A stretch of 52,859 bases of DNA from Candidatus Delongbacteria bacterium (GCA_016937995.1 JAFGVM010000029.1:1-52859); one strand, 5' to 3'. Counted from the first letter of the stretch, positions 1 through 52,859 are shown. Numbers and translations: made by a program. Notes: generated by a model not told the origin, from the letters alone.

Positions 1-24
1 ACCCACAACCCACAACCCACAACT
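1..24 (+). repeat. Heptamer tandem array (ACCCACA)n, truncated by window start
   Basis: acccacaacccacaacccacaact; same unit as 17614-17650. Confidence 0.9.
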
Positions 25-44
25 ATCTTTTCAAAAATTCTCTC

Positions 45-73
45 TTGCACAAATCATATATCAAATATATATT
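45..73 (+). promoter_or_regulatory. Putative sigma70-type promoter
   Basis: TTGCAC-17 nt-TATATT upstream of the 172 ORF, which has an AGGAG RBS. Confidence 0.5.
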
Positions 74-171
74 CTCTATAGATAGCGAAAATGTGCATTA
101 AAAAATTGAAAAGTTGTTGAACTATACTATTCAATTCGAAATTAGAAAAATATTGAAATTTAGGAGTTCTT

Positions 172-1044
172 ATGAAAAAGTTAGTATTGTTGGCATTAAC
201 TGTATTTGTAATGACAATGTTTTCTCAAATACCTGAAATGATTCTTGTTAAAGGTGGGTCATTCAAAATGGGAAGTGAAGATGGTAAGAAAAATGAGAAA
301 CCTGTACATACTGTAAAATTGAATGACTTCTACATTAGTAAATATGAAGTCAAAATTTCAGAATTTCTGGATTTCCTAATGGACTATGAAAAAGTGGATT
401 TTAAGAAAACAAAAAGGTATGCAAAATTCAATAAAGATGGTGAACTTACTTTATTGAGATCTAAAGTAGCAGATGATCATCAGTGCGCTATGTATTGGGT
501 GAATTGGTATCTGGCTGTTGATTATTGTAACTGGTTAAGTGAAAAAGCCGGATTTGAGCAGTGTTATACGGTCGATGGAAAAGATATAGATTGTGATTTT
601 ACAGCTGATGGTTTTAGACTGTTGACAGAAGCTGAATGGGAGTATGCTACCAGAGGGGGAATTTCAAGCAAAGGATATATGTATAGCGGTAGTAATGATC
701 ATGATAAAGTTGCCTGGACTAAAGAGAACACTAAAAAAATACAGGTTGTTGGTTTGAAAGCACCTAATGAACTTGGTATTTATGATATGAGTGGTAATGT
801 CAGTGAAATGTGCTGGGATTCATTCGATAGTGATTATTACAAGGACAGTGTTTCTGAAAACCCTACCGGTCCAAAAAGAAAGAGCAATAAGGTCATTCGC
901 GGTGGCAGTTGGAAGGATAAAGCTAAATTTGCTACAAATACTTCCCGAAAATATAATGCTGTTTTTGATAAGGATAAGGATCTTGGTATAAGGATAGGGA
1001 GATCTGTTAAGGCAGAGGTGAAGGAAGAAGTGAAAACATGGTAG
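172..1044 (+). CDS. Secreted formylglycine-generating-enzyme (FGE-sulfatase/SUMF1) domain protein
   Basis: N-terminal signal peptide; motifs GGSFKMG, EKPVHTV, RLLTEAEWEY, PNELGIYDMSGNVSE, VIRGGSW. Confidence 0.85.
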   Translation: MKKLVLLALTVFVMTMFSQIPEMILVKGGSFKMGSEDGKKNEKPVHTVKLNDFYISKYEVKISEFLDFLMDYEKVDFKKTKRYAKFNKDGELTLLRSKVADDHQCAMYWVNWYLAVDYCNWLSEKAGFEQCYTVDGKDIDCDFTADGFRLLTEAEWEYATRGGISSKGYMYSGSNDHDKVAWTKENTKKIQVVGLKAPNELGIYDMSGNVSEMCWDSFDSDYYKDSVSENPTGPKRKSNKVIRGGSWKDKAKFATNTSRKYNAVFDKDKDLGIRIGRSVKAEVKEEVKTW

Positions 1045-1061
1045 TGAATGGGATTAGGCAC

Positions 1062-1269
1062 ATGAAAGATAAAATACCCGACACTTTGGTTCACTATTAT
1101 ACCAATGAAGAACACCTTTTTAGATCAGTCACTTCTTGTAATGAGGATAGACTTGATGCGATCCTTGACGAAATTACTGAAATATGAAAAACACGGGTTT
1201 GAGTTTCAGATCTGGGATAGAGCTATAGTTGATGTGATAATTAGAAAGAATAAAGAGATGAAGGGGTAG
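1062..1269 (+). pseudogene. Possible gene remnant (41-codon ORF plus an out-of-frame C-terminal piece)
   Basis: ATG1062 MKDKIPDTLVHYYTNEEHLF...TGA1187; a second frame reads LLKYEKHGFEFQIWDR...TAG1269, ending just before mcrB. Confidence 0.25.
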
Positions 1270-1278
1270 GAAAGTATT

Positions 1279-4200
1279 ATGGAAACTAATAAAAAAGAGT
1301 TGATTTTAGATCTAATTGAAAAGTACAAGATCATCCTTAGTAATGAAGGGCTTGAGGGTGAGGTTTATAAATGGGAGCTAGTAGATCAATTCCAGGGTAA
1401 ACCTGATTTATTAGCAAATGATTTTTTAAAAGAAATTAAAAATCTAAATTTTGAGAATCTAGTATATAGATTGTCTAAGGGCTGTTTAAATGAAATGGCC
1501 GAAAATTATTCTTTAGAGTTAAAAAAACTCTTTATATACCTGTTTGATGAAGATATTGACTTGTTTGAAAGAATTGAAAAATTTACGAAAGATACGCAGG
1601 CAATATATGATCGTTATAAACCAGGTAAGAGTTCATTTCAAACAGAAAGGGAGATAGCAACTTATTTAACTTATAAATATCCAGATAAATATGTGTTTTA
1701 TAAAAGTGAAATTTACGAAAAATATTGCAAATATTTGGGTTTAAGTAAGAAGGGGAAAAATCACAAATATATACATTATTTAGAATTAATAAATGAATTG
1801 TCAAAATATGTTAGATCGGATGAAGAGCTAGTAACTAGCGTGCAAAAGCTGCTACCAGCAAATGCTTATGAAGATGAAAATTGCTTGTTACTTTCACAGG
1901 ATATTATATTCAGATCATTTCACGGTGATACAGCCAATTATTGGATTTTTCAGGCGAATCCAAAAGTTTATAAAGTTATTGAAGCGTTAAATGACAATGC
2001 TGTTTCAACATGGTCTGTAAAAGCTCATAAGGATAAAATTCAAAAAGGTGATAAAGGCATCCTTTGGATCACAGGATCTAATCCGGGTTGTTATGGTATT
2101 TTTGAGGTTACTTCAAATGTATATGATGATTATGATGATCAAGATCAAGAAAAGTATTACATTGAAGATGGAGTTAATGTAAAAGCTACACGAGTAAGAT
2201 TTAAGATTACTCATAATTTATCTGGGAATCCAATTATAAAAGAGCAAATTTCTGAATATCCTGAGTTAAATGATTTAAAAATTGGCAATCAGGGTACTAA
2301 TTTTTCTGCAACTAAGATTGAATTTGATACAATTAAAAAAATAGCTGAGAAAAATATGAAAATTAAATATTGGTTATATTCACCAGGTGAAAATGCAAAG
2401 TATTGGGATGAATTTTATAGTCAAGGTATAATTGGCTTAGGTTCCGAACCAGTCGGTGATGTTACGCAATTTAAGACTAAGAAAGAATTAACTATAAGAT
2501 TACAGGAACTAGAAAATACTACCAGTTCCAAAAAGAATGATTCAACTGCCAATTGGGATTTTTATAAAAATATGAATGTCGGTGATGTAGTTATTGTAAA
2601 ACAAGGTAGGAGTAAATTGTTAGGATACGGTATCATAACATCTGATTATTATTTTGATGAATCAAGAGATTATTACAAAAAATGCCGAAAAATTGAATGG
2701 AAGAAAAGAGGGATGTGGGATGCAGGGCATTCACTTGCATTAAAAGCTTTAACCGATATAACAAAATATGCAACTGAACATGAAGGATATAACACGTATT
2801 ACGAAAGATTATTAGGCACAATGGGAGATGTGATGAATATTTTAGAAGAATTTGCAGAATGGTTGATAAATAATCCAAAATCAAATTACTTAGATAATAA
2901 TAAGCAAAGGATAATATCTGCTTTAAATGCTTATAATGATTACTTCGAAATCGATATTTACCAATGTGGATATGAAAATTATAGATCAATTTACGATTAT
3001 CTAAATAAAAAATTATATGAAGAAACTGATAACGAATTTTTAAAAGCAAGTGAAAAGGATAGTTCTCACAGACCAAGAGCAATTCTTGGAAAAACAAATT
3101 ATATGAAATTCATTATGGAGAAGTTTCAAGATGGGAAGATTGAAGAAGTACCTTCAGAGATTAATTACCCTCTAAATACTATTTTATATGGACCTCCAGG
3201 AACTGGTAAAACTTATCATACGATCAATAAAACTCTTGAGATAATACTGAATAAAAAAATACCAGATTCATACTATTCAATAAATGATAGTAAAATAAAA
3301 GAGATTGAGATCGCCAACATTTGTAAAACGAATATTGAGGAATTGGTTTTTAAGGATATTAAGGAAAACGAACACAGAGAAATTCTAAAAGCTGCTTTTG
3401 ATCATTTTGTTAATAAAAAACAGATAGTTTTTACAACTTTTCATCAAAGTTATAGCTATGAAGAATTTGTCGAAGGGATAAAAGCAATACCACCTGGAGA
3501 AGAAGGTAATATTGAGGGTAAAGAAATGATTTACACTACTTTGCCTGGTCTTTTCAAAAAGATAAGCAAGAAAGCTGAAGAAAATTATAAACTGTCAAAA
3601 AAAGAAGTTATAAAATTAGATTTTGATAATGTCTTTAATAAATTGTTCAATGAAATCGATTTTGAAAAGGAAACAAAATTAAAGGTCAATACAAAGAATA
3701 GCTATTTTCTTATAAAAGAAGTTACAGGAAGAGGTACAATTCGTTTTGATAAGAAATCTGGTACGAGTAATCACACATTATCTAAAAAAACTTTACAAAA
3801 GATGTATGAGCAAGGAGAAAATAATATTATAACCGGTGGTCTCCAAGTTTATTATGAGTCAATTCTAGAAAAACTTCTTGATTTATCTAAATCACTTCAA
3901 AAGGAACAAAAATATGAACCAATTGAGAATTATGTCCTCATAATAGACGAGATAAACCGTGGTAATATCTCAAAGATATTCGGTGAACTTATTACTCTGA
4001 TCGAAGAATCGAAAAGGCTCGGTAATGAAGAACAATTAAAGGTAAAATTACCTTATTCCGGTGAAGAATTCGGAGTTCCGAAGAATCTTTATATTATAGG
4101 TACAATGAATACGGCTGACAGGTCGATCGCTCTGATGGATACTGCTTTGAGGAGAAGATTTCAGTTTGAGGAAATGATGCCTAAACCTGAATTGATACCT

Positions 4201-4734
4201 AAAACTATTACGGTTAAAGAGAAAGATGTCGAGCTTGAAATAAAACTTCAGGAAATGTTGATTAAGGTCAATGAACGGATTGAATATCTTTACGATAGGG
4301 ATCATACGATCGGGCACAGTGAATTTATGGATGTAGAAATAAAAGATGATTTAGATAGAGTTTTTAAAAACAAAGTTATTCCATTGCTTCAGGAATATTT
4401 TTATGATGATTGGGAGAAAATACAGATAGTGCTTGGTGATCATTATAGGCAATTTGTGAATTATACGGGGTTATTTACTGACAAGAAAAAGGAAGATGTT
4501 CTTTTGAAAGCTGAAGAAGATGAAATTTTCAGAAATGAAACTTTCAATGATAGCTTGAAAAATGAATTTAGATTTGTTCAAAGTAAGAAGTCAAAAGAAA
4601 TCAAAGTGATTGGATTTGATCATGATGATATTGAGAATGATAAGACCGAATATAAGATTAATGATAACTTTGAAACTAAGTGTTATAAGAAGATCTATGA
4701 AGTGAAGAAAGAAGATAAGAAAGAAGGCGAATAA
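1279..4734 (+). CDS. mcrB: McrB-family AAA+ GTPase with EVE/PUA-like N-terminal domains (type IV restriction)
   Basis: GPPGTGKT, FTTFHQSYSYEEFVEG, LIIDEINRGN, GTMNTADRS, ALRRRF; EVE-like NYWIFQANP...IQKGD; mcrC downstream. Confidence 0.92.
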   Translation: METNKKELILDLIEKYKIILSNEGLEGEVYKWELVDQFQGKPDLLANDFLKEIKNLNFENLVYRLSKGCLNEMAENYSLELKKLFIYLFDEDIDLFERIEKFTKDTQAIYDRYKPGKSSFQTEREIATYLTYKYPDKYVFYKSEIYEKYCKYLGLSKKGKNHKYIHYLELINELSKYVRSDEELVTSVQKLLPANAYEDENCLLLSQDIIFRSFHGDTANYWIFQANPKVYKVIEALNDNAVSTWSVKAHKDKIQKGDKGILWITGSNPGCYGIFEVTSNVYDDYDDQDQEKYYIEDGVNVKATRVRFKITHNLSGNPIIKEQISEYPELNDLKIGNQGTNFSATKIEFDTIKKIAEKNMKIKYWLYSPGENAKYWDEFYSQGIIGLGSEPVGDVTQFKTKKELTIRLQELENTTSSKKNDSTANWDFYKNMNVGDVVIVKQGRSKLLGYGIITSDYYFDESRDYYKKCRKIEWKKRGMWDAGHSLALKALTDITKYATEHEGYNTYYERLLGTMGDVMNILEEFAEWLINNPKSNYLDNNKQRIISALNAYNDYFEIDIYQCGYENYRSIYDYLNKKLYEETDNEFLKASEKDSSHRPRAILGKTNYMKFIMEKFQDGKIEEVPSEINYPLNTILYGPPGTGKTYHTINKTLEIILNKKIPDSYYSINDSKIKEIEIANICKTNIEELVFKDIKENEHREILKAAFDHFVNKKQIVFTTFHQSYSYEEFVEGIKAIPPGEEGNIEGKEMIYTTLPGLFKKISKKAEENYKLSKKEVIKLDFDNVFNKLFNEIDFEKETKLKVNTKNSYFLIKEVTGRGTIRFDKKSGTSNHTLSKKTLQKMYEQGENNIITGGLQVYYESILEKLLDLSKSLQKEQKYEPIENYVLIIDEINRGNISKIFGELITLIEESKRLGNEEQLKVKLPYSGEEFGVPKNLYIIGTMNTADRSIALMDTALRRRFQFEEMMPKPELIPKTITVKEKDVELEIKLQEMLIKVNERIEYLYDRDHTIGHSEFMDVEIKDDLDRVFKNKVIPLLQEYFYDDWEKIQIVLGDHYRQFVNYTGLFTDKKKEDVLLKAEEDEIFRNETFNDSLKNEFRFVQSKKSKEIKVIGFDHDDIENDKTEYKINDNFETKCYKKIYEVKKEDKKEGE

Positions 4735-5762
4735 TGACGGATAAAAAATTACAGATAAGAAATAGTACTGCAGAATTTTTGATATTTACAAAGCAGGCAG
4801 GTGAAGATACGATTGAAGTGAGAGTTCAGGATGAAAATGTCTGGCTTACTCAGAAGTTAATTGCTAAACTGTTTGATGTTAAGGTGCCTACAATTAACGA
4901 ACATATTAAAAATATATTTTTAATGAATGAGTTAGATGAAAAATCAGTTGTTAGGAATTTCCTAATAACTGCATCAGACGGCAAGAATTATAAGACAAAA
5001 CATTATAATCTGGAAGTAATAATATCTCTTGGATACAGAATAAACTCACAAGAAGCTGTCAATTTCAGGCAATGGGCAACCAAGGTTCTTAAAGACTTTG
5101 CTGTTAAAGGTTATGTCCTGGACAATGAAAGATTGAAAAACGGGGCATTTCTAAGTCCTCAATATTTCAAAGACCTTATACTTGAGATTAGGGATATAAG
5201 GGAGAGTGAAAGGAATTTTTATCAGCAGATAACGGATATTTATTCTACTGCAATGGACTATGATGTCAATTCAATGACGACCAAAGACTTTTTCGCTTCA
5301 GTTCAAAATAAACTACATTATTCTGTACACGGTAATACAGCTGCTGAGCTTATAATTAAAAGAGCTGATTCAAAAAAAGATCACATGGGACTTTCAACAT
5401 GGAAAAAAGCACCTGACGGAAAGATCATAAAATCTGATGTATCCATTGCTAAGAATTATCTTAAGAAAGATGAGATCAATGCTTTGAACAGGATAGTTAC
5501 TATGTATCTTGATTATGCTGAAGATCAGGCTGAGAACGGAATACCCATGACAATGAAAGACTGGGCGGAAAAGCTGAATGCATTTTTAAAATTTAATCAA
5601 AAAGATATACTGGAAGATTTTGGAAAGGTAAGCGCGGAAGTAGCAAAATCCTTTGCTGAAAGTGAATTTGATAAATATAAGGTTATTCAGGACAGAAATT
5701 ATATATCAGATTTTGACAGGCTGATCCAGGATACAAATACATTTCAGAATAAAGAAAAATAA
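4734..5762 (+). CDS. rhuM: RhuM-family (virulence RhuM / DNA-binding) protein
   Basis: VWLTQKLIAKLF, YNLEVIISLGYRINS, FRQWAT, IRDIRESERNFYQQITDIY, VQNKLHY; TAATG overlap with the mcrB stop. Confidence 0.85.
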   Translation: MTDKKLQIRNSTAEFLIFTKQAGEDTIEVRVQDENVWLTQKLIAKLFDVKVPTINEHIKNIFLMNELDEKSVVRNFLITASDGKNYKTKHYNLEVIISLGYRINSQEAVNFRQWATKVLKDFAVKGYVLDNERLKNGAFLSPQYFKDLILEIRDIRESERNFYQQITDIYSTAMDYDVNSMTTKDFFASVQNKLHYSVHGNTAAELIIKRADSKKDHMGLSTWKKAPDGKIIKSDVSIAKNYLKKDEINALNRIVTMYLDYAEDQAENGIPMTMKDWAEKLNAFLKFNQKDILEDFGKVSAEVAKSFAESEFDKYKVIQDRNYISDFDRLIQDTNTFQNKEK

Positions 5763-5787
5763 TGTTAGGTACGAGCTAAAATAATCT

Positions 5788-7128
5788 ATGAGAAAACATT
5801 TCACATTAAACGAGCATAAATTCCTTTTTGTTGAGAATGAGAAAAGTAAACAAGGTTGGAACGATGAAGGCAATGTAGGAATTTCAGAGACTGATTTTTT
5901 GCAGATCAAACAATTTGTTCTACAAAATAACAATGAAGGAATTAATTATCTTTTTCCTACTTCAAAAAAGTCCTATGGCGAAGTACTCAAAGCTCAGCAG
6001 TATGTAGGAGTTATTAAAACAAAATGCGGAGTATCTGTAGAGATATTGCCGAAGATCAGTGAAATTGATTATACGAAACGTGAAAAAGATTCAAAAGATG
6101 AAGATAATGTTTACAACAAGCAGGAAAAAGTCCGTAAAACATTCATAAGGATGCTTAAAAGACTTAAGGATTCAAAATATAAACAATTCCAGACAGCTTC
6201 ACTTAATAACTGCAAAATGCCTCTTTTAGAGCTGTTTATCTCAATGTTTTTGGATGAACTGGCAATACTAGTTCGTAAAGGCATAAGATCGGATTATATC
6301 AATAAAGAGGAGAATGCTCCGTTCCTCAAAGGCAAACTCCTGATGAGTAAGCAGATCAAACATAATTATATACACAAAGAAAGATTTTTTATCTCTTTTG
6401 ATGAATACTCTCCAAACAGAATTGAGAACAGACTGATTAAAACTACTCTTTTATTTCTGAATGCAAGAACAGCCTCAAACGCAAATTCAAAGCGGATAAA
6501 AGAGAATCTGTTTATTTTTGATCAGATCGACACTTCAACTAATCCAAAAGCGGATTTTGGTAAGGTTAAAGATAATAGAAATATTAAATATTACGAAAAT
6601 GTAATGAGCTGGTGCAGAATGTTTTTAAACAATGAAAGCATAACTCCTTTCAAAGGTGATACAGTAGCTTTTGCTCTGCTATTTGATATGAATAGAATAT
6701 TTGAAGATTATGTAGCCTGGTGGCTGAAGCGAGAACTGTCTGATAAATATGACACTTTCCAAGCACAGGATAAGGGACATCATCTTATTGAAAGTCATCA
6801 AAAATACAAACTTAAGCCAGATATTGTAATTAATGGAAATATAATACTAGATACAAAATGGAAGTTAATCAAAAATGTTGAGAAAGATATTTCTCAGGCG
6901 GATCTGTATCAGATGTACGCATATGGGAAGAAGTATAAAGATAAAAAACCGAATAAGCTTTTTTTGATTTATCCTAAGAATGATGAAATTGAAGAGAATG
7001 ATAAAAAGATAGAAGAAGTTCATTATTATTACGATAGTGGAGAAATTCTACCACTGGGAGTATTGTTTTTTGATTGTGGTGAGGATGAGTTTATTGGGAG
7101 CAAAGATTTAGAAAATATATTGGGGTAA
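5788..7128 (+). CDS. mcrC: McrC-family restriction endonuclease subunit
   Basis: YVGVI..EILPKI, LFDMNRIFEDYV, LKPDIV..ILDTKWK (PD-(D/E)XK), ADLYQMYAY. Confidence 0.9.
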   Translation: MRKHFTLNEHKFLFVENEKSKQGWNDEGNVGISETDFLQIKQFVLQNNNEGINYLFPTSKKSYGEVLKAQQYVGVIKTKCGVSVEILPKISEIDYTKREKDSKDEDNVYNKQEKVRKTFIRMLKRLKDSKYKQFQTASLNNCKMPLLELFISMFLDELAILVRKGIRSDYINKEENAPFLKGKLLMSKQIKHNYIHKERFFISFDEYSPNRIENRLIKTTLLFLNARTASNANSKRIKENLFIFDQIDTSTNPKADFGKVKDNRNIKYYENVMSWCRMFLNNESITPFKGDTVAFALLFDMNRIFEDYVAWWLKRELSDKYDTFQAQDKGHHLIESHQKYKLKPDIVINGNIILDTKWKLIKNVEKDISQADLYQMYAYGKKYKDKKPNKLFLIYPKNDEIEENDKKIEEVHYYYDSGEILPLGVLFFDCGEDEFIGSKDLENILG

Positions 7129-7321
7129 AATAGTGAGTGAATTAAATAAAACAAAGGAGATTACATACAGATTCAAGAATTATTGAAGAAGTAAGACTGA
7201 TTCAAGAGAAGTTTACAAAAATAAAAGTATGACTGACAGATACTGAATCAATTGCAGATTGATGTAAATATATACCAATATAATACACCAACACAAACGA
7301 CCAATACAATGTGTCAAAATT

Positions 7322-7362
7322 AGATTGCTTCACATCGACGATGTTCGCAATGACAGAAAAAA
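7322..7362 (+). repeat. Dispersed repeat copy 1 (GATTGCTTC...CGCAATGAC-type palindromic-element end)
   Basis: tgttcgcaatgacagaaaaaa (7342-7362) is identical to 9029-9049. Confidence 0.65.
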
Positions 7363-7383
7363 TCCCAAATAAATATCGCAAAG

Positions 7384-7425
7384 GGTCACTATTTGACCTA
7401 GTGCTCTTCGTATCTTGCGTTTAAA
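7384..7425 (+). promoter_or_regulatory. GGTCA-N5-TGACC operator/promoter block upstream of the ORF6N gene
   Basis: ggtcactatttgacct also occurs at 17562-17577 (minus strand) at a similar distance from a start codon. Confidence 0.55.
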
Positions 7426-7448
7426 TAAAAAATTACGCAGGAGAAGAT

Positions 7449-8372
7449 ATGCAAAAAAATGAAATTGAAAAATTCAACGAACTGGATATAAAGGATAAAA
7501 TTTATTCTATTCGTGGGTATCAGGTAATGTTGGATAGTAATCTGGCTGAACTGTATGAAGTAGAAACAAGGATACTTAATCAAGCAGTTAAAAGAAATAA
7601 AGGAAGATTTCCGCTAGAATTCTGCTTTCAATTAAATAGTCGGGAGATAAAGAGTTTGAGATCACAAATTGTGATCTCAAACAAAGCTAAAAGTTCATTG
7701 CGGTCGCAATTTGCGACCGCAAAGAAAGGTGGTGCACGATATTTACCTTATGCTTTTACTGAGCAAGGAGTTGCTATGCTATCTGCTGTCTTGCGAAGTG
7801 ATACAGCAATTGAAATAAGTGTAAAAATCATGAGTGCTTTTGTTGAAATGCGAAAGTTTATTAATTCGAATGCTCAAATATTCCAAAGATTAGACAGAGT
7901 TGAATTAAAACAGATAGAAACTGATAGCAGAATTGATAGGGTATTTTCTGCTTTAGAAAATGAAGACAATATCCCCAAACAGAGAATATTCTTCGACGGT
8001 CAAATATTCGATGCACATAAATTCGTATCTGATCTGTTCTCGAATGTAAAAAAATCGATAGTGATCATAGATAATTACATTGATGTAACTGTTCTTTCAT
8101 ATTTGTCCCAACTTCAAAAGAACACCAAAGTAAAAATCATCACAAAATCGATTTCAGAATCTATGAAATTTGATATTGAAAAATTTGAAAAACAATATTT
8201 CCCGATTGAAATTAAAATATTTAAGCAATCACACGATAGATTTGTTATAATTGATAATAAAGATGTTTATCACATAGGAGCATCGTTAAAGGATCTTGGC
8301 AAGAAGTGGTTTGCATTTACAAAGATGGAAAAAGTAGCATTAGATATTCTTAATAAAATTGAGGAGATATAA
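7449..8372 (+). CDS. ORF6N-domain DNA-binding protein with C-terminal PLD-like domain
   Basis: IRGYQVMLDSNLAELYEVET..LNQAVKRN..RFP, PYAFTEQGVAMLS; C-terminal IIDNY and HDRFVIID...HIGASLKDLG. Confidence 0.85.
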   Translation: MQKNEIEKFNELDIKDKIYSIRGYQVMLDSNLAELYEVETRILNQAVKRNKGRFPLEFCFQLNSREIKSLRSQIVISNKAKSSLRSQFATAKKGGARYLPYAFTEQGVAMLSAVLRSDTAIEISVKIMSAFVEMRKFINSNAQIFQRLDRVELKQIETDSRIDRVFSALENEDNIPKQRIFFDGQIFDAHKFVSDLFSNVKKSIVIIDNYIDVTVLSYLSQLQKNTKVKIITKSISESMKFDIEKFEKQYFPIEIKIFKQSHDRFVIIDNKDVYHIGASLKDLGKKWFAFTKMEKVALDILNKIEEI

Positions 8373-8373
8373 A

Positions 8374-8859
8374 ATGCCCATCACCCAAACCCTAATATCC
8401 CTTATCGAATCTCCTGATTACAAACTGATCTTCAGATATAAAACAGGCGAATCTTTCTTTGGTCCTGACACTAGAGACTACAACTTCGAACTCTACAGAT
8501 GCATAAAGGATCATTCAAAGCTGATATTCAAAGAATGGGAACCACTCTCAAATGATAATATCGAAGAAGATCCTGAATTCAAAATGGGTAAGGTTGAACG
8601 ATATACTCCAAAGATCATGGAACTCATAAAAGAATTCCCACCTCCTGAAGATTTGAAGAAGTATGATGTTTGCGATGGGTCAATGTCAGAACTGATGATC
8701 CATGTAGGAAAGAAGAAGATAAAATATGACTGGATGATGCTGGATGAGAGTCAGGAAAGGTTTGAGAAGAGAATACGGCAGATAGGGTATATTGCGAAGA
8801 ATGAATATCCAATGTCCAACACGGAATGTCCAATGACCAAGGGAAAGATTAAAAGATAG
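8374..8859 (+). CDS. Hypothetical protein; the C-terminal tail is encoded by heptamer repeats
   Basis: ATG8374 after a GAGGAG RBS; last codons (NEYPMSNTECPMTK) are aatatcc/aatgtcc/aatgacc repeats. Confidence 0.6.
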   Translation: MPITQTLISLIESPDYKLIFRYKTGESFFGPDTRDYNFELYRCIKDHSKLIFKEWEPLSNDNIEEDPEFKMGKVERYTPKIMELIKEFPPPEDLKKYDVCDGSMSELMIHVGKKKIKYDWMMLDESQERFEKRIRQIGYIAKNEYPMSNTECPMTKGKIKR

Positions 8860-8920
8860 GTATGAGGTATGAGTTGCTCATGGATTCGCGGAGTTTGTTT
8901 TCAATGGAGAATGGAGAATT
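8805..8920 (+). repeat. Short heptamer arrays (AATGTCC-like, AGGTATG, AATGGAG)
   Basis: aatatccaatgtcc..aatgtccaatgacc; aggtatgaggtatgag starting at the stop codon; aatggagaatggagaat. Confidence 0.55.
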
Positions 8921-8966
8921 AAAATCAAAAGATTACCACCCGATAATACACAAGATCACCAAAACC

Positions 8967-8993
8967 CGTAGGGGAAGGCTTCCACGCCTTCCC
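8967..8993 (+). repeat. GTAG-type REP-like palindrome
   Basis: cGTAG-gggaaggc-ttccac-gccttccc. Confidence 0.65.
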
Positions 8994-9008
8994 TGAAGGG
9001 AATAAGAC

Positions 9009-9049
9009 AGATCGCCACACACCTTCGTTGTTCGCAATGACAGAAAAAA
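9009..9049 (+). repeat. Dispersed repeat copy 2 (...CGCAATGAC)
   Basis: 21-bp identity with 7342-7362. Confidence 0.65.
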
Positions 9050-9050
9050 A

Positions 9051-9087
9051 CTTACCACTTGCCACTTACAACTTACAACTATATATT
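9051..9087 (+). promoter_or_regulatory. Heptamer array (TACAACT/TGCCACT family) containing a sigma70-like promoter
   Basis: cttaccacttgccacttacaacttacaact; TTGCCA(9059)-17 nt-TATATT(9082). Confidence 0.6.
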
Positions 9088-9109
9088 CATTTAATAATCG
9101 GAGTACCCT

Positions 9110-12100
9110 ATGAACATAAATTTCTCAAAAATATTCTTCAACAATGACAGCTCGATCAAGCAGCCTGAAGTAATAGCTTCATCTATCCTACTGATAAAGG
9201 ATATGAATCAGAGTTACAGCATAAAATTATCAATGATAAAATGGCTCAAAGATAATGGACAAACTACCACATTTTTACCTGAAATAAGATCTATCTATGA
9301 CCATGCAAGAGAGATCACCGGAACAGGAGCCGGAAAAGAGATCAGGGAAGAGGATTTTATTGTTCTGATGGAAAGATGCAGTATAGAAGGTCTGCCGGAT
9401 AAATTCAGACATAAACATTACAGGAATTACAAAAAGAATCTGCTCAGATTCATAGACCAGAGAGGTTTGATCTGTGATAAAGCTATAGAAGGCAGTGTAA
9501 CTCAGGATCTCTTAAAGAATGGTCTGAATGATGAAATAATAAAAAAAATAGTGCAATATATAAATTCATACGATCTTTATTTTAAAGGTCAGATATTCGA
9601 CAAAGCAATAAAAGTTGCTGATGAGCCTGAGAATGTGTTCTCACTGAATTTCTTTAAGGAAGAAATATCCTGCAAAGAAAGAAAATTCCTAAGCGAGCTT
9701 AAAGCTGAGAAGATCGATCTTATCAGTGAAGGAAAGTATTCGTCTCTGGCAAATATATTCAAGGAAGGAAAAAAGATAGAAGTAAAATTTGAAGATATAG
9801 ACCTGTATATATCTGAAAGTCCGTTGAACGAAGCAAAGAAGATAAAGCATCTAATCCTCGACCAAATTACCAAATCAGGTTACAGTCCTGATGATTTTAC
9901 TATAGTCTGCAGTGATAAGGACCTTTATACGACACTGAACAATGTCTTTCTTTCCTTAAAAATACCTGTGTATTCATCATACTCTTATAACGGGAATGAT
10001 ATATCAACCGATATCCTCAGACTGCTGATCGCTGCTTTGGATGGTGATACTCAGAAGATAATGAACTTTTACAATCTGCATCTGGCTGAAGAACCTATAG
10101 CATTTCCTGATGTTTCCCAATATGACCTCAAAACTCTATATGGAAAGCTGATACCAAGAAAAAAGGATGATCCGGAACAGTCGGACCTTAAGCTGAATTT
10201 CAAGACCATCAGAGACAGTGGTATTCGAAAAGATAAAGAAAAAAGAATAAGAGATTTTATAAAAACTATAGATATAACTGATGATGAACTCACTGTAAAG
10301 AACGGTCTCGACAGGCTTCATTTTAAACTAAAGAAGCTCAAAGAGATCTTAAATAAACAGCTTGATCTAGATCCTTACCAGTATGAGGATATTCTAAATA
10401 AGATATTCGGAGAAAAAATAATATTTTCAGAGCTGCTTGAGTATTTATATCTGATATCCTCCAAGTCTGCTAAAATATGTCCGAACAGAGAACAGAAAGG
10501 TGTCAGGATAAATATGATGAACGAACCGGTATCAGGCAGCAGGTTCCTTATATTTTCAGGACTGACACAGGAAAATTTTCTCAAAACCGGAAATTCTATA
10601 AAATTTCTGCAGAAAGAGAATTACCAGAAGTTCTATAACGGTATTTTCGGAATTCAACCCGATGATACACTGATAGAAAATTTCAGGATATTCACTTCAG
10701 GGGATATTGAAAATGTATCTTTCTTCATACCTCAGTGGGGTGATGAGTTCATTCCTTCGACAAGGCTGGATGAAATACTGTCACTGCATGATAAGGTCAT
10801 AGCTGATATAAAGATCCTGACCGATGAGACCGGGTACGGTTTTGAAAATGCAAAGGAGCTGAAGAACAGAGAATTCAATTACGGTATAAAAGATCTGCTC
10901 AGTGATAGATCTGTTCTTAAAGACATAGAGATAAACGAGGATAGATCAGTAGAGCAGAAAGAACAGTTCTCAATTACTTTCACAGGTGAAAATATTGAAA
11001 GTAACCTTTCATCTGCTTCCAGGATAGAGACCTTCATGAGCTGTTCTGCAAAGTTCGTTCATGAACTGAATCTGCAGTATAATGAGATCGAAAGTCAAAT
11101 GCCTTATACCAAGGGTAATTTCTTCCATGATATAACCGAGAAATTCATCAGATATTACAAAGGAAAAGAACTGATAGCCGAATCTGAATTTAATAAGTTA
11201 TTAGATGAATTTTCCTACAGAAATAACATCAGCAATACAATGCTGGACTATTTCTCAGAATACTATTTCGACTCCATTGATGAAAACCATGAACGCTACA
11301 GATCTGTATTCTCAGATCTAAAATCTAAGATCCAGACATCAGGTATTGATAAACATATGGATGACTACTATACCAACCAGATGAAGAATAATCCTTTCGG
11401 CAGTCATATGTACAACAAGCAGAAGTACGGAATAATAAATTTCATTGCAAGGCTGATACTGCAGATGGGACCAACTCCTGCTGAAGTTACAAAGAGTTTT
11501 GAAACAGAGGTCAAATTCTGCGATATGGTAGTTTCAACAGAACCTCTGATAAAAATAGCTGAAGGATATATTGACTTCATGTTCGTAGATATCAAAAATA
11601 GAGTTCAGATAGTCGATATAAAATCAACAAAGAAATTCAAAGATTTTGAAGAAGAGATAGAAAATTATCAGAAGGTTCAGATACTTTTATATAGAAAGGC
11701 AGTTCTAAAGCAGATGAACGGTACCGGAGGGGTGAATTTTAACGTTACTCCCGGGTGGAGAAATCCTGAATGCGGGATACTCAAAGATGACTACTTTTCA
11801 GCAAATAATGCTTCAGGTGAGATAAGCTCTTACTATCTTTCAAATGAATCACCGTATTTTTTAAGCTGTGATGAAGAAGATTACTCAAAATTCCTCACTG
11901 TCCTTAAAAACAGGCTGAATGATCATAAGAAATTTACTTCGATAGTAAATTCGAACTGTGAATACTGTTCTTTAGGACCATCATGCCCGGATAACGAGCA
12001 GTCAAAATTTGAAAAAATACCTGGTTTTGTACCTGAGTGCAAAGAAAGTCTGCCTATACCGGAATTCCAGCATATAAGTTCAGGTCCGGACGGTAATTCC

Positions 12101-15100
12101 AGAGACTACATTCTTTTCTCAGGAGAAAAGGATAAGGCGATCAGAACTACAGACAGTGTAATAATCTCTGCAGGTGCAGGTGCAGGTAAAACAGAAGTTC
12201 TCTCATCAAAATATATACATCTATTGGTCAATGAAACTGAAACGGACATAGAAAATATCGTCTGTATAACTTTTACAAAGAAAGCTGCAGGTGAGATGCA
12301 GAACAGGATATACAGAAAGCTTGACGAAGTGATCCAGAGCAGACTGTTCGTAGCAGCTGACCTTGGAGATAATATTCAAAATTATATTCTTAGCGACAGG
12401 CAGATAGAAAAACTAAAAAAATGTAAGAATAAATTCTTTGATAAAAATCTGATATCCACATTCCATTCATTCTGCAACGATCTTATTTCAAGGTACGGAT
12501 TTTCAAGCAAGAACCTTGAAAACTATGATATCGACCAGAGCATCTCAGAAGATCATCAGGTAAAAAAAGAAATAGTAACTTACCTGAAAGAACTATATCA
12601 GAATAAATTCTCGAACGTTTTGGATAATAACGGAATATTCATAAAATGGCTAGACTCGAGACATCTTATGTACGCAGGTGATAATGAGGGTGGGTTCATA
12701 CCTGATCTTATAGGACTTTATTCAGAGATGAAGTTGAGCGGGAAAGAGCTTGTAATGTCAGAATGGGAAAAACCGGTCGATAAATATGTAAAAGAAATAG
12801 AGTTATTATATCAGAGCTCTGCTGCAGAATATCTTCAAATGAAAGAAGAAGCAATAGAACTTCTTGATTCTGAAATTAACAGAACAGATGATCAGGACGA
12901 GAAGGAGAAATTAAACGGTTTAAGGGAAAAGATCTCCAATGATGAAAAGTTCACATTCAAATCAATACTTTCAAAGAAAAAATATCCTGATGAGATATTG
13001 AGGGATCACCTTATCGAATTTGAAGCTTCAAAGCAGTTCAAATTCATAAATGGTAGCGGTATAGATCTTGATCTGAACGATGATGAATGGAATATCAAGA
13101 ATGCTTTACTGAACATTATTATCTCACTGGATGAGCATATAAGTGAATATAAAAGAATGAAAGGTGTTCTGGAACAGAACGATCTTCATCTGATGCTTCT
13201 GGAAATGATGAAGGATAAAGATCTAAGATCGGAACTGCAAAAGCAGTTCAGGCATCTTCTAGTTGATGAATTCCAGGATACGAACTGGCTGCAGGATAAG
13301 ATAATCGAAGAGTTAAGTTCAGAGAAGAATAAACTTTTTATCGTAGGGGATAAAAAACAGTCGATCTACCGATTCCAGCAGTGTGATGTACAGATCTATG
13401 AAAAATATCTGAGCAGATATAAAAAACTTACTTTCACTGATAATTTCAGATCATCGGCCGATATAGTCAATTTCAACAATGAAATATTCTCTGAGGATTC
13501 AGAAAATGTCAGAGATGAATATAAAATAATAGAAAAAGATGAGAGATCTGTAGCAAAAAAGAAGAATATTCATAAAACTCCTGTTAACTTTTTCAATATA
13601 ATCTGCCCTAAAGATATCAGGAAAGAGGACGGAGAGAAATTCAGTATCAATGAAAAGAATAAGCTGATAAAAATGTCTGAAGCTACATTCGTAGCTGAAA
13701 CTATACAGAAGAATTGTAAGGTGGATGAAGACTACGGTAAATGGGCTATTCTGATAAGAAAATACACCCACATAGGATTTATCACTGAAGCATTCAGGAA
13801 AACAGGAATTCCATATTCATTGATATTAAAGAGAGATCTTTTCAAGCTGAACGAAGTAATTGAATTTATCAATATACTCAAAGTAGGACTTGGAGTTTTA
13901 AAACCATCTGAGATAGAATTTATTGAAAACTCGGAAGAAATCTTCGATCCTCAGCTTAGATCGGATGATATTTTATCAATGATATTCAGAATATACTACA
14001 GCAGTGCATACAGAAAATATATCAGTGGCTTTGAGGATGCTGAAACAAAGCTGAGTAATATTGATACACTAATACTGAATCTTGCTGAAATGTTGTCCGA
14101 TTCAGAGAGTAATAAAGAGAAATTCCTTACTGATCTTGATATCAGCATAAGTAATAATTCTGCAGGAGTGGTGGTACATAACCCAAAAGCAGTGACCATC
14201 ATGACAGTCCATAGTGCAAAAGGACTTGAATTTGATAATCTTATCCTCGCAAATGTTGATGAATATGATAATAATATGACCGGGCTTTTCAATTATCTCA
14301 ATCAGTGGAAAAATGGAGATAATTTCATCGATTTTTCAATGTCAGGATATAAAACCGTCACAGGTGAATCAAAAGGTAATTTCTTTCTGAACGAATATAT
14401 AAAAGATATAAATAAAGAATTCTCCACAAGAGAAACAGCAAATCTGCTTTATGTTGCTCTGACCAGAGCTAAAAAGTCTCTGTCAGTGATCATTTCCACA
14501 AAAGAGAAAGAAAATGATAATAACAGTGGAAGCTCTCTTGTCTGGGCAAAGTATCTCAGGGAATACGGAGAGAACATCAATGGTCAGATACCGGGGTTTA
14601 AATTTCATCAGCTTCCTGTCACAGAATTCGACCTGAGCTCTTTCACACAGACAACTGAAAATGATAAGATACAGCACAATATTTCAATTGAGAAAGTACA
14701 TGATGTCTCTTTCAGTTTTGATAATGACCTTGATTCAGCGACCGGGATCGCCCATAAGGATGATGAACCAAAGCATGAAACAGGCAGTACATTAGCACTC
14801 GATACAGGAAATTTTATACACCTGTTTTTAAGCAAAGAGATAGATAATATATTTGATGACGGTTATGAACTGAATAAAAAACTGAATGAGTTCAAAAGAA
14901 TGAATTCCGATTCACAGGGAATAAATCTGAAAACCGCAGAGAATATGTTGAAAAACGTGATAACTGATTCAAATTTCAGATCATTATTAAAGAATGGAAA
15001 AATCCTCTGTGAAAAGAATGTCGTTCATATAACTGAAGATAGACAGACTCAGGGATATATTGACCTACTAATCCTGAATGATGATAAAGTTATCGTACTT

Positions 15101-15268
15101 GATTATAAAACCTATCTATACAATTTTCCTGAGGAAGAACTAATCAGCAAGTACAGAAAGCAGGTGGAAATATATGCGGATGCTATAAATGATATCTATC
15201 CGGGTAAAACAGTTGAAAAATATTTATATTTCATAGGAAAAGAGAAGGCGGAATTGAATAGAGTGTAG
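9110..15268 (+). CDS. Fused AddB-like nuclease + AddA-like UvrD helicase/nuclease (single-chain AddAB)
   Basis: N-half: SASRIETFMSC, GYIDF..IVDIKS, CEYCSLGPSC. C-half: AGAGAGKT, TFTKKAAGEM, STFHSFC, VDEFQDTN, VGDKKQSIYRF, TVHSAKGLEF, LYVALTRAK, GYIDLL..LDYKT. Confidence 0.85.
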   Translation: MNINFSKIFFNNDSSIKQPEVIASSILLIKDMNQSYSIKLSMIKWLKDNGQTTTFLPEIRSIYDHAREITGTGAGKEIREEDFIVLMERCSIEGLPDKFRHKHYRNYKKNLLRFIDQRGLICDKAIEGSVTQDLLKNGLNDEIIKKIVQYINSYDLYFKGQIFDKAIKVADEPENVFSLNFFKEEISCKERKFLSELKAEKIDLISEGKYSSLANIFKEGKKIEVKFEDIDLYISESPLNEAKKIKHLILDQITKSGYSPDDFTIVCSDKDLYTTLNNVFLSLKIPVYSSYSYNGNDISTDILRLLIAALDGDTQKIMNFYNLHLAEEPIAFPDVSQYDLKTLYGKLIPRKKDDPEQSDLKLNFKTIRDSGIRKDKEKRIRDFIKTIDITDDELTVKNGLDRLHFKLKKLKEILNKQLDLDPYQYEDILNKIFGEKIIFSELLEYLYLISSKSAKICPNREQKGVRINMMNEPVSGSRFLIFSGLTQENFLKTGNSIKFLQKENYQKFYNGIFGIQPDDTLIENFRIFTSGDIENVSFFIPQWGDEFIPSTRLDEILSLHDKVIADIKILTDETGYGFENAKELKNREFNYGIKDLLSDRSVLKDIEINEDRSVEQKEQFSITFTGENIESNLSSASRIETFMSCSAKFVHELNLQYNEIESQMPYTKGNFFHDITEKFIRYYKGKELIAESEFNKLLDEFSYRNNISNTMLDYFSEYYFDSIDENHERYRSVFSDLKSKIQTSGIDKHMDDYYTNQMKNNPFGSHMYNKQKYGIINFIARLILQMGPTPAEVTKSFETEVKFCDMVVSTEPLIKIAEGYIDFMFVDIKNRVQIVDIKSTKKFKDFEEEIENYQKVQILLYRKAVLKQMNGTGGVNFNVTPGWRNPECGILKDDYFSANNASGEISSYYLSNESPYFLSCDEEDYSKFLTVLKNRLNDHKKFTSIVNSNCEYCSLGPSCPDNEQSKFEKIPGFVPECKESLPIPEFQHISSGPDGNSRDYILFSGEKDKAIRTTDSVIISAGAGAGKTEVLSSKYIHLLVNETETDIENIVCITFTKKAAGEMQNRIYRKLDEVIQSRLFVAADLGDNIQNYILSDRQIEKLKKCKNKFFDKNLISTFHSFCNDLISRYGFSSKNLENYDIDQSISEDHQVKKEIVTYLKELYQNKFSNVLDNNGIFIKWLDSRHLMYAGDNEGGFIPDLIGLYSEMKLSGKELVMSEWEKPVDKYVKEIELLYQSSAAEYLQMKEEAIELLDSEINRTDDQDEKEKLNGLREKISNDEKFTFKSILSKKKYPDEILRDHLIEFEASKQFKFINGSGIDLDLNDDEWNIKNALLNIIISLDEHISEYKRMKGVLEQNDLHLMLLEMMKDKDLRSELQKQFRHLLVDEFQDTNWLQDKIIEELSSEKNKLFIVGDKKQSIYRFQQCDVQIYEKYLSRYKKLTFTDNFRSSADIVNFNNEIFSEDSENVRDEYKIIEKDERSVAKKKNIHKTPVNFFNIICPKDIRKEDGEKFSINEKNKLIKMSEATFVAETIQKNCKVDEDYGKWAILIRKYTHIGFITEAFRKTGIPYSLILKRDLFKLNEVIEFINILKVGLGVLKPSEIEFIENSEEIFDPQLRSDDILSMIFRIYYSSAYRKYISGFEDAETKLSNIDTLILNLAEMLSDSESNKEKFLTDLDISISNNSAGVVVHNPKAVTIMTVHSAKGLEFDNLILANVDEYDNNMTGLFNYLNQWKNGDNFIDFSMSGYKTVTGESKGNFFLNEYIKDINKEFSTRETANLLYVALTRAKKSLSVIISTKEKENDNNSGSSLVWAKYLREYGENINGQIPGFKFHQLPVTEFDLSSFTQTTENDKIQHNISIEKVHDVSFSFDNDLDSATGIAHKDDEPKHETGSTLALDTGNFIHLFLSKEIDNIFDDGYELNKKLNEFKRMNSDSQGINLKTAENMLKNVITDSNFRSLLKNGKILCEKNVVHITEDRQTQGYIDLLILNDDKVIVLDYKTYLYNFPEEELISKYRKQVEIYADAINDIYPGKTVEKYLYFIGKEKAELNRV

Positions 15269-15309
15269 GTTTTGGGTCTTGAGCCTTGAGTCTTGAGTCT
15301 CGGGTTGTG
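15268..15309 (+). repeat. GT-rich heptamer array (TCTTGAG family) starting at the stop codon
   Basis: gttttgggtcttgagccttgagtcttgagtctcgggttgtg; complementary to 15819-15842. Confidence 0.8.
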
Positions 15310-15322
15310 CGAAACTACAACC

Positions 15323-15398
15323 ACTTCTAACCTCTAACCTCTAACCTCTAACCTCTAACTTTTTAACCTTGCCACTTACAACTTATCACTCGTATATT
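15323..15398 (+). repeat. AC-rich heptamer arrays (TCTAACC)n and (TACAACT-like) with a promoter-like element
   Basis: acttctaacctctaacctctaacctctaacctctaact, then cttgccacttacaacttatcactc; TTGCCA-18 nt-TATATT. Confidence 0.8.
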
Positions 15399-15423
15399 GT
15401 AAAAAAAATAAAAGGAGAAAACC

Positions 15424-15765
15424 ATGTCAGATTTTAAATTTCCTGAAATGATACTCGGATTACCTGAAGCAGATATCCCGTTCAAAGGTGTAAGAGGCTG
15501 GATCTCACAGGGTCCTGACCATCAGATAGTATACATGGATATTGAACCGATAGGAGAAGTTGCAGAACATTCCCACGGGGAACAGTGGGGACTTGTTCTT
15601 GACGGTGAAATGGAGTTCACGGTTGGTGGCGTTACAAAAACATACAGAAAAGGTGATCATTACCACATTGGGGATGGTGTTCCACATGGCGCAGTATTCA
15701 AGAAACGCACCTTCGTGATGGATATGTTCAGGCAGGTTGATAGATACAAGCCGATTGATGAGTGA
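15424..15765 (+). CDS. Cupin-domain protein
   Basis: EHSHGEQWGLVLDGEM...GDHYHIGDGVPHG cupin metal motifs; AAGGAG RBS. Confidence 0.85.
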   Translation: MSDFKFPEMILGLPEADIPFKGVRGWISQGPDHQIVYMDIEPIGEVAEHSHGEQWGLVLDGEMEFTVGGVTKTYRKGDHYHIGDGVPHGAVFKKRTFVMDMFRQVDRYKPIDE

Positions 15766-15842
15766 TAAGTGGTAAGTTGTAAGTGGTAAGTTGTAAGTGA
15801 TAAGTTGTATAATTTACTACCCAAGACCCAAGACCCAAGATC
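15760..15842 (+). repeat. GT-rich (AAGTTGT/AAGTGGT) array followed by an AC-rich (ACCCAAG)3 array
   Basis: gagtgataagtggtaagttgtaagtggtaagttgtaagtgataagttgt; acccaagacccaagacccaaga. Confidence 0.85.
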
Positions 15843-15870
15843 AACGTGTTACATTTAACTAGGAATCGTT

Positions 15871-17124
15871 ATGAAAATTAAAGTAAACTCAGAAATAGGA
15901 AAGCTTGAGGGTGTGATACTTCATTCCCCTGGGCCGGAGATAGAGAATATGACCCCGAAGAATGCTGAAAGAGCTCTCTACAGTGATATTCTCAACCTGT
16001 CTGTTGCAAAGAAAGAATACAGGCAGTTCAAAGAGGTTCTTGAAAGGTTTACAAAAACTTTTCAGGTAAAAGACCTGCTGAATGATATTCTTCAAAACGA
16101 AAAAGTTAAACAAGATCTTATTTCAAAGATCTGTCACTATGAATGTAAAATTTCAAAGATAAATAAAATAATGGATCAATTCCTGGACCAGACGAATGAA
16201 GAGATAACGAGGCAGCTTATAGAAGGCCGCATAATGGAAAAAGATACTCTGACTAATTTTCTTGATAAGGACAGATATTCATTGAGACCTCTTCATAATT
16301 TTTTCTTCACCAGAGACTCGGCTGTTTCGATCTTTGATTCTGTACATATAAGCCGGATGGCTAACAAGGTGAGAGAAAGAGAATCTCAGATAATGGAAGC
16401 TGTTTTCGAACATCATCCTGAATTTCAGGCTAAAACTATAAATCCAATGAATTTTAATAATCTGGAGGATGATCTTACTTTCGAAGGTGGAGATATCCTT
16501 GTAATAGATAAGAATACTATTCTGATCGGTAACAGTGCCCGTACAACTACACAGGGCATTGATTATATCCTTCAGCAGATGAAACAGCATAAAGGTAAAA
16601 AACACATAATTGTCCAGGAATTACCGTATACTCCTGAATCTTTTATTCACCTCGATATGGTATTCACAATGCTGGATAAAGATAAATGTATGGTTTACAA
16701 ACCTTTGATCCTCGATTCGAACAGATACCTTACCATACACATTTCAATTGATAACGGAAAGGTCAGCATTTTTGAGGAGGATAATATATTATCAGCTTTG
16801 AAGAAGTTGGGACATGATCTTCAACCGATATTCTGTGGCGGACATTCTGATTCATATATCCAGGAGAGAGAGCAGTGGCATAGTGGAGCAAACTTTTTCG
16901 CTGTAGGCCCGGGCCAGGTGATCGGTTACGGCAGGAATGTTTATACTATAGAGGAAATGAATAAGAACGGTTTTGAAGTTTTAAAGGCTAAAGATATAAT
17001 CAAGGATAAAGTTAATCCTAAAAGTTACGACAAATTTGTAATCACTATCGATGGGTCAGAGCTGTCACGCGGCGGTGGTGGTTGCAGGTGTATGACGATG
17101 CCGGTGAGACGAAGGGGAGTTTAG
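15871..17124 (+). CDS. arcA: Arginine deiminase
   Basis: VNSEIGKL, NFFFTRD, FEGGD, HLDMVF, ELSRGGGGCRCMTMP (catalytic Cys). Confidence 0.93.
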   Translation: MKIKVNSEIGKLEGVILHSPGPEIENMTPKNAERALYSDILNLSVAKKEYRQFKEVLERFTKTFQVKDLLNDILQNEKVKQDLISKICHYECKISKINKIMDQFLDQTNEEITRQLIEGRIMEKDTLTNFLDKDRYSLRPLHNFFFTRDSAVSIFDSVHISRMANKVRERESQIMEAVFEHHPEFQAKTINPMNFNNLEDDLTFEGGDILVIDKNTILIGNSARTTTQGIDYILQQMKQHKGKKHIIVQELPYTPESFIHLDMVFTMLDKDKCMVYKPLILDSNRYLTIHISIDNGKVSIFEEDNILSALKKLGHDLQPIFCGGHSDSYIQEREQWHSGANFFAVGPGQVIGYGRNVYTIEEMNKNGFEVLKAKDIIKDKVNPKSYDKFVITIDGSELSRGGGGCRCMTMPVRRRGV

Positions 17125-17147
17125 GGTTGTGGGTTGTGGGTTGTGGG
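17124..17147 (+). repeat. GT-rich heptamer array (GGGTTGT)3, left arm
   Basis: Begins at the arcA stop; 17126-17147 is the exact reverse complement of 17614-17635. Confidence 0.9.
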
Positions 17148-17152
17148 TGCAC

Positions 17153-17515
17153 CTATTGACTTAGTTTTGACACAAGATTAGAAATCATTCTGTTTATAAT
17201 GTCACAATCCTTTAAAACATTTTTGTAGTTCTCTTGATTTATAAATTTAAGTCGATAAGAAAGTTCAAGTTGAGTTTCTACTTCCTGACTTGATGCTTTT
17301 GCAATAAATAAATATTGCATAAATTCTTTTTTAGATCTTCGCCCTTGTCCTTCAGCAATGTTTGAAGGAATACTTACAGATGCTCTTCTAATTTAGTTAG
17401 ACAGACCATATTTTTCTTCCTGAGGAAAATCCTTTGTAATCATATAAATACTTTCTGCAAGATCCATTGATCTTTGCCAAACTAATAATTCTCTGAATGA
17501 ATTCTTGTTGTTCAT
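17153..17515 (-). pseudogene. Four-helix-bundle protein (23S rRNA IVS / Avd-like family) with an internal TAA
   Basis: Manual translation MNNKNSFRELLVWQRSMDLAESIYMITKDFPQEEKYGLSN*IRRASVSIPSNIAEGQGRRSKKEFMQYLFIAKASSQEVETQL...KLSQ; TAA at 17393-17395 where the family has Gln; GAGGA RBS; not in the ORF track. Confidence 0.88.
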
Positions 17516-17535
17516 GCTATATCCTCATTTAAATT

Positions 17536-17579
17536 ATTAAATTCAATATAAGAATAGCAAAAGGTCAAATAGTGACCTT
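17536..17579 (-). promoter_or_regulatory. AAGGTCA-N5-TGACCTT operator/promoter block
   Basis: Homologous to 7384-7425. Confidence 0.55.
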
Positions 17580-17613
17580 CTATTGTGTTTTTTAATTTTT
17601 TTTTAATTCTTTG

Positions 17614-17650
17614 CCCACAACCCACAACCCACAACTCACAACTCACAACT
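17614..17650 (+). repeat. AC-rich heptamer array (CCCACAA/CTCACAA)5, right arm
   Basis: cccacaacccacaacccacaactcacaactcacaact. Confidence 0.9.
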
Positions 17651-17845
17651 GTTTTAATACATCAATATATTCAAATATTTATAGCTTTAAATATGCGGAT
17701 AAAATGTTCTTAAAAAAATGTTTGCATTAATATATAAAGAAATATAAATTAAATTCCTGAATTTAATATAAGTTGTGATCACTTATGAGTGTATTAGGCA
17801 CAAAAATACGATCTGAATTAATAATTAAGAAATATAGGTATGTAA

Positions 17846-20236
17846 ATGGGTAAAAAAACAGGAGTTTATCTATGTCAGTGTGGAGGTAATATATCCAACA
17901 CAATAGATCTTGAAAAAGTACAAGAACATATCAGAAAGGAAAAAGGGGAAGATGTCGAAATTAAGATTTTTTCCCATATGTGTTCTGGAGCAGGTCAGAA
18001 ACTTATAAAAGATGATATAGAGTCAGGGGTATTTGACAGAGTTGTTGTTGCGGCTTGTTCTCCGCAATTTCATGAAAAGACCTTCAAAGCAGCAATGGTG
18101 AAAGGTGGTTTGAATCCGCATGTTCTGGAGATCGCGAATCTTAGAGAGCATTGTTCTTGGACTCATAAAACTGAACCTGAAATAGCTACAACTAAAGCTA
18201 TGGATGTTGTTGACGCCTCAATTGCAAAAGTTGAGTTGAACATTCCTTTGACGGAAAAAAAGATGCAAATGGGTGAAAGGGTTCTTATCATCGGTGGAGG
18301 TATAGCGGGTATTCAGACTGCTTTAGACCTTGCTGATACCGGTAAAGAGGTCACACTTGTCGAGAAACTGCCGACCATTGGTGGTAAAATGGCCGTTCTG
18401 ACAAAAACATTCCCTACAGAGGATTGTTCCGCATGTATAATCTCACCTAAAATGTCTGATGTTCAGGACCATCCGAATATTACATTATACACAAATTCAG
18501 AAATTGAGAACATCCAGGGACACAGACTGCATTTTAAAGCAACAATAAGAAATAAAGCAAGATTCATAAAACCGGAAATTAATATGGATGAATGTCTTGC
18601 CTGTGAACAATGTGTTCAGGCATGTCCTGTTTCAACCAGAAATTACTGGGAACAGGGAGTCATTGACAGGAAGGCAATTTATATTCCTGCAGCACTGGCA
18701 ATACCGTTCAGATATATTATCGATCCTGAGACCTGTCTTAATTTCAAGGAAGGTCAATCCTGCAGTATATGTGCTGATATATGTCCTCAAAAAGTTATAG
18801 CTTTCGAGCAGGAAGATGAGATAATTGAAAAAGTATTTGATACTATTGTCGTAGCGACCGGATTTGATATCTATGACGCTACTGAAAAAGCAGTATTTGG
18901 ATACGGTAAATATAAAAATGTGGTGACTGCTCTGGAAATGGAAAGGATAGTCGATCACATTAGCGAACCTGAACCGCCAAGAGAAGTCGGTAACAGAGTT
19001 GCTTTTATTCAGTGTGTAGGGTCAAGAGACGAACAGATAGGCAGAGAATACTGCTCAAGAGTATGTTGTATGTACTCAGTAAAATTAGCCTCTTTACTGA
19101 AAGCTGCTAAACCGGAAACAGATATTTATGTATTCTATACTGACCTGAGAGCTTTTGGTAAAGGTTTTGAAGAATATTATAAAAAAGCACAGAAAATGGG
19201 TGTAAAATTTGTACGTGGAAAACCTTCACATTTTACAGAGCATCCATTCACAAAGCAGGTGTCCATAACAGTTGAAGATACTTTATCAAGACAGGTGATC
19301 GAGAGTGACTTTGATCTTGTGGTTTTAGCTAACGGTATGGGTTTAAGTAAAGCAACCGATCCAATCGCAAATTTCCTGAAACTTGCGAAGAGTGAAGACG
19401 GATTTTTAAAGGAAGCTCATCCAAAATATAAACCGGTTGATACTCTTGTAGAGGGTGTATTTATAGCCGGAACTGCTCAGGGTCCAAAAGATATTCCTGA
19501 TACAGTGGCTCAGGCAAGTGCAGCCGCTTCGCGTGTGATGGTAACTTTAGCACAAAAAGAATTCAGTATCGATCCGATCCTCGCATTTGTGGATCAGGAT
19601 AAATGTGACGGATGTAAATTATGTATAGATAATTGTCCGAAAAATGCAATTTCAATGAATTCTAATGGAAAAGCTGAAGTTGAAGAAGCACTTTGTCTTG
19701 GTTGCGGATCATGTATTGCAAGTTGCCCTACTGAAGCTTTAGATCTTTACGCATATACTTCAGATCAAATTTATGCTTCAATCGATGCAATGCTCTCGAA
19801 CAAAAACGAAAACGAAAAAAGAATACTTGTATTCGCAGATAATAACTGTACTTACAGAGTTGCAGATGCTCTCGGAGTAAGAAAGATGAAGTACACCGGT
19901 GAAACCAGGATATTAAGAATGCCTAGCAGTGGCAGGGTAACACTAAATCTAATGATGTATGCTTTCAAAAAAGGTGCGGATGCTATTCTTGTCGGAGATT
20001 GTGAAGTGAACAATCTTAGAGTACCTTGGACCAGTGAAGTTGCAAAAAAGAATATTGAAATTGCAAAGGCAAGATTGATCGAATCAGGTGTTCCAGGGGA
20101 TAGAATATATTTTGAAGAGTTCAATGCAGGTGCTTTACAAAGATTTGTTGATACAGTAACTAAAATATCAGAATCAATAAAAGGATTCGAACCAATTACT
20201 TCTGAGGTAAAGGAGGGATTATGCCAAAGAAAATAA
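17846..20236 (+). CDS. hdrA: Heterodisulfide reductase subunit A fused to a C-terminal MvhD/FlpD-like domain
   Basis: GVYLCQCGGNI, NLREHCSW, IGGGIAG, KTFPTEDCSACI, QCVGSRD..YCSRVCCMY, ferredoxin CxxCxxCxxxCP motifs; C-terminal CTYRVAD..SGRV..GADAILVGDC. Confidence 0.92.
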   Translation: MGKKTGVYLCQCGGNISNTIDLEKVQEHIRKEKGEDVEIKIFSHMCSGAGQKLIKDDIESGVFDRVVVAACSPQFHEKTFKAAMVKGGLNPHVLEIANLREHCSWTHKTEPEIATTKAMDVVDASIAKVELNIPLTEKKMQMGERVLIIGGGIAGIQTALDLADTGKEVTLVEKLPTIGGKMAVLTKTFPTEDCSACIISPKMSDVQDHPNITLYTNSEIENIQGHRLHFKATIRNKARFIKPEINMDECLACEQCVQACPVSTRNYWEQGVIDRKAIYIPAALAIPFRYIIDPETCLNFKEGQSCSICADICPQKVIAFEQEDEIIEKVFDTIVVATGFDIYDATEKAVFGYGKYKNVVTALEMERIVDHISEPEPPREVGNRVAFIQCVGSRDEQIGREYCSRVCCMYSVKLASLLKAAKPETDIYVFYTDLRAFGKGFEEYYKKAQKMGVKFVRGKPSHFTEHPFTKQVSITVEDTLSRQVIESDFDLVVLANGMGLSKATDPIANFLKLAKSEDGFLKEAHPKYKPVDTLVEGVFIAGTAQGPKDIPDTVAQASAAASRVMVTLAQKEFSIDPILAFVDQDKCDGCKLCIDNCPKNAISMNSNGKAEVEEALCLGCGSCIASCPTEALDLYAYTSDQIYASIDAMLSNKNENEKRILVFADNNCTYRVADALGVRKMKYTGETRILRMPSSGRVTLNLMMYAFKKGADAILVGDCEVNNLRVPWTSEVAKKNIEIAKARLIESGVPGDRIYFEEFNAGALQRFVDTVTKISESIKGFEPITSEVKEGLCQRK

Positions 20237-20625
20237 AACTTACTGATAAAGGTGCTGAATTTTTAAAGCAGATCGAAAAATTGAGCGGTGAAACGATAAC
20301 AATGTGTGATCAGTGCGGAACATGCTCCGGTGGATGCCCGTTCGTTGAGGAAATGGATATAACACCATCCCAGATCATGAGAAAGACAATGCTCGGTCAG
20401 ATGGATGTACTTGATTCTAAAACAATGTGGATATGTGCATCATGCTTTACCTGTACAGTAAGATGTCCAAGGATACTTGATGTTTCTAAAGTATCAGAAG
20501 CTCTAAGACAGACTAAGCTGCGTCAGGCTATTGATAATATTGATATTAAGGATATTTCAAAAGAAGATGCTGAAGAATTGCCTTCTATCGCTGTAGTATC
20601 AGCTTTCAGAAAGTTCACCAGCTAA
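20221..20625 (+). CDS. hdrC: Heterodisulfide reductase subunit C-like 2x[4Fe-4S] protein
   Basis: CDQCGTCSGGCP and WICASCFTCTVRCPR. Confidence 0.88.
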   Translation: MPKKIKLTDKGAEFLKQIEKLSGETITMCDQCGTCSGGCPFVEEMDITPSQIMRKTMLGQMDVLDSKTMWICASCFTCTVRCPRILDVSKVSEALRQTKLRQAIDNIDIKDISKEDAEELPSIAVVSAFRKFTS

Positions 20626-20656
20626 TGTTATTCTAATAAATTCAGGATGAGAATAG

Positions 20657-21559
20657 ATGAAAGACAATATTAAAATACCTTATTTCCCTGGTTGTACACT
20701 AAAAACAACTGCAAAGAATTTTGAGATATCTGCAATTGAAGCAGGTAAAAAGATCGGAATTGAGATGGTCGAAATGCCTAAATGGAACTGTTGCGGAGTT
20801 GTATCATCTTTAACAAGTGATGACCTTATGAAGCATGTAGCTCCTGTGAGAAATTTTGTACATGCGGAAGAAATGTCTGAAAAGGGAACGGTAAATGACA
20901 GCAGAATGTTAATTCTTTGTTCAATGTGCTTCAACACAATGAAGAACACCAACAGAAGAGTAAAGAACAATGCTGAAGATATGAAATCGATCAATGATTT
21001 TATGTATCTTGAAAAAGATTATGAGGGAAAAGTTGAAGTGGTTCATTATTTTGAACTTCTTAAAGAGATCGGGTTTGATAAAATAGCTGAGAAAGTAACA
21101 AAATCGTTGAAAGATATGAAAATAGCTCCTTATTACGGATGTATGCTGCTCAGACCAAAGGAAATAGGAATAGATAACGCTGAAGCTCCGGCTATAATTG
21201 AGGATTTTATTACTTCTGTAGGTGCTGAACCGGTCAATTGGGATGCCAAAGGAAGATGTTGCGGAAGTTATCACACTGTTAACAATAAGGATATAGTCGT
21301 TAATCTGGCAAAAGGTATAATTGAGAATGCTCATAGATCAGGAGCAGATGCGATAATCACATCATGCCCGCTTTGTGCCTTCAATCTTGATAACAGACAA
21401 AAGCTTATCATGGAAAAAGATCCGAACTTCAAGACTATGCCGGTTTTTTATTTTACTCAGTTACTAGCATTAGCACTCGGACTGGAAGAGAAGTTCATTG
21501 GATTGGAAGATCATTACATTGATCCAAAGGAACTGTTGAAAAATAAAAATTTAATATAA
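20657..21559 (+). CDS. hdrB: Heterodisulfide reductase subunit B (CCG domains)
   Basis: YFPGC, WNCCG, CSMC, YYGC, RCCG, SCPLC. Confidence 0.9.
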   Translation: MKDNIKIPYFPGCTLKTTAKNFEISAIEAGKKIGIEMVEMPKWNCCGVVSSLTSDDLMKHVAPVRNFVHAEEMSEKGTVNDSRMLILCSMCFNTMKNTNRRVKNNAEDMKSINDFMYLEKDYEGKVEVVHYFELLKEIGFDKIAEKVTKSLKDMKIAPYYGCMLLRPKEIGIDNAEAPAIIEDFITSVGAEPVNWDAKGRCCGSYHTVNNKDIVVNLAKGIIENAHRSGADAIITSCPLCAFNLDNRQKLIMEKDPNFKTMPVFYFTQLLALALGLEEKFIGLEDHYIDPKELLKNKNLI

Positions 21560-21574
21560 TGTTTAGGAGTAATT

Positions 21575-22261
21575 ATGTCTGATGCTCAAAAAATGGTGAA
21601 AGTATATGTCATGGGTGAAGCATACATGGTACCGGAAGGTTCTACCATAATCGGAGCCTTTGAATATGCCGGATTCCAGTTGAAAAGAGGTGTAGGTTGC
21701 CGTGAAGGGTTCTGCGGGGCCTGTGCAACTGTTTACAGAGAAAAAGGTGATTATAAAATGAAAGGCGGACTTGGTTGCCAGACCGTTGTAACTGACGAAA
21801 TGTATATTGCACAGATACCTTTTGTACCTGCCGATAAACCAACGTACAAGATGGAAGAGATAACACCTGATGCAGGGACTTTCATGAATTTGTATCCGAG
21901 TGTTTTCAGATGTGTATCATGTAATACCTGTACCAAAGCATGTCCTCAGGACATTCAGGTAATGGATTACATTCAGGCGATCATTAGGGGAGATATTGCT
22001 GAGGCGGCAAGTTTATCATTTGACTGTATAAGATGCGGACTTTGTGCACTTCGATGTCCTGCAGAGATAGTTCAGTTCAATGCTGCTATCTTAGCCCAAA
22101 GACTTTATGGAAAATATATTGCACCTCAAAGTAAGGAACTTGAAGCAAGAGTAAACGAGATCATTGAAGGGAAGTATGAAAAAGAATTGAATGATCTTGT
22201 TGGAATGGCTAAACAGGAACTTATCGATAAATATTACAGTCGTGAAATAAAAATATCTTAG
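21575..22261 (+). CDS. SdhB/FrdB/TfrB-like iron-sulfur subunit ([2Fe-2S] + 2x[4Fe-4S])
   Basis: GCREGFCGAC...GC; CVSCNTCTKACP; CIRCGLCALRCP. Confidence 0.82.
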   Translation: MSDAQKMVKVYVMGEAYMVPEGSTIIGAFEYAGFQLKRGVGCREGFCGACATVYREKGDYKMKGGLGCQTVVTDEMYIAQIPFVPADKPTYKMEEITPDAGTFMNLYPSVFRCVSCNTCTKACPQDIQVMDYIQAIIRGDIAEAASLSFDCIRCGLCALRCPAEIVQFNAAILAQRLYGKYIAPQSKELEARVNEIIEGKYEKELNDLVGMAKQELIDKYYSREIKIS

Positions 22262-22270
22262 GGAGAGACC

Positions 22271-23941
22271 ATGTATCCAGAATATATGCAGGAATCTATT
22301 AAAAAAGTAGAATCAACCAGACCGGATAGATTGGAACTTGCCCGTAAACTTGGTAAGATGATCTACCCGGGGATGAACGAACAGGAGAGAGAAGTTGTTC
22401 TGAATGATAATCATCCTGATTACAAAGCAGATGCAAGAAGAGAAGTAAAAGTAGGACCTGATAAAGGTATGATCCTTACTACTGAAATTGCAGATATGCT
22501 AGAAACTTACTCGAGAATTGATATTGATAATTTTGATCTTTCAAAAGCTGATATCGAAACAGATGTTTTGATAATTGGAGCAGGTTCAGCGGGAATGTCT
22601 GCAGCTATAGTGGCTTCTGAGAAAGGTGCTGATGTTCTGTTGGCAACTAAATTACGTCTGGGAGATTCAAATTCGATGATGGCCCAGGGTGGAATTCAGG
22701 CAGCTGACCAGGCTGATGATTCACCTGCGATACATTATTTAGATGTTATAGGTGGAGGTCATTTTGATAACAAACCTGAACTTGTAAAAGCATTGGTAAA
22801 CGATGCTCCATTATCTATCAAATGGCTTGAAGATATGGGTGTAATGTTCGACAAGGACGATACAGGTAACATGAAAGTTAAAGCCGGCGGTGGTACAAGC
22901 AGGAACAGAATGCATTCTGCAAGAGATTATACCGGTGCAGCTATCTGTAAAGTTATAAGAGATGAGGTTTATAACAGAAAAGATAAGATAAAATATCTTG
23001 AGTATACCGCTATAGTTGAGCTTCTATTAAATGATAAGAAAGAAGTATCAGGTGCAGTGATGTACCATCTTGAGAATAAGCAGTTCTCAATTGTAAAAGC
23101 TAAATCAGTTATCGTTGCAACCGGTGGTTTCGGCAGACTTCATATCAGAGGTTTTGAGACAAGTAATCACTATGGTGCAACTGCTGACGGTATAGCATTT
23201 GCTTATAGAGCAGGTGCTCATTTATTATATATGGATTCTGTTCAATATCATCCAACTGGTGCGATTTTTCCTGAGCAGATCGTAGGTTTCCTTTGTACTG
23301 AGAAAATAAGAGGGATCGGTGCTCAACCAGTAAATAAGGACGGTGAGCTTTTCGTATATCCTTTAGAGCCTCGAGATGTTGAAGCATCAGCTTTCATTCG
23401 TGAATGCAATGCAGGTAGAGGTATTTCAACTCCTTCAGGATTAAAAGGTATATGGCTTGACACTCCACTTATCGATCAGATCAATGGAGAAGGTACGATT
23501 GAGAAGGAACTTCCTGCTATGCTTAGACAATATCAGAGATTCGGTATAGATATAAGAGAAGTACCAATGCTTGTTTATCCTACTCTTCATTATCAAAACG
23601 GTGGAATAGATATTAATGACAAGTGTGAAACTAATATTCCAGGTCTTTATGTAGCAGGTGAAGCTACAGGTGGAGTTCACGGCAGGAACAGACTTATGGG
23701 TAACTCACAGCTTGACATAATAGTATTCGGTAAGAGAGCCGGAATTTATGCTGCTGAGAGAGCTCAATCTATAGAAGATGCAGGAAATATGACTTTAGAT
23801 CATGTAATTTCTTACAATGAAGAAGTTGCTGAACTTGGAATTGAAAGAAATAAAGTTTCTCCTGTGATCCTTCCTGATTATATTCCTGATCACGTAAAAG
23901 CAAAACAACTGATCAATGAATATAACGGAACGTTGATATAA
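22271..23941 (+). CDS. Fumarate reductase/succinate dehydrogenase-family flavoprotein (non-covalent FAD type)
   Basis: IGAGSAG, SNSMMAQGG, QYHPTG, TEKIRG, PRD, HYQNGG, HGRNRLMGNS. Confidence 0.88.
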   Translation: MYPEYMQESIKKVESTRPDRLELARKLGKMIYPGMNEQEREVVLNDNHPDYKADARREVKVGPDKGMILTTEIADMLETYSRIDIDNFDLSKADIETDVLIIGAGSAGMSAAIVASEKGADVLLATKLRLGDSNSMMAQGGIQAADQADDSPAIHYLDVIGGGHFDNKPELVKALVNDAPLSIKWLEDMGVMFDKDDTGNMKVKAGGGTSRNRMHSARDYTGAAICKVIRDEVYNRKDKIKYLEYTAIVELLLNDKKEVSGAVMYHLENKQFSIVKAKSVIVATGGFGRLHIRGFETSNHYGATADGIAFAYRAGAHLLYMDSVQYHPTGAIFPEQIVGFLCTEKIRGIGAQPVNKDGELFVYPLEPRDVEASAFIRECNAGRGISTPSGLKGIWLDTPLIDQINGEGTIEKELPAMLRQYQRFGIDIREVPMLVYPTLHYQNGGIDINDKCETNIPGLYVAGEATGGVHGRNRLMGNSQLDIIVFGKRAGIYAAERAQSIEDAGNMTLDHVISYNEEVAELGIERNKVSPVILPDYIPDHVKAKQLINEYNGTLI

Positions 23942-23942
23942 G

Positions 23943-23970
23943 AAAAAGGCAGGAAATCCCTGCCTTTTTT
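23943..23970 (+). terminator. Rho-independent terminator
   Basis: aaaaaggcagg-aaat-ccctgcctttttt. Confidence 0.75.
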
Positions 23971-23990
23971 CATCTGCTCTAAGCCAAAAG

Positions 23991-24051
23991 AGAGACGCTC
24001 ATATAGAGCGTCTATACGAACACACGTAAAGACGTCCTACATGGGCGTCTC
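23991..24051. repeat. Pair of degenerate GTAGAGACG-type REP-like palindromes
   Basis: agagacgctc-atata-gagcgtctatacg and cgtaaagacgtcc-tacat-gggcgtctc. Confidence 0.55.
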
Positions 24052-24077
24052 GATAGAACAAAAACGAGAGAAGCAAT

Positions 24078-25247
24078 ATGAAAATACACGAATATCAGGC
24101 AAAAGAACTTTTTGCAAAATATGGAATCCCTATCCCTGCAGGTAAAATGATCCACAACTCAGAAGAGGCAATGGAAACAGCAAAAGAGATCGGTGGAGGG
24201 ATCTGGGCAGTGAAAGCTCAGATACATGCAGGCGGTAGAGGTAAAGGTGGTGGTGTTAAACTGGCAAGAACTATCACTGAAGTAAAAGAACATGCTGAAA
24301 GTATACTAGGTATGAACTTGATCACGGCTCAGACCGGAGCTGAAGGTCAGCTTGTAAGAAAGATATACATTGAAGGCGGAGTTGATATAGCAAAAGAATT
24401 CTATATGGGAATGGTTTTAGACAGAGCAACTGAAGTACCGGTAATGATGGTGTCTACAGAAGGTGGAATGGAGATAGAAAAAGTTGCTGCTGAAACACCT
24501 GAAAAGATCGTTAAGGTCAGTATTGATCCGCTCTATGGTCTTCAGGCTTTCCAGATAATGGAAATGGGTTATAAAATAGGATTACATAAAAAAGAAATGA
24601 AAGAATTTTATCAGTTCGCAAAAAAATTATACGAACTGTATATAGATATGGATGCAAGTATCGTTGAAATAAATCCGCTTGTACTTACCACAGACGATAA
24701 GTTCGTTGCCCTTGATGCAAAAATAGCTTTTGACGATAATGCTTTATACAGGCATCCAGCAATAGTGGAAATGAGAGATTTTTCAGAAGAGGAACCGGCA
24801 GAACTTGAAGCGGATAAATACGGATTGAGTTATGTGAAACTCGACGGGAATGTAGGATGCATGGTTAACGGTGCAGGACTCGCTATGTCTACAATGGATA
24901 TAATCAAGCATGAAGGCGGAAATCCGGCCAATTTTCTTGATGTTGGTGGTGCTGCAAGTGCGGTTACTGTAGCAAAAGGGTTTGAGATCATACTTAAAGA
25001 TCCTAATGTTAAAGCAATTTTTGTGAATATATTTGGAGGTATTGTCCGTTGTGACAGGATAGCTAATGGTATACTTGAAGCAACTAAAGTGACAAATGTA
25101 ACAGTTCCGATCATAGTCAGGCTTGATGGTACAAATTCAGATGAAGCTTCCGAAATATTGGAAAATGCGCACTTGAATAACATTATACCGGCTAAAGATC
25201 TTGCTGACGGTGCTAAACTGGCTGTTGAAGCAGCGGGAGGTAGATAG
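24078..25247 (+). CDS. sucC: Succinyl-CoA synthetase beta subunit
   Basis: [51 protein letters not shown]. Confidence 0.96.
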
Positions 25248-25248
25248 T

Positions 25249-26121
25249 ATGAGTATATTTGTAAATAAAGATTCTAAGGTCATTATTCAGGGTTTTACAG
25301 GAAAAGAAGGCACTTTCCATGCTCAGCAATGTATTGACTACGGAACGAATATCGTTGGAGGAGTTACTCCTGGTAAAGGCGGAGAGCATCATCTTGATAA
25401 AGATGTTTTCAACACAGTAAAGGATGCTGTTGCTCAAACAGGAGCTGATGTGTCGTTAATATTTGTCCCGCCTGCTTTCGGTGCGGATGCCATAATGGAA
25501 GCAGCAGATGCCGGAATAAAGATAATCGTATGCATTACAGAGGGAATTCCTGTAAAAGATATAATGCTGGCAAAAAAATTTGTAGAAAAAAAAGGTTCAA
25601 GGTTGATCGGTCCTAATTGTCCTGGAATAATCACAGCAGAAGAAGCCAAGATCGGGATCATGCCTGGATTTATCTTTAAGAAGGGAAATATAGGTGTTAT
25701 TTCAAAATCAGGAACTTTGACCTATGAAGCTGCTAATCAGGTCGTAAAAGCCGGCTACGGTGTATCAACTGCAATTGGTATCGGTGGCGATCCGATAATC
25801 GGAACTTCATTTATAGATGCTCTGAAAGAGTTTAAAGATGATCCTGAAACAGAAGCGGTCGTTCTCATAGGTGAGATCGGTGGTGATCTTGAAATACAAG
25901 CTGCAAACTATATCAAAGAACACTTCGATAAACCTGTGGTCGCTTTCATAGCCGGACAGACTGCTCCTAAAGGGAAGAGAATGGGTCATGCAGGAGCTAT
26001 TATTGCAGGAAGTGCAGGAACAGCTGCCGAAAAGATGGAAGCATTGAGAGATGCCGGTGTATTTGTGTCAGAATCACCTGCAATGATCGGGGAAAGTATA
26101 AAGAAAGTTATGGAAGGATAG
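25249..26121 (+). CDS. sucD: Succinyl-CoA synthetase alpha subunit
   Basis: [32 protein letters not shown] (phospho-His); ATG25249 after GGAGG. Confidence 0.96.
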
Positions 26122-26191
26122 TTATGAGTTGAGGGTTGTGGGTTGTGAGCGAACTAACAACTAACAAATAACAACTAACAACACATAACCT
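26120..26191 (+). repeat. Adjacent GT-rich and AC-rich heptamer arrays with no cargo
   Basis: agttatgagttgagggttgtgggttgtgag followed by aactaacaactaacaaataacaactaacaacacataacct. Confidence 0.8.
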
Positions 26192-26231
26192 GCTAATTCA
26201 AACTTCTAATTTAAAATTATACGGAGTAATT

Positions 26232-27077
26232 ATGAGAGAAATTCACGTTGACGAAATTATCTCCTCAGTAAAGAAACTCAGTATCAAAGCAAATTATTAT
26301 CTTGGACAGGATGTAATTGATAAGATGAAGTCTATGAAGGAGACTGAAGAATCAGAAACTGCGAAAGAAGTAATGGATATTCTTCTGCAGAATTATGAAA
26401 TGGCCGTAAAAGAACAAATGCCGATATGTCAGGATACAGGAGTTGCGGTTATTTTTGTAGAACTTGGTCAGGATGTTCATATCGTAGGCGGGGATTTTGT
26501 AGAATCTATCAATGAAGGTGTCAGACAGGGTTATAAAGACGGATTCCTGAGAAAATCAATGGTGGACGATCCTGTGATAGACAGAAAGAATACTACTGAC
26601 AATACTCCTGCAATAATTTACACTGATATTGTTCCCGGAGATAAGATCAGGATCACTTTAGCTCCGAAAGGTGGTGGAGCGGAGAATATGAGTGAAGTCA
26701 AGATGATGAAAGCTGCTGATGGTCTTGAAGGTGTTATTGATTTCGTAGTTGACAGGATAAAAAGATCAGGTGGAAATCCATGCCCACCAATAGTGGTTGG
26801 TGTTGGTCTTGGAGGAAATTTTGAGCAGAGTGCTTTATTAGCTAAAAAATCTTTACTCAGAAATTTGAACGATCCAAATCCTGATCCTAAATGGGATAAA
26901 GTAGAAAAGGATATTCTGGCAAAAATAAATGATCTTGGTATCGGTCCTCAGGGACTCGGTGGAAGAACTACAGCATTGGCAGTTCATATTTTGACTAAAC
27001 CTTGTCATATAGCTTCAATGCCTGTAGCAGTAAATGTTCAGTGTCACGCAGCAAGACATAAATCAATAACTTTATAA
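26232..27077 (+). CDS. Class I fumarate hydratase, alpha (N-terminal) subunit
   Basis: PICQDTG, PKGGGAEN, NPCPP, HIASMPVAVNVQCHAAR. Confidence 0.92.
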   Translation: MREIHVDEIISSVKKLSIKANYYLGQDVIDKMKSMKETEESETAKEVMDILLQNYEMAVKEQMPICQDTGVAVIFVELGQDVHIVGGDFVESINEGVRQGYKDGFLRKSMVDDPVIDRKNTTDNTPAIIYTDIVPGDKIRITLAPKGGGAENMSEVKMMKAADGLEGVIDFVVDRIKRSGGNPCPPIVVGVGLGGNFEQSALLAKKSLLRNLNDPNPDPKWDKVEKDILAKINDLGIGPQGLGGRTTALAVHILTKPCHIASMPVAVNVQCHAARHKSITL

Positions 27078-27089
27078 TTTGGAGAAATT

Positions 27090-27644
27090 ATGGCAAAGAC
27101 AGTTTATCTAAATACACCGATAGATAGTAATGACCTGATAGATCTCCAGACAGGAGATAAAGTTTACATTACAGGTACGATATATACTGCAAGAGATGCA
27201 GCCCACAAAAGACTTGTTGCATTACTGGATGAAGGAAAAGAATTACCGTTCGATCCTAATGGTCAGGTAATTTATTATGTTGGTCCTGCACCTACTCCTC
27301 CCGGAAAAGCGATCGGTTCAGCAGGTCCTACGACAAGTTATAGAATGGATCCTTATGCCCCTGCTTTGCTTGATGCAGGTATAAAAGCTATGATCGGCAA
27401 AGGTCCGAGAGACGTCTCTGTTAAAGACTCAATGGTAAAGAATAAAGCGGTTTATCTTGCCGCAATAGGTGGAGCTGCGGTTGTCGTAGCAAATTCCATA
27501 ACTAAAGCTGAAATTATCGCCTATGAAGATCTTGGTGCTGAAGCAATTAGAAAACTTGAGGTAAAAGAGTTCCCGTGCATTGTAGCCAACGATGTCAATG
27601 GGAATGATATATATGATGAAGGAGTGAAGAAGTATCAAAGATAG
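27090..27644 (+). CDS. Class I fumarate hydratase, beta (C-terminal) subunit
   Basis: TARDAAHKR, GPTTSYRMD, MIGKG, DLGAEAI. Confidence 0.92.
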   Translation: MAKTVYLNTPIDSNDLIDLQTGDKVYITGTIYTARDAAHKRLVALLDEGKELPFDPNGQVIYYVGPAPTPPGKAIGSAGPTTSYRMDPYAPALLDAGIKAMIGKGPRDVSVKDSMVKNKAVYLAAIGGAAVVVANSITKAEIIAYEDLGAEAIRKLEVKEFPCIVANDVNGNDIYDEGVKKYQR

Positions 27645-27706
27645 TTGTGAGTTTAGGGTTGTGAGTTGTGAGTAACCCATAACCCACAACCAACAACTCA
27701 AAACCT
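27643..27706 (+). repeat. Inverted heptamer arrays forming a long imperfect hairpin with no cargo
   Basis: agttgtgagtttagggttgtgagttgtgagt / aacccataacccacaaccaacaactcaaaacct. Confidence 0.85.
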
Positions 27707-27738
27707 AAATCTAAATTCTAATTTTAAATAAACGGAGA

Positions 27739-29199
27739 GTGAGTATGGAAAAGATCAAAATGGATCTATCAAACCTGAACAATGCATTTCCTGATGATTT
27801 TACTGAAGAACAGATAGCTAAAGGTAAAACACTGTTCCTTAAGAAATTGTCAGAGTCAGCACATAAATTCTATGGCGGAAAGATACAAACTGCGCCAAAA
27901 GCAGGTGTTTTCGGTTTTAACTGGTTCAATGTCTGGTATACTCCGGGTGTTTCAAAGGTCTCTACAGAGATAAGAGATAACAACGATACTTCATTTGAAT
28001 TAAGCAACAGAGGTAATCTTGTAGGTGTTGTAAGTGATTCTACAAGAGTTCTGGGTGATGGCGACTGTACTCCTCCCGGAGGTCTTGGTGTAATGGAAGG
28101 AAAAGCTTTCCTAATGAAATATCTTGGTGGAGTTGATGCAGTAGCTCTTTGTGTTGACAGTAAAGATAAAGATGGTAAGAATGATCCGCAGAAAATAATA
28201 GATTTTGTTAAAATGTGTCAGCACAGCTTTGGTGCTATCAATCTGGAAGATATATCACAGCCGAATTGCTTCAAAGTTCTTGATGTTCTTAGAGAGGAAT
28301 GCGATATACCTGTTTGGCATGATGATGCTCAGGGAACTGCAAGTGTTACTCTGGCGGGTTTAATTAATGCTCTTAAGCTGGCTAAGAAAGATATTAAAGA
28401 TGTTAAGATCGTTCTTCTTGGAGCTGGAGCATCAAATACAACTATTGCGAGACTTATTATAACAGATGGAGCAGATCCCGGTAATTTGATAATGTTCGAC
28501 TCTAAAGGGTCTTTAAACAAGGGTAGAGCAGATATTGAAGCTGATAAGAGATTCTACAGAAAGTGGGAACTCTGTGAGACAACAAATAAAGATCAGGTTA
28601 AAACTATCGAAGAAGCTTTCGTAGGTGCTGATGTTCTTATCGCATTGTCAACTCCGGGTCCTGACACTGTCAAGAAGGAATGGATCGCAACTATGGCTGA
28701 AAAAGCTATTGTATTTACCTGTGCTAATCCTGTTCCTGAGATCTATCCCTATGCAGCTAAAGAAGCAGGTGCTTTCATAGTTGCTACAGGTAGGGGAGAC
28801 TTTCCTAATCAGGTTAATAATTCTATCGGTTTCCCAGGTATCTTAAAAGGTGCTTTGATGGTAAGAGCAAGAAAGATCACTGATAATATGGCAATTGCTG
28901 CTGCCCATTCACTTGCCGATTATGCTGAGAAACGTGGTATAGATCCTGAGAATATCGTTCCAACTATGGATGAAGCGACTGTATTCCCAGTTGAATCTGC
29001 TGATGTAGCTATGCAGGCGATCAAAGATGGCGTAGCAAGGATCAATATGACCTGGGATGAGGCTTTTGCTAAGGCTAAGGAAGATATTGATTATTCCAGA
29101 GGAATGACTAAAAATCTTATGGATAATGGTTTTATTGGAAAACCTGAAGATAAGATGCTTGAAGACGCTCTTCAATGGGCGATCAATGAGTTAAGATAA
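27739..29199 (+). CDS. NAD(P)-dependent malic enzyme
   Basis: YTPGV, VMEGKA, INLEDI, HDDAQGTA, GAGAS, ANPVPEI, TGRGDFPNQVNN. Confidence 0.92.
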   Translation: MSMEKIKMDLSNLNNAFPDDFTEEQIAKGKTLFLKKLSESAHKFYGGKIQTAPKAGVFGFNWFNVWYTPGVSKVSTEIRDNNDTSFELSNRGNLVGVVSDSTRVLGDGDCTPPGGLGVMEGKAFLMKYLGGVDAVALCVDSKDKDGKNDPQKIIDFVKMCQHSFGAINLEDISQPNCFKVLDVLREECDIPVWHDDAQGTASVTLAGLINALKLAKKDIKDVKIVLLGAGASNTTIARLIITDGADPGNLIMFDSKGSLNKGRADIEADKRFYRKWELCETTNKDQVKTIEEAFVGADVLIALSTPGPDTVKKEWIATMAEKAIVFTCANPVPEIYPYAAKEAGAFIVATGRGDFPNQVNNSIGFPGILKGALMVRARKITDNMAIAAAHSLADYAEKRGIDPENIVPTMDEATVFPVESADVAMQAIKDGVARINMTWDEAFAKAKEDIDYSRGMTKNLMDNGFIGKPEDKMLEDALQWAINELR

Positions 29200-29224
29200 A
29201 AAAAAGGGCGTTAGCCCTTTTTTT
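29198..29224. terminator. Bidirectional rho-independent terminator
   Basis: aaaaaaaagggc-gtta-gccctttttt between convergent genes. Confidence 0.85.
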
Positions 29225-29225
29225 A

Positions 29226-29945
29226 TTATTCAAATGCGTTATCAGTCTTCCAGACTTCCCAAACCTTACCTACAAGGTCAGGTCCCGGTTTTAAAGTCAT
29301 TTTACCAGGTTTCCAACCTGAAGGTGTTGCTTCTCCACCTTTGCTTTCTCTGACAAGCTGAAATGCCTGTATCTGTCTAATTGTTTCACTTACATTTCTT
29401 CCAACAGGAGGAGTTAATACTTCATATCCCTGAACAACTCCATCAGGGTCTATGATAAATCTTCCTCTTGTTTCTACACCTGCATCTTCATCGTAGATAC
29501 CATAGATAGTTCCGACCTTTCCACCACCGTCAGAGCACATAGCGTAAGGAATTCCACCATCGACCATTTTAGAAAGTTCTTTTTCATTCCACATCTTATG
29601 AACGAACACACTGTCAACGCTCATTGATAATACTTCTACACCAAGTTTTTGAAATTCTGGATATTTTGCAGCAACTGCTGACACTTCAGTAGCTCAAACA
29701 AATGTGAAATCACCGGGATAGAAACATAATACTACCCATTTACCCAGATAATCAGAAAGTTTGACGTTAACGAATTTTCCATTGTGAAAAGCCGGTGCTG
29801 TAAAGTCCGGAGCTTTTTTTCCTACTTTGATCATTGGTCTTTCCTCCTTTTGAGACTTTTGTTCAATTACTTTTTCAGGTACACTCCCTGATCCAACAGG
29901 ACCACCCGTCGGTCTTGCACAACCGGGTTTAAATTCATCCGGCAT
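29226..29945 (-). CDS. prxU: Selenocysteine-containing peroxiredoxin (one 239-aa ORF through an in-frame UGA)
   Basis: [12 protein letters not shown](29694-29696)-ATEVSAV aligns with the AhpC FTFVCPTE motif; the two track ORFs are in the same frame. Confidence 0.9.
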
Positions 29946-30109
29946 AAGAACCTCCTGTATTTGAATTAAGTAAATATTCTTAAGACAATATACAAAAAAA
30001 AATCCTCTTTTGAAAGACTATAATTAGATCATTAAGAATCTATTAATTTGTTTCTATTGAAGATTTGCTGATTGATCAGTATATTACCGTAAATTTAAAA
30101 GGATATGAT

Positions 30110-30319
30110 ATGAAAGATCTGGTAGTTTTATCTGTATTTACGAATCATTCAGAAGCTGAAATGGCGAAAGCTTTGCTTGAATCAAACAATATTCCATCAA
30201 TGATCATGTCTGATGATGTTGCAGGTCTGGGATTGGGTCAGACATTTGTTAAAGGTGTTAAACTTCTGGTGAATGAGAATGACTTAGAACAGGCTGAAGA
30301 TATTTTAGGTATTAGTTAG
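30110..30319 (+). CDS. DUF2007-like small protein
   Basis: EAEMAKALLESNNIPS...GVKLLVNENDLEQAEDIL; ATG30110 after AAGGA. Confidence 0.7.
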   Translation: MKDLVVLSVFTNHSEAEMAKALLESNNIPSMIMSDDVAGLGLGQTFVKGVKLLVNENDLEQAEDILGIS

Positions 30320-30335
30320 TATTTATTTACTTATA

Positions 30336-30351
30336 TGTGATACAAATCACA
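30336..30351. promoter_or_regulatory. CRP/FNR-family-type binding site
   Basis: TGTGA-tacaaa-TCACA, intergenic, 58 nt before the 30410 ATG. Confidence 0.5.
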
Positions 30352-30409
30352 TCGAAAAGTTGTTTTATCGTTTAGTTTTATGTGAGATTACAGTAAAATA
30401 GGTAAGTAA

Positions 30410-30871
30410 ATGTTCCTGAGAAGGCTTAAGAAGTTTGGACCTATAAAAGCAGCCACAATAATCACTGTGTTCTTTGTTGTTATTGCTTGTCTTATATCAT
30501 ATGTTACAGTGTATTTGATGGATGGTGCAGTAGAAACAAAAAAGATGCTATTACCTTTATTTTTACCTATACTTACATTTTATGGACCTGCGATCTATTT
30601 TTTAAAGTTAATGATTAGACTGGATTCAGCAGAAAAACAGCTTAAGCAAAAGAATACTGAGCTAGAGAAAGCATTGAAAGAAGTTAAGATCCTTGAAGGT
30701 TTGTTTCCTATTTGTTCTTCATGTAAGAGTATCAGAGATGAAGAAGGTCAGTGGAATGCTGTTGAAAGATATATTGAGAAGAAATCTGATGCGACTTTCA
30801 GCCACAGTCTTTGCCCGTATTGTTTTGCAAAGCTTTATCCTATGATAAAGAAGAACGGTTCTTCGGAGTAA
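30410..30871 (+). CDS. Membrane protein with coiled coil and C-terminal Cys-rich (CxxC..H..CxxC) domain
   Basis: Two hydrophobic segments; PICSSCKSIRD...W..VERYI..FSHSLCPYC. Confidence 0.7.
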   Translation: MFLRRLKKFGPIKAATIITVFFVVIACLISYVTVYLMDGAVETKKMLLPLFLPILTFYGPAIYFLKLMIRLDSAEKQLKQKNTELEKALKEVKILEGLFPICSSCKSIRDEEGQWNAVERYIEKKSDATFSHSLCPYCFAKLYPMIKKNGSSE

Positions 30872-30983
30872 ATACACCTCAAATAGCATTTTATCACCTA
30901 AAAAAGACATTTCATATCCAAATAGTTGCTAATTAACTACATTAAACGTATTTTAACTTCATTATTAAATTAAAGTTAAGGAT

Positions 30984-32015
30984 TTGTTTATGAATAAATT
31001 CAGCATGAAAGAAATAACAAAACGAAATGTTAAGAAGTATTCAGATGATTTCTGGAAGAAATTTTTTGATATGAGAATACAGGTAAACGAAAGAGCGGGA
31101 TCAAAAACACCATTTAATACCTGGGAACAATGGAAAAATTATATGCAGGATACATTTAAAAAGGATAAGAACCTGCATACTATTACCGCAGTACTTAAAG
31201 ATGATGAGTTCTATGGTTATTTCTACATAGCTTCAACTCCTAATTCCTCTAGAAAAAATCATCTTGAAGTATTTTACAATTCTGCTTTCTATGACCATGA
31301 TAAAGAGATATCACTTCTTATATCAAAACTGATAAAAAAGTATTTCGATAAAAAAAGAGATGAGATAATACTATTCAAAACTTTCAATGATAATTTCAGA
31401 GAGATAGCAAAAAGGTTAAAAGGAAAACTGGGTGAATATACTATAAGAATGAATTTACCACCTAAAGAAGCTAATAAGAATGAGATGAAAAAGTGGATGA
31501 GGGAGCTCCCTGAAAAGAATCCCGATATAAAGCTAAAATTCTATACAACTATACCACAAAAACTTATAAAGGAATATTGCTCTCTATTCACACTATTGAT
31601 GGAAGATATGCCTAAACCTCATTACTTCAACACATTTATTGACCCGAAGAAAATGGCAGAACGAGAGAAGGATCAAAAAGGAACTGATCAGGTCTCATAC
31701 AGAATACTTGCTTTCAACGAAAGGAATAAATTAATTGGTATGACAAATATTTTTATACACAAGAAATTTCCGCAGTATCCATACCAGTACATGACTGGAA
31801 CTTTACCGGAATACAGACATAAAGGTATCGCAAAATGGATGAAAACTGAGAACTTTTTCAAGATAACGGCTGATTTTAAAAGTAAGATCACAGCAATTGT
31901 CACAGAAACAAGTCCTAATAACTACGGGTCAAAAAGAACGAGTAAGCTTCTCGGTTTCAAATACGAAGGCTGTGAAGTATATTATGAGCTGGATGTAAAT
32001 AAATTTCCGGGGTAG
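30984..32015 (+). CDS. GNAT-like acetyltransferase
   Basis: C-terminal YQYMTGTLPEYRHKGIAKWMK...N...LGFK acetyl-CoA-binding pattern. Confidence 0.65.
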   Translation: MFMNKFSMKEITKRNVKKYSDDFWKKFFDMRIQVNERAGSKTPFNTWEQWKNYMQDTFKKDKNLHTITAVLKDDEFYGYFYIASTPNSSRKNHLEVFYNSAFYDHDKEISLLISKLIKKYFDKKRDEIILFKTFNDNFREIAKRLKGKLGEYTIRMNLPPKEANKNEMKKWMRELPEKNPDIKLKFYTTIPQKLIKEYCSLFTLLMEDMPKPHYFNTFIDPKKMAEREKDQKGTDQVSYRILAFNERNKLIGMTNIFIHKKFPQYPYQYMTGTLPEYRHKGIAKWMKTENFFKITADFKSKITAIVTETSPNNYGSKRTSKLLGFKYEGCEVYYELDVNKFPG

Positions 32016-32117
32016 AAGATCACGATCTTTAAAGAGGCTTTGCAGCGTCTTTTTTAACAAATTATTTCATAATTAACTTTGTTTTTAGTGCTTTAATAGA
32101 TTATTTTTATCATAGGG

Positions 32118-32144
32118 TCAAATATAGTTTTTTACTATATTTGA
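32118..32144. promoter_or_regulatory. Operator-like inverted repeat upstream of the acyl-activating gene
   Basis: TCAAATATAGT-N5-ACTATATTTGA. Confidence 0.45.
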
Positions 32145-32175
32145 GGTCTGTATACTAAAATTTGAGGTTTTTGGA

Positions 32176-34644
32176 ATGATTTGTACTAAATTTTTGGATA
32201 AAATAGCTGTAAAAACAAACAATGACCAGATAAGCTATAAAGGTCTTCTTGAGAATATTGACAGATATTCAAAGTTGTTCAATGATAAAAAATATGAAAA
32301 GATAGCAATACTGTCAGAGAACAGGTTAGAGTGGTTATATTCTTTTTTTTCCGGATGGAAAAATGATTGTATCATAGTGCCGGTTGATTTCATGTCCTCA
32401 ATAGAAGATGTTGTATATATTCTTAATGACTGCAAACCCGAGCTGATCTTCTATAGTAATGGTACAAAGGAAAATTTTAAAAAGATCTCTGAAAGGCTTG
32501 ATTATAAAATTGAATCGATCAACTTTGATGATATTAATCTTACCGATGAAATTTCAACAACAGATTATACAATTACAGAAGATATTGAAAGAACAGCAGT
32601 GATCATTTATACTTCAGGTACAACTGGAAGCCCTAAAGGTGTCATGTTATCTTATAAGAATTTAATCGCAAATATTGAAGGAGTGACAAAAAATGTACCG
32701 ATTTTCACTCCAAAGAAAGAGACACTGATGCTGTTACCTCTTCATCACATTTTCCCTCTTGCAGGCACAATGCTGGCTCCTTTGGCATCAGGTGGAAGTA
32801 TTGCTATGAGCCCGTCGATGCAGTCTGAGGATGTCAAGCAGACATTGAAAGATAATGAAGTTAATATTGTCGTAGGTGTTCCCAGATTCTACGAATTGCT
32901 CTACAGGGGTATAAAATCCAAGATAGATGTAAGTTTTCTTGCAAAAAATTTATACCGTATAGTCGATCTTATCGGAAATAAAACTCTGGGTAAAATGATA
33001 TTCAAAAAAGTTCATCAGGGACTCGGGGGACATATAGAGACTTTTGTTTCAGGTGGAGCAGCTTTGAATAAGGATGTTGGTAATTTCTTTGTTACCATAG
33101 GTGTTGACGTACTTGAAGGCTTCGGTATGACAGAATCAGCACCAATGATAACTTTTACTAGACCGGGAAAGATAAAGATCGGATCAACAGGACAGGCATT
33201 ACCGGGAGTCACAGTTGAGATCAGAGACGGTGAAGTGGTTGCGAAAGGTCCAAATATCATGAAAGGTTATTATAACAGACCTGAAGAAACTGCGGCTGTT
33301 TTGAAAGACGGGTGGTTATATACAGGGGATACCGGTACTCTCGATAAAAAAGGATTTTTAAGGATCACAGGAAGAACTAAAGAGATAATCGTACTTTCTA
33401 ACGGAAAGAATATCAATCCTGTAGAACTTGAAAGTAAGCTTGATAAGCTTCAACCGTTCGTAAAAGAGGCCGCTGTTCTTATCCACGAAGAAAAACTTCA
33501 CGCTATTATCGTTCCTGATTTTCAGGGTTTCTCTGAGAAAGGTGTAATCGACATAAATAAATATTTAAAGGAAATACTCTTACCTGAATTCAATAAAGAA
33601 CTGAGTTCATACAAAAGAATAAATCAGTTCACGATAACCAGGCAGGAAATTCCTAGAACAAGGCTGAGTAAGATACAGAGATTCAAGCTGGTTGACTTGA
33701 TAAATAAGCCTGAAGTTGACAGATCAAAGATGGAACAGCCTGATTGTGAAGAATATCATGCTGTGAAAACTTACTTAGAAAGTCAGACAGATATGGATGT
33801 ATATCCTGACCAGCATATTGAGTATGATCTGGGACTTGATTCTCTGGGTAAAATAGGGTTTATCAGCTTTGTTGAGCAAACTTTTGGTGTAAAGATAGAT
33901 GAGGATAAATTATTTCATTTTCCATCCGTAAAGGAGATAGTTGATCATATAAAAGATCATAAACTTTGGCATAAATTTGAAAGCATTAACTGGACTGCTA
34001 CTTTAAAGGAAAAAGTAAATGTGAAATTACCTAAATCATGGTTCACTCAGAATTTTATTAAGAGTTTGTCCAAAAGAATGTTCAAGCTGTATTTCAGATT
34101 TGAAACCCTGGGTAGTGAAAATTTACCTGAAGGACCTTTTATTATTGCTCCTAATCATCAAAGCTATATTGACGGTTTATTCGTGGCTTCAGGTATAAAA
34201 AGAAATATTATGAAGGATACATTCTTTTACGCCAAGAAAAAACATGTTAAGAACTGGTTCCTTAAGATGATGGCAAAAAAGAACAATGTAATAGTAATGG
34301 ACGTAAATAATGATCTAAAAGGGTCTATTCAGAAGATGGCTGAAGTCTTGAAGAGAAAGAAGAATATTATAATTTTTCCGGAAGGCACCAGATCAAAGAC
34401 CGGTGAGATAGGAGAGTTTAAAAAGACATTTGCGATATTGAGTAAGGAGTTGAATGTACCTGTGGTTCCGGTAGCTATCAACGGGGCTTATAATGCATTG
34501 TCATCAGGATCGATCTTCCCAAGACCATTCACGAAAGTTAAAGTCGATTTTCTTGAACCGGTAAAACCTGATGGATTGACAGTAGATTCAATTGTAGAAA
34601 AAGTCAGAGGTGTGATATTAAACAAGATAATTGAGAACGAATAA
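32176..34644 (+). CDS. Long-chain acyl-CoA/ACP synthetase - acyl carrier - PlsC-type acyltransferase fusion
   Basis: YTSGTTGSPKG, GFGMTE, TGD; DLGLDSL carrier Ser; NHQSYID and FPEGTRS. Confidence 0.88.
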   Translation: MICTKFLDKIAVKTNNDQISYKGLLENIDRYSKLFNDKKYEKIAILSENRLEWLYSFFSGWKNDCIIVPVDFMSSIEDVVYILNDCKPELIFYSNGTKENFKKISERLDYKIESINFDDINLTDEISTTDYTITEDIERTAVIIYTSGTTGSPKGVMLSYKNLIANIEGVTKNVPIFTPKKETLMLLPLHHIFPLAGTMLAPLASGGSIAMSPSMQSEDVKQTLKDNEVNIVVGVPRFYELLYRGIKSKIDVSFLAKNLYRIVDLIGNKTLGKMIFKKVHQGLGGHIETFVSGGAALNKDVGNFFVTIGVDVLEGFGMTESAPMITFTRPGKIKIGSTGQALPGVTVEIRDGEVVAKGPNIMKGYYNRPEETAAVLKDGWLYTGDTGTLDKKGFLRITGRTKEIIVLSNGKNINPVELESKLDKLQPFVKEAAVLIHEEKLHAIIVPDFQGFSEKGVIDINKYLKEILLPEFNKELSSYKRINQFTITRQEIPRTRLSKIQRFKLVDLINKPEVDRSKMEQPDCEEYHAVKTYLESQTDMDVYPDQHIEYDLGLDSLGKIGFISFVEQTFGVKIDEDKLFHFPSVKEIVDHIKDHKLWHKFESINWTATLKEKVNVKLPKSWFTQNFIKSLSKRMFKLYFRFETLGSENLPEGPFIIAPNHQSYIDGLFVASGIKRNIMKDTFFYAKKKHVKNWFLKMMAKKNNVIVMDVNNDLKGSIQKMAEVLKRKKNIIIFPEGTRSKTGEIGEFKKTFAILSKELNVPVVPVAINGAYNALSSGSIFPRPFTKVKVDFLEPVKPDGLTVDSIVEKVRGVILNKIIENE

Positions 34645-34756
34645 TTTAATATTGTGATATTTATCTTGAATATTCTCATTTTTTTTAGTATGTTATCATA
34701 AGATATAAATAGTCTTACTTTAAATAATAGTTAAAACAATGTTTCAGGAGATCCAA

Positions 34757-36427
34757 ATGAATACTGATATCGAAATTGCAAAAGCAGCAAAGATAGAACA
34801 TATCTCAAAAATCGCTCAAAAATTGAATATTCCTGAAGAAGATCTGGAATATTATGGAAAGTATAAGGCTAAATTGCCATTACATTTTATAGATCTGGAA
34901 AAAGTAAAAAAGAGTAAACTGATATTAGTTTCAGCGATCACTCCTACTCCAGCTGGAGAGGGTAAAACAACTGTTTCTATAGGCTTAAGTCAGGGATTAA
35001 ATCTTTTAGGCAAAAAAGCAACGGTTGTCCTTAGAGAACCGTCTTTAGGGCCGGTATTTGGAATAAAAGGTGGAGCAGCCGGTGGTGGTCATGCTCAGGT
35101 TTTACCTATGGAAGACATAAATTTACATTTTACAGGTGATCTGAATGCTATTGAAAAGGCAAATAATTTACTTGCAGCGATCATAGACAACGAAATTCAG
35201 AGTAAAAAAGATGAGCTGGACCTGGACCCCAGAACTATCAGCTGGAGAAGGGTCATGGATATGAATGACCGCTCTCTTAGAGATATTGTGATAGGACTTG
35301 GTGGTACACTTAGCGGAATTCCAAGAGAAACCGGATTTGATATAGTAGCAGCATCTGAGATCATGGCAGCTTTATGTTTAAGTGATGATCTGATGGACCT
35401 TAAAAGAAAACTGGGTGAAATATTTGTTGGATATACCCGTTCAAAGAAACCTGTTTATGTTAAGGATCTGAAAGTAAATGGAGCAATGGCTGCTTTATTA
35501 AAAGATGCGATCAAACCGAATTTAGTGCAAACAATTGGCGGATTCCCCGCAATTATTCATGGTGGACCATTTGCAAATATTGCTCAAGGAACAAATTCAG
35601 TTATAGCAACAAGGATGGGTCTGAGTTTAAGCGATTATGTTGTGACCGAAGCAGGTTTTGGTTTTGATCTGGGAGCAGAAAAATTCTTTGATATTAAATG
35701 TGTTTCAGCCGGATTGAGTCCAAGTGCAACAGTATTAGTTGCTACTGTTAGAGCATTAAAATTTCATGGTGGAGTTAAGCTTAAGGATCTCCAAAATGAA
35801 AATCTTGAAGCATTAAAGGAAGGAATGGTTAATTTAGAGAAACATCTTGAAAATATGGCTCATTTTAACATTTGTTCAGTAGTTGCAATTAATAGATTTC
35901 CATCGGATACGGACGAAGAGATCAGAATGATAAAAGAATTTGTTGAAAACAAAGGTTATCTGGTCGCTGTGGCAAATGTGTGGGAAAAAGGTGGGGAAGG
36001 AGGACTAGACCTGGCAAAAGCTGTATTGAATGTAGCTGAAATGTGTAATAATAAGTTTACTCCATTGTATGAATGGGATTGGTCAATTGAAGATAAGATC
36101 GAGAAAGTTGCGAAAACTATTTATGGTGCTGAAGCTGTTGATTACAGACCACAGGCATTGAATGATATTAAACGAATTCAAAAACTAGGATTGGATAAGT
36201 TGCCTATTTGTATAGCTAAGACACAAAAATCTCTTTCTGACAATCCGCATTTATTAGGCAGACCCAAAGATTTCATTGTAACTGTAAGAGAAATTCAAAT
36301 ATCTTCCGGTGCAGGATTTTTAGTGCCCATCACCGGTGACATTATGCGAATGCCAGGTTTACCGGAGGTTCCAGCCGCGATGAACATAGATATAGATAAT
36401 GAAGGGAATATTAGCGGACTTTTTTAG
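34757..36427 (+). CDS. fhs: Formate-tetrahydrofolate ligase
   Basis: TPAGEGKTT, REPSLGP, INLHFTGD, HGGPFANIA, EAGFGFDLGAEKF, MRMPGLP. Confidence 0.96.
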   Translation: MNTDIEIAKAAKIEHISKIAQKLNIPEEDLEYYGKYKAKLPLHFIDLEKVKKSKLILVSAITPTPAGEGKTTVSIGLSQGLNLLGKKATVVLREPSLGPVFGIKGGAAGGGHAQVLPMEDINLHFTGDLNAIEKANNLLAAIIDNEIQSKKDELDLDPRTISWRRVMDMNDRSLRDIVIGLGGTLSGIPRETGFDIVAASEIMAALCLSDDLMDLKRKLGEIFVGYTRSKKPVYVKDLKVNGAMAALLKDAIKPNLVQTIGGFPAIIHGGPFANIAQGTNSVIATRMGLSLSDYVVTEAGFGFDLGAEKFFDIKCVSAGLSPSATVLVATVRALKFHGGVKLKDLQNENLEALKEGMVNLEKHLENMAHFNICSVVAINRFPSDTDEEIRMIKEFVENKGYLVAVANVWEKGGEGGLDLAKAVLNVAEMCNNKFTPLYEWDWSIEDKIEKVAKTIYGAEAVDYRPQALNDIKRIQKLGLDKLPICIAKTQKSLSDNPHLLGRPKDFIVTVREIQISSGAGFLVPITGDIMRMPGLPEVPAAMNIDIDNEGNISGLF

Positions 36428-36495
36428 GTATGTGTTATATTGTAGAAATTATTTTATATTATAAAAAATAAAATTTATAATAAAGTGGAAATAAT

Positions 36496-37407
36496 ATGAA
36501 ATTGAAAAATTTAAAAATGAAACCTTTTAACACATCTTTGATGGGTGTTATAAAGGGAGTTTCAGATTACTACGGTTATAATTACAGCGATGCTTTTATT
36601 TTTGGAGCTACAGGTCAGGCATTTATGATAAATATTCATAAAAAGTTGTGTCCCAGTGGACCATATTGCTGGAATATGACAAAATTTACTGAATTACTAA
36701 GACATATGGGTATAATTATGGAGGATCTTGGTTTTTTCCCTCCAACAATTGTGAAACAGGCCAGAGGTAAAGTAGAAGCAATAATAAGATCCAAGATAGA
36801 TAATAGAATTCCCTGTTCAATGCTGAATTTGGATAATCAGTTAATTTACGGTTATGAAAGTGAAGGACTATTATGCTATCAACCATGGCCGAAAATGAAA
36901 TTTCCACCTGCTAAATTATCATACGGCACATGGGAAGAACTTGGAGAAGACTTCCATGTTAATTTTTATTCTTTCCTAAAGATCGAGCATATTCATATAA
37001 AAAAAATTATTCTTGAAAGTATTATTTATGCTATTGAACTTTTCGATAGTTCAGAAAGTTATTCCTGGGAGCATTACGGGATGGGTTTTGATGCATATGA
37101 CAATTTTATTGATGCAGTAAAAAAAGGTTATGGCGATTCTCACGGTAACTGGTGGAATGCCAAAGTATGGAGTGAATGCCGTTCTATGGCAAAAGACTAT
37201 ATGAATGAAATATCTGAACTCTATGATCTTGAGACCAAAGAATTTATGCAGGATATTGCCTATATATACGAACAGATCGGAAATTATCTTGATAAAATAT
37301 CAAATAGAGAATTGGATGTACTTCAAAAAGTAAAGTTACTAGAAAAAACACGAGAGCTTGAGATAGAGAATCTTAACAATTTGAAGGAATTGGTCATAAA
37401 ATTATAG
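36496..37407 (+). CDS. Hypothetical protein
   Basis: 303-aa ORF; no family recognised. Confidence 0.65.
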   Translation: MKLKNLKMKPFNTSLMGVIKGVSDYYGYNYSDAFIFGATGQAFMINIHKKLCPSGPYCWNMTKFTELLRHMGIIMEDLGFFPPTIVKQARGKVEAIIRSKIDNRIPCSMLNLDNQLIYGYESEGLLCYQPWPKMKFPPAKLSYGTWEELGEDFHVNFYSFLKIEHIHIKKIILESIIYAIELFDSSESYSWEHYGMGFDAYDNFIDAVKKGYGDSHGNWWNAKVWSECRSMAKDYMNEISELYDLETKEFMQDIAYIYEQIGNYLDKISNRELDVLQKVKLLEKTRELEIENLNNLKELVIKL

Positions 37408-37458
37408 TATCAGTAAATTTTTTACTGATGAATTGCATTTTCAGTTTATTGTACCATG

Positions 37459-37486
37459 AAAAAAGGGCGTTATTCATAACGCCCTT
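37459..37486 (-). terminator. Terminator after ruvA
   Basis: aaaaaagggcgtta-ttca-taacgccctt. Confidence 0.75.
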
Positions 37487-37502
37487 AAATATAACTTCTA
37501 AT

Positions 37503-38099
37503 TTATTTCTTCATTCTGTTCTGCAGAGCAAATCTTATGATCTCCTGTGTAGAGATATCTTTTCCGTGTTCTTTGACTATTTTAGCAACAGCAGCATTGG
37601 CATCACTGTTCTTGTATCCCAGCTGAACCAGAGCTGAAACCGCCTCTGAGTTACTGCTTACTGCACCAATATTTATAACATCAGATATGTCACCTGCCGC
37701 ACCTATTTTTTCCTGAAGTTCGAACACGATCTTCTGAGCTTTCTTTTTACCTATTCCATGAGCCTGTGAAATAATGTCAACGTCTCCGGTAGCTATCGCA
37801 TTGTATAATCTGTCATATTTTATCTCAGATAATAACTGCATCGCTGTTTTTGCTCCGATACCGTTTACACTGCTTAGAATTATAAAGACTTCTTTTTCCT
37901 GCTTGTCAATGAAACCGAAAAGGGACATATCATCTTCTCTTACTTTAAAAACAGTATGAAAAACCTGTTTTTTGTTAATGTCAGGCAACTTGGAATAAGT
38001 GTAAGAGGAAATATTCAGTGAATATCCAACACCTGCACAGTTTACTATTACTTTTCCAGGTTCCTTAAAAAGAATATCACCTATTATCATCTCTATCAT
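37503..38099 (-). CDS. ruvA: Holliday junction branch migration protein RuvA
   Basis: GVGY, VREDDMSLFGF, VNGIGAKTA, GIGKKKAQKI, ALVQLGY. Confidence 0.95.
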   Translation of the reverse strand: MIEMIIGDILFKEPGKVIVNCAGVGYSLNISSYTYSKLPDINKKQVFHTVFKVREDDMSLFGFIDKQEKEVFIILSSVNGIGAKTAMQLLSEIKYDRLYNAIATGDVDIISQAHGIGKKKAQKIVFELQEKIGAAGDISDVINIGAVSSNSEAVSALVQLGYKNSDANAAVAKIVKEHGKDISTQEIIRFALQNRMKK

Positions 38100-38118
38100 T
38101 GTTTATCCTAAAAAGTTG

Positions 38119-38610
38119 TTACTTTTTTATCGCATTTCTGAATTTGAGTGTCTGGAGTAATGATAATGCAATTGCAACGGCATCAGTTGCATCATTCGGC
38201 TTAGGTATTTTATCGAGTTTTAGAATTGATTTTACCATGAATTGCACTTGTTCTTTGGTAGCATTCCCGGTACCTGAAATATTTTGTTTGACCTCTTTTG
38301 GAGAAAATTCACGGACATTCAGATTCGCTATTGCTCCAGCTATGATCGCTGCACCACGGGCATGTCCAAGTTTCAATGCAGACTGAACATTCTTGCCTAC
38401 GAAAACTGTTTCAACAGCCATCTCATGAGGTTCCAGAGATGCAATAACTTCGGATACACCCTCAAAGATCGTTCTAAGCCTTACAGGCATTGTATCTTTT
38501 GGAGATGTCCTTATCACACCCAATTCGATCAAATGAATGATATTATTTTTTAGCTCCAGAACACCATAGCCTGTACAACTGATCCCCGGATCGATACCAA
38601 GTACTCTCAT
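38119..38610 (-). CDS. ruvC: Crossover junction endodeoxyribonuclease RuvC
   Basis: LGIDPG, AVE, LGHARG, GNATKEQV, DATDAVAIA. Confidence 0.96.
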   Translation of the reverse strand: MRVLGIDPGISCTGYGVLELKNNIIHLIELGVIRTSPKDTMPVRLRTIFEGVSEVIASLEPHEMAVETVFVGKNVQSALKLGHARGAAIIAGAIANLNVREFSPKEVKQNISGTGNATKEQVQFMVKSILKLDKIPKPNDATDAVAIALSLLQTLKFRNAIKK

Positions 38611-39351
38611 TTATTCCTGATCCATATCAGCTTCATCTATATCAGCATTGGAGTATACATCATCAACATCATCAAGTGCTTCAAGAGCATCGATCAATTT
38701 CATCAATTGTTCAACTTTATCTGATGGGACAGCTATATTATTATCTGCAACCATTGTGAGTTCATTCGATTCAAAAGTATATTTTGATTCAAGCGAATCA
38801 CAAACGCTCAGATAATCTTTATATTCAGTATAAACTACATATTTACCATCTTCATTGACCATATCCTCAGCTCCGGCTTCCAAAGCATCCTCCATAACCT
38901 GATCTTCGTCCAAACCTTCGGAGTCGATTATGATCATACCTTTTTTGTGGAACATCCATGCTACTGAACCACTTTCACCAAGATTACCGCCATATTTATT
39001 AAAAGCGAAACGAACTTCTGCAACAGTTCTAACTTTATTATCGGTCATGGCTTCAACTATTATTGCCACACCTCCTGGTCCATATCCTTCGTATACAAGA
39101 TCTTCATATGTTACACCGGGCAATTCTCCCGCCCCCTTTAATTTAGCTCTGGTTATAGTATCAAGAGGCATATTTGCATCTTTTCCTTTTTGTATAGCTA
39201 CTTTTAACCGTGGATTTGCATCCTCGTTACTGCCACCTAATTTTGCTGCGACAGTTATCTCCTTGATCAATTTTGTAAATATCTTTCCTTTAGCTGCATC
39301 AATTTTTTCTTTTTTTCTACGGATCGTTGCCCATTTAGAGTGCCCGGACAT
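38611..39351 (-). CDS. yebC: YebC/PmpR-family regulator
   Basis: MSGHSKWATI, YEGYGPGG, DDVDDVYSN. Confidence 0.96.
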   Translation of the reverse strand: MSGHSKWATIRRKKEKIDAAKGKIFTKLIKEITVAAKLGGSNEDANPRLKVAIQKGKDANMPLDTITRAKLKGAGELPGVTYEDLVYEGYGPGGVAIIVEAMTDNKVRTVAEVRFAFNKYGGNLGESGSVAWMFHKKGMIIIDSEGLDEDQVMEDALEAGAEDMVNEDGKYVVYTEYKDYLSVCDSLESKYTFESNELTMVADNNIAVPSDKVEQLMKLIDALEALDDVDDVYSNADIDEADMDQE

Positions 39352-39372
39352 AAAAATGCTCCAAAATAAATT

Positions 39373-39837
39373 TTACGATGTTATTTCTAATATTTCAAAT
39401 TCTATTTCGCCTATCGGAATAGTGATCATAAATCTGTCTCCGACTTTTTTACCGAGAAGACCTTTGCCGATAGGGGAGTCTGCAGAAATTTTACCCTCAA
39501 TCGGGTCTGCTTCAGCTTGTGATACTATAGTATACTCAAGGTCCTTATTTCTGGTATGATCTTTTATTTTGACCTTGTTAAGCATTCTTATTACATTGTT
39601 TTTTATCTTATCCCTTGAGATTATTTGTGAAGATGCAATATAATTTTCCAATTCACCGATCCGGATATCTATACGTGAAAGATCTTCTCTGGCAGCCTTA
39701 TAATCTCCATTTTCTTTTAGGTCACCCAGCTTTCTTGCTTCATTGACTCTGTCCAGGATCTCAGCTCTTTGAATGTGTTTCATATCGTAGAGTTTCTTTA
39801 CAAGATCCTTCATACCTTCTTCAGTTACATAATTCAT
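39373..39837 (-). CDS. greA: Transcription elongation factor GreA
   Basis: GDLKENGDY, ISADSPIGKGLLG. Confidence 0.93.
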   Translation of the reverse strand: MNYVTEEGMKDLVKKLYDMKHIQRAEILDRVNEARKLGDLKENGDYKAAREDLSRIDIRIGELENYIASSQIISRDKIKNNVIRMLNKVKIKDHTRNKDLEYTIVSQAEADPIEGKISADSPIGKGLLGKKVGDRFMITIPIGEIEFEILEITS

Positions 39838-40598
39838 TTTTTTGATCCTTTGGTATCTTTTTTCTTAACGAACTTGGATTTATCGACAAGATCTGAGATC
39901 TTTTCCATTTCTTCCTGAGCCTTTTTCTCTAATTCAGTTTTAGGAGCCAGATCAACTACTTTCATCAGGTACAAATAACCTTTATCAAAGTTACCGTTAT
40001 CAATATTTAATTTTGCCTGATCAAAATATGACTGAGCTTTTTTCATATCATCTTCTTTACTTGGTGCCTTAGATTTACCTTCAATTTTTTCGATCTCTTT
40101 TAGGGTATTAGTGACATTTTTGCCAAGCTCGTTAGGAATCCCTGATATCAGATCAAAAGCATCCTTAGCACCCTCAATATCTCCCAGTTTCCAAAGCTGA
40201 GTTCCCAAGGTGTAATATATCTCGTATAATCCATTAAAAACATTTGCTGGCTGGATGTAAACGACTTTAACAGATAATTTTCTTTTAGGATTAAAATCCT
40301 GTAAAATGAACATTGGGATGTCTGTGATCTTGTATGATTTCAATCTCTCTGAATTTTCTTTTGTAGTTACGTTCAACTGTACCATAATAAATTTATCAGC
40401 CAGACAGTCTAATTCTCCCTGAGATATCACATAGCTTAGCTTTAAACTTTCTTTCTGCTTAGGGGATATATAAAGGAATAATATTGGTTTTTCCAGTTTT
40501 TCTGCTTCTTTAATACCATCTTCATAACTTCTGTACCAATCTAACCCGAACAGTGAAAAGGAAAGCATCAGTAATATAACAGTGATATTCTTGAACAT
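39834..40598 (-). CDS. Exported thioredoxin-fold-like / TPR-like protein
   Basis: Signal peptide; W..SYEDGIKEAEKLEKPILFL thioredoxin-like start without CxxC; helical repeats at the C-terminus. Confidence 0.55.
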   Translation of the reverse strand: MFKNITVILLMLSFSLFGLDWYRSYEDGIKEAEKLEKPILFLYISPKQKESLKLSYVISQGELDCLADKFIMVQLNVTTKENSERLKSYKITDIPMFILQDFNPKRKLSVKVVYIQPANVFNGLYEIYYTLGTQLWKLGDIEGAKDAFDLISGIPNELGKNVTNTLKEIEKIEGKSKAPSKEDDMKKAQSYFDQAKLNIDNGNFDKGYLYLMKVVDLAPKTELEKKAQEEMEKISDLVDKSKFVKKKDTKGSKK

Positions 40599-40606
40599 TT
40601 TATAAC

Positions 40607-41830
40607 CTACTTTTTTGTATAAAGTTTTTTTCTGTCATGAACTCTCTCAAGATAATCACGACCTTCTTTAGGTATTGATTTATCTGAAATAAGTATCTCA
40701 TATGTTTCTTCATCAGATTTATTGAAAAGATCTCTTGGTTTGTAAGCTTTATTCAAGATCGTTCCCATTCCCTGATTATAGGATGAAACTGTATAGTATT
40801 CATTCTTAATTACACTGCTTGCTTTACCGTGTTTTTTCTTTTCGATCCTGTTCCACCAGTTATTAAGCCATTTTACGTACCATGTCCCCATAGCAAGATT
40901 ATTTTCCGGGTTGAAAAGATATTCAGGTTCAACAATTTTATCTTTACCGAAAAGAGCTTTATGAGCATCTCTTCCGGCTTGAGACGGGATTATCTGCATT
41001 AGACCGCAAGCCATTGGCGTTCCATCAGGTCTTCTTGAAAAGGCTTTTGGATTAAAGGCTGATTCAGTGTGTATCAGAGCCATAACTAAGGCCGGGTCAA
41101 GATCGTTCTTTTTACTGTATTTTTCAATCAGGTCCATATATTTCTTTGCTCTGATCTGAATACTGTTAGGTACCATCTCCAGGGTAACAGTATATTTAGT
41201 CCTTGCTCTACCATCATCACCAAGTATAACTTCTTTCTTAAGTTTTTTCTCAACGGTCTTCTTGACAAATTCTTTTTGATTTTCTTCTGTTACAACCTTT
41301 TCCTCTTTCTTAGGAACAGAAGTTATAGGTTCTTTAAATTCAACTTTTTTCTTGGGTTTAACATAATTCGCATCCTGTTCAAATTTAATCTGCCCCTGAA
41401 GTAATTTTCGCTGTGTTCCTTCTTCTTTGGCAGCAAGTAACTCCTCGAATCTTTTTTGTATCTGAGCTTCTGATTTTGCTTTGTCGTCAGTATCAACGAT
41501 TGTAGCTATTTCTACATAATTATTTTCAAAATCAACAACACTTAAAGCTTTCAGGTCATTGCTGTATTCTGCCCATGCTTTTGGAGTACTGCCGGTATAT
41601 TCTCCCCATTGACCACGGACTTTATTCACATATTCCTTCCACTCTTTTCTTTCTTTTTCAACTCTAAGTTTATATGCGTCAAGTTCCGCATCTCTTTCCT
41701 GTTTCCATTTGCCTACATCTTCGGAAGCCATCTTCTTATATTTTTCCAGATCAGACTCCTGTCCGAAAACTGAAATTACGAATGAGAAGATACAAAGTAA
41801 AAAAACTGATTTTTTCATAACATACTCCAT
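40607..41830 (-). CDS. MltC-like lytic murein transglycosylase
   Basis: Signal peptide; ALIHTESAFNPKA, GLMQI, YNQG SLT motifs. Confidence 0.8.
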   Translation of the reverse strand: MEYVMKKSVFLLCIFSFVISVFGQESDLEKYKKMASEDVGKWKQERDAELDAYKLRVEKERKEWKEYVNKVRGQWGEYTGSTPKAWAEYSNDLKALSVVDFENNYVEIATIVDTDDKAKSEAQIQKRFEELLAAKEEGTQRKLLQGQIKFEQDANYVKPKKKVEFKEPITSVPKKEEKVVTEENQKEFVKKTVEKKLKKEVILGDDGRARTKYTVTLEMVPNSIQIRAKKYMDLIEKYSKKNDLDPALVMALIHTESAFNPKAFSRRPDGTPMACGLMQIIPSQAGRDAHKALFGKDKIVEPEYLFNPENNLAMGTWYVKWLNNWWNRIEKKKHGKASSVIKNEYYTVSSYNQGMGTILNKAYKPRDLFNKSDEETYEILISDKSIPKEGRDYLERVHDRKKLYTKK

Positions 41831-41998
41831 GAAATTGTTTTATTCACGTTCCTAATTAATAGAAAAAGGCCACAGTATAGCCTTTGAGTGTTAACTTAGT
41901 CAAATTTTAAGTAAAAATCAACTTGAAAAAAAGATATTAAAGTTATATCTATACCGACGTAAAGTAAAATATATCCTGATATTTAACGGAGGATCAAA

Positions 41999-42349
41999 AT
42001 GGCTGAAAGTATTGAAAGATTCATAAAAGAGAGGGAAGAATTAAATAATATTGTCCTTGAAAAAGGCGGGAAAACCATAAAAAGGTTCTTCAATCTTGAT
42101 ACTAATGCATACAAAGATGGTGCTTTCCCTGCTAAGATAAAAGAGTCACTTGGGTTGGTGGCATCTATGGTTTTAAGATGCGATGACTGTATAAATTATC
42201 ATTTGTTGCAATCCAGGAAGGAGGGAGTCTCAGATGAAGAGATGGATGAGATATTCTCAATAGCTCTGGTTGTTGGAGGTTCGATAGTAATACCTCATCT
42301 GCGGAGAGCTTATGCTATTTGGGAAGAGCTGAAAACTATTCAATATTAA
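41999..42349 (+). CDS. Carboxymuconolactone decarboxylase / AhpD-like protein
   Basis: KESLGLVASMVLRCDDCINYH. Confidence 0.85.
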   Translation: MAESIERFIKEREELNNIVLEKGGKTIKRFFNLDTNAYKDGAFPAKIKESLGLVASMVLRCDDCINYHLLQSRKEGVSDEEMDEIFSIALVVGGSIVIPHLRRAYAIWEELKTIQY

Positions 42350-42517
42350 TTTTTGAAAGTCACCGTAATTAGTATACGATGTTTTTTATTGCTTTTGCTA
42401 AATTTTAGTATTATCTTGCTATTTCGTGAGTGAGCAGATATTTTTCACGAACCAAAAAATCGGGGAAAGCTCTGTTCGTAACAAATAATCAAAAAGCAAC
42501 AATCATGGAGGTTGTTA

Positions 42518-42727
42518 ATGGCAGAGCGTGAAACCGGAACAGTTAAGTGGTTTGACTCTTCAAAAGGCTTTGGATTTATCACTACTGAAAGTGGAAATGA
42601 CATTTTTTGTCACTTTTCTTCTATCAAAGGTGATGGTTTTAAAACTCTACAGGACGGACAAAAAGTTGAGTTCGTTGTTGTAGACAGTGAAAAAGGTCCT
42701 CAAGCACAAGATGTATTTCCTTTATAA
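42518..42727 (+). CDS. cspA: Cold-shock protein
   Basis: [27 protein letters not shown]. Confidence 0.93.
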
Positions 42728-42749
42728 TTAAATGGAACATCGACCATAG

Positions 42750-42777
42750 AAAATGCGGCTTTTACGCCGCATTTTTT
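42750..42777 (+). terminator. Rho-independent terminator
   Basis: aaaatgcggc-tttac-gccgcatttttt. Confidence 0.8.
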
Positions 42778-42798
42778 CATATAAAAAAAGGTAACACA

Positions 42799-43800
42799 AT
42801 GAAAATTTTAATATTAAGGTTCTCTTCATTAGGTGATATTCTGTTAGCGACACCTGTACTGGACGTTTTAAAAGAAAAATATCCTGAAAGTGAGATCGAC
42901 TGGGTGGTTAACTCAAAATTTGCAGAAGTTCTGATAACAAATCCCAGATTGAACAGAGTTTTGACATTTAAGGATAAAACAGGCTTAGAGAACATTAGAA
43001 GAGATATTAACAGAACGAACTATGACCTGATATTTGATCTTCATCAAAATTCCAGTACCCACTATCTTACCAGATTTCAAAGAAATCTTTACAGATATAA
43101 TAAGCATGTTGTTGACAGGTCATTGCTCGTATTTCTAAAAAAGAAATACAAAGAGATAATTCCGGTTACACAAATGTATTTCAAAGCACTCAACAAAGCA
43201 GGTATCGTAACACCAAAAGAGTGGACACTTCGATACGGACTTGTTAAAAGTTTTCAATTGAGTACTATAAATGAATACAATTTACACAATTTCAATTATA
43301 TAGCCATAGCACCCGGGGCAAGTTATGCCACAAAAATTTGGCCAAAAGAATATTTTAAAGAGTTGGTTGAAAAGATTTCATTCAATAAGAACATTAATCG
43401 GAAAGTTATACTTGTAGGGAATAGTGAAGCAGATAAAATAGCTGCAGATCATATCACAAAGGGCAATGAATTCAGTTGTATTAATCTTGTAGGTAAACTT
43501 GATCTACAGGAGACTGCAACTATTCTAAAATACTCTGATCTTGTAATTTCCAATGACAGCGGTCCTTTACACCTTGCAGAATGTTTTAAGAAGAAAATAA
43601 TTGCAATCTTTGGCTGTACTACTGAAGAACTGGGATTTTTTCCGTACTCCACTGATTATGTGGTCGTTGAAAATAAAGGTTTAAAATGCAGACCATGTAC
43701 TCATTTCGGAAAAAAACAATGTCCCAAAAAGCATTTTAAGTGTATGATAGATATAAGTGTTGATGATGTTTACAGAGAAATACTCAATTTTTTAAGATAA
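42799..43800 (+). CDS. Glycosyltransferase family 9 (LPS heptosyltransferase)
   Basis: RFSSLGD, APGA..TKIWP, NDSGPLHLA, CRPC. Confidence 0.9.
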   Translation: MKILILRFSSLGDILLATPVLDVLKEKYPESEIDWVVNSKFAEVLITNPRLNRVLTFKDKTGLENIRRDINRTNYDLIFDLHQNSSTHYLTRFQRNLYRYNKHVVDRSLLVFLKKKYKEIIPVTQMYFKALNKAGIVTPKEWTLRYGLVKSFQLSTINEYNLHNFNYIAIAPGASYATKIWPKEYFKELVEKISFNKNINRKVILVGNSEADKIAADHITKGNEFSCINLVGKLDLQETATILKYSDLVISNDSGPLHLAECFKKKIIAIFGCTTEELGFFPYSTDYVVVENKGLKCRPCTHFGKKQCPKKHFKCMIDISVDDVYREILNFLR

Positions 43801-43802
43801 AT

Positions 43803-44093
43803 ATGAGCATAATTACATTGTCTCTGTTGACCATAGTTCTGGTTTTAGAGATCATTTACATATTATTTAGAGATCCAAAGTTAAATACTTACAATAAATA
43901 TATTCTTTCTGCTGCAATTATTGTAATTTTGTTTACGATTGCAAATGCACTTCACTTTTATATGATCGTAAAGCTTGTTTCTGTAGTTGTAGTTTTAACT
44001 GCCAATGTAAAATTGAAGCATTCTCCTTACGAAAAACCGGATTATAGATATTTGCTTCTATTGATAGGTGCAATAATAATTAATTTGAAATAA
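43803..44093 (+). CDS. Small membrane protein
   Basis: Hydrophobic 96-aa ORF abutting the GT9 gene and followed by a terminator. Confidence 0.55.
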   Translation: MSIITLSLLTIVLVLEIIYILFRDPKLNTYNKYILSAAIIVILFTIANALHFYMIVKLVSVVVVLTANVKLKHSPYEKPDYRYLLLLIGAIIINLK

Positions 44094-44118
44094 AAAAAAG
44101 GGCATTAAAGCCCTTTTT
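44092..44118. terminator. Bidirectional terminator
   Basis: aaaaaaaagggc-attaaa-gcccttttt. Confidence 0.8.
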
Positions 44119-44135
44119 GAATGAAGATCATTGTA

Positions 44136-44678
44136 TTATTTCTTTAACCATTTTCCTTTTTTACCGTCTCTGTTTCCCATTGGATGCATTTTTTTCATTT
44201 TTGCGATTTGATCTTTAGTAAGTACCATCGCCATTTTTTCTTTTTCATCAATGTGCAAAATTTGTAGATCTGTTCTGGTTTTTGACATTTCTTTAGTAAT
44301 ACTTCTTGCCTTTGAAAAATCCATATCTTTCATAGCTTCTTTTTTGTCAATTCTTAGTTTTTTCTCCGTAGCCTTTAGATCGATCTCTTTTTTATCAAAT
44401 TCCACTTTGATCTTGTGCATCTTTTCAATTTGATCATCATTAAGCTCGAGCATTTCTATCATTCTTGGTCCGAAACCGTCACCTCTACCTTCAAAATCGC
44501 CACCTTTCCTGAATCCTTTTCTTCCGAAGTCCTTATTTTCGTGAAATTTTTCATATTGCGGGCAATCAGGGTTTCCAATTCCGGGCTTGAATCCTTTGTC
44601 AGCAGGTGCTGAGGTTTGAGCGAATACTCCTGTAGCAAGGAATGCTAGAAGTGTAAGTGTTGTGATCATCTTTTTCAT
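44136..44678 (-). CDS. Spy/CpxP-like periplasmic protein
   Basis: Signal peptide from ATG44678 after AAGGAG; LELNDDQ and VLTKDQ (LTxxQ-like) motifs. Confidence 0.75.
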   Translation of the reverse strand: MKKMITTLTLLAFLATGVFAQTSAPADKGFKPGIGNPDCPQYEKFHENKDFGRKGFRKGGDFEGRGDGFGPRMIEMLELNDDQIEKMHKIKVEFDKKEIDLKATEKKLRIDKKEAMKDMDFSKARSITKEMSKTRTDLQILHIDEKEKMAMVLTKDQIAKMKKMHPMGNRDGKKGKWLKK

Positions 44679-44787
44679 TTTATTCTCCTTATTAAAATTA
44701 TTGTTTTTTGTTGTCACAGCTTAGTAAACGATGATTGAATTAGATTTATTTTAAATTATATTTTTCATTTTATAAATTTTCATAATA

Positions 44788-44862
44788 CGTAGAGGTGACC
44801 TTAACGGTCACCCACTCAATTTAATTAAATTATGTGGACAGGAGTAGAAGCCTGTCCCTACG
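44788..44862. repeat. Inverted pair of GTAG-type REP-like palindromes
   Basis: cGTAGa-ggtgacc-ttaac-ggtcacc (plus strand) and cGTAG-ggacagg-cttctact-cctgtcc (minus strand). Confidence 0.65.
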
Positions 44863-44933
44863 ATTTATTCATATAAAAAAATAATTGATAATATGTATAA
44901 AAAAAGGTTTATTTCATTATAACCAAAACCGGA

Positions 44934-46103
44934 GTGATCATGACGAAATATAATGAATATTTTCTACCTGTATATAATAGAAAAGAGTTAAATATTATCA
45001 AAGCTGAAGGTTCGTATCTTTATACAGAGCAAGGTAAATATCTTGATATGATAGCTGCATTAGGTGTGAATGTCATTGGAAGTTCAAACAAAAGTATCAT
45101 TGATGCGATCCAGGATCAGATTCACAGGTATATGCATATTTCCAATTTCTATGAATCCGATATAGTTGGTGAATATGCAGAATATCTTTGTAAACACACA
45201 TTCGCAAATAAGGTATTCTTTTCTAATTCGGGAACAGAATCAATTGAAGCAGGATTGAAATTAATAAAGAAATATGGTAAGCAGAACAACAAAGATATCA
45301 TTCTGTCTTTCAGTAAAGGATATCACGGCAGAAGTCTAGGATCTTTATCAGTTACTGCAAAAACCAAATTGACAAATGAAATTGAACCTTTGATACCCGG
45401 AATAAAAAGTATTGAATTTAACAGTCTGAATGATATTGAGAAAAATATTAATGACAGATGTGCCGGAATAATAATTGAAACAGTGCAGGGTCAGGGTGGA
45501 GTTAATATTGCCGATAAGGAATTTATTGTCAAGATCAGAGAATTGACTGAGAAATTTGGGGCTGTTATGCTTGTTGATGAAATACAGACAGGTATTGGCA
45601 GAACAGGTAAATTCTTCTCTTTCGAGCACTTTGGTGTAGTTCCGGATCTGGTAGCATCCGCAAAATCTCTTGGTGGTGGGCTTCCTCTGGGAGCTTTACT
45701 TGTAAATAAAAAATATTCAAATATTTTGGAAAGGGGAGACCATGGTTCCACATTCGGTGGTAATCCTGTTTCCTGTGCAGCCGGACTGGCTCTTGTAAAG
45801 CAGGTGAACGATGAAGTGTTCTTATTGAAAGTCAGAGAAAAAGCTGAAAGAATGAATGTCAGATTCAAGAAACTTAGAGGATCATATTCTGATATTATCG
45901 GAGATATTAAGCAACTTGGTATGATGATAGGTCTTGAAATGAAGTATGGAGCTGACAAAGTTACTTCTTTGTTCGAAAATGAAGGCGTGATAGTCAATGT
46001 CACAGGAGGGAACGTTTTAAGACTATTGCCACCTTTAACGCTCTCTGATGATGAAATAGATTATTTCTTCGAGAAATTTGAGATTGTTTTGAATAATATG
46101 TAA
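44934..46103 (+). CDS. argD: Acetylornithine aminotransferase (class III PLP)
   Basis: NSGTES, YHGRS, ETVQGQGG, DEIQTGIGRTG, AKSLGGG, HGSTFGGNP, LRLLPPL. Confidence 0.88.
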   Translation: MIMTKYNEYFLPVYNRKELNIIKAEGSYLYTEQGKYLDMIAALGVNVIGSSNKSIIDAIQDQIHRYMHISNFYESDIVGEYAEYLCKHTFANKVFFSNSGTESIEAGLKLIKKYGKQNNKDIILSFSKGYHGRSLGSLSVTAKTKLTNEIEPLIPGIKSIEFNSLNDIEKNINDRCAGIIIETVQGQGGVNIADKEFIVKIRELTEKFGAVMLVDEIQTGIGRTGKFFSFEHFGVVPDLVASAKSLGGGLPLGALLVNKKYSNILERGDHGSTFGGNPVSCAAGLALVKQVNDEVFLLKVREKAERMNVRFKKLRGSYSDIIGDIKQLGMMIGLEMKYGADKVTSLFENEGVIVNVTGGNVLRLLPPLTLSDDEIDYFFEKFEIVLNNM

Positions 46104-46124
46104 ACCGTCCCCTACGAATACATA

Positions 46125-47027
46125 TTATTCTTCAACAGCATATTTTTCCAGGATCCAAATTAAAATATATCCTACTATCATCAATGATACTGCAAATATT
46201 TCTTCAAAGCTGAAGGTTGAAGGATAAGAATAATTATAACCGATCACCTTTATCTTATCACCAAACTGTTTTATGATCTCAGTCTTCCATGGCCATAGTA
46301 AAGTAAGTGATCCCAGAATAAAACCTGACAGGATTGCAATAGTCTGATCTTTGTATTTTTTAAAGACCCATGAAAGCATATGGGAAAAAGCTATAAGACC
46401 AAAGACCGCACCTATCATTAAAGGTACAAGAACATGAAGATCAACAGTTTTTACAGAACGGATCATTACAAGTTCGTAATTTCCCATCAGTATCAGTACA
46501 AAAGAACCTGAAAGTCCCGGTAATATCATACTGCAGGTGGCTACTATACCGCAAATGAACAAATAAAAATAAGAAGGATCTTCTGTTGCAGGATCAAATA
46601 CATTTATTATCAGTACGGCTATCAAAGTGCCTATGAGCAAGGAAATTATAACACCTGTATTCCATTTCTTGATTTTTTTTGCTACAAAGAAAACAGACGC
46701 CAGAATAAGTCCGAAGAAAAAAGCCCATACAAATTTGGGGTAAGTCTCAAACAGTGATCCCAGTACAAATGATAATGCAAAGATACCACTGAACGCACCT
46801 CCAAATACTGCCATAAGAAAATAAAGATTTGTATACCGTATAAATTCTTTGAATTTGCCTGAAAAAAGTAATTTGAATGCATGGATATTGAATGATTTAA
46901 TAGAATTTATAATATTTTCAAAGATCCCGGTTATCAGTGCGATAGTTCCGCCTGAAACTCCCGGTATTATGTTGGCTATACCTACAGCGATCCCTTTCAA
47001 AAAAAGCACAAAATAGTTATTCATCAA
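46125..47027 (-). CDS. DUF368-family membrane protein
   Basis: IPGVSGGTIA and MILPGLSGS repeated motifs; multiple TM segments. Confidence 0.85.
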   Translation of the reverse strand: MMNNYFVLFLKGIAVGIANIIPGVSGGTIALITGIFENIINSIKSFNIHAFKLLFSGKFKEFIRYTNLYFLMAVFGGAFSGIFALSFVLGSLFETYPKFVWAFFFGLILASVFFVAKKIKKWNTGVIISLLIGTLIAVLIINVFDPATEDPSYFYLFICGIVATCSMILPGLSGSFVLILMGNYELVMIRSVKTVDLHVLVPLMIGAVFGLIAFSHMLSWVFKKYKDQTIAILSGFILGSLTLLWPWKTEIIKQFGDKIKVIGYNYSYPSTFSFEEIFAVSLMIVGYILIWILEKYAVEE

Positions 47028-47065
47028 TGTTCTCCAAAAATTTGTTCAGCGTTAGAACAAATATA

Positions 47066-47710
47066 TTAATTCTCTGCGAAACCTCTTCCGATCAAAGGTA
47101 CAAAAGTACAATCCATGATCTCTTCCTGTGTGTATCCATCCTCTGTTTTTAAAACCAGTGTCAGAACATGAAAAGCCTCTCTTCCAAGAGGTATGAGCAT
47201 CCTTCCTCCAGGTTTCAGCTGGTCAAGCAGAAGTTTCGGTATCTCAGGAGAGCCTGCAGTAACTATTATCCCGTCGTAAGGGGCATTGGATTTCCATCCA
47301 AGAGTTCCATCAGCCACAAAAGTCTCAATGTTCTCAATATTCAGCTTTGCAATATTCTTCTTGGCAATATCGTACAACTCTCTGATCTTTTCGATAGAAA
47401 CGACGAACTTTGCCATCGTGCTTAATATTGCAGCCTGAAACCCGGACCCGGTACCTATTTCAAGTATTACCTCGTCTTTTTCAGGATTGAGAAGCTCGGT
47501 CATCAGAGCTGTGATATATGGCTGTGAGATTGTTTGGCCGTGTCCTATAGGTAAAGCGTTATCATCATAACTCTGATCTATAATATCTTCACCAACAAAA
47601 AGGTGACGGTCGATCTTTCTGAAAGCTTCTAAAACTCTGGGATCTCCTATCCCTCTGTTATATAACTGCTTTCTTATCATATCATTTTTTGCAAATTCAA
47701 AATTAATCAT
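47066..47710 (-). CDS. pcm: Protein-L-isoaspartate O-methyltransferase
   Basis: GQTISQP, LEIGTGSGFQAA, APYDGIIVTA, FVPL. Confidence 0.95.
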   Translation of the reverse strand: MINFEFAKNDMIRKQLYNRGIGDPRVLEAFRKIDRHLFVGEDIIDQSYDDNALPIGHGQTISQPYITALMTELLNPEKDEVILEIGTGSGFQAAILSTMAKFVVSIEKIRELYDIAKKNIAKLNIENIETFVADGTLGWKSNAPYDGIIVTAGSPEIPKLLLDQLKPGGRMLIPLGREAFHVLTLVLKTEDGYTQEEIMDCTFVPLIGRGFAEN

Positions 47711-48425
47711 TGTATTCTATATCTCCTGTTGAAATATTAATGATATTATTTTCATTAACCAGTTTAAGAATTCCTAAGTCATCAATTGATAATACAGTTC
47801 CGGATATTTTATCATTGCCGTGAGTTACTGTTACGAATTTTCCCAGAATAGAAGACTCTTCAGCCCATATCCCAGTGATCTTTTCAGGTTCATCCGCATT
47901 GTATTTTATAAAGGAGTTATTTATGCTGTCAACAAGTTCAAATTTAAACTTCTCAAGGTCCGGTTGTAGATCAGACTCTTTTTCTATGGTTGTCCAGGGT
48001 ATCTCTATCTTTCCTGCAGGTTTAAATTCCAAAACGTTTATTCCCACTCCGACAATAATGCTGTCCGAAACATACTCTGACAATACTCCACATATCTTTT
48101 TATCCCCGATAAGAATGTCATTCGGCCATTTTAAAATAATTTTATCATGATCGATATACCTGCTCAAAAGATCCCTTATTCCCAAAGAGAACAGGAAAGA
48201 GAATCTGACCGCATTTTCAGGTTCAGTGATACCTTTTACTAAAAATGAACTGAATATCGATCTATATTTTTCCCCAAACCATGATCTATCGAATCTGCCT
48301 CTGCCACTAGTCTGTTCAGAAGCAAAAACAACTGTCCCATTTTCAAGGTCGGATGAATTGCTCTTGACAAAATTATTTGTTGAGTCAACAGTATCAATAT
48401 TAATTATATTTGTAAATTTGTCCAT
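47703..48425 (-). CDS. birA: Biotin-[acetyl-CoA-carboxylase] ligase (no HTH domain)
   Basis: DSTN, QTSGRGRFDRSW, LKWPND, KKICGVL, GVGIN. Confidence 0.92.
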   Translation of the reverse strand: MDKFTNIINIDTVDSTNNFVKSNSSDLENGTVVFASEQTSGRGRFDRSWFGEKYRSIFSSFLVKGITEPENAVRFSFLFSLGIRDLLSRYIDHDKIILKWPNDILIGDKKICGVLSEYVSDSIIVGVGINVLEFKPAGKIEIPWTTIEKESDLQPDLEKFKFELVDSINNSFIKYNADEPEKITGIWAEESSILGKFVTVTHGNDKISGTVLSIDDLGILKLVNENNIINISTGDIEYND

Positions 48426-48437
48426 GTCCGCTACAAA

Positions 48438-48620
48438 TTATTTTTTATTTAATTCGCCATCGATCTCATCATTATCTGAGAAAAAAGTATTTTTTAAATT
48501 CTGATCTTCAAAAAGCTTTAAAAGCTCTCTGACGTCTTTCTGCGATACAACAGGAAGAACAGGAGTATCCTTAATAAACCTTAACTGTGATGCTTTTTTC
48601 TTCAATTTGATGCTAGTCAT
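48438..48620 (-). CDS. Small hypothetical protein
   Basis: 60-aa ORF overlapping the ABC ATPase stop, inside a co-oriented run. Confidence 0.45.
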   Translation of the reverse strand: MTSIKLKKKASQLRFIKDTPVLPVVSQKDVRELLKLFEDQNLKNTFFSDNDEIDGELNKK

Positions 48621-49395
48621 TTACATTCCCGGTTTCTTTTTGTTTTACTGTCTCATACTCTTGTACTAAATAAATGAAAATTTCTTCCATATAATATTTT
48701 CCGGTGATCTCACGCAGTTCGTTCAAAGTGCCTGTAGTAAGAAGTTTTCCATTGTTTATAACTCCTATTCTGTCACATACTTTTTCTACTTCACCCATAT
48801 TATGAGATGAAAATATTACAGTTTTACCATGATCTCTCAGGTCAAGAATATGCTCATGTATCTTCTGAGCCACTATAACATCAAGACCACTGCTCGGTTC
48901 ATCAAGTATCAGTACAGGAGGGTCATGAACTATTGTACGTGCAATAGATGTGATCTGTTTCATTCCTGTTGAAAGTTTTTCAGACAGGGTGTCAGCATAT
49001 TTTGTGATATTGAAGTATTCTATCAGATGTTCAACACGTTCTTCTGTCTTATCTTCAGGATATCCGTTCAGATTTGCAAAATATGTTATGATCTCTCTGG
49101 GAGACAGTCTCGGGTAGAGAGCTGTAGTAGCTGACAGGAATCCCATTGATTTTCTAACATTTTGTGGATCTTTAATAGTATCAAAACCATTGATAGAAAT
49201 ATTTCCGGAGTGTGGTTTCATCAGAGTGGCCATCATTCTCAAAGTTGTTGTTTTACCTGCTCCGTTAGGCCCTAAAAGACCGAATATCTCACCTGAATAT
49301 GCAGTGAAGCTGAGATCGTTCACTGCTAGAACTGTACCTCTCTGCTCATCGTAGAATTCTTTTTTCAGGTTTTTTATTATTATTTTTTCTTCCAT
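48613..49395 (-). CDS. ABC transporter ATP-binding protein (NatA-like)
   Basis: GPNGAGKT, LSTGM, ILDEP, SSH. Confidence 0.9.
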   Translation of the reverse strand: MEEKIIIKNLKKEFYDEQRGTVLAVNDLSFTAYSGEIFGLLGPNGAGKTTTLRMMATLMKPHSGNISINGFDTIKDPQNVRKSMGFLSATTALYPRLSPREIITYFANLNGYPEDKTEERVEHLIEYFNITKYADTLSEKLSTGMKQITSIARTIVHDPPVLILDEPSSGLDVIVAQKIHEHILDLRDHGKTVIFSSHNMGEVEKVCDRIGVINNGKLLTTGTLNELREITGKYYMEEIFIYLVQEYETVKQKETGNVND

Positions 49396-50603
49396 CGTGC
49401 GAACCGTCCCTTTATTTGTTTTAACAAAGAAGTATTTGAGATGCCGAGAATTATTTCTTCCTCAAGCATAAAAGGTAATAGGTATTTATACAACATGAGC
49501 ATCCATATGAGTGAAAAAGAAACCGTCTGAGCAAAAAATAATATTTGAAAATCATTTACGAGCAGTAATTTGATCATCATAGCGATATTCAATACAGGTA
49601 TAACAGAGAAAATAAACCCCGGTTCTATACCGGGGATTATCACAACGTACGACATCATCATAAATGCCATAAAAAATGGAGTTATTAGAATATTTCCCTC
49701 TTTTCTTGTTTTTGCAAATCCGGCTGCAGCCACAAATATCAGGGACATGATATGTGACATCAGGGTTAATGACAAAAAAGTGATAGAAATAGTTCTAAAA
49801 TTAAAGATCAGGCTCCAGTCAAACTCAAGGCTTTTTCCAGCGAATTGCATCATAAGGGTGTTGATTATTTGTATGATGACGAAAGTAAGAAATGAAAAGT
49901 TCAATATACCGCCTATAAGTCCATATATGTTTGTAGCAAATAGTTTTGCCATTATTATCTTAAATCTCGAGAGAGATGTAGTGAGGGTTGTTTCAGTAGT
50001 TTTATCCTCAGTATGTCCTGCGGTCAGTTCAACTGCTCCGGTACCTAACCCGGCTATAATTGTTATTATGGACATTAAAGGTATTATCATTGATAGTATT
50101 CTGGTCATATTTTCATATTCACCGTCGATATTATGCTTTATCACCCAGAAAGTGTTAAAATAATCTTTGTCATATGGACTTAAGTCTATTCTCTGCCCAA
50201 GCTGAAGATCGTAGTAATCAGACAATATTACTTTTAATTTCTCAGAAAACTCTTTCTGTATCGCATTTGTGCTGTCTAAATGCAAAGTATAGAAAGGAAG
50301 AGAATCAACCTGGTTCACCAACAGATACATGCTGTTCTTATTAAAATCCTCATCCGATGTTTCAGATATGATGAAGTTTTTTATAGTTGCAATTGAATCT
50401 TTCACAGATAAAAATTGTTCAGATCTGATATCCAGTGACAGGTTAATTTCCTGATTATCTGTCAAACCGCTTTTCACCATCAAAAATTGAGTGATACCCC
50501 AATACAGCGTGGGGTAGAGAATAACAGGAACCAGTATGATCATCAGGGTGGTGTATTTGTTCCTTATAAGGTCTTTAAGATATATAAGTATGAGTGCTTT
50601 CAT
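49380..50603 (-). CDS. ABC-2 permease (NatB-like)
   Basis: N-terminal TM, soluble loop, several C-terminal TMs; EDKTTET; overlaps the ATPase start. Confidence 0.8.
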   Translation of the reverse strand: MKALILIYLKDLIRNKYTTLMIILVPVILYPTLYWGITQFLMVKSGLTDNQEINLSLDIRSEQFLSVKDSIATIKNFIISETSDEDFNKNSMYLLVNQVDSLPFYTLHLDSTNAIQKEFSEKLKVILSDYYDLQLGQRIDLSPYDKDYFNTFWVIKHNIDGEYENMTRILSMIIPLMSIITIIAGLGTGAVELTAGHTEDKTTETTLTTSLSRFKIIMAKLFATNIYGLIGGILNFSFLTFVIIQIINTLMMQFAGKSLEFDWSLIFNFRTISITFLSLTLMSHIMSLIFVAAAGFAKTRKEGNILITPFFMAFMMMSYVVIIPGIEPGFIFSVIPVLNIAMMIKLLLVNDFQILFFAQTVSFSLIWMLMLYKYLLPFMLEEEIILGISNTSLLKQIKGRFARWKKK

Positions 50604-50672
50604 AAAAACTCTTCAATTATTATCAAGTTATAAAGATAAGTAACAGGCAGATCAATAACAACTTAAAAAAAT

Positions 50673-50725
50673 ATGACATCCGTCATTGTAATGATTACAA
50701 ACTTGTAATAGATTGTAATTGTAAG
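50673..50725. promoter_or_regulatory. Cluster of palindromes and TTGTAA repeats in a divergent promoter region
   Basis: ATGAC-atcc-GTCAT; TTGTAAT-g-ATTACAA; further TTGTAA copies. Confidence 0.45.
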
Positions 50726-50750
50726 AAGAAAATTAAATAAGGAGTTTGAA

Positions 50751-50855
50751 ATGAAGTACTTATCAACTAACAACAGCAACTACAGATCACATACATTTAT
50801 GGAATTCTTTAAGAAATCAGAACGTAGAAAGAAGTCATATAAAATGAAAAAATAA
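50751..50855 (+). CDS. Putative 34-aa basic small protein
   Basis: AAGGAG-6 nt-ATG; MKYLSTNNSNYRSHTFMEFFKKSERRKKSYKMKK. Confidence 0.4.
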   Translation: MKYLSTNNSNYRSHTFMEFFKKSERRKKSYKMKK

Positions 50856-50917
50856 GTTGCTTAACTTTAACATTGAGGACAATAGTTTAAGTTATAAAAG
50901 AGATATACAACGGGGCA

Positions 50918-52738
50918 TCAATTGATGCCCTTTATCTTTTCAGCCAGATCCTGTGTTATCCCTTTTACTGACAATAATTCATCAAGGGATGCCTCTTTAA
51001 TCCGTTTTAATGATGAAAATTTTTGCATAAGCAATTTTCTGGTAGCAGGACCGATCCCTTTGATGTCCTCCAGTGAACTGCCTATAGACCTGCCCCTTAG
51101 GTTTTTATGATAAGTTATTGCAAACCTGTGAGATTCATCTCTGACCTGCTGCAGTAATTTTAAAGCTGATGAAGTTCTTGGGATGATTATTGCTTCACTT
51201 TTACCAGGAACAAAGACTTCCTCAAGTCTTTTTGCAAGACCGATGACCGGCACATCGGATATACCGACTTCACTGAGTATCCTAACAGCTGATGACAGCT
51301 GACCTTTTCCACCGTCGACCATGATAAGGTCAGGAAAAACAGGTTCTTCTTCATCAGAGAGTCTTTTATATCTGCGTTCAACTACTTCACGCATTGATGC
51401 AAAATCGTCGATACCTTCAACAGTATTTATCTTAAATCTTCGGTAACCTGATTTGAATGGCTTTGCATTCTTGAAAGTTACCATCGATGCAACTGTTTCT
51501 TTCCCGGCAAAATGTGATATGTCAAAACATTCTATTATGTTCGGCAACTTCTTAAGTGAAAGGTCTCTCATAAGAGAATTCAAACTTCTCGGAGTAAAAT
51601 CTTTCTTTAATTTTTCAAGCTTCATGTCATTAAGCAATAATTTTGCGTTCTTTTGGGCCAGGAATAAAAGCTTTGCTTTGTCACCAATAGATGGTTTTGT
51701 TATGGTTACTTTGTGGTCTTCAATTGAACTTAACCACTGTTCGATCACAGCTACATCATCCATTTCAATATCCATGACTATTTCTGCAGGTATGTCATAT
51801 CTTGAAATGTCATAGTATAGTTTAATGAATTCTTCTATTACCTCAGATCCTGTTCTTCCGTAAACACTTTTTAAAAAGAAATGATTTCTGGCTATCAGTC
51901 TACCGTTCCTGAGTTTAAAAACTGCACAACAAGCATCATTGTCCTCGATCTCAACAGCAAAGTAATCTCTCGATATATTAGAAGCATTTTCAACTTTCTG
52001 GCGTACAGAGAACTGATCTACCATTTCAACCGCATCTCTATATTCAGCAGCAGCTTCAAAATTAAGATCTTTTGAGGCTTTTTTCATTTGATCGATTATA
52101 GTGTCGTTCAGATGATTTGATCTGCCGTTAAAAAAAGCTGCTATGTTCTTTATCCTGTCATTATAATCCTGAATATCATCAAGCCCTACGCAAGGTCCAT
52201 TGCAGATCTTTATATGATGATCCAGGCATAATCTGTGTTTTTTATCTCTGATAGAATCTTCTGTTATATTAAGTTTGCAATTTCTGAGTTTTAAGATTTT
52301 TTTCAGATTTTTCAATAGATTTCTAACATTTCTGACATTGATAAATGGTCCCAGGTACTTTGAGCCGTCATTGATGATCTTTCTTGTTATGAATATCTGA
52401 GGGAATAATTCTTTTGTGATCCTGATATAAGGATATGATTTATCATCTTTCAGGTCAATATTGTATTTAGGTTTATGTTTTTTTATCAGGTTAGCTTCTA
52501 ATAGCAGTGCTTCAAGTTCATTGTCAGTTATTATATATTCAATATCATGGATCTTGTTAACAAGTATCTCAGTCTTAAATTGCTGATGCTTGCCAATGTT
52601 AAGGAAATATGATTTAACTCTAGAGCGTAGATTTTTCGCTTTTCCGATGTAAATTATCTTCCCGGACTTATTTTTGTAAAAATAGACACCGGAAGAAGTA
52701 GGTAAGTTTTTAAGAATATTTTCGAATTTATTTTTCAT
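50918..52738 (-). CDS. uvrC: Excinuclease ABC subunit C
   Basis: GVY..IYIGKAKNLRSRV (GIY-YIG), IECFDISH, DGGKGQ, RDESHRFA, HhH GIGP. Confidence 0.97.
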   Translation of the reverse strand: MKNKFENILKNLPTSSGVYFYKNKSGKIIYIGKAKNLRSRVKSYFLNIGKHQQFKTEILVNKIHDIEYIITDNELEALLLEANLIKKHKPKYNIDLKDDKSYPYIRITKELFPQIFITRKIINDGSKYLGPFINVRNVRNLLKNLKKILKLRNCKLNITEDSIRDKKHRLCLDHHIKICNGPCVGLDDIQDYNDRIKNIAAFFNGRSNHLNDTIIDQMKKASKDLNFEAAAEYRDAVEMVDQFSVRQKVENASNISRDYFAVEIEDNDACCAVFKLRNGRLIARNHFFLKSVYGRTGSEVIEEFIKLYYDISRYDIPAEIVMDIEMDDVAVIEQWLSSIEDHKVTITKPSIGDKAKLLFLAQKNAKLLLNDMKLEKLKKDFTPRSLNSLMRDLSLKKLPNIIECFDISHFAGKETVASMVTFKNAKPFKSGYRRFKINTVEGIDDFASMREVVERRYKRLSDEEEPVFPDLIMVDGGKGQLSSAVRILSEVGISDVPVIGLAKRLEEVFVPGKSEAIIIPRTSSALKLLQQVRDESHRFAITYHKNLRGRSIGSSLEDIKGIGPATRKLLMQKFSSLKRIKEASLDELLSVKGITQDLAEKIKGIN

Positions 52739-52772
52739 AGGTATAATATAGTAATAAAAGTCAGAAATTACG

Positions 52773-52859
52773 AGTTAGAAGTTAGAAGTTAGAAGTTAGA
52801 AGTTAGAAGTTAGAAGTTAGAAGTTAGAAGTTAGAAGTTAGAAGTTAGAAGTTAGAAGT
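52773..52859 (+). repeat. Perfect heptamer tandem array (AGTTAGA)12+, truncated by window end
   Basis: 87 nt of agttaga; reads (TCTAACT)n on the uvrC sense strand. Confidence 0.95.

Follow-up and report, generated by a model that had tools for sequence, protein, structure and literature searches.

A predicted soluble fumarate reductase linked to HdrABC genes in Candidatus Delongbacteria

Results and Discussion

We consider it reasonably likely that a five-gene operon of a Candidatus Delongbacteria bacterium encodes a single soluble complex for the quinone-independent, anchorless reduction of fumarate to succinate. The operon lies in a 52,859-nucleotide stretch of DNA (GCA_016937995.1 JAFGVM010000029.1:1-52859), hereafter the window. 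We observed the gene set itself, its conserved linkage in other genomes, cofactor ligands and catalytic residues that are intact, and a complex model that holds up against its controls. A cytoplasmic, quinone-independent, Hdr-coupled fumarate reductase had been proposed in a first-pass annotation of this DNA, and the linkage, the complex model, the residues and the absences from the genome support that proposal.

Organization of the locus

Ten co-oriented genes occupy positions 17846-29199 in the order given by the first-pass annotation, with all ORFs on the plus strand and identities assigned by Pfam and NCBIfam (Table 1). The first five are, as also claimed, tightly spaced (gaps of -16, 31, 15 and 9 nt by ORF coordinates) up to a terminator. 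The terminator hairpin (23948-23964) has the stem GGCAGG/CCUGCC, and the A and U runs at its flanks are also paired in the fold (-17.2 kcal/mol, z = -4.7; none of 200 shuffles folded as well). A consensus terminator scanner did not list this hairpin, and the pairing of the flanking A and T runs into the stem is the probable reason.

Table 1. Features of the hdr-fumarate reductase region and the downstream C4 genes.
Feature	Position	Strand	Evidence	Length
HdrA with C-terminal MvhD/FlpD domain	17846-20236	+	Pfam, NCBIfam	796 aa
HdrC-like, short	20221-20625	+	NCBIfam, motifs	134 aa
HdrB-like, two CCG domains	20657-21559	+	Pfam, NCBIfam	300 aa
SdhB-like Fe-S subunit	21575-22261	+	motifs	228 aa
FrdA-like flavoprotein, FAD_binding_2	22271-23941	+	Pfam, NCBIfam	556 aa
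Intrinsic terminator after flavoprotein gene	23942-23970	+	sequence, fold	
sucC, succinyl-CoA synthetase beta subunit	24078-25247	+	NF001913	
sucD, succinyl-CoA synthetase alpha subunit	25201-26121	+	NF004230	
Class I Fe-S fumarase alpha subunit	26232-27077	+	NF004885	
Class I Fe-S fumarase beta subunit	27090-27644	+	NF005310	
Malic enzyme	27739-29199	+	Pfam malic and Malic_M domains	

Downstream of the terminator, the NCBIfam scores were 574.7 bits for sucC (cut-off 370), 449 bits for sucD (cut-off 336), 409.6 bits for fumarase alpha (cut-off 276) and 267.4 bits for fumarase beta (cut-off 238), while the malic enzyme reached 252 bits against NF009501, below cut-off. The sucD profile match starts at residue 17 of the longest ORF, and the true start is probably near 25249. 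Neither the operon nor the rest of the window was found to encode an electron donor.

The Hdr subunits

HdrA is a flavoprotein carrying several Fe-S clusters, and its whole length aligns with the bifurcating HdrA plus MvhD of known structure. Residues 4-650 cover the full length of Methanothermococcus HdrA (5odc_A, E 2.6e-193) and residues 655-784 match MvhD (5odc_D, E 3.5e-14), with the Pfam FlpD domain at residues 660-780. The NCBIfam HdrA2 profile was matched over positions 1-776 of 777 at 867 bits, below the cut-off of 1100. HdrA is presumed to hold the bifurcating flavin site and its MvhD domain to be the electron entry point. The HdrC-like protein (67.5 bits against TIGR03290, cut-off 160) has two CxxCxxCxxxC motifs for [4Fe-4S] clusters, and its eight cysteines are invariant in 26 sequences. 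The HdrB-like protein, in which Pfam found CCG twice, scored 178.9 bits against TIGR03288 (cut-off 345) and aligns from end to end with HdrB chains of known structure (E 1e-37 to 2e-43); the ten cysteines of its non-cubane clusters are likewise all invariant (26 sequences).

The Fe-S subunit and the flavoprotein

The Fe-S subunit contains one [2Fe-2S] motif, read from the sequence as C42-x4-C47-x2-C50...C68, and two complete [4Fe-4S] motifs (CxxCxxCxxxCP at 113 and 151), all 12 cysteines being invariant in 26 sequences. Neither a [3Fe-4S]-type motif nor a CCG domain was found in the sequence or by Pfam. The NCBIfam TfrB model gave 31 bits (cut-off 385) and the SdhB models were also weak; the best solved SdhB match had an E value of 1e-5, and there is no close solved relative.

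In the flavoprotein, Pfam assigned FAD_binding_2 to residues 98-479 and gave no match to the Sdh C-terminal domain PF02910. The best NCBIfam model was TfrA (NF004900, 341 bits, cut-off 718), matched only at positions 5-411 of its 546-position profile. The AlphaFold2 model (pTM 0.82) had FrdA (1kf6_A) as its top Foldseek match. The residues with which E. coli FrdA binds fumarate and carries out catalysis are all retained (H327, T343, E344, R347, R368, H440 and R474), and Asn134 aligns with the flavin-linking His of that enzyme. This Asn is invariant in 30 sequences, as are residues of a conserved 95-residue N-terminal extension, and the FAD is predicted from the sequence to be non-covalent. In FrdA and SdhA mutants, non-covalent FAD supports fumarate reduction and not succinate oxidation; E. 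coli FrdA His44 mutants, in which the covalent link is lost, no longer oxidize succinate and still reduce fumarate. Succinate oxidation by the window's enzyme is therefore disfavoured.

Model of the HdrB, HdrC and Fe-S protein complex

Modelling of the complex had been suggested in the first-pass annotation. The Fe-S protein docked on HdrB and HdrC with a score of 0.84 (0.87, 0.81 and 0.84 in three runs), and the best of three controls scored 0.00. In the calibration of the tool, 58 of 80 solved complexes and 2 of 110 mismatched pairs attained this mark; the counts hold only roughly because our own alignments were used, and the score is the model's own confidence. At least 90% of contacts are shared between the runs, and the partner pLDDT is at least 79. 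At the modelled interface, Fe-S protein residues 111-117 (among them C113 and C116) face HdrB residues 11-13 and 42-47 (among them C13, C45 and C46), and the C-terminal tail of HdrC (residues 109-133) also contacts the Fe-S protein. The placement of Fe-S cluster ligands against HdrB cluster ligands suggests direct electron transfer. Since the Fe-S protein has no close solved relative, this part of the result is unlikely to reflect a memorized structure.

Linkage in related loci

A pattern search yielded 598 matches, 564 of which encode a relative, and the best 80 of these 564 were examined. At least 800 nt of upstream sequence was available for 75 loci, and in all 75 the Fe-S gene immediately precedes that of the flavoprotein; an hdr gene was present within the fetched DNA in 59 of the 80. 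Flanks of 9 kb or more on either side were available for 33 loci, of which 28 had any hdr gene (hdrB in 26, hdrA in 27); the genomes of the other five all carry an HdrB homologue elsewhere. No hdr or Fe-S match was found on the opposite strand in the examined loci. The synteny that the first reading proposed to look for recurs across many phyla as same-strand hdr linkage; the exact order hdrA-hdrC-hdrB-FeS-flavoprotein occurs in only 6 of these best 80 of 564 loci. C4 genes also neighbour the 80 loci: fumarase in 17, sucC or sucD in 12 and malic enzyme in 12. The host labels comprise Delongbacteria, Cloacimonadota, Marinimicrobia, Aminicenantes, Sumerlaeota, Eubacteriales, Myxococcales, Bacteroidales and Gallionellaceae, and the partnership of Hdr with an anchorless fumarate reductase is widespread and real. 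In the Ca. Tenebribacter locus (L053), the protein is 71% identical to the window's member of the family. In another locus (L043), whose flavoprotein is 63% identical to that of the window, the order is hdrB-korDABC-hdrA-mvhD-flxCBA-FeS-flavoprotein; this grouping of the pair with FlxABCD and Kor in a single operon is consistent with NADH as electron source and ferredoxin as product.

Host genome and proposed mechanism

All absences reported here rest on the organism's own draft genome (99 contigs, 96.95% complete). Whole-genome family searches, window included, found no Sdh_cyt membrane anchor, [NiFe] hydrogenase or DsrC, in agreement with what had been noted for the window. The menaquinone markers MenD and MqnA/D were not found in this genome either, and its sole UbiA-family gene appears to encode a GGGP-type prenyltransferase and not MenA. 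The only [FeFe] hydrogenase, which is NADH-dependent, is on contig C75, and contig C11 carries all of the best Flx-like matches, so that both lie outside the window, as claimed. The Flx-like genes stand beside other HdrA paralogues, which they may serve instead of the window's operon. The genome also has Rnf, five POR-type enzymes, Kor-like genes on contig C88, two carboxyltransferases, a methylmalonyl-CoA mutase gene adjoining that of PEP carboxykinase and, on contig C36, an Nqr-like cluster of a normally quinone-requiring kind. No citrate synthase or ATP-citrate lyase domain was found in it, which argues that the setting is not a reverse TCA cycle.

The complex is probably electron-bifurcating; we infer bifurcation, as we do complex formation in the cell, donor identity and direction of flux. 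A low-potential two-electron donor would enter at the MvhD domain and pass its electrons to the HdrA flavin. The donor would be encoded outside the operon, the best candidate being the NADH-oxidizing Flx-like module on C11. In the exergonic branch, electrons would run from HdrA through the HdrC clusters to the non-cubane clusters of HdrB, then through the two [4Fe-4S] clusters and the [2Fe-2S] cluster of the SdhB-like subunit to the non-covalent FAD and fumarate, which would replace the methanogen heterodisulfide as acceptor. The second branch would reduce ferredoxin through the ferredoxin domains of HdrA. With NADH at -320 mV, fumarate at +33 mV and ferredoxin near -450 mV, the joint reduction yields net about -43 kJ/mol; by these textbook potentials NADH can reduce fumarate and ferredoxin together. 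Succinate activated by SucCD and reduced ferredoxin could feed the Kor-like 2-oxoglutarate synthase in this genome without citrate synthase, and the same products might also enter the methylmalonyl-CoA route to propionate. Excess reduced ferredoxin could power Rnf.

Alternative explanations

An Hdr module acting only as an Fe-S/flavin wire from a single donor such as reduced ferredoxin, in a soluble fumarate reductase without bifurcation or energy coupling, is unlikely, although the operon has no donor module, reduced ferredoxin should be plentiful in an organism with five POR-type enzymes and not every HdrA homologue is known to bifurcate. HdrA matches the bifurcating type along its whole length and includes the MvhD domain for electron entry, the same pair shares one operon with FlxABCD and Kor in L043, and about 480 mV would be lost if ferredoxin gave its electrons directly to fumarate. 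A substrate other than fumarate, such as L-aspartate or another enoate, would agree with the similar scores of the flavoprotein against NadB (283 bits) and Frd models (287-341 bits), all below cut-offs. It is nevertheless highly improbable given the conserved Fe-S partner (NadB is not known to have such a partner protein), the fumarase, sucC or sucD and malic enzyme genes counted above, and the retention of all dicarboxylate-binding His and Arg residues. NadB itself was excluded as the identity of the flavoprotein, a true NadB being encoded elsewhere in the genome (TIGR00551, 535 bits, cut-off 452.75). We give even less credence to a type E quinol:fumarate reductase with the CCG protein as an SdhE-like peripheral membrane anchor. 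The score of HdrB against the SdhE model (methylmenaquinol:fumarate reductase) is 154 bits and the Nqr-like cluster hints at quinone, but the cut-off of that model, 500, is far higher, the genome searches gave no MenD, MqnA/D or MenA-type prenyltransferase, and HdrA and HdrC would be left without a role.

In a methanogen-style scheme, HdrABC would reduce a disulfide and a Tfr-like enzyme would re-oxidize the thiols with fumarate. HdrB keeps all ten cluster cysteines, so that a thiol/disulfide intermediate could still operate, and published annotations, in the portions available, name TfrAB and draw a CoM/CoB or DsrC-like carrier (PMC8542988, PMC11636981). This scheme is quite unlikely, since the CCG domain that forms the thiol site in methanogen TfrB is missing from the Fe-S subunit, the single HdrB of the operon would have to serve both reactions, no DsrC was found in the genome, and the model sets the Fe-S and HdrB ligands against each other. 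The first-pass annotation had also allowed for confurcation, that is, a succinate dehydrogenase for syntrophic propionate oxidation in which succinate and reduced ferredoxin would together drive electrons to NAD+ or an H2-forming partner. The genome has methylmalonyl-CoA mutase, SucCD, fumarase and malic enzyme, all of them reversible, as well as the NADH-dependent [FeFe] hydrogenase, and Cloacimonadota relatives are proposed as propionate oxidizers in the available text of PMC12590816. We regard this option as a long shot: its thermodynamics are marginal, and Asn replaces the flavinylation His in 30 of 30 aligned sequences.

Comparison with known systems and earlier proposals

The Hdr-linked fumarate reductase idea is not new, having been in print since 2019 according to the text available to us (PMC6315080, PMC7282089, PMC8542988, PMC13147460). 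The first-pass annotation knew of no biochemically characterized bacterial complex of this composition, and no bench test of any such cluster was found in the literature searched, which leaves out many subscription journals. In the accessible parts of these papers, such systems were proposed for tubeworm symbionts in 2019 (tfrAB-flxABCD-hdrABC-korABCD clusters, also in Thioflavicoccus; PMC6315080), for the 'succinate operon' of Pseudoclostridium thermosuccinogenes in 2019-2020 (PMC7282089, whose reference 15 is the 2019 preprint of Koendjbiharie and van Kranenburg) and for Cloacimonadota in 2021 (TFR-Hdr(-Mvh) cluster of the Antarctic Ca. Celaenobacter; PMC8542988). Coupling of fumarate reduction to ferredoxin reduction was proposed in the first two. 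As far as these texts describe them, the P. thermosuccinogenes and tubeworm clusters resemble the window's operon in joining an anchorless Fe-S/flavoprotein pair to HdrABC and MvhD, and the L043 layout is that of these Flx-Hdr-linked clusters. Unlike them, the window's operon is compact, with MvhD fused to HdrA and without Flx or Kor genes, which are on C11 and C88. Expression in the tubeworm symbiont counts against our main reading, the Hdr-Flx cluster being co-expressed except for tfrAB in the available part of PMC11636981.

The Ca. Celaenobacter cluster, as far as described, contains the same protein family, with fumarase and succinyl-CoA synthetase also in the neighbourhood. Its genes further include those of a [NiFe] Mvh hydrogenase and OGOR, and it was interpreted as a reverse TCA cycle driven by H2 and working via CoM-S-S-CoB (PMC8542988), whereas in the window's genome neither a [NiFe] hydrogenase nor a citrate-cleaving or citrate-forming enzyme was found. 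As in methanogen MvhADG-HdrABC (PDB 5ODC), HdrA, MvhD and HdrB align at full length with all cluster ligands present. In contrast to that complex, the window encodes no hydrogenase and has a short HdrC of 134 aa, and its SdhB-like/FrdA-like pair stands where the heterodisulfide would otherwise accept the electrons. TfrAB is the closest curated model for the flavoprotein; our Fe-S subunit differs in lacking the C-terminal CCG half of TfrB, and our flavoprotein in its extra N-terminal extension. The TfrAB enzyme of Methanothermobacter, said to have been described by Heim et al. in 1998, is reportedly a soluble, anchorless thiol:fumarate reductase with CCG-domain chemistry. Finally, Hydrogenobacter thermophilus has a biochemically proven five-subunit soluble NADH-dependent fumarate reductase (Miura et al. 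2008, per PMC13147460). As described there, the enzyme resembles our predicted complex in being soluble and multi-subunit with an A subunit homologous to FrdA, and differs in being irreversible and NADH-linked without reported bifurcation.

Gene organization of the region with hdr and putative fumarate reductase genes

The ten genes that the first-pass annotation had described were all found as plus-strand open reading frames at the same positions, and their identities agree with Pfam and NCBIfam. The first five are indeed tightly spaced (gaps of -16, 31, 15 and 9 nt), and the terminator proposed after the fifth is a strong hairpin with a U-run (-17.2 kcal/mol, z = -4.7 by folding). This hairpin, at 23948, was not among the sites listed by a consensus terminator scanner; folding confirmed it. 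More hairpins lie between this terminator and sucC, among them a minus-strand terminator-like site. As an Rfam search of the whole window gave 0 families at the gathering score, there is no known riboswitch in the spacers. The longest sucD ORF begins at a TTG codon and overlaps sucC by 47 nt; since the family profile aligns only from residue 17 onward, translation probably starts just past the sucC stop codon.

Location and properties of the features described in the text (C2, C11 and C56 are other contigs of the same draft genome)
Feature	Sequence	Coordinates	Strand	Length	Source
Large upstream ORF	window	9110-15268		2052 aa	
GGGTTGT-heptad inverted repeats	window	17117-17147 and 17614-17644		31 nt each	
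23S_rRNA_IVP (PF05635) gene	window	17153-17515	minus		
In-frame TAA in 23S_rRNA_IVP gene	window	17393-17395			
HdrA with C-terminal MvhD/FlpD domain	window		plus	796 aa	Pfam, NCBIfam
HdrC-like protein, short, two [4Fe-4S] motifs	window		plus	134 aa	Pfam, NCBIfam
HdrB-like protein, two CCG domains	window		plus	300 aa	Pfam, NCBIfam
Fe-S protein, SdhB-like	window		plus	228 aa	
Flavoprotein, FAD_binding_2	window		plus	556 aa	Pfam
Terminator after the flavoprotein gene	window	23942-23970			folding
Spacer, terminator to sucC	window	23975-24077			
Terminator-like site in spacer	window	24013-23993	minus		
SucC, SucD, class I fumarase alpha and beta, malic enzyme	window		plus		Pfam, NCBIfam
sucC/sucD overlap	window	25201-25247		47 nt	
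Peroxiredoxin gene	window	29226-29945	minus		
In-frame TGA in peroxiredoxin gene	window	29694-29696			
Orphan Fe-S/CCG protein (L099)	C2	53380-54618		412 aa	Pfam
Redox cluster (L083, L084)	C11	~17.5-41.5 kb			
tRNA-SeC	C11	49584-49679			ARAGORN
UbiA-family gene (L086)	C56	123388-124215			

The Hdr subunits

Residues 4-650 of HdrA align to residues 5-650 of 5odc_A, the bifurcating HdrA of known structure (E 2.6e-193), and its tail (residues 655-784) aligns to MvhD. The 5ODC-type architecture is complete, with the N-terminal cluster, the FAD domain, the inserted and C-terminal ferredoxin domains and MvhD. The best NCBIfam equivalog reaches 867 bits against a cut-off of 1100 and all the others are also under their cut-offs, which indicates that the protein is not the methanogen enzyme itself. 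HdrB aligns over its full length to solved HdrB chains, and the ten cluster cysteines of its two C...CCG...CxxC motifs (C13, C45, C46, C88, C91, C162, C201, C202, C237 and C240) are all invariant, as are the eight cluster cysteines (8/8) of HdrC. Like HdrA, HdrB (178.9 bits to TIGR03288, cut-off 345) and HdrC are under the methanogen equivalog cut-offs.

The flavoprotein and its Fe-S partner

The flavoprotein was placed by curated HMM thresholds, and on these models it is below every one of them: TfrA (NF004900, 341.2 bits, cut-off 718, with profile positions 5-411 of 546 matched), SdhA/FrdA (TIGR01812, 286.8 against 567.3) and NadB (TIGR00551, 283.4 against 452.75). Pfam gave no match to Succ_DH_flav_C (PF02910), and the protein bears an N-terminal extension of 95 residues, many positions of which are invariant among 30 homologues. 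When its AlphaFold2 model (pTM 0.82, mean pLDDT 79) was submitted to Foldseek, the best match was FrdA 1kf6_A (E 2.7e-31). In the alignment, the flavoprotein retains the fumarate-binding and protonating residues of E. coli FrdA (H327, T343, E344, R347, R368, H440 and R474), and its Asn134 occupies the position of the covalent-FAD histidine of E. coli FrdA and M. smegmatis SdhA. None of 30 homologues of 60-90% identity departs from N134 or from the catalytic residues. An identity as NadB was rejected, as the genome encodes a true NadB elsewhere (contig C9, 535 bits) and the flavoprotein gene has a conserved Fe-S partner gene, while NadB is a monomer that is not known to have such a partner.

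Three cluster motifs can be read in the Fe-S protein, a [2Fe-2S] motif of the SdhB type and two complete CxxCxxCxxxCP motifs, and in 26 sequences its 12 cysteines (12/12) never vary. Because the third motif is a full CxxCxxCxxxCP, not the [3Fe-4S] type of SdhB/FrdB, a second [4Fe-4S] cluster is expected where SdhB/FrdB would carry the quinone-proximal [3Fe-4S] cluster. The protein scores 26 bits to the SdhB model TIGR00384 (cut-off 88) and 31.4 bits to the TfrB model NF004898 (cut-off 385).

The complex modelling that the first-pass annotation had proposed was performed with HdrB, HdrC and the Fe-S protein, using a 26-row alignment for each, in three runs and three controls. The score was 0.84 over the three runs (0.87, 0.81 and 0.84), against 0.00 for the best control; in the calibration of the tool, 58 of 80 solved complexes came up to this mark, as did 2 of 110 mismatched pairs. 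Contact agreement between runs was at least 90% and partner pLDDT at least 79. In the predicted interface, residues 111-117 of the Fe-S protein (with C113 and C116) face residues 11-13 and 42-47 of HdrB (with C13, C45 and C46), and the C-terminal tail of HdrC also takes part. No close solved relative of the Fe-S protein was found. Binding of the Fe-S protein to HdrB and HdrC is backed by the model, short of proof.

Conservation and relation to published clusters

When one genome per species was scanned, 598 pattern matches were obtained, 564 of which encode a relative, and the best 80 loci (flavoprotein identity 60-82%) were studied. Among these, the Fe-S gene adjoins the flavoprotein gene in 75 of the 75 loci whose upstream DNA reaches at least 800 nt, and an hdr gene is found inside the fetched DNA in 59 of the 80. 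The synteny that the first-pass annotation had proposed to search for was conserved as same-strand linkage of hdr, Fe-S and flavoprotein genes: where at least 9 kb is available on both sides (33 loci), an hdr gene of any kind is present in 28 loci, hdrB in 26 and hdrA in 27, and across all 80 loci no opposite-strand hdr or Fe-S match was seen. The five fully flanked loci without hdr all come from genomes that encode an HdrB homologue elsewhere. Gene order varies between lineages. The window order, hdrA-hdrC-hdrB-FeS-flavoprotein, is present in only 6 of the 80 loci, while hdrC-hdrB-hdrA-FeS-flavoprotein occurs in 15 of them. The Aminicenantes/'Eubacteriales' type has hdrB-korDABC-hdrA-mvhD-flxCBA-FeS-flavoprotein in locus L043, and a hit order that matches it, hdrB-hdrA-FeS-flavoprotein, is seen in 14 of the 80. 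In the Gallionellaceae type, the Fe-S/flavoprotein pair lies upstream of the hdr genes.

Clusters of this kind have been described before. A complex of tfrAB and korABCD with flxABCD-hdrABC was proposed by Rubin-Blum et al. 2019 (PMC6315080), and PMC13147460 restates the proposal as a joint reduction of fumarate and ferredoxin by NADH. Mitchell et al. 2024 (PMC11636981) found the cluster co-expressed, tfrAB excepted; Williams et al. 2021 (PMC8542988) reported TFR-Hdr-Mvh clusters from Cloacimonadota; and Koendjbiharie et al. 2020 (PMC7282089), where a 2019 preprint is also cited, described the 'succinate operon' of P. thermosuccinogenes. The window operon belongs to this kind, already proposed in print and still predicted, and since the concept is published the window adds no new one. 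It shares with the predicted Hdr-linked fumarate reductase cluster (Rubin-Blum 2019; Koendjbiharie 2020) the anchorless Fe-S/flavoprotein pair on the same strand, next to hdrA, hdrB and hdrC, but the FlxABCD NADH module of that cluster is absent, the window having no Flx homologue and the best matches lying on contig C11. Three traits are specific to the window copy: it is compact, with five genes and MvhD fused; its operon has no Flx, Kor or hydrogenase genes; and its host lacks citrate synthase, quinone-pathway markers and [NiFe] hydrogenase. The first-pass annotation knew of no biochemically characterised bacterial complex of this composition; likewise, our literature search, which left many subscription journals outside, found no biochemical paper on a bifurcating, ferredoxin-dependent or Hdr-Tfr fumarate reductase. 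With no Flx, Kor or hydrogenase genes interleaved, the window version would be a convenient construct for biochemical work.

Genome context

The draft genome, 96.95% complete, is spread over 99 contigs that total 2.75 Mb. At this completeness, neither a [NiFe] hydrogenase nor a Citrate_synt domain (citrate synthase and ATP-citrate lyase) was found in it, and the reverse TCA reading given to relatives (Williams 2021; Rubin-Blum 2019) was rejected here on the latter ground. The genome does encode Rnf, an Nqr-like cluster, two carboxyltransferases, and a methylmalonyl-CoA mutase whose gene adjoins that of PEP carboxykinase. Its [FeFe] hydrogenase is NADH-dependent and has a NuoEF-like partner, and its POR family counts five enzymes, among them a Kor-like set on contig C88.

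Contig C11 carries a large redox cluster with FlxA, FlxB and FlxC homologues, an HdrC-like gene and four HdrA-like genes, namely a 1486-aa GltD-like/HdrA fusion, a 1045-aa double HdrA and two more. The cluster also encodes an FrhB-like protein, a sulfur transporter and three MvhD-like ORFs of ~66 aa. No HdrB is encoded on C11. That the window HdrB might be the only CCG protein of the genome was suggested by phmmer, which found no other, and rejected after a Pfam CCG search found a second, an orphan of the GlpC/HdrD/LdhH kind on contig C2. Its gene adjoins lpxK, and no partner dehydrogenase gene is present nearby.

Predicted function and alternatives

The first-pass annotation proposed a cytoplasmic, quinone-independent, Hdr-coupled fumarate/succinate oxidoreductase. 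This was largely right, and the feature is real and conserved. The five proteins probably form a soluble complex in which fumarate is reduced via the Hdr chain and the other electron goes to ferredoxin. Electrons would pass from the HdrA flavin through the clusters of HdrC, HdrB and the SdhB-like subunit to a non-covalent FAD and then to fumarate, which would replace the heterodisulfide as high-potential acceptor, the second electron of each pair being given to ferredoxin. The donor would be encoded outside the operon, the best candidate being the Flx-like module on C11. The products may go through SucCD to the Kor-like 2-oxoglutarate synthase and the methylmalonyl-CoA route, and surplus reduced ferredoxin to Rnf.

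Several rivals were weighed against this reading. A type E quinol enzyme is disfavoured by the genome check, which at 96.95% completeness found no MqnA/D or MenD; the sole UbiA-family gene is closest to archaeal-type geranylgeranylglycerol-phosphate (GGGP) prenyltransferase models, not MenA, with all scores under the cut-off. The check also found no Sdh_cyt anchor and no DsrC. A thiol-mediated, Tfr-like cycle, the option that the annotation had seen at HdrB, is disfavoured by the DsrC result and by the make-up of the Fe-S protein. A TfrB is defined by two CCG domains, the thiol-oxidation site, joined to an N-terminal half that is SdhB-like. Pfam and NCBIfam find no CCG domain in the Fe-S protein, which is therefore not a TfrB, and the CCG domains come from the separate HdrB. 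Judged by these domain models, the published label 'TfrAB' is inexact, the Fe-S subunit being without the thiol-oxidising CCG half and the flavoprotein under the TfrA, FrdA and NadB thresholds.

Confurcating succinate oxidation would employ the same proteins in the opposite direction. By analogy, the Asn that is invariant at the flavinylation site speaks for fumarate reduction as the direction, a reasoning based on work with E. coli FrdA mutants. As for another substrate, the flavoprotein possesses the complex II catalytic and dicarboxylate set (two His, two Arg and a Thr-Glu pair), invariant among homologues. A non-bifurcating wire would lead to fumarate through the same Hdr chain; it is to be weighed beside an HdrA that is complete in the 5ODC-type architecture.

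Starting again from the proposed bifurcating fumarate reductase, a wider and more tentative proposal can be made. The five proteins may be a self-contained minimal enzyme in which the non-cubane clusters of HdrB are repurposed from disulfide chemistry to a plain wire to the SdhB-like subunit. A fermenter without quinones or citrate synthase might in this way make succinate and reduced ferredoxin together, feeding 2-oxoglutarate synthesis, propionate formation and Rnf, with NADH input in trans from the Flx-HdrA set, which itself lacks an HdrB. If so, this would be fumarate respiration without a membrane-bound reductase. Should the complex bifurcate, the reduction of fumarate would be a further reaction, beside those of crotonyl-CoA and heterodisulfide, that drives the reduction of ferredoxin. 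Bifurcation would then account for the way in which many anaerobes that have neither quinones nor a membrane fumarate reductase gain energy from fumarate and obtain reduced ferredoxin for 2-oxoglutarate synthesis.

Neighbouring genes

A large ORF is located upstream of the cluster. Just upstream of hdrA, two inverted repeats of GGGTTGT heptads (90% complementary) flank a 23S_rRNA_IVP gene that is broken by one in-frame TAA. On the other side of the cluster, the peroxiredoxin gene contains an in-frame TGA exactly at the peroxidatic Cys (DFTFV*ATE). With the tRNA-SeC gene identified on C11, this makes the product a candidate selenocysteine peroxiredoxin.
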